IMG/VR virus record: IMGVR_UViG_3300031720_000001 | Source: an uncultured virus (IMG/VR IMGVR_UViG_3300031720_000001) | Lineage: Duplodnaviria; Heunggongvirae; Uroviricota; Caudoviricetes | Length of the DNA: 30,154 bases | Direction: 5' to 3' (one strand) | Part shown: positions 1 to 30,154 of the stretch, piece by piece | How positions within the stretch are numbered: the first letter of the stretch is position 1 | Layout of the letters: each line of letters starts with the position of its first letter | Translations under genes and position numbers: made by a program | Notes under the pieces: generated by a model | Database searches by the model: none | What the model saw: the letters and a program-made list of their open reading frames with translations, nothing else | What the model was told of the DNA's origin: nothing

Positions 1-2
1 CG

Positions 3-870
3 GTCTCGCCGTTCGACACCCTCCTGCAAGGCGTGGTCAACGCCAGCGGCGGCGCGGGCAACGTACTCCGCGGCGACAACACGTGGCAGACCCTCGCCCA
101 GTTCACCGCTGCGTTGAACCTGTTCACCACCACCCTGCAGGGCGTCGTACCGGCGAGCGGGGCCGCCCCCAACTTCCTGCGCGGCGATGCCACATGGTCG
201 ACCATCGCCCAGGTCACTGCCGCCCTGAACGTCTTCACGACGGTCCTGCAGGGCCTCGTACCAGCGAGCGGAGCTGCCGCGAACTTCCTGCGCGGCGACG
301 CGACGTGGTCCACGATCGCCCAGGTCACCGCCGCGTTGGACCTGTTCACCACCACCCTCCGGGGACTGACCAGCCCCAGCGGCGCGGCCGCAAATTTCCT
401 GCGCGGCGACAATACGTGGTCCACGGTCGTCCAGGTCACCGCCGCCCTGAACCTGTTCACGACCACGCTCCAGGGCCTGGTACCCGCCAGCGGCGCGGCC
501 GGCAACGTGCTGCGCGGGAACGCGACGTGGTCGACGATCACCCAACTCACCGCCGCCCTGGATCCGTTCACGACGGCCCTGCAGGGGGTCACGACTGCCA
601 GCACGGCTGCCGCAAACTTCCTGCGCGGCGACAACACGTGGTCCACCGTCGTCCAGGTCACCGCCGCGTTGAACCTGTTCACGACCACGCTCCAGGGCCT
701 GGTACCCGCCAGCGGCGCGGCCGGCAACGTGCTGCGCGGGAACGCGACGTGGTCGACGATCACCCAACTCACCGCCGCCCTGGACGTGTTCACCTCCGTG
801 CTGCAGGGGGTCGTACCCGCCAGCGGCGGCGGGACCGCGAACTTCCTCCGCGCCGATGGCACGTGGGCCG
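3..870 (+). repeat. Intragenic 111-bp (37-aa) tandem repeat array with a 222-bp higher-order unit
   Basis: Unit ~LQGxVPASGAAxNFLRGDxTWSTIxQVTAALxLFTTx; 448-562 is identical to 670-784 (115 bp). Confidence 0.95.
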
Positions 871-1223
871 CGCCCACCTCCGGCGCCGCGGCCATGTTCG
901 ACACCGTGCTCAACCCCGCCACCATCACGTTCGGGGCGGCGTTCGACAACTGGAACCCGGGCGCCTTGGGGCAGAACACGCTCATCCGGTGCACGACCGA
1001 TGGATCGACCCGATCGGTGCGCGGCATGGTCGGCGGCGTCGACGGCAAGGTGGTGTGCCTCGCCAACGTGAACTCCAGCACCGCGGTGGGTGAGTCCTGG
1101 GTGGCGGAGGACGCTGCCGCGACGGCCGCCAACCGGTTCCGGTCGGGGTTCACCAGCGGCGGCTGCCTGTATCGCTACGACGGCACCCTGAGCCGCTGGG
1201 TGCTCATCACGGGCACGCCGTAA
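3..1223 (+). CDS. Tail-fibre/virion-fibre-like repeat protein, 5'-truncated by window edge
   Basis: Frame open from base 3 (VSPFDTLLQGVVNAS...). Eight LR[G/A][D/N]xTW-containing ~37-aa repeats, then a non-repetitive C-terminal domain ending LYRYDGTLSRWVLI. FLRGDGTW-type repeats are typical of phage fibres. Confidence 0.7.
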   Translation, partial: VSPFDTLLQGVVNASGGAGNVLRGDNTWQTLAQFTAALNLFTTTLQGVVPASGAAPNFLRGDATWSTIAQVTAALNVFTTVLQGLVPASGAAANFLRGDATWSTIAQVTAALDLFTTTLRGLTSPSGAAANFLRGDNTWSTVVQVTAALNLFTTTLQGLVPASGAAGNVLRGNATWSTITQLTAALDPFTTALQGVTTASTAAANFLRGDNTWSTVVQVTAALNLFTTTLQGLVPASGAAGNVLRGNATWSTITQLTAALDVFTSVLQGVVPASGGGTANFLRADGTWAAPTSGAAAMFDTVLNPATITFGAAFDNWNPGALGQNTLIRCTTDGSTRSVRGMVGGVDGKVVCLANVNSSTAVGESWVAEDAAATAANRFRSGFTSGGCLYRYDGTLSRWVLITGTP

Positions 1224-1281
1224 ACCGCCGCAGCCCATAGGGGTGGAAATTCAGCGTGAGGCGGATTACCGTATCACGCCG

Positions 1282-1431
1282 ATGCAGATCATCCACCACG
1301 CGCCCGCTGCGCGCGGCGTCAACCAGCTCATGTACGTGGGCGACGTCGCCGAACCGCCAGCGATCCCGGTCGCGGTCAAGATCGCCGTGGTGCTCGCGGT
1401 CGGCTGGCTGGTGCTACGTCGACGGCGATGA
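1282..1431 (+). CDS. Small protein with C-terminal TM helix and RRRR tail (alternative start GTG 1243)
   Basis: MQIIHH...PPAIPVAVKIAVVLAVGWLVLRRRR; ATGA overlap with next gene. Confidence 0.6.
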   Translation: MQIIHHAPAARGVNQLMYVGDVAEPPAIPVAVKIAVVLAVGWLVLRRRR

Positions 1432-1640
1432 CCGACGCGGTCCATAAGACCATGTACGGTCGTCCGTGCGAGAAGTGCGGTGGCGTGCTGCTCGCCCAGT
1501 CCGAACTGCACCTGGAGGCCGGGCGCTACGCCGAACCCGTCCTCAAGACCTGGCTCCAGTGCGAGAACTGCGGCGATGTCACGCCCAACGAGGCGGCGCT
1601 GGCTCCGGCTGCCGGCCGACCAACCGGAGCTCCGAATTGA
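1428..1640 (+). CDS. Small zinc-ribbon protein
   Basis: CEKC...CENC pairs; coupled to flanking genes. Confidence 0.65.
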   Translation: MTDAVHKTMYGRPCEKCGGVLLAQSELHLEAGRYAEPVLKTWLQCENCGDVTPNEAALAPAAGRPTGAPN

Positions 1641-2188
1641 CGCGCCCGTTCATCCGCTACTTCGCGCTCACCGACGACTCCCCCGTCGGGCGCGTGTCGT
1701 TCGAGTACATGCGAGGGCTCCTGCGCATCGGCTCGGTCCGCGTCGCAACGATGGGCGCTGGGCTCTCGGGGCGGTGGGAACCCTTCGCGCGCCTCCTCAT
1801 CACCCCGCTCCCGGCGACCGGGTATGTCAACGTGGTGTGCTGCCTACCCGGGCAGTGGTCGTGGACCCAGCGGGTCCCCATGCCCAACGTGGACGCCCAG
1901 CACCAGGTCACGTCCACCGACTGGGCGACCCACCGCGTCGAGCTCTACACCGCCGGCGTGCGGAACGTGCTCCTGGTCGGGAGCCCGCCTCCGCAAGCCC
2001 CGGCACGGCTCCAGGAGACCCTGTCGACCGCGCTGCGTTATCAGGCCTTCGTGGTACCTACCTTCGAGCTGGGCGAGAAGTGGATGCGGCTGGACTGCCA
2101 CCCCCAGGTGATCCCCGTGCCGATCTTCGACCCCGATGCGCTCCGTGACGTGATCCAGCCCGAGCAAGGAGAGATTCGAGATGGCTAA
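1637..2188 (+). CDS. Glycosyltransferase N-terminal-domain-like protein (TTG start inferred)
   Basis: IRYFALTDDSPVGRVSFEYMRGL and YQAFVVPT parallel IRYYGHVGVPTGFGVAAAEMCMAL and FDHLWVPS of the GT4 at 3380; TTGA overlap. Confidence 0.5.
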   Translation: MTRPFIRYFALTDDSPVGRVSFEYMRGLLRIGSVRVATMGAGLSGRWEPFARLLITPLPATGYVNVVCCLPGQWSWTQRVPMPNVDAQHQVTSTDWATHRVELYTAGVRNVLLVGSPPPQAPARLQETLSTALRYQAFVVPTFELGEKWMRLDCHPQVIPVPIFDPDALRDVIQPEQGEIRDG

Positions 2189-2528
2189 GTTCAGAAAGAA
2201 ACCCGTGGTGATCGAGGCCGTGCAACTGCGATGGACACAGTGGAGCGAGGTGTGCGACCTGCTCGGCGCCGCCTTCCTCGCCGAGAATCCCGGCGGGGCG
2301 ATCCCCCTCACCGCTGACGAAGCCTCCGATACATGCGGGGAAGCGGGGCCCAACTATATCGCCGTCAGGGTTCGCACCGCTCACGGCGACATCGCCGTCG
2401 TGCGACACGGCGACTGGGTCATCCCCGAGAGAGAGCCGGGGAGGTTCTACCCGTGCAAGCCCGACATCTTTGCCGCGACGTACGAGCCCGTCGAGGACGA
2501 AGGAGCGAAAGGAGTCCGCGATGCTTGA
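2181..2528 (+). CDS. Conserved phage protein (PGDYG-like, KKPVVIEA...FYPCKPDIF family)
   Basis: KFRKKPVVIEAVQ, HGDWVI, GRFYPCKPDIFAATYE; AAGGAG RBS. Confidence 0.8.
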   Translation: MAKFRKKPVVIEAVQLRWTQWSEVCDLLGAAFLAENPGGAIPLTADEASDTCGEAGPNYIAVRVRTAHGDIAVVRHGDWVIPEREPGRFYPCKPDIFAATYEPVEDEGAKGVRDA

Positions 2529-3048
2529 ATTGTTCGAGATCTCGATCGTGATCGCTGTGTCCGCCGTGGTCATCGTGTGGGCCTTCGGTATCGGCGCCCG
2601 CGCCTTGGTCCGCTACGGCACTCACCTGGGGCGCACGGACGCCGTGCGCAAGCGCGAGGCAGACATGGCCGCGCTCGGCATTTCACCTACCGACGGCGGC
2701 GTGCTGGGCGACCTGGGCCCGGTGCTGGCGGCCGAGGACCGCAAGCAAGAGACATGGCGGCTGATCGAGAGCACGCGCTGGCGGAATCGCTGGCTGCCCT
2801 GGCGTCGCTTCGCGGCATGGCGAGCCCAGCGCAGCGAGCGCAAAGCGCCGGCGAGTGCCCTCTACCGTGCCCAGCGCGACGAGGCGCTCGAGGACGTCAA
2901 CGAGATGCGCGCCGAGCTCACGCGGGCGTACGGCGAGATGAACGCGCTCCGCCGCGAGAACGCGTTCTTGCGCGGTGATGTGACCGCCGATCCGGAGAAC
3001 GGCAAGCTGTGGCCCGCCGTCAACGGACGGGCCCGGAGCCGCACATGA
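2521..3048 (+). CDS. Hypothetical membrane-anchored coiled-coil protein
   Basis: AAGGAG RBS; N-terminal hydrophobic helix; heptad-like C-terminal region. Confidence 0.65.
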   Translation: MLELFEISIVIAVSAVVIVWAFGIGARALVRYGTHLGRTDAVRKREADMAALGISPTDGGVLGDLGPVLAAEDRKQETWRLIESTRWRNRWLPWRRFAAWRAQRSERKAPASALYRAQRDEALEDVNEMRAELTRAYGEMNALRRENAFLRGDVTADPENGKLWPAVNGRARSRT

Positions 3049-3374
3049 TGCCCAGCATGGGGGGAATCGTGTTCTACCACTTCGAGCACATTCTCGAGGA
3101 TGGCACCGCCGTGCTACAAGCACGGCCCGCAATCGTGGTCGACGCGAACACAGACGGGGTCTGCGAGCTCCACGTATTCTTCTCGATCGGCGATCGGGCC
3201 TTCTCCCAGGCGAGCCTCGGCCCCGACGACGCCGACCGGACCCGCTACAGGCTCGATGTCCAACCCCACCTGGAGCACGCGGGCGAGATCGGTCGGGTCG
3301 AGCGCAAACCTCCAATGCCGAACACGTGGTCATGGCCTCCTTGGGGCACGTGGCCGCGGCTCCCCCGGCTGTAG
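3045..3374 (+). CDS. Conserved phage hypothetical (PS.GRIVHY...PAIV...W.WPP-like)
   Basis: MPSMGGIVFY, RPAIVV, LHVF, TWSWPP; ATGA overlap. Confidence 0.7.
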   Translation: MMPSMGGIVFYHFEHILEDGTAVLQARPAIVVDANTDGVCELHVFFSIGDRAFSQASLGPDDADRTRYRLDVQPHLEHAGEIGRVERKPPMPNTWSWPPWGTWPRLPRL

Positions 3375-3379
3375 GTGCC

Positions 3380-4546
3380 ATGAAGATCCGGTACTACGGC
3401 CACGTCGGCGTGCCCACGGGGTTCGGGGTCGCGGCGGCCGAGATGTGCATGGCGCTCCTGGCCGCCGGTCACGAGCTCGAGATCTCCACCGACGGCAAGG
3501 CATGCCACCCCAAGTACTTGCCACTGGCAAGATGCTTCCGGAACGAGGTAGACCTCGGCACCCCCGATGTCGTGGTGGTGCATACCCTACCGCTCGACTG
3601 CGCGAAGTTCCTGGCCGAGCGCAGGATCCGCGAGCTCTACCCCGATGCCCTGTGCGTCGCCTACACCACCTGGGAGGGCGCTTCGAAGGTCCCGGCCGAC
3701 GTCGACACCGCGTTCCGGGCGTTCGATCACCTGTGGGTTCCCAGCACGGTGACCCGCCGGGCCTGCCTAGTCCCGCCCGAGACCTTGCGGCCTATCCTCG
3801 TGGTTCCGCACCCGTTCGATGAGGCGCTGTGGACCCCGGAGCCCCCGGCGCTGCCGCCCCGGTCGCCGTACCGGTTCTACTACGTGGGGGCCTGGACAGC
3901 GCGAAAGAACGTTGAAGGCGTGATCCGGGCGTACCTGCGGACGTTCCAGGCCAGCGAGGATGTCGAGCTGGTGCTCCAGTCGTCCGCCGCGGGCCCGTCG
4001 GTAGCCGAGGTCGCGATCTTGGCAACCGGGTTGGCGGATGGTCCGCTGCCCTGCATCCGGTTCTCGAACCGGCGGATGACCGATGAGGAGATCTGGACGC
4101 TCCACCGGGAGTGCCACTGCTTTGTGACCGCGACCCGGGGGGAGGCCTGGAACCTGCCTGCGTTCGATGCGCTCCTGGCGCGCCGTCACGTGATCGCGCC
4201 GGCGGGGATGGGTCACGGGGACTTTCTCCGCGACACCTCTGCCAGCCTGTTTCGGGGCCACCTGGTGCCCGCGTTCGGGGATGTCCAACTGGTCGACGCG
4301 CCGGACGCGCCCCCCGGTCACGCCGTCGCGCATTACCTGGCCACGCAGGGCCTGACCGTCCGGTGTGACTGGTGCGAGCCCGATCTGATCGAGATGGGGA
4401 TCCACATGCGGCGCGCGTACGAGGATCACCTCGACGCCCCCGATCCCGGGAACACGTTGTGGGTCACCTACGACCCCCGGGAGCGGTTCGGCCGCCGCGC
4501 AGTCGGGCGCTACATCACACAGATCTTGGAAGGAGCTCGGCAATGA
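3380..4546 (+). CDS. Glycosyltransferase, GT-B fold (GT4-like)
   Basis: TGFGVAA, YTTWE, FDHLWVPS, FYYVGAWTARKNVEGVIRAY, TRGEAWNLPAFDA (EX7D/E), WCEPD. Confidence 0.9.
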   Translation: MKIRYYGHVGVPTGFGVAAAEMCMALLAAGHELEISTDGKACHPKYLPLARCFRNEVDLGTPDVVVVHTLPLDCAKFLAERRIRELYPDALCVAYTTWEGASKVPADVDTAFRAFDHLWVPSTVTRRACLVPPETLRPILVVPHPFDEALWTPEPPALPPRSPYRFYYVGAWTARKNVEGVIRAYLRTFQASEDVELVLQSSAAGPSVAEVAILATGLADGPLPCIRFSNRRMTDEEIWTLHRECHCFVTATRGEAWNLPAFDALLARRHVIAPAGMGHGDFLRDTSASLFRGHLVPAFGDVQLVDAPDAPPGHAVAHYLATQGLTVRCDWCEPDLIEMGIHMRRAYEDHLDAPDPGNTLWVTYDPRERFGRRAVGRYITQILEGARQ

Positions 4547-4848
4547 GCACGGATTCACGCATGTATCAACTCGTCCAGCGCCTGCTCCGGGAGGCGCCGA
4601 CCGTCGGCAGCGGGCAGACCCCCGCGGTCGAGGCGGTCGTGATGTTCACGAACGGGCACACGGTCCGCGGCGCGCTGTCGGTCACCCCGGAGGGCCTGTT
4701 GCGCCTGCTCTCGCCGGGCAATGACGCCAACGGGCGCCCGCTCCTGGTCGAGCAGTTCTTCGACTATGACGCGGTGATGGTGGTCGCGCTGACCCGCGAG
4801 ATCACGACCGAGGCCCGGCGGATCGTGGTCCCGTCGATCACGTCCTGA
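4543..4848 (+). CDS. Hypothetical protein
   Basis: GAAGGAG RBS, ATGA overlap, GC3-rich codons. Confidence 0.7.
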   Translation: MSTDSRMYQLVQRLLREAPTVGSGQTPAVEAVVMFTNGHTVRGALSVTPEGLLRLLSPGNDANGRPLLVEQFFDYDAVMVVALTREITTEARRIVVPSITS

Positions 4849-4888
4849 TCACCGCAGGAAGTCGCCACGGCTGGCGATAGGATACGTT

Positions 4889-5662
4889 ATGGCGCGCAGA
4901 TCGCGGCAACCGTTGGTGAGGAACCCTGCGTGGACGACCGCAGCGGTGGTTTCTGCGTGGGATCTTATTAAGGACTCGGTGAATCCCGCGTGGCTGCCGC
5001 TCCTGGATGACGTGAACATTGCTCGGGAGGATCGTGTCTCCGGCCACGTGCAGGAGTATGGGTGCGGCGCCCACGGCTGCGTGTTTCCGACGCACGAGAC
5101 ATCGGTCGTGCTGAAGGTAACGACGGATGCGACCGAGGTCGAGTTCGCCCAAAACATCGCGCCCCACCTCGTGTCGCCGATCACGGTCATCTACCACACG
5201 GTAATCTCTCTCAACCAGGTTCGACAGGGCCACCGCGTGTACTTGCTGTGGCGCGAGTCGGCCTACAAAGTCGGTGAGATGGAACGAGTGCTGGGCGCTG
5301 GCGCTGCGGCACTCATCAACGCGCAGCACAACGTCGCAAAGGCGGCCTATTCCGCCATGCACCACTACGACAATTCCAAGCGGAGGGGCCGGGACAAGAA
5401 TGCCGACATCTTTCTTCAGCGGGTGCGGATGCTGCTGTCCTCATGGCTCGACGAGTGTGCGCGGATGGTGGACCAAGGGAAGTACCCGCAACTCAGAGCA
5501 CTCGGCCATGGGTTCATCGTGTGCTTCGAGCAGCAGCGTGTGTTCTTCGGGGACGTCCACGACGGTAACGTGGGGCTCGTGCATCGCGCGGATGGCGGTC
5601 ACTGGGTGGTCACCGATCCAGGGCACACCACGATTGTGCCGCCCGAGTTCGACGTCGACTAG
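4889..5662 (+). CDS. Protein-kinase-like / phosphotransferase-fold protein
   Basis: Gly loop YGCGAHGCVF, VLKVT lysine, catalytic GDVHDGNV, VTDPG (DFG equivalent), in canonical order. Confidence 0.8.
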   Translation: MARRSRQPLVRNPAWTTAAVVSAWDLIKDSVNPAWLPLLDDVNIAREDRVSGHVQEYGCGAHGCVFPTHETSVVLKVTTDATEVEFAQNIAPHLVSPITVIYHTVISLNQVRQGHRVYLLWRESAYKVGEMERVLGAGAAALINAQHNVAKAAYSAMHHYDNSKRRGRDKNADIFLQRVRMLLSSWLDECARMVDQGKYPQLRALGHGFIVCFEQQRVFFGDVHDGNVGLVHRADGGHWVVTDPGHTTIVPPEFDVD

Positions 5663-5722
5663 CTCCTGATCACCGCCTCGAACGTCGGGCCCTCGGCGCA
5701 CTGCGATCGGCGACGCGGCGCC

Positions 5723-5959
5723 TCATGGCAGATACCCTCCGCAGTCCGGACACTCGCTGTGGCTGTAGCCACCGCCGGCGTAGCCGGGGTCGTAGCGGGC
5801 TGCCTTTTGGGGGTGAGGACACATCGCCTCGTTCGCCTTCTGTAGCCCTTCGAGAGCCTTTATGGCGCCCTGGTATGCTGCGCGCGCCTCTTGGATGGTG
5901 TCTCGGTTGTGCTTCACAGCGGCCGGCGTGAAGTCCAGATCTGGCAGCTGGATCCTCAT
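5723..5959 (-). CDS. Small hypothetical with C-terminal CPH...CPDC zinc motif
   Basis: MRIQLPDLD... starts just after the upstream TAG; GGAGGG RBS. Confidence 0.65.
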   Translation of the reverse strand: MRIQLPDLDFTPAAVKHNRDTIQEARAAYQGAIKALEGLQKANEAMCPHPQKAARYDPGYAGGGYSHSECPDCGGYLP

Positions 5960-5960
5960 G

Positions 5961-6311
5961 CTAGCCCTCCGGCTCGAACACGTCATCGGCGATCGCGCCG
6001 ACCACGTGGGGTTCGAGTACGCGGGCGAGCTCGTCGACGCGGCCGGCGAGCCAAGCCTGGTAGGCCTCCTCCGGATCTGCGGCGTGCTCCTTGATCTCGT
6101 CGTCGTGGTCGGCCAGCCAGGTCCTCTTGACCCGCGCGGAGAGCGCCTGCGCAGTCGTCTGGCAGGCCGCCACGATCGCGTCGGTCACCGAGGCGTCGTC
6201 CGCATCGAGGATGGTCTTGGCCACCTGTGCGGGGTCGATGTCGTGGCGGAGCCGGCGTTCCTCACGGCCCAGCAGATAAAAGCACCAGTACTTCCGCTTG
6301 ATTCTCGGCAT
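5961..6311 (-). CDS. Hypothetical protein
   Basis: MPRIKRKYW... preceded by GAGGGAG RBS. Confidence 0.7.
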   Translation of the reverse strand: MPRIKRKYWCFYLLGREERRLRHDIDPAQVAKTILDADDASVTDAIVAACQTTAQALSARVKRTWLADHDDEIKEHAADPEEAYQAWLAGRVDELARVLEPHVVGAIADDVFEPEG

Positions 6312-6325
6312 CCGATCTCTCCCTC

Positions 6326-6352
6326 TTGACGTCTCGTATACGGCGGTATACA
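6326..6352 (+). promoter_or_regulatory. Putative promoter/operator in divergent intergenic region
   Basis: TTGACG (6326-6331) and two GTATAC palindromes (6336-6341, 6346-6351) between divergent starts 6311 and 6366. Confidence 0.5.
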
Positions 6353-6365
6353 TCTTGGGTCGGTC

Positions 6366-6551
6366 ATGGGTCGAGCAAAAACAACGCAGCCCGATCCCAT
6401 CGAGCCGCGGGATTTGAGCGAGGTCATCCCAGCCCGGGTGTCGGCCCGGGTCAAGCACTTGGTGCGCCTGCGCGCGCGGCGCGCCGGGGTCTCGCCCTCG
6501 ATCTGGGTCCGATGGATCATCTACGAGGCCCTAGGGCTCAATAAGGAGTGA
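6366..6551 (+). CDS. Ribbon-helix-helix (CopG/Arc-like) DNA-binding protein
   Basis: VIPARVS...LVRLRARRAGVSPSIWVRWIIYEAL fits the RHH pattern. Confidence 0.65.
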   Translation: MGRAKTTQPDPIEPRDLSEVIPARVSARVKHLVRLRARRAGVSPSIWVRWIIYEALGLNKE

Positions 6552-6555
6552 GCGT

Positions 6556-6867
6556 ATGCCACGTCAAGCCCCGACGGTACAGGGTCCCGTGCACCAGGTC
6601 CCGTGCCCGCACTGTGGTCGCCCCAATGACATGCGGGAGATCGACGCCCAGAACCTGCTCGACACCGGTTCGGAGTTCCAGTGCGGTCCAGTCGATGGCC
6701 AGCCCAACACCGGCCACTGCGGGCGGCTGTTTCAGATCGTCGGGATTCGCACCATCAAGCACGTGGTGGTGACGCCGATCCACAAGTCGCCGCGTCAGGG
6801 GCTGCCGGCCGCCGCGCCCGCGCGCGCCGTGAGCCCGGGCTTTTTGCAGAAGCTCCTAAGGAAGTGA
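6556..6867 (+). CDS. Zinc-ribbon hypothetical protein
   Basis: CPHC...QC...HCG; TAAGGAG RBS. Confidence 0.7.
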   Translation: MPRQAPTVQGPVHQVPCPHCGRPNDMREIDAQNLLDTGSEFQCGPVDGQPNTGHCGRLFQIVGIRTIKHVVVTPIHKSPRQGLPAAAPARAVSPGFLQKLLRK

Positions 6868-6872
6868 AAGCC

Positions 6873-7121
6873 ATGGAACACTCCATCATCGTCGCGTTGG
6901 TATCCGGTTGGGTCGCTCCGATTGCAATGAGCGCATTTGTGATCAGCGCGATCAGGTTCTCGTGGCGAGCCGTCCGGTCCGATGGCCGAACGTTCTGGCG
7001 CTCGGTGGTGGTGGCGCCCGTGATCGCGGTGCTGGCCGTGATCGCGGTACCGGTGTGGGCCGCCGAGCAGACGGTGGTGGGCCTCCTGCAGGGTAGGCGC
7101 CCATCAAGGCCCAAGACATGA
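6873..7121 (+). CDS. Small two-TM membrane protein
   Basis: MEHSIIVALV...; two hydrophobic segments; ATGA overlap downstream. Confidence 0.6.
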   Translation: MEHSIIVALVSGWVAPIAMSAFVISAIRFSWRAVRSDGRTFWRSVVVAPVIAVLAVIAVPVWAAEQTVVGLLQGRRPSRPKT

Positions 7122-7345
7122 AGGAAGTGAGTGCCGCCGCTCGCGCCGTACTTGACGAGGCGTCACGCAGGTGCGGCGGTGACAAGTCGGCGGTGTGCGG
7201 CCTCCTCTTCGAGGTCGTGCTGGAGTTTGTGCTCGCGTCCCCCAACCCAGAGCGTGTTCTCGCCGCCTTCATCGAGTCCCTGCAGGGCGCCTTGCAGGCG
7301 GGGCGCGCTGCGGTGGCGGCGGCCAAGGCCAAGGAGACCGTGTGA
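7118..7345 (+). CDS. Hypothetical protein
   Basis: Coupled to neighbours by overlaps. Confidence 0.6.
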   Translation: MKEVSAAARAVLDEASRRCGGDKSAVCGLLFEVVLEFVLASPNPERVLAAFIESLQGALQAGRAAVAAAKAKETV

Positions 7346-7617
7346 TGAAGACCGATACCGAGGTGCAGTACCACGTGACGCTCAAGCATCCGATGAGCAT
7401 CAAGATCTCCGATGCCACCGAGCTCATCCGTGCCTTCGATGCCGTGTTAGACGCGGATGTCTCGCCGGTGATGCCGTCCGCGTTCGAGTTCAAGACCGAC
7501 ATGCTCTATCGCGCGTATTCGGCGGAAGGGACCAAGGAGTTCGCGATGAAGACGACCCTCCACATCCCGGCCGACAACATCGCGGGGGTCATCGCCCAGC
7601 CGTTCAAGGAGCGCTGA
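7345..7617 (+). CDS. Hypothetical protein
   Basis: MKTDTEVQY...; AAGGAG RBS; TGATG overlaps at both ends. Confidence 0.7.
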   Translation: MKTDTEVQYHVTLKHPMSIKISDATELIRAFDAVLDADVSPVMPSAFEFKTDMLYRAYSAEGTKEFAMKTTLHIPADNIAGVIAQPFKER

Positions 7618-7784
7618 TGAAGTGCAGCAAGTGCCATCGCAACCTCGTGGTCGCCGGACACAGAACGAAGGAATATCGCGACGACCACGGTCACGTGTAC
7701 AAGACGCGTCGATCGCCAGTCTACAAGAAGTGCCCGTGCCGCGCTGAGCGCCCAATCCAAAACCACGCGGACTCTGGGCAGTGA
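7617..7784 (+). CDS. Small basic Cys-containing protein
   Basis: MKCSKC...KKCPC; AAGGAG RBS; GTGA overlap. Confidence 0.6.
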   Translation: MKCSKCHRNLVVAGHRTKEYRDDHGHVYKTRRSPVYKKCPCRAERPIQNHADSGQ

Positions 7785-8551
7785 CCACGGAGGTGATCAT
7801 CCTGGCGCAGGGCACCCAGAAGCGGATGGGCCCGGGCGCCTGCTACAAGCAGCTCCTGCCGCTGCCGGCGTGCAATGGCGTCCCGATTCTCGTCCGGACC
7901 CTGATCCAACTTGGGGTACGGAGACTCTCGGTGACCATCGTGACGTGGAGCCCCATCATGCGCGCCATGGACGTGCCGTACGCGGAGATTGAACCATGGC
8001 GGGCTATTCTCCGTGCCCGTCCTCTCCCGAACGTGCACCACGTCGAGCTCGAGACGCCCGGGAATTCGTCGCTCAAGGGCATCTCCCGCTACCTCGAGCT
8101 CCGGGGCACGGAGCACCGGTTCAACACCATCGTGCTCCTGGGCGATGTCGTCTACTCCTGGAAGTGCCTGGACGCGCTCTTTGCCCTGTCGGCGACCTCG
8201 GGCTTCGTGGGCTCGAGGGACGTGTCCGAGAGCACGGGCGAGCTCTGGGGCCTAGCCTGGGCCCACAACCAGGAACCGCGGATGCTGGACGACCTCCGCG
8301 ACGCGGTCCTGCGCCACCCACCGTTCGAGGACGAGTACCAACCCGGGCAACTCCGCCGCTGGATTACCGGCATGCGCCGCGGCGAGCTCGCCCTCCACGT
8401 CGCCAGCCTCACCCACAAGGGCCGCTACATCGCCATCGATGACTACACGATGGACGTCGACGTGCCAAGCCACATCCCCAAGCTGGGCCCGGCTTCTGTG
8501 GCCGCCGCCGCAGACGACGCCCTCCACGACCTCACCTGGGAGACCCCATGA
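7781..8551 (+). CDS. Nucleotidyltransferase-like (NTP_transferase/GT-A fold) protein
   Basis: VIILAQGTQKRMG...KQLLPL...GVPILVRT, IVLLGDVVYS, MDVDVP. Confidence 0.8.
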   Translation: MTTEVIILAQGTQKRMGPGACYKQLLPLPACNGVPILVRTLIQLGVRRLSVTIVTWSPIMRAMDVPYAEIEPWRAILRARPLPNVHHVELETPGNSSLKGISRYLELRGTEHRFNTIVLLGDVVYSWKCLDALFALSATSGFVGSRDVSESTGELWGLAWAHNQEPRMLDDLRDAVLRHPPFEDEYQPGQLRRWITGMRRGELALHVASLTHKGRYIAIDDYTMDVDVPSHIPKLGPASVAAAADDALHDLTWETP

Positions 8552-8784
8552 TCGTAGCGGGCAATGCCGAGATCCGCCGGCTCCGGAACCACCGCCTGAC
8601 GCTGTTCTTCATCGTGGCGCTCAACGGAGCCGCCCTGATCTGGGACGACCACGGGGCCATGTTCGTGGTGCTGTGTGCCAACGCGATCGTGTGGGCCTCG
8701 ATGTGCCATGAGGCGCATCGCGAGCTGGCGCAGATCCTGAGCCCCGTCGAGGAGCCGGTCAAGGCGCCCCTCGATCGCCAGTAG
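8548..8784 (+). CDS. Small two-TM membrane protein
   Basis: GGGAG RBS; two hydrophobic stretches. Confidence 0.6.
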   Translation: MIVAGNAEIRRLRNHRLTLFFIVALNGAALIWDDHGAMFVVLCANAIVWASMCHEAHRELAQILSPVEEPVKAPLDRQ

Positions 8785-8986
8785 GTTTCCGATCACCCAC
8801 CCAGGAGGCATGCATGGACTGACAGGCCAAAGACCACACCGAGAGAACAACCGTGGCGGCACGGCGCCAAGGCACAAAAATCCGTGCGTTATGGGTCTGG
8901 GTTCCTCGTCGTCCATAGCGGACCCCATAAATGCAACTGGACGGTGCTGATCAGCGGCACGCGATGTACCACTGCTGACCGCTCTT

Positions 8987-9014
8987 GCCGGGGACGGTTA
9001 TCCCCGGCTCCTTT
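8987..9014 (+). terminator. Possible intrinsic terminator hairpin
   Basis: GCCGGGGA-cggtta-TCCCCGGC followed by TCCTTT (weak U tract). Confidence 0.4.
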
Positions 9015-9025
9015 CGAGATTCGAG

Positions 9026-9217
9026 ATGGCGACAACAACGACAACGACAAACGATCAGTCGACGCCGGTCCCTGATGCCTACCGAGTGCTGGTAGACGTT
9101 CTGCAGCTCGGTCTCATCTACAGAGACCTCCGCGAGCAAGGGCACACGGACGCCGCCATCGGGCGGGCGTTTCTGGCCGTGCTCGGGAGATCGAGCGGTT
9201 GCCGGAAGGACCGGTAG
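9026..9217 (+). CDS. Hypothetical protein
   Basis: Starts at the GAGATTCGAGATG motif; 63 aa. Confidence 0.5.
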   Translation: MATTTTTTNDQSTPVPDAYRVLVDVLQLGLIYRDLREQGHTDAAIGRAFLAVLGRSSGCRKDR

Positions 9218-9661
9218 ATGCAGCCAGCACTTCATCTTGCCAGTGGCAACATGACCGCCTCCGTGCTGGGGCGCCTCCTGGTCGTGACCGATCACGAGGG
9301 GCGCCTCATGGCCGTGGGGATCTACCGGTGTCGGCGCCAGAGGCGGGACGAGCGCCACCGGCCCAAGATCACGTTCTCGACGGTCTACGATCGGAGCCCG
9401 ACCATGATCCTGCGCGCGCGCTGGGCCGGCCACCTACCGAAGGTGGGCGAGTACCTGATGAGCCAGTACCGGGCCCGGAGCGCGTACCAGATCGTCGCGA
9501 TCCGGCCATCGCAATTCGTCGACTGGGACCCAGAGATTCGTCGGGAGGTGAGAAACCTCCGGCTGGAGGTCCTGCGCGTGGATCTACCGCTTCCCCCGGC
9601 GGCGGTGGTGCACCCGTGGAAGTGGGACAGCCGGGGCAAGAACACAGGAGTTCGTGGATGA
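9218..9661 (+). CDS. Hypothetical protein (true start may be 9251 or 9308)
   Basis: GC3-rich frame; ATGA overlap with next gene. Confidence 0.6.
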   Translation: MQPALHLASGNMTASVLGRLLVVTDHEGRLMAVGIYRCRRQRRDERHRPKITFSTVYDRSPTMILRARWAGHLPKVGEYLMSQYRARSAYQIVAIRPSQFVDWDPEIRREVRNLRLEVLRVDLPLPPAAVVHPWKWDSRGKNTGVRG

Positions 9662-9888
9662 CCGACCGAATCAAGGGGTTCTATGTGTCGCTGGAGCGCG
9701 ACGTCCGAGAGGACGACTGCGAGCCGCTGATCCAGGCCGTCCGGATGCTCCGAGGCGTGGGCGCAGTGACCACGGTGCTCGTCGACGCCTCAGACTGGAT
9801 GAACCGCGAGCGGGCGACCCGCGAGCTCGAGACACGGCTGTGGGATGCCCTGCGTCCCGAGCGCAAGGAGCGTGGCGATGGCGGATGA
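9658..9888 (+). CDS. Conserved phage hypothetical (MTDR.KG..V.LE.D.R.DD family)
   Basis: MTDRIKGFYVSLERDVREDDCEPLIQAVRMLRGV; AGGAG RBS. Confidence 0.75.
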   Translation: MTDRIKGFYVSLERDVREDDCEPLIQAVRMLRGVGAVTTVLVDASDWMNRERATRELETRLWDALRPERKERGDGG

Positions 9889-10531
9889 CCCCCGAGTGGC
9901 CCTCGTGACGGTCACCGGTGATCTGGCCGGGCCGCCGTCGTGGGCGGTGCAACAGGCGGTAGAGGCCGCGAAGATGTCCCCCTGCCAGAAGGCCAAGGTG
10001 GGCATCGCGGTCTACGCTTGCGAGCGTCGGCTGGGGGATGGGCAAGAGCTTGTCCACGAAACCAAGGCAGCGGGCCACAATGGGCCGCCGTGGTGGCCGA
10101 CCTGGTCTATCGACGAGTTGGAGAGTTCCGGGCCCATGTCCCCACGCGCGCGGCCGTTGTGCGACGGCTCGGTCGCCTGCCGCCGCGACTGCTCTCGCCG
10201 GTGCGTGCACGCGGAGGCCCGGGCACTCGACGCGATCTTGCCGGTGCTGTTCCACCGGTCGCGCCTTTTGCGCCTCGTGCATGCGAGGCTCGATAGCAGC
10301 GGCGTCCTCGCGGCCTGCGACGGACCCTCGTGCGGCGAGTGCAGCAAGATGATCTTGGATCGGGGGATCGGCGGGATCTGGCTCTACGAGCGCGCCCTGG
10401 TGCCAGATACCACCCCGGAGCTCGTCGGATCGGGCGTCATGGTCGAGAGCGCGTGCTGGCGCTACTACCCGGCGCTGGAGTTTCACGATGCCACGTGCCA
10501 GCGCCTGCGGATCTACCAGGTGAACCCATGA
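9878..10531 (+). CDS. CMP/dCMP deaminase-fold zinc protein
   Basis: SPCQKAKVG, GHNGPP, CVHAE, PSCGECSKMI; AAGGAG RBS. Confidence 0.8.
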   Translation: MADDPRVALVTVTGDLAGPPSWAVQQAVEAAKMSPCQKAKVGIAVYACERRLGDGQELVHETKAAGHNGPPWWPTWSIDELESSGPMSPRARPLCDGSVACRRDCSRRCVHAEARALDAILPVLFHRSRLLRLVHARLDSSGVLAACDGPSCGECSKMILDRGIGGIWLYERALVPDTTPELVGSGVMVESACWRYYPALEFHDATCQRLRIYQVNP

Positions 10532-10803
10532 CGGCGACCGAGGTCGTGGCCGTAGCCGCGCTGTGGATCCTCACGAACCTGGTGAGTTGGCTCTCGGGCC
10601 GCGCCCTGCAGCGCCGCCGGGACACGCCCCGGATGCGGCCTTTGTGCGAGGAGTTAGTGCCATTCATTGACGGCGAACTGCCCCGGCATGTCGAGCGAGA
10701 GTTCCGCGACCACCTGAAGCGGTGTCCGGTCTGCCAGCACAGGATGCCCGCGGAGTTACAATTGGGCGCGCAGTTGACCACGCTGGGCAAAGGAGATGTA
10801 TGA
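10528..10803 (+). CDS. Membrane-anchored zf-HC2 anti-sigma-factor-like protein
   Basis: N-terminal TM, then CEELVPFIDGEL...FRDHLKRCPVC (HxxxCxxC). Confidence 0.75.
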   Translation: MTATEVVAVAALWILTNLVSWLSGRALQRRRDTPRMRPLCEELVPFIDGELPRHVEREFRDHLKRCPVCQHRMPAELQLGAQLTTLGKGDV

Positions 10804-11072
10804 CCGTCCGCTGTTGCAAGGACTGCCCGTTCTTCCAGACGATCTTGCTGGCGCTGTTCGCGAACAAGCCCAACTCCGGGCTCTGCGCCTATGACGGCGT
10901 GCGCGACGCCAAGGCGCTCGAGACGATCGGCCTGCCCCCGGGCCCGGAGCGCGACGCGGCCAAGGCCAGCGCCGATCGCCGCATGATCGTGCGCGACAAC
11001 CAGACGATCCCGGATCGATGCCCGCTCCGCACGAACGACATCATTCTGACCCTGGGGAACGGGGGACACTGA
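10800..11072 (+). CDS. Cys-rich hypothetical protein
   Basis: CCKDCPF...C...IPDRCPL; AAGGAG RBS. Confidence 0.7.
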   Translation: MTVRCCKDCPFFQTILLALFANKPNSGLCAYDGVRDAKALETIGLPPGPERDAAKASADRRMIVRDNQTIPDRCPLRTNDIILTLGNGGH

Positions 11073-11085
11073 AAGGAGATTCGAG

Positions 11086-11358
11086 ATGCTTTCGACGATC
11101 GTAAGACGCGTTCGCCAATATGTTGCGGTCAGTGTGCGGCTCAACCAGTTGTCCAGGTCGGTAGATCTCGCGCGGGACTGGCTCCATGAGATGGAGGTAC
11201 GGGAAGGTCTTTCTCGCGCCCATGTTATCGACCTGACCCACCAGCTCCGCCGAGCTCGCGACACGATCGCCGTGCTCTACGCGGGCAACCTCGCGCGCAG
11301 CGCGGACGGCACGGTCGACGTGGACCGGGTGATCGAAGCCATCGTGGGGCGAGCATGA
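11086..11358 (+). CDS. Hypothetical protein
   Basis: AAAGGAG RBS within GAGATTCGAGATG motif. Confidence 0.65.
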   Translation: MLSTIVRRVRQYVAVSVRLNQLSRSVDLARDWLHEMEVREGLSRAHVIDLTHQLRRARDTIAVLYAGNLARSADGTVDVDRVIEAIVGRA

Positions 11359-11636
11359 CCGGCAACCCCCGACTCCGGCTCCCCCGGCCGCGGCCCCACC
11401 GCATCGACCGGATGCTGTGGCCCGTCGTTGCCAAGCGCCGCCATCACCTGACGCTCCTGGTCTGCATCGTGGCGCCGATCCTGCCCGGGTTGTGGTCGCC
11501 CTCGAGCCCGGGGTGGTTGTCGATCTACGCCGTCCACTGCGCGGTCACCGGCTCCTTGGTGGTTCTGATCCAGCGCTCGCGCGACCGCTGGCTCGCGTTT
11601 CGCGAGTACCTGCGCAGTGGGCCAGGCCCGCGATGA
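11355..11636 (+). CDS. Small membrane protein
   Basis: Two hydrophobic segments; ATGA overlaps at both ends. Confidence 0.6.
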   Translation: MTGNPRLRLPRPRPHRIDRMLWPVVAKRRHHLTLLVCIVAPILPGLWSPSSPGWLSIYAVHCAVTGSLVVLIQRSRDRWLAFREYLRSGPGPR

Positions 11637-12070
11637 GGTTCTTGTCGCTGTCCAGGCCGTGGCCGTGGGCGATCTTCGACCCGGTCGCGAACAAGGGGGT
11701 CGAGAACCGGTCGTGGATGCCGCCGGTCGAGATGATCGGCGAACGGTTTGCGATCCAGGCCTCGAAGTCGTGGGATCACGACGCCATCACGCTGTTCTTC
11801 AAGATGGGGATCACCCACTTCCCCAGCCGCAAGGACCAGTACCCGTCCGGCGTGATCGTCGGCGTCGCCACGCTGGACCGCGTCGTCACCACCGCCGCAA
11901 CGTTGCCGCCCGAGCAGGCCCGGTGGTTCTTCGGTGCGTGCGGGTGGATCCTGACCGACCGGATCGCCCTGCCCACCCCGGTCAAGTGTCAGGGTGCGCT
12001 GGGGCTGCGCATCCTGCCCAGCGATGCGACGGTGGAGGTCATCAGCCAGCTCGAGAAGATGGGAGTCTGA
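11633..12070 (+). CDS. ASCH-domain protein
   Basis: LSLSRPWPWAI...KGVENRSW...IQAS, GVIVGVATL, WFFG..GW, VKCQGALGL. Confidence 0.85.
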   Translation: MRFLSLSRPWPWAIFDPVANKGVENRSWMPPVEMIGERFAIQASKSWDHDAITLFFKMGITHFPSRKDQYPSGVIVGVATLDRVVTTAATLPPEQARWFFGACGWILTDRIALPTPVKCQGALGLRILPSDATVEVISQLEKMGV

Positions 12071-12071
12071 A

Positions 12072-12602
12072 GTGGCACGCTGGAACGGCTACGCGTTGAT
12101 GAGCTCGTGCGGCACGTACCGCTACGAGTTCGGCGGGGAGATCGGACCGTCCGAGCCGCTCCTGGCCATCACGCGCGCGGCCCACGTGATCCTGTGGATC
12201 ATGCTGAACCCATCCAACGCGACCGCCAGCAAGGACGACCCGACGCTCGGGACCGTGGTGACGTTCTCCGAGCTCTGGGGCTACAACCGTCTGGTGGTCG
12301 GGAACCTCTACGCTTACCGCACCAAGTCCCCCAAGAAGATGTGGGACGCCATGAGAACCGGAGTCGACATCGTCGGCCCTGAGAACAACACCTTTCTCAC
12401 CCAGATGGTCGAGCGGGTCCGCGACGCCGGGGGCCGGATCATGGCGGCGTGGGGTGGCGACGCCCAGCGCGAGCGCGTGAGGGAGGTCGCACACCTCGTC
12501 GGCGAGATGTTTTGCCTGAAGACCAACGGCGACGGGTCGCCGACCCACCCGCTCTATCAACCGCATGACCTCGTGCCCGTGCCGTGGAGGATTGCCGCAT
12601 GA
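12072..12602 (+). CDS. DUF1643 family protein
   Basis: SSCGTYRY, WIMLNPS.A....DDPT, VGNLYAYRTKSP, AAWG, PTHPLY. Confidence 0.9.
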   Translation: MARWNGYALMSSCGTYRYEFGGEIGPSEPLLAITRAAHVILWIMLNPSNATASKDDPTLGTVVTFSELWGYNRLVVGNLYAYRTKSPKKMWDAMRTGVDIVGPENNTFLTQMVERVRDAGGRIMAAWGGDAQRERVREVAHLVGEMFCLKTNGDGSPTHPLYQPHDLVPVPWRIAA

Positions 12603-12823
12603 CGGTGACAAAGGCTCAATTGGAGGGTCCGCTACGGCAGATCGCCGCGGCGCTCGAGGAGACACTTCCAACGATGATCGGCGTCGACGAACCGATCGGG
12701 TTCGCGGTCTTCCTGTTCGACTTCGGCGAAACGGGAAGCCTCGCCTACGTCTCCAACGCAAAACGCGAGGACATGATCGCTGCGGTCAAGGAGTGGCTCG
12801 CACTGCAGGGGAGCGCCGCGTGA
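12599..12823 (+). CDS. Conserved phage hypothetical
   Basis: GFAVFLFDFG...YVSNAKREDMI; GGAGG RBS. Confidence 0.7.
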   Translation: MTVTKAQLEGPLRQIAAALEETLPTMIGVDEPIGFAVFLFDFGETGSLAYVSNAKREDMIAAVKEWLALQGSAA

Positions 12824-13008
12824 AGGATGTTGCAACGCTCAAGGCGCGGTATCGCGATGCGAACGATGCGCTACAACGCGTGTGGACACTGGCGACTGGC
12901 ACACGCGGCTACAGCAAAAGCGACTGGATGCTGATCGACCGGGCTCTCAGTGAGAGCTTCCGCGCACTGGCCGAGACGATGGGGTACCGGGGCCCGCTGT
13001 TGCCATGA
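12820..13008 (+). CDS. Hypothetical protein
   Basis: GTGA overlap, GGGGAG RBS. Confidence 0.55.
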   Translation: MKDVATLKARYRDANDALQRVWTLATGTRGYSKSDWMLIDRALSESFRALAETMGYRGPLLP

Positions 13009-13346
13009 TCGAGCTCAACGAAGGCACCTATTGCCTGGGTGCGTGGCTATTGAGCGGGCCCCGCGGTGACTGGTTAGGAATCGCAACCCGTCAGGACGAT
13101 GAGCCTCTGATCCTGAGGTACCGCTTCCGGTGGAACATCGACCGTGATGTCGCGAGATGGTGCACGGCGATATTCCGCGGCAAGAACGAGGACCATGTCA
13201 TTGCCGCCGTCGACGCGTTGCTCGCGTCCCTCCGACGAGACGGATTCTCCGACCGCGAGCCCTGGAAGCGGATCATCCGAGGCGACGCGGAAAAGACCGT
13301 GGCGGTGCTTCGCAACTCGCCGTTCTTCAGGATCACCCCGTTATGA
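13005..13346 (+). CDS. Hypothetical protein
   Basis: ATGA overlaps at both ends. Confidence 0.6.
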   Translation: MIELNEGTYCLGAWLLSGPRGDWLGIATRQDDEPLILRYRFRWNIDRDVARWCTAIFRGKNEDHVIAAVDALLASLRRDGFSDREPWKRIIRGDAEKTVAVLRNSPFFRITPL

Positions 13347-14455
13347 TCGACCCCACCATCTCCGCGCACTACGTGGGCGACTGCCGCAAGCTGCTCCGCC
13401 AGTTGCCGGAGGCGTGCGTGCAGACCTGCATCACGTCCCCACCCTTCTGGGGTCTGCGCGACTACGGGAAGCGGGGGCAGATCGGCCTCGAGCGCACCCC
13501 GGAGAAGTACGTCAAGGTCCTGGTCAAGGTGTTCGAGGAGGTCTGGCGGGTGCTCAAACCCGACGGGACCCTGTGGCTGAACCTGGGGGACTCGTACGCG
13601 GGCTCTCGCTCGGGACCGCAAGGCGTCAACGGACAGATGGCCGACCGCACCGTCTCGAGGCACCGTGCGATGCGCGGCGTCACCAAGGGCATTGACCCCA
13701 AGAACCCACGCAAGGGGCCCGGGGCCAACGACGCCCCGAACCGCATCCGCCAGCGAGGCCTCAAGCACAAGGACCTCGTGGGGATCCCCTGGGCGGTCGC
13801 GTTCGCGCTCCGCGACGCGGGTTGGTACCTCCGCATGGACAACATCTGGAGCAAGCCCAACCCCATGCCCGAGTCGGTGACCGACCGCACCACGAAGGCC
13901 CACGAGTACCTGTTCCTCCTCAGCAAGAGCGCCTCGTACTACTACGACGCGGACACGATTCGAGAGCCACAGGAAACCCTCGGCGAGCGCCACGAGGGAA
14001 AGAGCGGATACCGCGACGGGCACCCCAGCAAGAACGGGCGTACCGCGAACACTCGGACACTACATCCGCTCGGTGCCAACAAGCGATCGGTCTGGGAGGT
14101 CCCGGCCGCGGTCACCCTCGAGTATGCGGAGGAGCAGGCCCGCGCATGGACCGCGCTCGCCGCCACGTTCCGAGCTGGCGGGAGCAAGCCCTCGGTCTGG
14201 AACGTCACCCCGGTCCCCTACCAGGGCGCACACTTCGCCACGTACCCCCCGGCCTTGATCGAGCCCTGCGTGCTGGCGTGCTCGCGCCCGGGCGATCTGG
14301 TGCTGGATCCGTTCTTCGGATCGGGGACCACCGGCGAGGTCGCCGAGCGCTACGAGCGGCGCTGGATCGGCTTTGACATCAACGAGGCGTACGCGTGTTT
14401 GGCCCGGGAGCGGACGGCCCAGCGGAGCTTGCCACTGGCAAGAGGTACGCCGTGA
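13343..14455 (+). CDS. Orphan N4-cytosine/N6-adenine DNA methyltransferase (beta class)
   Basis: GDC, catalytic TSPPF, RVLKPDGTLWLNLGDSY, WSKPNPMPESV.DR, AHFATYP, SAM motif LDPFFGSGTT. Confidence 0.93.
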   Translation: MIDPTISAHYVGDCRKLLRQLPEACVQTCITSPPFWGLRDYGKRGQIGLERTPEKYVKVLVKVFEEVWRVLKPDGTLWLNLGDSYAGSRSGPQGVNGQMADRTVSRHRAMRGVTKGIDPKNPRKGPGANDAPNRIRQRGLKHKDLVGIPWAVAFALRDAGWYLRMDNIWSKPNPMPESVTDRTTKAHEYLFLLSKSASYYYDADTIREPQETLGERHEGKSGYRDGHPSKNGRTANTRTLHPLGANKRSVWEVPAAVTLEYAEEQARAWTALAATFRAGGSKPSVWNVTPVPYQGAHFATYPPALIEPCVLACSRPGDLVLDPFFGSGTTGEVAERYERRWIGFDINEAYACLARERTAQRSLPLARGTP

Positions 14456-14670
14456 ACCGCGCCACCGTTGCCCTTCTGGTCGGGTTCTTTGTGGTCGGGT
14501 GGACCCTGTGTTACCTGATGGTGTTCCACTTCAGCGTCTTCGTGTGTGTGCTGTGTATCTCGTGGGGGTTGGCCCTGGTAACGGGGGTGGTGCTGCGGAT
14601 TCACTGGTGGCGCCAGCGCCGTAAGGAGCGAGAGCGGATCCCGAGGGCGGTCGGTAGGATGCGGACATGA
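14452..14670 (+). CDS. Small two-TM membrane protein with basic tail
   Basis: GAGG RBS; GTGA/ATGA overlaps. Confidence 0.6.
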   Translation: MNRATVALLVGFFVVGWTLCYLMVFHFSVFVCVLCISWGLALVTGVVLRIHWWRQRRKERERIPRAVGRMRT

Positions 14671-14882
14671 TGACCCAGCGGCGCGCTTTGCAAGTACTCA
14701 TCCGCCACGCAGCGGCCAACGTCGCCGGGGTTGGCTGCGGTATTCGGCCGGTCCTCTCCACCGAGGCCAAGGAGGACGTCTCTGCTGCGGTCCGCGCCAT
14801 GTGGCGTCGCGCGCACGGCTACCCGATGTCTGACAGCGACTGGTTCAACCTGCGACTGGATCCGCCTCGGAGTACCAAGTAG
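14667..14882 (+). CDS. Hypothetical protein
   Basis: Coupled by overlaps. Confidence 0.55.
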   Translation: MMTQRRALQVLIRHAAANVAGVGCGIRPVLSTEAKEDVSAAVRAMWRRAHGYPMSDSDWFNLRLDPPRSTK

Positions 14883-15518
14883 TGGCCGAGCTCATCGCAT
14901 ACGCGGCGCGCACGGGCACCCTCCGCAACCTCGCGGGCATCCGCGACCTGGGGTGGCGTCTCCTGTTGTCCGCGGCCGGCGAGCACCGGAGCGAGGGGTT
15001 CGAGGACCTTGGCATCGGCCTCGACAACGGCGCGTGGTCGGTGCGTGACACCGGCGGGTACCCGGCCGAGCTCAAGCGGCGTTTCATCCGGCTCCTGCTC
15101 GCACTAGGCGCGGTCGCCGACTGGGCGGTCCCACCGGACATCGTCGCAGGGGGGGGCAGATCGCTGGCGCTGGCTACCCTGGGTTCTGAGGCACTGCCGA
15201 CGGGCGCTCCTGGCCGTCCAGGACGGGATGACGGTCGACGAGGTCCGTCCGTACCTGGGCGGCGACGTCGGGATCTTCGTCGGCGGCTCCACGCCGTGGA
15301 AGCTCGCCACCATGGCCGAGTGGGCGGACCTCGCGCGCGAGAAGCGTGCGTGGTGTCACGTCGCCCGGGTGAACACGGCGCTCCGCATCCGCAAGGTCGC
15401 GCTGGCGGGCGCGACGTCGTTCGATGGCAGCAGTGCGTCGCGGTTCTTCGTCTCGCAGGCCGGGCTTGGACGCGCGGTCGCGCAACAACATCTCGTGCTC
15501 TCGGAGGACACTGAATGA
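14882..15518 (+). pseudogene. TGT/DpdA-like (deazaguanine transglycosylase-like) gene split by a +1 frameshift near 15149-15173
   Basis: First frame: LDNGAW, PDIVAGG. +1 frame: RWLPWV..LLAVQDGM, GIFVGGS, CHVARVN, SFDGS. Order mirrors TGT motifs DSGG/D/VQG/GG/H/DxFD; abuts queD. Confidence 0.65.
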
Positions 15519-15949
15519 TCGCCACGATCGCCAAGCAATTCACGTTCGATGCCGCGCACCGCCTGGACCGGCTACCGCCCGAGCACAAGTGCCATGGCAT
15601 GCACGGCCACACCTACGTCGTCGAGCTCATCTTCTCGGGCGAGGTCGACGCGAACGGGTTCGTGATGGACTACGCCGACATCGCCGAGATGTGGCAACCA
15701 CTCCACGCCGTTCTGGACCACAAGGTCCTGAACGAGGTGCCCGGGCAGGCGGTGCCGTCCACCGAGCACCTGGCCGGGTGGATCTTCGCGCACCTGATCG
15801 AGCGCAAGCCCGGGCAGAAGCCACTCACCAGCACGCCCGCCCAGGCGATGCTCAATGTGGTCCGCGTCAAGGAGTCGACCTCGACGTGGTGCGCGGTGTG
15901 GCGCAACGAGCTCCTGGCTGCAGACCTCGAGCGGTTCCTCCTGAACTGA
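15515..15949 (+). CDS. queD: 6-carboxy-5,6,7,8-tetrahydropterin synthase
   Basis: KQFTFDAAHRL, KCHGMHGHTY, LDHKVLNE, PSTEHLA, VRVKES; GGAGG RBS. Confidence 0.93.
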   Translation: MIATIAKQFTFDAAHRLDRLPPEHKCHGMHGHTYVVELIFSGEVDANGFVMDYADIAEMWQPLHAVLDHKVLNEVPGQAVPSTEHLAGWIFAHLIERKPGQKPLTSTPAQAMLNVVRVKESTSTWCAVWRNELLAADLERFLLN

Positions 15950-15952
15950 CCC

Positions 15953-16180
15953 ATGATCGATGCACGCAAGATTCGAGATCGGCGAGAGCGTCGGCGCACA
16001 GCGTTCCGGCGCGTGGCGGAGCTTCGCAAGGAGTTGGGGGACTTCGACCTTGTCGTTGCCCACCTGCAGCGTGAGCACGCGCGCGTTTACGATGCCATCG
16101 ACCTCCTGCGCCGTATGGGCGATGACTTGCGTAACACCCTGGGTAAGGCAGTCGACGCGCTCGACGAGTTGCCCCTATGA
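15953..16180 (+). CDS. Hypothetical coiled-coil protein
   Basis: Helical 75-aa ORF; ATGA overlap. Confidence 0.6.
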   Translation: MIDARKIRDRRERRRTAFRRVAELRKELGDFDLVVAHLQREHARVYDAIDLLRRMGDDLRNTLGKAVDALDELPL

Positions 16181-16770
16181 GGTGGCACAAATCATGGCGA
16201 GCGGACCCGGTGGCACGGCGGATCGCCGACGGGCATTACAGCCGGCAGAAGGTCGGGGCGGATCAATTCGTCCAGCCGGGTCGGTGCGTCGTCCTGGTCA
16301 TCCCGGAGGTCGCCTACTGGGTGACGTCGTGGCCGCTCCCCCAGTATGTCAAACACGCGTGGCCGAACGCGTGGTCCTGCGCGGCGTTCAGAAACCTCCG
16401 ACACTGCAGCATCTGTGGTCGCCCGGCTGTGTGCCCGGATCACCCGACGGCGCCGACGCGCACGCTCCACCGGTCCAGTGACCTGATCCTCTCGGCGATC
16501 GCAGCCACGCGGTTCTACTGGACGCCCCCACCGGTGGGGATGATCACGTTTGTCGACGAGACAAAGGTCTGCCACAAGCGCGATCCGGGGCGATGTTTCC
16601 TCAAGGCCGGGTTCCATCGCGCCGGCACCCAACCGGGATGCACCTGCGAGGGCACACCGCAGGAGACCGAGACCGAGGGGCACCTCGCGTTCCATCTCGC
16701 AGTGGACGCGATGCCGGCCGCCGTCCAGCCGCTGGGCGCCCAGTCGAGCCTCGTGCTGGGGGCGATGTGA
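16177..16770 (+). CDS. Conserved phage protein, possibly Mom/GNAT-like DNA-modifying enzyme, with a Cys-rich insert
   Basis: ADGHYSRQKVG..QFV.PGR, WSCAAFRN, SSDLI, GMITFVD..KV..KRDPGRCFLKAGF resembles the Mom-like TY.D...G..Y.A.GW signature. Confidence 0.55.
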   Translation: MRWHKSWRADPVARRIADGHYSRQKVGADQFVQPGRCVVLVIPEVAYWVTSWPLPQYVKHAWPNAWSCAAFRNLRHCSICGRPAVCPDHPTAPTRTLHRSSDLILSAIAATRFYWTPPPVGMITFVDETKVCHKRDPGRCFLKAGFHRAGTQPGCTCEGTPQETETEGHLAFHLAVDAMPAAVQPLGAQSSLVLGAM

Positions 16771-17048
16771 CGCGCCGGCACGGAAGAGTTGACTCGCGTG
16801 GCTTCGTGGTCGCCAAGCCGACACCGCACCTGATCATGCGAAAGCGCGCAGCGCGCTGGGGGCTCGAGTGGACGGTCGCCGAGGACCAGTTCTTGTTCCG
16901 CCGACTCCGCGAGCTCGAGGCGGACGGCGACAGAGAGCCGCTCATTGCCCTTGCCCGCGAGCTTGAGCGCGGGCGTCTGGCCATAGCCACACGGCTGTCC
17001 ACGCTGCGGGCGGGAGTGCGGCTCGCCCAGGACGGTCGCAAGCGATGA
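16767..17048 (+). CDS. Small HTH-like (WTxxED, Myb/SANT-like) protein
   Basis: WTVAEDQFL...IALARELERGRLAIATRL. Confidence 0.55.
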   Translation: MTRRHGRVDSRGFVVAKPTPHLIMRKRAARWGLEWTVAEDQFLFRRLRELEADGDREPLIALARELERGRLAIATRLSTLRAGVRLAQDGRKR

Positions 17049-17203
17049 CCGCGCGAGACCGCAAGCTCGTCATGTGGCTCCGCGACTTCATGTCCAACGA
17101 GCTCGGTGTGGTCGAGTACCGCCCCACGATTCGTCGCCTGGAGGCGGCGTATCGGATGCTCGAGAGATGGCTCGCCGCAGACGATAGGAAGCGCCGCCGA
17201 TGA
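17045..17203 (+). CDS. 52-aa hypothetical (absent from ORF track)
   Basis: MTARDRKLVMWLRDF...DRKRRR; ATGA overlap. Confidence 0.55.
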   Translation: MTARDRKLVMWLRDFMSNELGVVEYRPTIRRLEAAYRMLERWLAADDRKRRR

Positions 17204-17214
17204 TCCGCGCTGGA

Positions 17215-17733
17215 TCAGTCGTCGTTCACACCCGGCTCGGTCAGCGTGACCGCGGGGTTCCCGGCGACCGCGGTGCCGTCCATGACGAACGCGATCTCGA
17301 CGCCGTCGCAGTCGAGGTCACCGGTGGCCTTCGCGTTGAACGTCGCAGCGGTGCCGGTGTAGTCGTAGTAGAACAGCGTGGGCTCGTCGATCTGGAAGTC
17401 CAGCGCCTTCCAGACCGGATCGGCGACAAAGCCCGTGGGGTTGGCCAGGCAATGGTTGTTGGGACCGCCGCAGCACCCGCCGGTCCCCGGCTTGGCTGGG
17501 AGCTGCAGCGCGGTCCCGGGCGTGAACGCGGCGGTCTCCGAGTACACCCGCTTGGCGTTCTTGCCGATCTTGTTCAGTTGCAGACTGGCCTCCGTCTTCT
17601 TGGACCGCTTCATGTAGTCCATGAAGGCGGGGATCGCGACGGCCGCCAGGATGCCGATGATCGCGACGACGATCATGAGCTCGATGAGGGTGAAGCCAGG
17701 GAGAGGTCGGCGGGTGCGTCGAGTGGTTTGCAT
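17215..17733 (-). CDS. Type IV pilin (prepilin, PilA-like)
   Basis: Basic leader, then [25 protein letters not shown] with E5; C-terminal [16 protein letters not shown]. Confidence 0.93.
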
Positions 17734-17861
17734 GGTGCTCCACGTGCACGCAAGCAGCGGGCCGGCGGTAACCCGCTGCAATCGTGCGCTGGAGCATCCA
17801 GGAAGTGCCGAGAACTGTCACTGGCGGGCGCAAACTAGGCCCGCTGTCCATTGGAGGGGCT

Positions 17862-18146
17862 ATGCACACGTACATCTGTCGGCGCGGCGACGCCGAGATC
17901 CGGATCATGATCAACCTGGACTGGTCGGGCGAGGCCCACGTGGTCGTCGTGGACCCGGGGCGACGGAACGCCCGGGACCGGCTGCCCGCGGTCGATCTCG
18001 TCAATGGCGTGGTCCCCACGCGCGAGATCGTGGTGGAGAACCCCACGTGGCTGCTCCCGCACGAGTGGTGCTGGGCGGTCGCACTGGCGGCCCGCCAGTA
18101 CACCATCTACCAGTTGCGCGCGGCCATCCTGAGTGTCGGGGCATAG
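17862..18146 (+). CDS. Hypothetical protein
   Basis: GGAGGGG RBS; MHTYICRRG... Confidence 0.65.
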   Translation: MHTYICRRGDAEIRIMINLDWSGEAHVVVVDPGRRNARDRLPAVDLVNGVVPTREIVVENPTWLLPHEWCWAVALAARQYTIYQLRAAILSVGA

Positions 18147-18148
18147 AC

Positions 18149-18358
18149 GTGAGGGTCTCTGAATTGTCCGTCGGCGACCATGTCGAGGACTCCCGGACGG
18201 GCGCGGTCGTCAAGGTGGCCGCGATCGAGCCGTGCGGCTCGTGCCCATGTGGCTGGGGCGAGATTGAGTTGCATCAGATCGGACCCGACCCCCGCAAGAC
18301 GCGGAAGACGTTCAAGCAGTTCGAGCGCCTCAAGTTCGTTCGAAGGGTCTCCCTGTGA
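18149..18358 (+). CDS. Small hypothetical protein
   Basis: VRVSELSVGD...CGSCPC; GTGA overlap downstream. Confidence 0.55.
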   Translation: MRVSELSVGDHVEDSRTGAVVKVAAIEPCGSCPCGWGEIELHQIGPDPRKTRKTFKQFERLKFVRRVSL

Positions 18359-18579
18359 GTTGCGCTTGCCAGTGGCAACATCACCCGTCGTTGGGCGACG
18401 TGCTGGTGACCCCGTGCCACGAGCACATGGTGCAGAACCGGCTGTCCCATCTCGACCCGGAGACCCGCGACTACCACATCGTGCGCCTGCTCGACGCCGA
18501 GCTCGACCACTTCGTGCGTGAACACGCCAAGGGGCGTCGGGTCGAGCCCGCTCAAGCGCTCGGTCCAAGGAGGACGTGA
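18355..18579 (+). CDS. Hypothetical protein
   Basis: Coupled GTG start; GC3-rich. Confidence 0.55.
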   Translation: MSCACQWQHHPSLGDVLVTPCHEHMVQNRLSHLDPETRDYHIVRLLDAELDHFVREHAKGRRVEPAQALGPRRT

Positions 18580-18593
18580 TGGCCCAACTCGCG

Positions 18594-19061
18594 TCAGAAC
18601 AACTCGATCACGGTGAGCTTGCGCTGGGTGTCGTTCGCGCGGGCGCTACCGCCGATCGCGGCCCACCGGGTGTCGACGGTGTGCGACCCAGCAGCCAGTG
18701 TGATCAGGGCGTGCGCCGAACATGGCGCCAGGGTATCGACGGTCAAAAGGCCCAGCGTGACCGCGAGATTGCAACTGACCTGGCGGCGGGTCCCCGCGAT
18801 TTCAACGCCATCCAAGAACAGCGCGTAGTTGAAGTTGTCTGCGACGGCGGCGATATGGAAGTCGGCGTCGAACAGCGCCAGCAACTGGCCACCGATGGTG
18901 GTGACGGTCAGGGTCATCTCTGGGATCACCACGAAGGCGGCGTTGGCGCTGGTGGGGTTGGCGGTCGATCCGGTGACCGTGGCGCGGGCGCCCAGCGAAT
19001 CCCCTGCCTGGATCTGCTGGGGCTGGGGCGGGACGATGACCATGGGGCGGCGCGATGCCAT
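18594..19061 (-). CDS. Putative virion structural/fibre-associated beta protein
   Basis: Thr/Ala-rich; IPEMTLTVTT, LAAGSHTVDTRW, RKLTVIEL typical of fibre C-terminal domains. Confidence 0.6.
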   Translation of the reverse strand: MASRRPMVIVPPQPQQIQAGDSLGARATVTGSTANPTSANAAFVVIPEMTLTVTTIGGQLLALFDADFHIAAVADNFNYALFLDGVEIAGTRRQVSCNLAVTLGLLTVDTLAPCSAHALITLAAGSHTVDTRWAAIGGSARANDTQRKLTVIELF

Positions 19062-19070
19062 GGTCTCTAC

Positions 19071-19556
19071 CTAGAGCAGGATGGTGGTGTCGATCTCGAT
19101 CATCATCGTGACCGTGTCGATCGCGGTGCCGACCGGCGCCACGAACTGCCCGGCGGTCGCGGGGGCCGTCGTGGTGAGCTTGCCGGCCGCTGCGGCGTCC
19201 AGGAAGTACGCCGACCCGGCGGTGAGTCCGCCGGTCTGGCCGGTCACCGCGTCCCACTGCGTGGTGGTGGCGATCAGGGGGCCTTCGAGCGCGACCACAC
19301 CGGATGCCGATGCGGCAATGCTGGGGGATGTCGCGACCAGGCCGATCGCCCGCGTGGTCGCGGCGGCGTTCGCGCGGGCCAGTTGGAACGCGGTGTTGCC
19401 GCTGATGTAGACCGGCGCGCCGATCACGGCGGAGACGCCGCCGGCGTTGGTGAGGGTCAGTTCCATCGCTCCGGTCGTGGGGACGTCCAGCACGTCGCCC
19501 GCGGGGAGTTGCTGGATCTGGTTGCCAATGATGACGAGGGGCTTGCGCGCGGACAT
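19071..19556 (-). CDS. Putative capsid decoration/cement-like protein (DUF2190-like)
   Basis: GAPVYI...LARAN...AIGLV...GLTAGSAYFL...GKLTTTAP...VGTA; GGGAGA RBS. Confidence 0.65.
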   Translation of the reverse strand: MSARKPLVIIGNQIQQLPAGDVLDVPTTGAMELTLTNAGGVSAVIGAPVYISGNTAFQLARANAAATTRAIGLVATSPSIAASASGVVALEGPLIATTTQWDAVTGQTGGLTAGSAYFLDAAAAGKLTTTAPATAGQFVAPVGTAIDTVTMMIEIDTTILL

Positions 19557-19568
19557 GGGGTTCTCCCT

Positions 19569-20279
19569 TCAGTGAAGGAGGACGGGGAGGGTGAGCAAGA
19601 CGATGAGGGTGTCGGCGTCGCGGGCAGTACCTACGGCGACCACGGACTGTCCTGGGATCGTGGGAGGCGACGTCGAGATCTCACCCGGGGAGGTCGCCAA
19701 GGTGTACAGCGCGCCCGGAGTGAGGCCGCCGACCTGGCCGGTCACGGCGTCCCACTGCGCCGTGGTGAGGACCATGGCGCCGACGCTTTGCAGTGGCGTG
19801 GGCATTGTGGGTGCGGTGGTGGCGATCGCCAACCCCACAACGGGCGCGGTCGCCCCGGCCGATGCGTCGCCCCGCACGCCCAGGGCGGTCACCGGGGAGC
19901 CAGCCAAGATCGGTACGCCGGAGTTGTTGGTGACCGTGAACTGCTCGGCGGGGTTGGGGGCCCCGTTCGAGGACGGCGCGAAAGGACCCGGGCTCAGGCG
20001 GTTGGTGAAGCTGCCGTCTTGCCCGCTGTCACCGAACAGCCGGTCGATCGGATGCCACGCTTCGACCAGACACTCGCAGTCCGCCGCGACCAAGCCCAGG
20101 TTGGCCACGGTCACGGTGCTGGTATCGGCGTCGACGACCTCGAAGAGGCCCGCGGTGCGGAGCGCGATCTGGTCCGGCACCAGCGCGACGCCGCGGATGT
20201 TCAGGTGATGGGCTGCGAACACGACTCCGCTGGGCGCAACGCCCGTGAACGTCACCAGACTCTTCAGCACGTCCACCAT
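19569..20279 (-). CDS. Putative structural protein; C-terminal domain paralogous to 19071-19556
   Basis: Shared TTxQWDAVTGQxGGLTxGxxY.L...G..xTxxP..xGQ.V..VGTA. Confidence 0.7.
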   Translation of the reverse strand: MVDVLKSLVTFTGVAPSGVVFAAHHLNIRGVALVPDQIALRTAGLFEVVDADTSTVTVANLGLVAADCECLVEAWHPIDRLFGDSGQDGSFTNRLSPGPFAPSSNGAPNPAEQFTVTNNSGVPILAGSPVTALGVRGDASAGATAPVVGLAIATTAPTMPTPLQSVGAMVLTTAQWDAVTGQVGGLTPGALYTLATSPGEISTSPPTIPGQSVVAVGTARDADTLIVLLTLPVLLH

Positions 20280-20300
20280 CCCGGGAAAGGACTATAACTG

Positions 20301-20609
20301 ATGGGCCGCCACATCTACTACCAATGCCAGCGCTGCACCCAGATCCGCTGCAGGGCGTGCGAGACGCTCGCCCCCGAAGGCGAGCACAGCGAGATCAAGA
20401 CCGAGGTTCGGTGGTGCGGTAGCGAGGCGTGTATCGCCGACGAGGCGACTGCGAACGGGGTCAGCGTCGAGGCGATGAAGGCGCACAAGCGCAGAGTCCA
20501 ATCTGCGTGGCGACGCGATGTGGGGTGCCTCGAATCACCCCACCGGACGGACTGCGACAAGCAGACTGACCCGGCATTCCCTTGCAACTGCCAGCGGAGT
20601 GGACGATGA
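20301..20609 (+). CDS. Cys-rich hypothetical protein
   Basis: Multiple CxxC; AAAGGA RBS. Confidence 0.6.
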   Translation: MGRHIYYQCQRCTQIRCRACETLAPEGEHSEIKTEVRWCGSEACIADEATANGVSVEAMKAHKRRVQSAWRRDVGCLESPHRTDCDKQTDPAFPCNCQRSGR

Positions 20610-21010
20610 GCAGCCACCGGATCACGTTCGTTCTGACCGGCTACGTTGACGCGGTCAAGCGGAGCGTACGCCGGATGCTCGACAACCACGGATTTACCGA
20701 GGTCAGCTTCGATGTGGGGCCTGAGATGGTGCTCGTTCACGCCGATGGTGGCACGTGCCACGGGACACCGCTCGTCGACGGGCGGTGCCCCGCGTGCGGC
20801 ATCGTTCCGGACATGCAGTCGACGGAGATGTGGCCACGGGCGACGGTCTCTCTCGACGCCAGGACACCGACGCTTCCGAGGCGGCATGCACCTGTCCTAT
20901 CGAAGGATCTCTCGCGGGTGATCGGATGCCGCTGTGGCTGGCGACCCAGCGGAACGCCGGGCTCTGATGCAGAGACCGAGTTGGCGGAACATCACGCTTC
21001 GTGTCGGTAA
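20606..21010 (+). CDS. Cys-containing hypothetical protein
   Basis: MSSHRITF...CPAC...CRC; GGAG RBS; ATGA overlap. Confidence 0.6.
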   Translation: MSSHRITFVLTGYVDAVKRSVRRMLDNHGFTEVSFDVGPEMVLVHADGGTCHGTPLVDGRCPACGIVPDMQSTEMWPRATVSLDARTPTLPRRHAPVLSKDLSRVIGCRCGWRPSGTPGSDAETELAEHHASCR

Positions 21011-21014
21011 TGCC

Positions 21015-22022
21015 ATGCGTGTCCTCCTCCTTCACCTCGACGGCAAGCTGCCGAACATCGCGTTGATGCGGATCGCGCATCACCACCGGGCGCTGGGCAA
21101 CGAGGTGACGCTACGCCGTGCCGGCAACGCCAACGCGCTGGAGCCTCGGTTCGGCGATCCGGGCTGGGATCGGGTCTACGCATCGGCGATCTTCGAGCGC
21201 AGCCGGCCGCTCGCCGAGCGCGTCATGGCCCTCTACCCGCAGGCGGTGGTGGGCGGTACGGGCTCGTGGAATCTGTCGCAGACGCTGGAGAGCATCGGCG
21301 TGGCGACCGAGGGACCGATCGACTACACCGACTATCCACGGTGGCGGCAGTCGCTGGGCTTCACGATGCGCGGGTGCCGGCTGGCGTGCGAGTTTTGTGT
21401 TGTGCCGCGCAAGGAGGGCAAGGCGCGCGCGGTCGCGACCATCGACGAGATCTACCGCGGCGCCGGGCACCCCCTCGAGCTGGTGCTGCTGGACAACGAT
21501 TTCTTTGGTAACCCCAACGCCGACCAGGTCGCTGACGCCATCCGTGACGGCAAGTTCCGGGTGAACTTCTGCCAGGGCATCAACGCCCGCATGCTCTCGG
21601 ACCGCGCGGCGGAGGTGATCGCGTCGCTCGACTACCGCGACACGAACATGAAGACCCGGCGGATCTACACCGCCTGGGACTCCAAGGACGACGAGCGCGT
21701 GCTGTTCCGGGGGCTCGAGGCGCTGGTCCGCCACGGGGTCAAGCCGCGCCACATCATGGTGTACATCCTCATCGGGTTCTGGCCCGGGGAGACCCACGCC
21801 GACCGCGACCACCGGCGCGCGCAGCTCCGAGCGTTCGGCGCCCTGCCCTACCCGATGCCGTACCGGCGCACGCCTGAGCTCGTGGGCTTCCAGCGCTGGG
21901 TGATCGGCGCGTACGACAAGCGGATCCCGTGGAGCGAGTTCGCTGGAGCGCGGTTCTCGCCACGACAACTGGGCGACCGGACCACGTTGCCCTTGTTCAA
22001 CCCGCAACCACCCGAGGTGTGA
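21015..22022 (+). CDS. Radical SAM enzyme (phage type, PNIALM N-terminal domain)
   Basis: DGKLPNIALMRI, FTMRGCRLACEFCVVPRKEG (CxxxCxxC), LLDNDFFG, QGINAR, MVYILIG. Confidence 0.88.
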   Translation: MRVLLLHLDGKLPNIALMRIAHHHRALGNEVTLRRAGNANALEPRFGDPGWDRVYASAIFERSRPLAERVMALYPQAVVGGTGSWNLSQTLESIGVATEGPIDYTDYPRWRQSLGFTMRGCRLACEFCVVPRKEGKARAVATIDEIYRGAGHPLELVLLDNDFFGNPNADQVADAIRDGKFRVNFCQGINARMLSDRAAEVIASLDYRDTNMKTRRIYTAWDSKDDERVLFRGLEALVRHGVKPRHIMVYILIGFWPGETHADRDHRRAQLRAFGALPYPMPYRRTPELVGFQRWVIGAYDKRIPWSEFAGARFSPRQLGDRTTLPLFNPQPPEV

Positions 22023-22025
22023 CCC

Positions 22026-22400
22026 ATGGCCAAGCGACAGACCCGACGCACGATCTCTATCAACGGCCGCCTGTTCGAGGACTCCAAGCAGCGCGCGGCC
22101 CAGTGGCGCGTGCCGCACTCGGCGCTCACTGAGTACGCGCTACGCAAGGTCCTTGAGCTGGAGACCCAGCCGGACATCCCCATCCCCAGCGTCGAGCGGG
22201 CGCTCGAGAGCCGCGCCGCCGGGATGATCCGGGCCACCGCGCGGATCCAACCGCCCAGCCGGTCGCGCATGGCGGCGCTCCTGGTGCGCGAGACCGGGTG
22301 CACGGTGCAGGCTGCCGCCAGTCGGTTCGGACTCACGCGACAAGCGGTCGATGGCGCGATGAGACGTGCGATTCCAGTAGCTTCCAGTGGAACTAAATAG
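22026..22400 (+). CDS. DNA-binding protein (RHH-like N-terminus, HTH C-terminus)
   Basis: RRTISIN...SALTEYAL; CTVQAAASRFGLTRQAV. Confidence 0.65.
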   Translation: MAKRQTRRTISINGRLFEDSKQRAAQWRVPHSALTEYALRKVLELETQPDIPIPSVERALESRAAGMIRATARIQPPSRSRMAALLVRETGCTVQAAASRFGLTRQAVDGAMRRAIPVASSGTK

Positions 22401-22414
22401 TAATTTAGTTCCAC
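22387..22414. repeat. Perfect 12-bp inverted repeat, 4-nt spacer
   Basis: GTGGAACTAAAT-AGTA-ATTTAGTTCCAC. Confidence 0.9.
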
Positions 22415-22451
22415 ATCGAGCGCAGTACCACGTGATTACAAGGAGATAGGG

Positions 22452-22835
22452 ATGCGTACCTACGAGGACCGGACGACCGCGATCGAATTCACGCTCACAC
22501 CCGCGACCGCCGAAACGCTCGCGTCGAACATCGCCAGCGACGAAGATCGGGCGCTGCGCGAACCGGTCCGCCTGCGGGTGGTGATCCCGCGAGCCCATGC
22601 GACCACCTACCACCAAGCCAAGGTCGAGGTGTTCGTGAATGGCACGAACGCCGTCGGGGAGTCGGTCTGGACCCCGCTGGTCAGCGAGCGGATCGCCATC
22701 GCGGGCCTGTGGGTAGGCCACGATCTCGCGGTCGTCTTCGCGCTTCATGGCCTCGTACGCGCGCTGGGGTGCGGCTCCGCAATCATTCGAGAGCAACCCA
22801 ACGGCTCGGTGATCATCAGCCTGGGGGGCCTCTAG
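22452..22835 (+). CDS. Hypothetical protein
   Basis: AAGGAGA RBS. Confidence 0.7.
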   Translation: MRTYEDRTTAIEFTLTPATAETLASNIASDEDRALREPVRLRVVIPRAHATTYHQAKVEVFVNGTNAVGESVWTPLVSERIAIAGLWVGHDLAVVFALHGLVRALGCGSAIIREQPNGSVIISLGGL

Positions 22836-23213
22836 GTGGACGACGATCGCGAGCGAGAACGACGGATCGCCTCGCTTCTGACGGGGCCGGCGCGAACCGT
22901 TCAGGCTGTGGCGTACCCGACGTCGGGAACGCCTGGTGTGCTCCAGCTCTACCTACGTGACGGCGACGATGAACTCTTCGCCTGCGTCCTGATGACGCGT
23001 GCGCGGTACCGCCAGTCGATGGTGGTGCCGGCGGCGATCACATTGCCGTCGTCGGAGATCCTGGGCACCCCTGACGTCCAGGTGGTCCCTTTGGACGACC
23101 TGAACGCTACGGGCGTTCTCACGGCGGCTCGTGCATGGGTCGAACACGTGTGCCCGCAAGCGACGGCCACCCTCGTTCTGGAGCCTCCCGATGTCGAAGG
23201 AAAGGGGACGTAG
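22836..23213 (+). CDS. Hypothetical protein
   Basis: GTG directly after upstream TAG. Confidence 0.6.
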   Translation: MDDDRERERRIASLLTGPARTVQAVAYPTSGTPGVLQLYLRDGDDELFACVLMTRARYRQSMVVPAAITLPSSEILGTPDVQVVPLDDLNATGVLTAARAWVEHVCPQATATLVLEPPDVEGKGT

Positions 23214-23427
23214 ATGGCCATATCAGCGATCGCATCGCTTCTGACGACGCTCCAGGCCGACTGCGCCTACGCCAAGGCCAACAACACGCAACGCGACCTG
23301 GATGAGTTGTACGAGCTTCTGGGGCGCGTCGTGGCGGTGGTTGGTGCCGTCGCTAAGCACCTGGAACCACCGCCCGAGGCTCATGTCGCCGCCAACCTGA
23401 CCAGGGGGACGTAGATGGCCATATCAG
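23204..23427 (+). repeat. 23-bp direct repeat GGGGACGTAGATGGCCATATCAG (23204-23226, 23405-23427)
   Basis: Exact match read from sequence. Confidence 0.95.
23214..23414 (+). CDS. Hypothetical protein bracketed by a 23-bp direct repeat
   Basis: AGGGGA RBS; MAIS start shared with next gene. Confidence 0.6.
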   Translation: MAISAIASLLTTLQADCAYAKANNTQRDLDELYELLGRVVAVVGAVAKHLEPPPEAHVAANLTRGT

Positions 23428-24230
23428 TCGGACTGTTGCAAGAGACCGCCCGCGAGATCCAGTGCCTCCTCGCGCTCCACGAGCACGCCTACCAGCGCGT
23501 CGAGGTGCCAACCGACGACGCAGCTGCGCGCCGGCTGTGCGATGACGTGCTGCTCAACAACCCGACCCGGCCGTGTACGACCACCGAGCTCGCGATGGCG
23601 CGCTTTCTCCTCTTGCGGCTGGGGCCGCACGGGACCAGGGATAGTGACGAGCAGCGCGCGTTCGACATGATCGCCGAGTACCTCCGCGCGCGCGACGCGA
23701 TGGAGGACACCACCGCGCTGGTCTTGCTGATGCCTCGGAGCAACCACCCTATCATCGCCGAGTTCCTGGCGGCGACCCGCGAATGCCGCGACGCGAACGC
23801 CATCACACCGGTGGACGAAGCGGCCCGCGCGCAAGCCGCCAAGCGTGCGGCCCATGCGGTCGCCGAGATGCGGCAGGCCCTCGCCGACCACCGCGCGGCG
23901 TTCGGGATGCCGCCCAGCGCGGGCCCGTACCGGTTGCCCATGGTGGAATGGGACGGCCAGACCGACACGCCCGTGGCGAATTCCGCGGGTCGAGCGATGT
24001 TCGCCGAGTGCGCCGAGTGCGCGGGCAAGCCGGGCGCGCCGTCGCTCTGCAACGCCTGCCTCCACAACCGCGGGATCGCGGACGAGCTCCACCGGGTGTT
24101 CGCGGCTGCCTTCGCAGTGAACGAGCTCCGGCTCACGATCAAGAGCCGGATCGACCACCGCGACCGGAACGCCATCCGGCACCTGGCCACGGTCGTCGAC
24201 GACATGATCCGGCGAGGGTGGTCGCCGTGA
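23415..24230 (+). CDS. Hypothetical protein with CxxC..KPG...LCxxC motif
   Basis: CAECAGKPGAPSLCNACLHNR. Confidence 0.65.
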   Translation: MAISVGLLQETAREIQCLLALHEHAYQRVEVPTDDAAARRLCDDVLLNNPTRPCTTTELAMARFLLLRLGPHGTRDSDEQRAFDMIAEYLRARDAMEDTTALVLLMPRSNHPIIAEFLAATRECRDANAITPVDEAARAQAAKRAAHAVAEMRQALADHRAAFGMPPSAGPYRLPMVEWDGQTDTPVANSAGRAMFAECAECAGKPGAPSLCNACLHNRGIADELHRVFAAAFAVNELRLTIKSRIDHRDRNAIRHLATVVDDMIRRGWSP

Positions 24231-24865
24231 CGAACAAACCACAGGGCATCACCATGCGAACCGCCGTGCTTGTGGCGATCGCGAGGTGGGCCGGCAAGGA
24301 CGACCGCCCTCACCTGAACGTCGTGGCGTTTCGACACGACGAGTGCATCGCATGCGACGGCCACCGCATGGTGCGCTTCCCGTGCAAGACCTATGGCTAC
24401 ACGTTCGGGGTCCATCACGCGCACCTGACCGCAGCGGCGGCGGCGGCGCAATCCGCCGGTGGCTACGGCTCGCATGAGGTGGTGCTGGTTCCGGAGGCCA
24501 GCGCCAAGCCGCCGACCATCGCGGTCTGGCTTGACCCCCGAGGCTCCTTCCGCCTGACGGTCCCGTTTCGTGACCTCGATGAGTACCCATCGCAGAAAAC
24601 GATTGATGAGTTGATGGCGACGGTGACGACCCAACCCGCGTCGTCGTTCGCCGTCCATGTCTTCAACCCGTCCTATCTGTCCCAGCTCGCCGATCTCCAT
24701 GCTGCGACCATCGACGGTTGGGAGGGCACCCCAGAAACGGACGCGAAGGGACGCGACTATCGAACCGCGCTCCAGATCGTGGCGTGGGGAAGCGACCACC
24801 GAGGCGCTGTCGTGTTCAAGAATGCCAGGGGCGTACGCTTCCTGGTGATGCCGGTGGCGCCGTGA
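24227..24865 (+). CDS. DNA polymerase III beta-clamp-like protein, shortened (start 24227 GTG or 24254 ATG)
   Basis: AGKDDRPHLNVV...IACDGHRM, DEYP, FNPSYL, FLVMPV resemble DnaN R..LNG..ATDGHRL, G.YP, FN..YL, VIMP. Confidence 0.7.
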   Translation: MTNKPQGITMRTAVLVAIARWAGKDDRPHLNVVAFRHDECIACDGHRMVRFPCKTYGYTFGVHHAHLTAAAAAAQSAGGYGSHEVVLVPEASAKPPTIAVWLDPRGSFRLTVPFRDLDEYPSQKTIDELMATVTTQPASSFAVHVFNPSYLSQLADLHAATIDGWEGTPETDAKGRDYRTALQIVAWGSDHRGAVVFKNARGVRFLVMPVAP

Positions 24866-25212
24866 CCTACCGACGATGCGATCTCGCCACCGAGACCGGC
24901 GCGTTCGGGATCTTCGACTGCCGTACCGGGGAGGCCATCCAGATCGAGACGGATGCGGCCTGCCGGCGGCTGGCGGAGGACCGCTACCCGGGATGCACGT
25001 TCGCGATGACCGCGACGGCCAGCATCGAGCTCCACCCGGCCAACCCCGTCCCCCTTCCGGACGTCGTGGTCATCGCGGTGTGCTTACGGTCGGCGACGGG
25101 GACCGCGGAGATCCACGCCTATATCTTTGGCGCCGTGCATGGCCCGCAGTGCGTGCCCTTCACCCCGGATGTGTGGACGGATGCGTATGACCTCTTGACC
25201 CGGAGGAACTGA
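24862..25212 (+). CDS. Hypothetical protein
   Basis: GTGA overlap. Confidence 0.6.
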   Translation: MTYRRCDLATETGAFGIFDCRTGEAIQIETDAACRRLAEDRYPGCTFAMTATASIELHPANPVPLPDVVVIAVCLRSATGTAEIHAYIFGAVHGPQCVPFTPDVWTDAYDLLTRRN

Positions 25213-25215
25213 ACA

Positions 25216-26127
25216 ATGACGACGAAGCGAGAGGACAAGCTGTACCCACATATCACCGGCGTCGTGGGCGACGAGGGGGAGAACCCGGGCGTACTGGCGG
25301 TCGTAGCGGTGCTCGACCCCAACCCCTACTTCCCCGACGTCGGCCGGATCATCGTCGGGTCGCCGCAAGAAAGCGAGGCGTTGCCGGGCTACCTCCCGGA
25401 CCTGGGTGGCTTCAGCATGGGGATCGACGGTGCCGAGCGCCTGATCGCGACCTTGCAGCAGGCGATCAGCGACATCCGCGCCGCGACCGGCAACTACAAG
25501 ACCAGCGAGGTGTGGGCCCACCCACCCTACCTGGCGGGGTTCGAGCGGATCGGACGGCTCGACGCCACCGGTCGCAGGTCGCTCTGGCTCAAGGAGGGCC
25601 ACGACGAGTTCGAGCTCCGCGCCGGCCGCGAGGGCGGTGACGAACACGTCCGGGTCACCACGGACAATCCGCAGTTCCAAGACCTCCACAACGCGATGGC
25701 CTGCGCCCGGTTCGCCGCGGAGTACGAGCACGAGCACGGCTATGCCCTGAGCCCGCTGGGGATCGAGCACTTCGGCTACGAGACCTCTGGTGGCGTGGTG
25801 ACCGACGAAGCGCTGCACCACACCACGGTCTTCACCTTCCGTGACCCGGTACTCGGGCCGTTCCGCGTGCTGGTTCGCCACGGTCGCCACTTCGCCGTCC
25901 AGTACCCCCGCCCGCCGGATCCGGACCCCTTGTCGCCCGAGCAGGATGCCCGGGTGAGCTGGGAGTCGGTCACCCTGCAGGCGTGCGGCGTCACGCCCGA
26001 CACCATCATGGCGGGGCTGCTGGTCGCGTTGGCCGCGTACGGCACGTACGGCGCTGACCCTCACATCAGGCCGCTGGTCACGGTCACGGCCGATAACGTC
26101 ACCACCATCGACCTGGGAGAGATCTAA
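25216..26127 (+). CDS. Hypothetical protein (303 aa)
   Basis: GGAGG RBS; GC3-rich frame. Confidence 0.75.
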   Translation: MTTKREDKLYPHITGVVGDEGENPGVLAVVAVLDPNPYFPDVGRIIVGSPQESEALPGYLPDLGGFSMGIDGAERLIATLQQAISDIRAATGNYKTSEVWAHPPYLAGFERIGRLDATGRRSLWLKEGHDEFELRAGREGGDEHVRVTTDNPQFQDLHNAMACARFAAEYEHEHGYALSPLGIEHFGYETSGGVVTDEALHHTTVFTFRDPVLGPFRVLVRHGRHFAVQYPRPPDPDPLSPEQDARVSWESVTLQACGVTPDTIMAGLLVALAAYGTYGADPHIRPLVTVTADNVTTIDLGEI

Positions 26128-26131
26128 CCAC

Positions 26132-27310
26132 ATGAGCAAGAAACCGAAGAAATCGAACCGCAAGGCGCCCACCGAGCTCCCGATCGAAGCGGACTACGGT
26201 GCCGCGAACATCCTGATCCAACAGGTCGGCCATCACATGGGCGTGGCGATCGAAGAACTCATTACCGGTCGCAATGCGGTCCACTACGGCGCGCTCCTCT
26301 TGCAGGCAATCGATACACTGAAGCGCCGGGACCTCCAGACCAGCGTGAGCGCTGCGCAAGAGGAAGACGCCCAAGCGCCGAGGGGGGTCTCCGATCGCTG
26401 GATGGATCGCGAAATCGACCGGGCCAACGCAGCGGCCAAGTACACGAGAGACCAGGACCCGGTCGTACCCCTTGCGCAAAACCGGTTCCGCGACGACCCG
26501 GGAGACACCCGCTTGCTCATCGACCTCATCGACCGCGAGCTCGGTCTTCCGTTCGATCCCCAGAACCCCCAGAGCCTTCAGGGGCGGCTGCGCGCGATCT
26601 ACGACGTGATCTTCCGCCTCAAGAACCCCTCGGGCGACGTCGCCACGGACGCCGACAGCGGCGCGCTCTCCAAGGGCGACTCGCTGGTCCAGGCGATCGA
26701 TCACAATGCCGCCCAGCGCGACCACCTGGCCACCGAGCTCACCGGGGCGCGTACGCTCATCTCCCGGATCGCTGCAGCGATGCAGATCGGGGCATGGGAC
26801 GCGGACGGCACCCAGTTGCTCGAGAAGGTGCAGCGCTGGGAGACGTTCAAACACCGGCTGGCCTGGCGGATCCGAGACTTGCGTAACGGGACCTCCGAGG
26901 CTCCGCAGAATCTGGCCTCCCTGGTCGCCGGCGAGCTCCAGACACACCTCTCCCGCCTCATGGCGCCCCGGGAGTTCGCGAAGTGGCTCGAGGGCAAGCC
27001 CCCGGGCGTGGTCACACCGGCGGTCGCCGAGCTCGCCGCCGAGCCCGCGCCCAAACAGGAACAGGAGATGATGAGCTCGGGCGATATCATCCGACTCGCG
27101 CGACTCATCCACAGGAACTTTGAACTGTCTCTCGAGGATCCCCTGGGGGATTACCTCGACAAGGTGTTCACCGCGTTATCGAAGTCGGTCGTCGCCAGCC
27201 AGGAGTTCCTAAACCTCATGAACCTGGTCATCCTGCCGCTCTTGGCCCGGCAAGCCGCGGCACAGGGCACGGGCACGGATGCCCGGTCTGCGCCCCACGT
27301 AGATCCGTGA
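26132..27310 (+). CDS. Hypothetical helical protein (392 aa)
   Basis: GGGAGA RBS; long GC3-rich ORF. Confidence 0.75.
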   Translation: MSKKPKKSNRKAPTELPIEADYGAANILIQQVGHHMGVAIEELITGRNAVHYGALLLQAIDTLKRRDLQTSVSAAQEEDAQAPRGVSDRWMDREIDRANAAAKYTRDQDPVVPLAQNRFRDDPGDTRLLIDLIDRELGLPFDPQNPQSLQGRLRAIYDVIFRLKNPSGDVATDADSGALSKGDSLVQAIDHNAAQRDHLATELTGARTLISRIAAAMQIGAWDADGTQLLEKVQRWETFKHRLAWRIRDLRNGTSEAPQNLASLVAGELQTHLSRLMAPREFAKWLEGKPPGVVTPAVAELAAEPAPKQEQEMMSSGDIIRLARLIHRNFELSLEDPLGDYLDKVFTALSKSVVASQEFLNLMNLVILPLLARQAAAQGTGTDARSAPHVDP

Positions 27311-27327
27311 TCTTGCCACTGGCAAGA
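27311..27327. promoter_or_regulatory. Palindrome TCTTGCCA-C-TGGCAAGA (intergenic copy of a 5-copy motif)
   Basis: Core TTGCCASTGGCAA also starts at 3518, 9237, 14429, 18366. Confidence 0.7.
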
Positions 27328-27383
27328 AGTCCCTTGACGCCTCGCCTCGGCGTATGCAAGGTGACTCTCAGGGAGTACCCGAG

Positions 27384-27782
27384 ATGATGCCATCCGCTGC
27401 ATGGAAGAGAGACTGCCCGGGCCTGCGCGCCCTGGCGCGTGACGTCGCCGATCGATCGCTGGACGCAAGCGAGCGGCTGTCCGCGCACGTGACGGCCCAG
27501 GCGCTGTTTGGCGCAGTTGGGCTCGCCGCGGCGCGCCACGGCGTGGATGCGATGCAGCGTGCGTGCGCCGACCTGGTTCGCTGTGAATCGGCATGGACGA
27601 CGAAGTTTGGCAACCTCCCCCGAGATCACGCCGGACAGGTGTCCGAGCCGATGGCGCTCATCGCCAGCATGGCGAGGGGTCTTTTGCCCCTGGCCGGGGT
27701 GGACCGGCTGCGCGCGGCGCTGGCGTTCTGGGCAGTCGAGGATGACCCGGCGGTGTGGCGCCGGATGGTCCCCAACGACTAA
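27384..27782 (+). CDS. Hypothetical protein
   Basis: GGGAG RBS before MMPSAAW... Confidence 0.65.
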   Translation: MMPSAAWKRDCPGLRALARDVADRSLDASERLSAHVTAQALFGAVGLAAARHGVDAMQRACADLVRCESAWTTKFGNLPRDHAGQVSEPMALIASMARGLLPLAGVDRLRAALAFWAVEDDPAVWRRMVPND

Positions 27783-27783
27783 C

Positions 27784-28017
27784 TCACCTGCGCCAGCTGC
27801 GAGCTCCGCATCGTCGGGTCGCGGCCACGGCCTGGACGACCGCACGTTCCCGCGTGCGGCGCGCGGCGACCGACCGGACGATCTCCATCATCACCGGACC
27901 GGTGGTCCAGGCGATGGCGCCGCGGACCCCGGCATCGTCGACGTGGCCATGCAGCACAAAGAACGTGCCCGCGACCACGCACATGTTCATGACCGGGCGG
28001 ATGAACAGGCCGATCAT
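27784..28017 (-). CDS. Small membrane protein
   Basis: MIGLFIRPVMNMCVVAGTFFVL...; ATGA-coupled to the 28014-28133 ORF. Confidence 0.55.
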   Translation of the reverse strand: MIGLFIRPVMNMCVVAGTFFVLHGHVDDAGVRGAIAWTTGPVMMEIVRSVAARRTRERAVVQAVAATRRCGARSWRR

Positions 28018-28133
28018 TGCCTGCCGAATCGCTTCTGGCAGTAGGCCGACCACCAGGTCGCCGCCACCACCACTCCGACGAACAGCGCGACGATCCCGAC
28101 CATGGTCAGATCCACGGACATTCCTGCGAGCAT
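28014..28133 (-). CDS. 39-aa single-TM peptide (absent from ORF track)
   Basis: MLAGMSVDLTMVGIVALFVGVVVAATWWSAYCQKRFGRQ; AAGGGG RBS. Confidence 0.5.
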   Translation of the reverse strand: MLAGMSVDLTMVGIVALFVGVVVAATWWSAYCQKRFGRQ

Positions 28134-28215
28134 CGGACACCCCCTTAGGGAGATCCCTTGATGACAGGTTATGCGGGTCGCATGGGGTACGACCGAGGTA
28201 CCCGGATGACTACCG

Positions 28216-29214
28216 TCACTCGTGGAACCGGATGTCGAGCTCTTGCGCCGGGGAGTCGGCCGTCAGGCTGGTGTTGTAGACCGTCACCAGGAAGTCGGCG
28301 TTGGTGGTGCCGGTCTTGACCACCGCGATCGGGATGGCCTGGGTGGTGGCGGCGGCGTTGCGGAAGGTCGACTGCACCGAGTCCTGCAGGCTGACCGGCG
28401 ATCCCAGGTAGGCGAACACCCGGGGCTTGAACGGCGCGGGCAACGTGACCGGGGTGCCGACCTCGAGCGGTACGGTGATCGCGTCCGCGATCAGGGTCGT
28501 GGTCGTCGAGAACCCCAGCACGCGACCGGTCAGGGCCCCGACGTCGTCGATCGAGAACGTCGAACCCGCGGTGGGCATGAACGTCCCGACGGCCACGTTC
28601 GCGGTGTCGATGGTGACGTTGCCACCCACCACCCAGAACACGTTGGCGGGATCCGCGCCGTTGGTGCAGTTGATGGTGGCGCCAGCGCCGGTGGTGAGCG
28701 CGCCGGAGATCCGGAACACGAACAGCCCGGGCCCGGACAGGTGAATCGTGCTGGCGGCGCTCGTCGTCGCCGCGCCGGTCACGACGTACACGCCGGCGGT
28801 GTATGTGCCCACGGTCCCGTGGGTGGCGTCGGTGGAGAGGTTGATGGCGCCGGGGGCGAATGAAAACGTGGCTGGCAGCGCCTGGAGCGCGGTGCGCGCG
28901 GTCGCCATGTCGGCCAGCGCCTGGGTGTACGTCGCGTCGTTGACGTGGATCGTGCCCGACACGGTGGGCTGCTCGACCGGCGCTGTCACGTAGCCCAGGT
29001 TGCCCGTGATGCGGGACCCCGGGACCGTGTTGACGTAGATCGGGCTCAGAACCCCGAACCGCTGCGCGGCGCCCAGATTGGGCGCCACGGGGGGCGTGGC
29101 CACAAAGCCCGGCAGCGCGAACGCGCCCGCGGACCCGGCCGGGATCGAGACCCCGGTCACCCGGATCAGCCGATCAGACACCTGCTTGACGACCGCGGTA
29201 CCCTCGAATGGCAT
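28216..29214 (-). CDS. Structural-type protein containing an ice-binding-like (DUF3494) domain
   Basis: NLGAAQRFGVL, ITGNLG, GTIHVND...QALAD, GVY, FVFRISGALTT, NGADPANVFWVVG, GRVL; C-terminal ~80 aa paralogous to the 29918 gene. Confidence 0.85.
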   Translation of the reverse strand: MPFEGTAVVKQVSDRLIRVTGVSIPAGSAGAFALPGFVATPPVAPNLGAAQRFGVLSPIYVNTVPGSRITGNLGYVTAPVEQPTVSGTIHVNDATYTQALADMATARTALQALPATFSFAPGAINLSTDATHGTVGTYTAGVYVVTGAATTSAASTIHLSGPGLFVFRISGALTTGAGATINCTNGADPANVFWVVGGNVTIDTANVAVGTFMPTAGSTFSIDDVGALTGRVLGFSTTTTLIADAITVPLEVGTPVTLPAPFKPRVFAYLGSPVSLQDSVQSTFRNAAATTQAIPIAVVKTGTTNADFLVTVYNTSLTADSPAQELDIRFHE

Positions 29215-29537
29215 GCCAGGAACGATACACCGCTGGCTAGCTGGGCAGAAATGCCACGTGCTGCCCAAAGAAACCATGTCCTCCCCGCTCCGTGCGTCGA
29301 TGACCTTCATGGGAGGTAAAAACCCCCTCTTACCGCCCGGACAAACAAGCTGGACCGAACTTGCGGGACGTTCCTTCTTGTGCCGGGAATCACGGTCTCC
29401 AAGGGCGCTTTGCTCGGTGGTTCCTGCCGTTCCTTCATCGGCAGGCCGGCTTGTCGCCGAGGGGCTTGGACGTTGCCCTTATTTGGGCGAAGAGGTTGGC
29501 ACGCTCGAGTGCGGGGAGCAGCGAGGGGATGGTCGCC

Positions 29538-29583
29538 AGACCAGTATAGGGATCGAACCTATGCTCCCTGATGTTCAGTCAGG
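29538..29583 (-). ncRNA. tRNA-like 3' half (GAA anticodon arm + T arm); no canonical 5' half
   Basis: CCTGA-CTGAACA-TCAGG, GAGC, ATAGG-TTCGATC-CCTAT, ACTGGTC-T. Confidence 0.55.
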
Positions 29584-29634
29584 ATTGCGTGTGGGCTCCC
29601 CGCGATGGAGCGTGACGGGAGGAGGCTAGCACAC

Positions 29635-29929
29635 CTACTCGTGGAAAGGGCAGGATTTGGCTTCTCGTGGGCGGTTGTACCCACAAAGGAGACGTCCTAT
29701 GAAGCGAGTCACTCGGAAGCGACTGAGCCTGAAGGGAGAGACCTTGCGTGAGCTAACAGCCAAGGCGCTCAGGGTCGCCGTTGGCGGCCTCCCGACCGAA
29801 GACAGCAATATCGGTGAGTTCTGCGCCACCACGGCGACCTACCCGTCCTGCCAGAACACGGTGTGTATCAACGATCCCAGGAACACCTGCGGTATCAACG
29901 ACCGCTGCTGATCGCTGCTACTCGTGGAA
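29635..29929. repeat. 12-bp direct repeat CTACTCGTGGAA (29635-29646, 29918-29929) flanking the RiPP precursor
   Basis: Exact match; equals the last four codons (FHE-stop) of the minus-strand gene ending at 29918. Confidence 0.85.
29699..29911 (+). CDS. RiPP (lanthipeptide-like) precursor peptide with double-glycine leader
   Basis: AAAGGAGA RBS; leader KRLSLKGETLRELT...VAVGG; core LPTEDSNIGEFCATTATYPSCQNTVCINDPRNTCGINDRC (5 Cys, 6 Thr, 2 Ser). Confidence 0.8.
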   Translation: MKRVTRKRLSLKGETLRELTAKALRVAVGGLPTEDSNIGEFCATTATYPSCQNTVCINDPRNTCGINDRC

Positions 29930-30154
29930 CCGGGCCATGATCTCGAGGTTCGGGGTGGCCAGCGTCGCGTGGGTGTTCGTGATCGTCGCCCGGAAGTCGG
30001 CGATCGAGGTCCCCGTCTTGACGATCGCGATCGGCACCGCGGTCGCCACCCCGACCGCGGCCGGCGCGGCCGTGACCTCGATCGAGTCCTGGAACGGCAC
30101 GTTGGACCCCAGGAACGCGTAGTGCTCGGTCTTGAACGTCGCCGGCAGCTCGAC
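29918..30154 (-). CDS. Putative structural protein, 5' end beyond window; paralog of the 28216 gene C-terminus
   Basis: VELPATFKTEHYAFLGSNVPFQDS...PIAIVKTGT..ADF...RFHE vs VTLPAPFKPRVFAYLGSPVSLQDS...PIAVVKTGT..ADF...RFHE. Confidence 0.8.
   Translation of the reverse strand, partial: VELPATFKTEHYAFLGSNVPFQDSIEVTAAPAAVGVATAVPIAIVKTGTSIADFRATITNTHATLATPNLEIMARFHE

Follow-up and report, generated by a model that had tools for sequence, protein, structure and literature searches.

A predicted Kofleriaceae-type major-pilin cassette with a host-like sigma-54 promoter region on a contig read as that of a tailed phage

The window analyzed here, i.e. the whole stretch of 30,154 nucleotides from an uncultured soil virus (IMG/VR record IMGVR_UViG_3300031720_000001), has a G+C content of 66.9% and is densely packed with short open reading frames (ORFs), most of which lie on the plus strand. 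The gene under study encodes a type IV prepilin on the minus strand and is flanked by one convergent and one divergent plus-strand ORF (Table 1). The initial annotation had described it as antisense to its operon. This holds for the immediate neighbours, the small ORF on the left and the open frame on the right that begins at 17784 (17784-18146, +), but not for the window as a whole, as further minus-strand genes are located at 5961-6458, 18594-20279 and 28216-29310.

Table 1. Features of the prepilin locus and of its surroundings in the window
Feature	Position	Strand	Basis or remark
3′ part of a tail-fibre-like gene	3..1223	+	7.6 copies of a 37-aa repeat
Small ORF of 52 aa on the left side of the insert, converging on the pilin gene	17045-17203	+	GC3 signature
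Small hairpin TGATCC-GCGCT-GGATCA	17201..17217		Spans the stop codons of two convergent genes
8-mer GCGCTGGA, left copy	17207..17214	+	Chance-level
Prepilin gene, 172 aa	17215..17733	-	Translation, profile matches, model, conserved columns
Leader, 13 aa	17695-17733	-	Remainder is the 159-aa predicted mature type IVa pilin
Divergent intergenic region with promoter, box and a remnant resembling a host inter-pilin spacer	17734..17861		Host comparison
Sigma-54-type -24/-12 element CGGCCCGCTGCTTGCG (string CGGCCCGCTGCTTGC)	17750..17765 (string 17750-17764)	-	Host comparison
8-mer GCGCTGGA, right copy	17786..17793	+	Inside the host-derived regulatory region
Upstream box GTGACAGTTCTCGGCA	17806..17821	-	0 mismatches, 58 nt from the -24 GG
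Right-hand flanking ORF, divergently oriented to the pilin gene	17862..18146	+	Probable start ATG 17862 behind GGAGGGG
Three paralogous phage structural genes	18594..20279	-	Fold of 19071-19556

The prepilin frame extends from an ATG at 17733 to a TGA at 17215 and can be translated without interruption. Since the third-position G+C of this frame amounts to 0.88-0.90, it is the minus-strand frame and not the overlapping plus-strand ORF that is coding. The predicted protein displays the features of a class III signal peptide, namely a glycine at position -1, a phenylalanine at +1, a glutamate at +5 and a hydrophobic N-terminal helix. The basic leader, which ends with the glycine, is rich in arginine, threonine and proline and carries a proline at -2 that is absent from all 71 aligned relatives. 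The head comprises 106 residues with four cysteines (C87, C88, C95 and C142), which are invariant in an alignment of 17 sequences (A1) and at least 90% conserved in a larger one of 72 sequences (A2); they may correspond to the conserved cysteines of the C-terminal disulfide region of type IVa pilins. Both general profiles for this protein class match above their cut-offs, PF07963 with 30.4 bits versus 21.2 (Pfam) and TIGR02532 with 33.0 versus 16.3 (NCBIfam), and the earlier description of the gene as an intact prepilin was thereby confirmed.

An AlphaFold2 model of the pilin built from 72 sequences reached a pLDDT of 92.1 and consists of a helix (H16-67) and four strands. We judged it against the lollipop fold, defined as a helix of ~50 residues packed against a four-stranded antiparallel sheet. 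The top structural match returned by VIA was the PAK pilin (1oqw, Z 7.7, rmsd 3.2 A over 121 aligned residues), and the gonococcal pilin (1ay2, Z 7.5) and PilA of Myxococcus xanthus (8tj2, Z 7.0) were likewise found. Foldseek gave probabilities of 0.99-1.00, yet the E-values were weak (0.017). The predicted structure hence folds like a pilin, with top structural matches that are all type IV pilins.

In public gene calls, the window pilin and three close relatives (P0123, P0002, P0004 and P0015) start at Met20 and comprise 153 residues. As a consequence, the leader and the cleavage site are missing and the Pfam domain is not assigned.

We then asked to which bacteria this pilin is related. A total of 7969 relatives were obtained, the best 120 of which are 71-91% identical to the window pilin, mostly 169 residues long and, where named at all, called PilA and assigned to the Kofleriaceae, a family of the Haliangiales within the Myxococcota. 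A scan of genome contigs with the pilin showed full-length identities of 41% or less among the matches listed, and a family-wide search of 138 Kofleriaceae genomes was used in its place. A pilin match at E <= 1e-30 was present in 106 of these genomes, commonly in the form of 2-5 tandem copies, and the closest host copies (in G042, G048, G052 and G058) share 72-79% identity over the full length. At the host loci L164-L178 and L188-L193, 2-5 pilA paralogs are arranged in tandem, and each has a sigma-54 element of its own. In three of the four annotated host loci, a gene for a PilR-type regulator (Response_reg, Sigma54_activat and HTH_8 domains) precedes the pilin array; at the fourth, L188, none was found adjoining the pilins. 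The prepilin peptidase PilD and a PilB were detected above the curated cut-offs in all five hosts tested. Judged from these comparisons, the window pilin is a member of what we define here as the Kofleriaceae pilA-array family. Assignment to the equivalog of M. xanthus PilA was rejected, as NF041775 scored 59.8 bits versus a cut-off of 400 and matched only residues 12-69. The N-terminus had initially been likened to that of myxobacterial PilA, which is correct insofar as the first 58 residues are alike; the host family, however, is Kofleriaceae and not Myxococcus, and the head is unrelated in sequence. As a side observation, several host genomes (G052, G042, G087, G080, G090 and others) contain frames of 470-1160 aa whose C-terminal parts match pilin residues 19-172 without a leader, and these frames may be pilin-domain fusions.

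The region upstream of the pilin gene was compared in detail to those of host pilin genes. Sigma-54 promoters follow the consensus TGGCACG-N4-TTGCW, with the GG and the GC ten bases apart. The initial annotation had pointed out a sigma-54-like string upstream of the gene. The corresponding element CGGCCCGCTGCTTGCG matches the consensus at 9 of 12 specified positions, which is weaker than most host copies (10-11/12), and its -12 C is separated from the ATG by 16 nt. The pattern YGGC-N7-TTGC occurs five times in the window versus 3.04 expected occurrences and would, taken alone, be at chance level. We therefore relied on position rather than on the pattern and drew on a set of 34 distinct host pilin genes for comparison. 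Two of them derive from the unpublished genomes G037 and G038; counts without these two are given in brackets. An element matching at 9 or more of the 12 positions was present in 31/34 host genes (29/32), and in 12/34 (12/32) the -12 C precedes the ATG by only 12-16 nt. A box, GTGACANTYCTCGGC, was found upstream with at most two mismatches in 21/34 genes (21/32), located 57-58 nt from the -24 GG in 9/34 (9/32) and 79-82 nt from it in 7/34 (7/32). The phage copy of this box is GTGACAGTTCTCGGCA, which remains without a second match in the window at a tolerance of up to three mismatches. Host genes and phage copy have the pattern GTGACA..TCGGC in common, and the box is a putative enhancer site for a PilR-type regulator. 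Since this register is common to the phage and the host genes, the sigma-54 string counts despite the chance-level pattern, and the original observation is borne out. The accompanying worry that the string might be uncomfortably close to the ribosome-binding site proved unfounded, as the short spacing is a normal layout of this pilin family. In the L164 and L166 arrays, for which the gene order was read, the later genes have the short spacing and the first gene has a long spacing with a Shine-Dalgarno leader.

Transcription usually starts 12 nt from the -12 C. The predicted message of the phage pilin would thus begin ~5 nt before the ATG and be almost leaderless. The same layout in the 12 host genes with short spacing, in which no Shine-Dalgarno sequence precedes the ATG, suggests leaderless pilin messages in the hosts as well. 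The box and the element in register, together with the spacer-like stretch further upstream, suggest that the phage took one inner array unit whole. By sequence, this unit would extend from about 17845 to the stop codon, corresponding to a cassette of ~640 bp (roughly 17205-17845). Among pilin-like genes on 80 IMG/VR loci, a sigma-54-like element (>=10/12, within 160 nt) was found for 20/81 versus 1% of random places; some of these 20 genes may be host pilA genes at the borders or flanks of prophages.

The boundaries of the cassette are inconspicuous. An 8-bp repeat at both flanks had been listed initially as weak evidence, and both copies of GCGCTGGA do exist. The 8-mer occurs nine times on both strands of the window, however, and a common 8-mer in the 60-nt flanks of random 519-bp segments has a probability of P = 0.11. 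Moreover, the right copy is flanked by the box on one side and by the promoter on the other and hence does not delimit the insert. On these two grounds, chance-level occurrence and a position within host-derived sequence, GCGCTGGA was rejected as a target-site duplication or insertion scar. The hairpin at 17201-17217 has a 6-bp stem and no T-run, and nothing resembling a terminator was detected behind the pilin gene on its own strand. The G+C content of the cassette (65.7%) is close to that of the window.

The remainder of the window was analyzed with regard to the nature of the contig. The profile scans took in every ORF of at least 250 aa with a coding signature and revealed no pilus-assembly families in 52 ORFs (Pfam) or 50 ORFs (NCBIfam) of the 30-kb window, in agreement with the initial statement that pilus-assembly genes are lacking nearby; nor did the Pfam and NCBIfam scans of the window reveal a pilus regulator beside the pilin gene. 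PHROG matches were obtained for 13/52 ORFs and include a DNA methylase, QueD, a radical-SAM protein, phrog_3230 (Pfam DUF1643) and a glycosyltransferase. The genes for DUF1643, an N6/N4 DNA methylase, QueD and the radical-SAM protein are located within 11994-16000 and 20934-22022 and probably serve DNA modification in the phage. Relatives of the radical-SAM gene with 50-65% identity were detected on 26 IMG/VR contigs. Of the three paralogous minus-strand genes to the right of the pilin, 19071-19556 was modelled with AF2 (pLDDT 89), and its top Foldseek matches are decoration or cement proteins of the phages XM1, Adjutor, Pam3 and HFTV1 (prob 1.00, E 0.002-0.006), so a capsid decoration/cement fold is predicted for its product. 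A plus-strand ORF of 573 aa (18576-20297) was rejected as a gene because it is the antisense shadow of these three genes; this shadow ORF may be what public gene callers report. The tail-fibre-like gene at the left end of the window contains tandem repeats with the core LQGxVPASGAAxNFLRGDxTWST. Its Atlas neighbours are phage depolymerase and tail-fibre clusters (0.84-0.91), which we regard as a lead only, and tblastn against phages yielded two partial matches to hypothetical proteins. The same search with 26132-27310 gave no match. Towards the right end, an Ice_binding-like domain (PF11999, E 1.4e-19) was detected in the 364-aa product of the minus-strand gene 28216-29310.

The parent contig has a length of 92,154 bp and bears both the neighbouring gene 16177-16770 and the pilin, called from Met20. 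Homologs of this neighbouring gene are located on many contigs of 70-92 kb, and none was found in IMG/VR. Megablast of 12000-22000 and tblastn of the pilin against INPHARED remained without match. The window contains no terminase, portal or major capsid genes and no integrase or repressor. The initial placement of the gene in a phage is supported by the capsid-decoration fold, the tail-fibre-like repeats and the PHROG matches, but not by terminase, portal or major capsid genes in the window. We read the contig as that of a tailed phage of about 90-92 kb infecting Kofleriaceae. To our knowledge, neither a cultured phage nor a pilus-dependent phage of this family is known.

The initial annotation had asked for read coverage across both junctions. 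The assembly was inspected in the only sequencing run listed for this region, which probably represents the source sample and in which 99/100 sampled words of 13000-22000 were present; no RNA runs with words of this region were listed. Positions 13921-17635 are represented without a difference, at a depth of 11.8, by a 3715-bp Logan contig, which thus connects the left-hand phage genes with the 3′ junction and with three quarters of the pilin gene. The Logan contigs break at 17606-17697, a conserved helix-coding stretch, where the depth rises to 489, which indicates a repeat. From 17700 to 21566 there is no covering contig, a gap that says nothing since only ~64/100 of the run was read. From 21566 on, the depth is again ~11, and the radical-SAM ORF is intact across this position. 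Coverage was thus obtained for the 3′ junction, whereas the 5′ junction (17700-17860) is not bridged by contigs. A chimera is unlikely.

We further analyzed how well the gene is maintained and how it is related to other pilin genes. At the nucleotide level, identity to the sampled host copies is restricted to the mature coding part, where it reaches at most 80.5%. Nevertheless, 91 of 92 columns conserved at >=90% among the 71 relatives are kept, with Y149F as the single miss. When compared to the closest host genes, dN/dS was 0.18-0.26 overall and 0.26-0.36 in the head; among pairs of host paralogs the overall values range from 0.09 to 0.68. In a tree of 160 rows, the window pilin falls into a clade of 14 rows (SH-aLRT 95), which also contains the relatives with 86-91% identity; the pilin with 91% identity lies on a contig of 89,130 bp. 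This clade comprises metagenomic proteins only and none of the 34 genes from metagenome-assembled genomes. Since the gene call of the window itself accounts for one of the remaining 13 rows, the clade has 12 other members, which could be host genes. The members of this clade have in common that they end in GVNDD and that their leaders are long and variable (13-21 residues) and rich in arginine, histidine and proline.

In IMG/VR, only one full-length relative of the pilin was found (54% identity), on the 85.6-kb contig L001, which also carries homologs of the window's capsid-decoration genes with 42-47% identity. Its Kofleriaceae-type prepilin belongs to another clade, has the leader MKKQSG and lacks a sigma-54 element. 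The pilin gene and the capsid-decoration homologs of L001 lie 8 kb apart (L001:9434-10486 and L001:17638-18709), and an integrase-like gene is located at 12428-13414. The pilin is absent from nine short metagenome loci with a homolog of 16177-16770 (best 56%) and from the 26 IMG/VR loci with the radical-SAM gene, which otherwise have only a methylase (two loci) and 2181-2528 (one locus) in common with the window. Since none of these 9 and 26 related loci holds a pilin, the cassette occurs sporadically.

To gain further insights into the possible function of the phage pilin, we compared it to already characterized systems. Phage morons are self-contained, independently transcribed inserts in phage genomes. 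The pilin resembles them in being a single gene with its own predicted promoter between two genes on the opposite strand, but differs by the lack of a terminator and of a compositional contrast and by a promoter of the activator-dependent host type rather than a constitutive one. The protein Tip is a phage inhibitor of type IV pili, and the same has been described for Aqs1 (PMC13436744). The goal of keeping pilus-dependent phages out is possibly common to these proteins and the window pilin. Aqs1 and Tip, however, are small proteins that disable the motor, whereas the window pilin would be a structural subunit that leaves the pilus working.

Closer precedents are phage-encoded relatives of pilus subunits. 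According to Sztanko et al. (Cell Rep 2026, PMC12952977), the phage-encoded pilus subunit P-FimU has been tested as a receptor replacement, and PilA-like 'P-PilA' proteins of Xylella prophages and of four groups of virulent phages are listed there as untested. As far as this source goes, the demonstration of anti-phage receptor replacement dates from 2026 and is limited to a minor pilin of Pseudomonas. Common to these cases and ours is a phage gene whose product is related over its full length to a structural subunit of the host type IV pilus, and the proposed action is incorporation into the pilus with loss of a phage binding site. Three differences are apparent. The window subunit is a predicted major pilin of a myxobacterial family, the Kofleriaceae; it is 77-79% identical to host paralogs versus ~50% for the Xylella P-PilA cases; and it keeps the host enhancer box and the sigma-54 promoter. 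Neither PilR nor RpoN was found mentioned in the accessible part of PMC12952977.

With regard to regulation, pilA of M. xanthus offers a point of comparison: it is under PilS-PilR control and has a PilR-dependent sigma-54 promoter (PMC6211767). The window gene resembles it in the N-terminal 58 residues of the product and in the sigma-54-type promoter (PMC6211767; 8tj2), and a PilR-type activator gene adjoins the pilin genes of Kofleriaceae hosts. In contrast to M. xanthus PilA, the window pilin is smaller (159 versus 208 mature residues) with a head of unrelated sequence, and the Kofleriaceae hosts possess tandem arrays, with many promoters 12-16 nt from the ATG.

Taking these data together, we propose that the locus is a Kofleriaceae-derived major-pilin cassette on a ~92-kb phage, the subunit of which enters the host pilus and keeps rival phages off, a reading to which we assign a probability of roughly 0.5. 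In an infected or lysogenic cell, the host sigma-54 RNA polymerase and a host PilR-type regulator would transcribe the phage pilin gene alongside the host pilin genes. Host PilD would cut the phage prepilin, and the mature protein would polymerize with the host pilins into a type IVa pilus. The changed surface of this pilus would fend off rival phages that bind to pili without abolishing pilus function, and the most likely pay-off would be a receptor replacement by analogy to P-FimU. The initial annotation had considered pilin swapping or poisoning. The evidence fits swapping, as the gene is intact and conserved, its product has a predicted pilin fold and it is preceded by a regulatory region of host type; poisoning finds no support since no conserved assembly feature is lost. 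Superinfection exclusion and effects on host motility, likewise put forward there, are putative.

An alternative for which the intactness and the host-type regulation fit equally well is that the pilin is a conversion gene that benefits the host, i.e. that an extra pilin allele alters adhesion, social motility, predation or kin recognition of the lysogen and has no anti-phage role. That hosts keep 2-5 divergent paralogs, each with a promoter of its own, would be in line with pilin variety serving the cell. We nevertheless consider this explanation unlikely, given that the window holds no sign of lysogeny and that the sole tested precedent of a phage-borne pilus subunit in PMC12952977 is anti-phage.

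Rather improbable in our estimation is that the gene is a neutral passenger, in which case part of a host pilA array would have been acquired by illegitimate recombination and be yet to decay. The absence of the cassette from 35 loci with common neighbouring genes would be expected for such a passenger, as would the G+C content resembling that of the window and the missing terminator. Yet the frame, all but one of the conserved columns, the promoter and the box are intact despite a nucleotide identity to the sampled host copies of at most 80.5%, dN/dS remains at 0.18-0.26, and L001 represents a second phage contig with capsid-decoration genes that carries a pilin, in this case of another clade.

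Very unlikely, too, is a shut-down of the pilus, in which the phage protein lowers piliation as a poor PilD substrate or decoy or as an input to the PilS-PilR pilin sensor. The unusual leader with its proline at -2 and the length variation of the leaders within the clade could be viewed in this light, and truncated phage pilins have been proposed as possible assembly blockers (PMC12952977). A decoy, however, would need neither a full head domain with four cysteines nor the conserved residues G-1, F+1 and E+5.

Finally, an assembly artefact in which a phage contig and a host pilin locus were joined through the sequence conserved at the pilin N-terminus appears hardly credible: the break of the Logan contigs in the high-depth stretch and the uncovered region to its right leave room for it, but the 3715-bp contig passes from the left phage genes into the pilin gene without a difference, the depth is similar on both sides (~12 and ~11), the right flank consists of phage genes and not of pilR or a second pilin gene, and the sampled words of the region are almost completely present in the run.

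Virus-borne pilins as such were already known. What our comparison would add is a PilR/sigma-54 wiring supported by the host genes and a named host family. The window case extends phage-borne pilus subunits to the Myxococcota and names a likely host. It also leads to a regulatory hypothesis, according to which the phage pilin is under host PilR/sigma-54 control with a conserved, nearly leaderless layout. Surveys that rely on annotation overlook phage pilins of this type, and similar ones may be under-counted through starts at Met20.

Beyond the proposed receptor replacement, we tentatively consider a broader idea, which we hold to be doubtful at present: pilin genes of Kofleriaceae may be modular cassettes, each composed of an enhancer box, a sigma-54 promoter and a nearly leaderless ORF, that move between host arrays and phages, with the phage copy plugging into the pilin homeostasis of the cell. 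Since the phage copy keeps the putative host PilR-dependent switch, its product would be made only when, and as much as, the host pilins are made. If this were true, the phage pilin would replace a share of the host pilins without overloading the membrane, thereby combining regulatory with structural mimicry.

Follow-up and report, generated by a model that had tools for sequence, protein, structure and literature searches.

Results

Organization of the locus

Near the right end of the 30,154-nucleotide stretch of viral DNA analyzed here (the window), a short gene on the plus strand lies between two larger genes on the minus strand (Table 1). An earlier note on this DNA had described a 70-aa plus-strand ORF with a strong ribosome binding site, antisense to its neighbors, and this description holds: the ORF (MKRVTRKRLSLKGETLRELTAKALRVAVGGLPTEDSNIGEFCATTATYPSCQNTVCINDPRNTCGINDRC) is preceded by the Shine-Dalgarno sequence AAGGAG at 29686-29691, 7 nt 5′ of the ATG at 29699, and both neighbors are on the minus strand. 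A TTG at 29657 is not the start codon, since all relatives described below begin at the Met that aligns with this ATG. The leader motif, VGG site and Cys/Thr/Ser-rich core that had been noticed are all present, with the leader carrying LSLKGETLREL followed by V28-G29-G30. Within the core-coding DNA is an internal 21-nt repeat (29854-74 and 29881-901) encoding NTVCIND and NTCGIND. In six-frame translation, the window contains a single instance of the leader pattern and a single instance of the core motif; 200 shuffled windows contained no instance of the leader pattern. GC3 in the peptide frame (0.80, vs 0.75–0.92 for window genes) is not distinctive.

Table 1. Coordinates of features at the peptide locus
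Feature	Position	Strand	Remarks
Left neighbor, 364 aa	28216..29310	-	DUF3494/ice-binding-like beta-solenoid (residues ~70-283) and common C-terminal domain ending RFHE-stop
Intergenic region, cassette to left gene	29311..29634	-	
12-mer CTACTCGTGGAA, left copy	29635..29646	.	exact; outside any gene
Cassette 5′ region with AAGGAG	29647..29698	+	direct reading
Peptide ORF, 70 aa	ATG 29699 to TGA 29909-29911	+	direct reading
Leader peptide, residues 1-30, ending G29-G30	29699..29788	+	L1a / LxLx(K)x5L...GG type
Core peptide, 40 aa and TGA stop	29789..29911	+	5 Cys, 6 Thr, 2 Ser
Conserved core motif C-A-T-T-A-T-Y-P-S-C	29822-29851	+	
6-nt spacer between convergent stop codons	29912..29917	.	
12-mer CTACTCGTGGAA, right copy	29918..29929	-	exact; F-H-E codons and TAG stop of right gene
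Right neighbor, 3′ end, 78 codons	29918..30154	-	runs off window; C-terminal domain paralogous to left neighbor

The left neighbor matches Pfam Ice_binding (1.4e-19) and, by sequence, PDB entry 5uyt (2.2e-18); a single-sequence AlphaFold2 model of its 364 residues reached a pLDDT of 36. Its C terminus is identical to that of the right neighbor at 39 of 78 positions (50%, E 1e-19), and the 3′ end of the right neighbor has a GC3 of 1.00. A hairpin with a 20-nt stem (29500-19 and 29595-614) lies in the intergenic region on the left-gene side of the cassette. As candidates for a tRNA, tmRNA or other known RNA in 29311-29634, ARAGORN gave none, Rfam gave none at gathering thresholds or at E ≤ 1, and relaxed ARAGORN settings returned implausible structures only. 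A scan of 29250-30154, which covers sigma-70-type consensus sequences only, gave no promoter and no terminator. RNA run X2 contributed two 151-nt contigs (29112-29262 and 29273-29423), each with 2 differing letters; the contigs of runs X1 and X2 leave 29656-29871 uncovered, a gap in coverage that makes no statement on transcription.

The peptide belongs to a small family

Exhaustive HMMER comparison and two profile searches gave eight relatives of the window peptide (P0001), all metagenomic. HMMER against 1.84 billion representatives returned P0002 (4.2e-9), P0003 (1.3e-4) and P0006 (4.3e-4), and the profile searches added P0007-P0011, for a family of nine. P0004 and P0005, long repetitive proteins, were left out as spurious, as were P0012 and P0013, which have only the leader in common with the others. 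Residues K7, L9, E14, L19, G29, T45, Y48, P49 and C51 are invariant in all nine, as is the core T-x-x-Y-P-x-C. Two cysteines, C42 and C51, flank the conserved core motif in eight of the nine; P0011 is missing the first and retains Thr45 and Cys51. The peptide ORF is a real, conserved gene, and a chance ORF is ruled out by the conserved relatives.

The core motif, C-P-T-T-x-G-Y-P-x-C, matches no named family in the libraries searched. Scans with the core motif matched 12 genome-, 3 viral- and 11 metagenome-contig stretches, none of them confirmed, and the leader, scanned against genome contigs, gave 29 matching stretches, again with none confirmed; tblastn of the peptide gave a single match at E 5. 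The longest contigs that encode relatives are 33 kb (P0007) and 16 kb (P0009). None of the scans placed a relative in its genomic context, so no family member is tied to any enzyme. By these alignments, the nine peptides form a small family that has not been described before and is so far known from metagenomes only; its leader is of the L1a type, and T-x-x-Y-P-x-C is invariant in its core.

Direct repeats and an empty site

The two copies of CTACTCGTGGAA are spaced 283 nt apart. With up to one mismatch, the 12-mer matches three times in the window against 0.11 expected, and at least three matches were seen in 0 of 100 shuffles. The earlier note had equated the repeat with the FHE-stop end of the adjacent gene, and the right copy does encode Phe-His-Glu-stop; the left neighbor also ends RFHE-stop (TCACTCGTGGAA), because the two neighbors are paralogs. 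The note had further placed the ORF exactly between the copies. Both copies are exact, but the ORF is not flush with them: the ATG lies 52 nt beyond the left copy, and 6 nt intervene between the peptide stop and the right copy. The cassette unit of 283 bp thus consists of a 271-bp insert and one copy of the 12-mer. Its 5′ region holds a near-copy of the repeat (10/11; GCTTCTCGTGG at 29660-29670), and at its other end a tandem 10-mer (GACCGCTGCT and GATCGCTGCT, 29900-29919) takes in the 6-nt spacer.

Identity between the left and right copies ends sharply at the 12-nt borders, as is expected for an insertion and not for a decayed paralog. The 13th base is A at the left copy and C at the gene-end copies, with the true gene ends going on CCGG, a conserved Arg codon. 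Beyond the 12-mer, DNA comparison of the insert with the two paralogs gave scores of 19 and 20; shuffled sequences averaged 18.1 and 18.4, respectively, and 112 and 80 of 300 shuffles reached the observed score. A decayed third paralog beneath the ORF was also considered and rejected, since MAFFT aligned short common strings but the local-alignment scores do not exceed those of shuffles. As for the marks of a transposon or MITE, the direct repeat is present; terminal inverted repeats pairing the insert ends, a transposase and a further copy in the window are absent.

If the cassette was inserted, related phages might have an empty site with a single 12-mer, as the earlier note predicted. Such a site was found in a 404-nt contig (~87% identical, depth 4) of run X1, the probable source run; this contig bridges 29616 and 29918, lacks the cassette and has a single 12-mer. 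It aligns with 29566-29616 at 4 differences in 51 letters and with 29918-30140 at 30 in 223, and the 19 joining letters contain the 8-mer GCTAGCAC, identical to window 29625-32, so that both of these intergenic segments are present in the variant. Third codon positions account for 18 of the 25 gene differences listed for the contig, and this bias suggests that the contig carries a functional homolog of the gene, from a different genome. Of two related genomes, one has the cassette and the other lacks it. The variant is represented by one short, low-depth contig, which might conceivably stem from a second locus or from faulty assembly.

In which direction did the change occur? We infer an insertion, although a precise deletion between the repeats would yield the same empty site, and the flanking 12-bp duplication would fit microhomology capture, other routes of duplication, or loss of the cassette in the variant alike. 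An alternative, which we consider rather unlikely, is that the 12-mers are ancestral, for example as remnants of rearranged tandem paralogs all ending TTCCACGAGTAG, and that recombination or slippage between them removed the cassette from the variant. Since the neighbors are paralogous and their ends nearly alike, the end sequence is prone to recur, and the 10/11 copy at 29660-70 would be a third instance; deletion between direct repeats leaves one copy, as in the 404-nt contig, and run X1 holds a further odd joint between the paralogs (28491 to 30065, depth 2). However, the identity of the left copy stops at 12 nt while both true gene ends continue CCGG, neither paralog is significantly similar to the insert, and this history needs at least two events, vs one for insertion with target duplication.

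Leader type

Double-glycine leaders of peptides exported by C39-peptidase ABC transporters end in GG (or GA/GS) and carry hydrophobic residues at positions -4, -7, -12 and -15. The window peptide has A-4, L-7, L-12 and L-15 before G29-G30, with hydrophobic residues at these four positions in the aligned full-length relatives as well. Spacing of the leader (L9-x-L11-x-G13-x5-L19, then G29-G30) is that of LxLxKx5L, but position 13, where K is expected, holds G, and the K comes one residue earlier, at position 12. Class I LanAs are described with an LxLxKx5L leader that ends in GG, often with a C39 protease in the cluster (Walker et al., 2020).

Against NF038153 (lant_leader_L1a, class I lanthipeptide leader; curated cut-off 22 bits), the window peptide scores 14.0 bits (E 0.041), below the cut-off, in an alignment of its residues 1-30 with all 32 profile positions. 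P0002, the closest relative, scores 23.7 bits and is the sole member of the nine above it. Seven of the nine match at E ≤ 10, the others being P0007 (20.4 bits), P0008 (16.4), P0011 (13.2), P0003 (11.7) and P0010 (11.5); P0006 and P0009 gave no match at that threshold. The profile search for leader homologs that had been proposed was thus productive, in that P0002 passes the curated cut-off and the leader is common to the family, and by profile comparison the leader is homologous to class I lanthipeptide L1a leaders. The earlier assignment to lanthipeptide-type precursors is partly supported, by these homologs and by P0002, but not by the window peptide's own 14.0 bits against a cut-off of 22.

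A Pfam scan of the window peptide gave nothing even at E ≤ 10. Its nearest protein-atlas cluster (score 0.88, a lead only) has Lant_leader_dom (Pfam) on 63% of members, and the atlas models the structure of the peptide only poorly (pLDDT 0.31). An L1a-like leader is not exclusive to lanthipeptides; relatives also weakly match other leader models (rSAM-target, ATP-grasp-target and class II bacteriocin leaders). With 8 Ser/Thr and 5 Cys in 40 residues, the core is compatible with (methyl)lanthionine formation, which speaks to compatibility only, and the window peptide may undergo lanthipeptide chemistry.

It is also possible, but in our view unlikely, that the same gene and cassette encode an unmodified or disulfide-bonded GG-leader peptide, resembling a class II bacteriocin or a signal, for which a C39 ABC exporter of the host would suffice. 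Such a peptide would be consistent with the GG leader and its hydrophobic positions in all full-length relatives, with the score of the window peptide under the NF038153 cut-off and with the weak match of the P0012 leader to a class IIb bacteriocin model, and C42 and C51, which bracket the motif in eight of nine members, would fit a disulfide loop too. However, the best match of any member, and the only one above cut-off, is to a class I lanthipeptide leader. Moreover, P0011 keeps Thr45 and Cys51 but not the first Cys, a pattern more readily explained by a Thr-Cys thioether than by a C42-C51 disulfide, and the number of Cys in the window core (five) is odd.

Phage setting and processing enzymes

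PHROGs matches were obtained for 13 of the 59 window ORFs, and the ORF at 16177-16770 has relatives in six cultured-phage records; hallmark phage genes (capsid, terminase, portal) are absent from the window. In a blastn comparison of 26000-30154 with 50,697 phage records, no close relative was found. Searches of IMG/VR gave one locus for the left gene, distant and matching in the ice-binding part only, and none for a 392-aa ORF, for which a protein-atlas look-up gave nothing usable. An exact 45-mer had no match in viral or metagenome contigs.

No LanB, LanC, LanM or C39 was found by Pfam and NCBIfam among the 59 ORFs that tile the window (30 of the contig's 92 kb), of which the longest is 573 aa. 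The earlier statement that the window holds no Lan synthetase is thereby confirmed for LanB, LanC and LanM and extends to C39; an ABC transporter likewise had no Pfam match in the window. A radical SAM gene lies at 20934-22022, 8 kb off and in a different gene block. At a threshold as lenient as E ≤ 1, its product matches neither a SPASM nor an RRE domain, and the protein family has relatives in 16 cultured-phage records with unrelated hosts. Two other viral records with leader-like small ORFs (85% and 15% complete) gave no LanC, LanB-N or C39, where the LanB-N search is weak because it matched no control genome. No flanking repeats were found around the leader-like ORFs of L003 and L005.

Is the precursor gene truly an orphan? 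A maturase and an exporter might be encoded on the remaining 62 kb, or the radical SAM gene might serve the peptide, in which case the phage would carry a complete RiPP pathway. The window comprises 30,154 of 92,154 nt with the peptide gene at its very edge, a radical SAM protein is present, and similar leaders occur in rSAM-modified peptides (TIGR04149 matches P0008 weakly, at 8.4 bits and E 2, and the window peptide not at all). We nevertheless hold a complete pathway to be improbable: the radical SAM protein lacks SPASM and RRE, belongs to a broad phage family and is encoded in a distant block, and the two other viral records with leader-like ORFs also lack LanC, LanB-N and C39, within the limits of the LanB-N search.

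Discussion

With moderate confidence, we explain the locus as an accessory moron cassette in a phage-like genome that encodes a class I lanthipeptide-type precursor matured in trans. The 283-bp cassette would be a moron; it directly follows the stop of a DUF3494 surface-type gene, and the last 12 nt of that gene are duplicated on either side of it. The peptide would be produced in the infected or lysogenized cell, where dehydratase/cyclase-type enzymes, contributed in trans by the host or encoded on the remaining contig, could bind it through its leader. The most conserved candidate ring is a Thr45-Cys51 thioether. Cleavage after G29-G30 by a C39-peptidase exporter might then yield an extracellular core peptide that acts as an antimicrobial or signal. 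Modification, cleavage, export and activity are thus all predicted, and the same holds for the suggestion of the earlier note that the peptide is matured in trans or acts as a decoy.

How probable is a decoy? As a form of counter-defense, the leader could occupy the lanthipeptide enzymes or exporter of the host and thereby block a host peptide, such as an anti-phage one. The phage gene is a substrate only, and one report describes anti-phage class I lanthipeptide clusters in Actinobacteria (bioRxiv 10.1101/2024.06.26.600839). However, the core is conserved across the family, which would be needless for a pure leader decoy, and the lanthiphage motif TxDxCxxxCxxxC is absent from the core; we regard this role as quite improbable. 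That the ORF is non-functional, arising by chance or antisense to a decayed third paralog, could be argued from a 65-aa minus-strand ORF (29635-29832) that ends FHE-stop and from an antisense stretch, PQVF-LGS...QDG, that resembles the VFAYLGS...QDS of the paralogs, but is for practical purposes refuted by eight relatives from other samples with conserved leader and core, by a GC3 of 0.80 in the peptide frame vs 0.68 for the antisense ORF and by a DNA similarity to the paralogs not above that of shuffles.

RiPP precursors are usually found and interpreted via adjoining enzymes. If the trans-matured cassette is the correct explanation, a virus could reprogram or exploit the peptide-modifying machinery of its host with no more than a 210-nt substrate gene, and would gain lysogenic conversion, warfare between bacteria or counter-defense at very little cost. 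The filled and empty sites offer a clean natural experiment on cassette function. A bolder and speculative proposal, which we think improbable as it stands, is that phages repeatedly carry enzyme-less class-I-lanthipeptide-type precursors as mobile substrate-only cassettes, using host RiPP machinery or jamming it against lanthipeptide defense, and that this locus has been caught in the act, with filled and empty alleles in one sample.

How does the cassette compare with known systems? Phage morons or lysogenic-conversion genes, which we take to include lambda bor and lom and those of the HK97 type, are likewise small accessory genes in opposite orientation between essential-looking phage genes, present or absent among relatives; the cassette differs in having no detected promoter or terminator of its own, in the 12-bp duplication of a neighboring gene end and in its RiPP-type cargo. 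Sublancin on SPbeta is similarly a ribosomal peptide gene, possibly of benefit to the host, on a phage genome, but SPbeta also carries the sublancin modifying and export genes, whereas only a substrate gene is seen in the window. Prochlorosin precursors of the ProcA/ProcM type are unclustered or served in trans by an enzyme of the same cellular genome, and have NHLP/Nif11 leaders. They resemble the window peptide in that a precursor far from any enzyme is matured in trans via a common leader, but here the enzyme would come from another replicon, that of the host, and the leader is of the L1a type.

Closer in chemistry are the lanthiphages, which link class I lanthipeptides to phage–bacterium conflict and are host-encoded, limited to Actinobacteria and associated with LphB/LphC and a TxDxCxxxCxxxC core (bioRxiv 10.1101/2024.06.26.600839); none of these features is seen for the window peptide. 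The leader of the window peptide has the length and layout of class I LanAs with L1a leaders from Bacteroidetes (pinensin-type), including the Lys/Arg-rich start, L-x-L, E-T, L and GG at 29-30 (Walker et al., 2020). In common with class I LanAs as modeled by NF038153, the window peptide matches all 32 profile positions and has a core with many Thr/Ser and Cys residues, and its closest relative, P0002, is above the cut-off. Set against this, the window peptide is under the cut-off and has the K of its LxLxK motif out of place, genes for LanB, LanC or C39 are lacking nearby, the core motif is that of no named family in the libraries searched, and all members are metagenomic, with one in a phage-like genome. 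No description of enzyme-less lanthipeptide-type precursors in phages was found in the literature searched, which excludes most subscription journals. The window peptide is a precursor of a known kind in an unusual setting, that of a phage accessory cassette.

The peptide ORF belongs to a small, unnamed family

The peptide ORF lies near the right end of the window, a stretch that is GC-rich (63–70%) and densely packed with genes throughout. The earlier note placed it antisense to its neighbors and exactly between two 12-bp repeats. The ORF, its orientation and both exact repeats are as described, but the ORF is not flush with them, lying 52 nt from the left copy and 6 nt from the right. A longer version starting at a TTG at 29657 was rejected, since Met-Lys/Arg is the shared start of every relative.

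Features of the peptide locus, a radical SAM gene elsewhere in the window and two leader-like ORFs in other viral records
Feature	Coordinates	Strand	Description
Radical SAM protein	20934-22022		Family found in 16 cultured-phage records, unrelated hosts
Left gene	28216-29310	-	364 aa; DUF3494/ice-binding-like beta-solenoid; Pfam 1.4e-19; PDB sequence match 5uyt, 2.2e-18
Left 12-mer, CTACTCGTGGAA	29635-29646		Exact; within no gene
Shine-Dalgarno, AAGGAG	29686-29691	+	7 nt before ATG
Peptide ORF	29699-29911	+	ATG 29699, 70 codons, TGA 29909-29911; read directly
Right 12-mer, CTACTCGTGGAA	29918-29929		Exact; FHE-stop of right gene
Right gene	29918->30154	-	Continues past window end
L003 ORF (IMG/VR viral record)	5980-6135	+	52 aa; between portal/MuF and terminase genes, antisense to both; NF038153 13 bits, partly circular (found by leader pattern)
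L005 ORF (IMG/VR viral record)	5971-6153	+	61 aa; NF038153, no match

A word-based search returned only the peptide itself (P0001), encoded on a contig of 92,154 nt. Searching 1.84 billion representatives exhaustively with HMMER found P0002 (4.2e-9), P0003 (1.3e-4) and P0006 (4.3e-4); two long repetitive proteins among the matches were dropped as spurious. Two rounds of profile searches added P0007–P0009 and then P0010–P0011, giving a family of nine that leaves out P0012 and P0013, which have the leader alone in common with it. In the alignment, the leader is invariant at K7, L9, E14, L19 and G29 and the core at T45, Y48, P49 and C51; eight of the nine members also keep the Cys that opens the motif C-P-T-T-x-G-Y-P-x-C. 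Metagenome collections are the source of all nine, and the four looked up (P0001–P0003 and P0006) are each a singleton cluster. As neither a functional name nor an NCBI record exists for any member, the family with the T-x-x-Y-P-x-C core is unnamed.

Six-frame translation of the window yields the leader pattern once and the core motif once, 200 shuffled windows gave no leader pattern, and the peptide frame has a GC3 of 0.80 versus 0.68 in a 65-aa antisense ORF ending in FHE-stop. Together with the conserved relatives, these comparisons show that the peptide ORF is a gene; a non-coding frame is very improbable.

Within the core-coding region, a 21-nt direct repeat (29854-29874 and 29881-29901, 76% identical) encodes NTVCIND and NTCGIND, which suggests that the C-terminal part of the core was enlarged through duplication.

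A 283-bp cassette has filled and empty alleles

The two minus-strand genes flanking the peptide gene are paralogous in their C-terminal 78 residues (39/78 identical, E 1e-19), a shared domain that ends in Arg-Phe-His-Glu-stop in both. The beta-solenoid of the left gene is uncommon for a phage, and its product is possibly a fibre or adhesin.

With at most one mismatch, CTACTCGTGGAA has three matches in the window versus 0.11 expected; the end of the left gene itself is TCACTCGTGGAA. The two exact copies are spaced 283 nt apart. Identity of the left copy to the gene ends stops sharply at the 12-mer borders, the sequence past the 12-mer being CCGG (a conserved Arg codon) in both true gene ends versus AGGG at the left copy. 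The 271-nt insert has no similarity beyond chance to either paralog (local scores 19 and 20; means of 300 shuffles 18.1 and 18.4, with 112 and 80 shuffles scoring as high), and no terminal inverted repeats, recombinase or further cassette copy was found in the window.

An empty site with a single 12-mer, which the earlier note had proposed to look for, is present in X1, a soil sequencing run that contains 98% of sampled window words and may be the source of the window (~64% of the run was covered). A 404-nt contig of depth 4 (main contig, 10.8) matches 29566-29616 (4/51 letters differ) and 29918-30140 (30/223 differ). The 19 other letters between the matches include the 8-mer GCTAGCAC, found at 29625-29632 of the window. 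As in the window, this 8-mer stands shortly ahead of the 12-mer. The contig thus reads as left flank, one 12-mer and gene, without exactly the 283 nt. By hand count, 18 of the 25 listed differences in its gene fall at third codon positions, as would fit a functional homolog from a related genome of lower abundance. The presence/absence cassette lies directly after the stop codon of a surface-type gene of the phage; its empty allele comes from a single short assembled contig, probably of the same sample as the window.

We favor insertion with target duplication at the 12-mer, as the repeats have sharp borders and a single event is enough; the duplication could have arisen through staggered cutting, copying primed by microhomology or a site-specific event. 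Exact loss of the DNA between the repeats would leave the same empty site, so the variant may instead have lost the cassette, a direction we consider distinctly less probable for the same two reasons.

Several further features lie at this locus. A near-copy of the repeat (10 of 11 letters), GCTTCTCGTGG, occurs at 29660-29670, 14 nt inside the cassette, and a tandem 10-mer, GACCGCTGCT/GATCGCTGCT, spans the peptide stop and right junction at 29900-29919; these may be insertion scars. The intergenic region 29311-29634 contains a minus-strand hairpin at 29500-29614 (20-nt stem, 85% complementary, 75 nt between arms), enclosing two tRNA-like hairpins, one T-arm-like (AUAGG-UUCGAUC-CCUAU) and one anticodon-arm-like. 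Neither ARAGORN nor Rfam called it. The empty-site form would place it ~20 nt past the right gene's stop, and it may act as a terminator or be what is left of a tRNA-type attachment site. X1 also has odd joints between the paralogs at depth 2–2.4 (28332 to 28423, 90 skipped; 28491 to 30065, 18 letters between), hinting at further paralogs or recombinants. In X2, a seawater metatranscriptome, two 151-nt contigs with two differences each match within 29112-29423, covering the left gene's 5′ end and upstream region, outside the peptide gene; near-identical sequence therefore occurs in a second, unrelated-looking sample.

The leader is of a double-glycine type

The earlier note took the leader as the mark of a lanthipeptide-type precursor. 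The class I lanthipeptide model NF038153 (lant_leader_L1a) aligns residues 1–30 of P0001 on all 32 profile positions, at 14.0 bits (E 0.041), below the curated cut-off of 22. Among the relatives, P0002 scores 23.7, P0007 20.4, P0008 16.4, P0011 13.2, P0003 11.7 and P0010 11.5; P0006 and P0009 have no match. Since P0002 passes the cut-off, the P0001 leader is, by transitivity, homologous to L1a leaders. Pfam gave nothing for P0001 even at E ≤ 10; in the protein atlas, 63% of members of its closest cluster have Lant_leader_dom, at a similarity (0.88) below the level for more than a lead. Hydrophobic residues stand at −4, −7, −12 and −15 ahead of the GG, in keeping with the double-glycine consensus.

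Some relatives also weakly match rSAM-target, ATP-grasp-target and class II bacteriocin leader models. Because other peptide classes use this kind of leader, it backs a lanthipeptide less firmly than a precursor of RiPP/bacteriocin type that is processed at GG. In class I LanAs, mainly from Bacteroidetes, LxLxKx5L is described as replacing FxLD; these leaders often end in Gly-Gly, and their clusters often encode a C39 protease (Walker et al. 2020, bioRxiv 10.1101/2020.03.13.990614). P0001 has the fitting spacing (L9, L11, L19, G29-G30), but its K is one position early.

Might the product be a disulfide-bonded GG-leader peptide without lanthionine? P0011 lacks the first motif Cys and retains Thr45 and Cys51, a pattern that hints at a thioether, and we consider the disulfide reading unlikely.

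Maturation enzymes and phage identity

Against Pfam, PHROGs and NCBIfam, none of the 59 ORFs tiling the 30-kb window (the longest ≤573 aa) is a LanB, LanC, LanM, C39 protease or ABC exporter, in line with the earlier note's statement that the window has no Lan synthetase. This "orphan" status holds only for 30 kb on one side of the peptide gene, because the gene ends 243 nt from the window end and the whole contig is 62 kb longer than the window. That those 62 kb encode the enzymes would be compatible with the rest of our main reading, and we rate it as rather improbable. The radical SAM protein lacks both a SPASM and an RRE domain, and the PDB contains no sequence relative of it; its family spans cultured phages of unrelated hosts, which makes it an unlikely maturase.

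The window is probably phage. PHROGs matches in 13 of 59 ORFs include unknown-function families (1e-35 to 1e-40), a DNA methyltransferase, QueD, a glycosyltransferase and a pilin-like moron, and two window proteins have cultured-phage relatives (16 records for the radical SAM protein, 6 for the other). The window has no recognizable capsid, portal or terminase gene, and no nucleotide-level relative was found among 50,697 phage records.

A dCMP-deaminase-like ORF, DUF1643, an N6/N4 DNA methyltransferase (CcrM-like) and QueD (above the TIGR03367 cut-off) at 9845-16000, counted together with the glycosyltransferase (3326-4546) and the radical SAM protein, are likely a DNA-modification set. A minus-strand block at 17215-20279 in the plus-strand genome begins with a protein of prepilin type, which has an N_methyl motif and, as its best NCBIfam match, the N-terminus of Myxococcus-type PilA (4.7e-16); the next three ORFs have no family. 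The block may represent a further moron region and may hint weakly at the host.

A degenerate DNA pattern encoding LxLxxETLRxLT matched 15 loci in IMG/VR, about the number estimated by chance. Eight are the same 10-residue open stretch (RLALGHETLR, then stop), three lie inside long ORFs and two are short frames unlike leaders. The remaining two, in L003 and L005, have the full layout: a Lys-rich start, the leader pattern, AG or GG, and a Ser/Thr/Cys/Pro-rich tail. Neither record (10.6 kb, 15% complete; 53.7 kb, 85% complete) has a match to LanC, C39 or LanB-N; the LanB-N search was positive in no control genome, so its negative carries little weight.

Discussion

The analysis shows a conserved precursor gene with an L1a-type GG leader, carried as a presence/absence cassette and with no maturase in the 30 kb of the window. 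We lean, without great confidence, towards maturation of its product by host enzymes. The peptide would be expressed within the infected or lysogenic cell and its leader would dock on host class-I-type dehydratase and cyclase enzymes. Rings would form, including Thr45-Cys51, and a C39 exporter would cut after G29-G30, releasing a 40-aa product. Docking on host enzymes could also make the peptide a decoy of host lanthipeptide machinery, which is quite improbable; the published anti-phage "lanthiphage" clusters, as described in bioRxiv 10.1101/2024.06.26.600839, have a different core motif and are from Actinobacteria only.

In the literature searched, including a Nat Prod Rep review (PMC12360287), we found no enzyme-less lanthipeptide-type precursors in phages; a Microbiome 2024 paper (PMC11118758) describes leaving viral contigs out of its RiPP set. 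The kind of precursor, L1a-type, is known and the peptide family is unnamed. What is unusual is the setting, in which a phage carries a substrate-only cassette whose filled and empty alleles both occur, probably in one sample.
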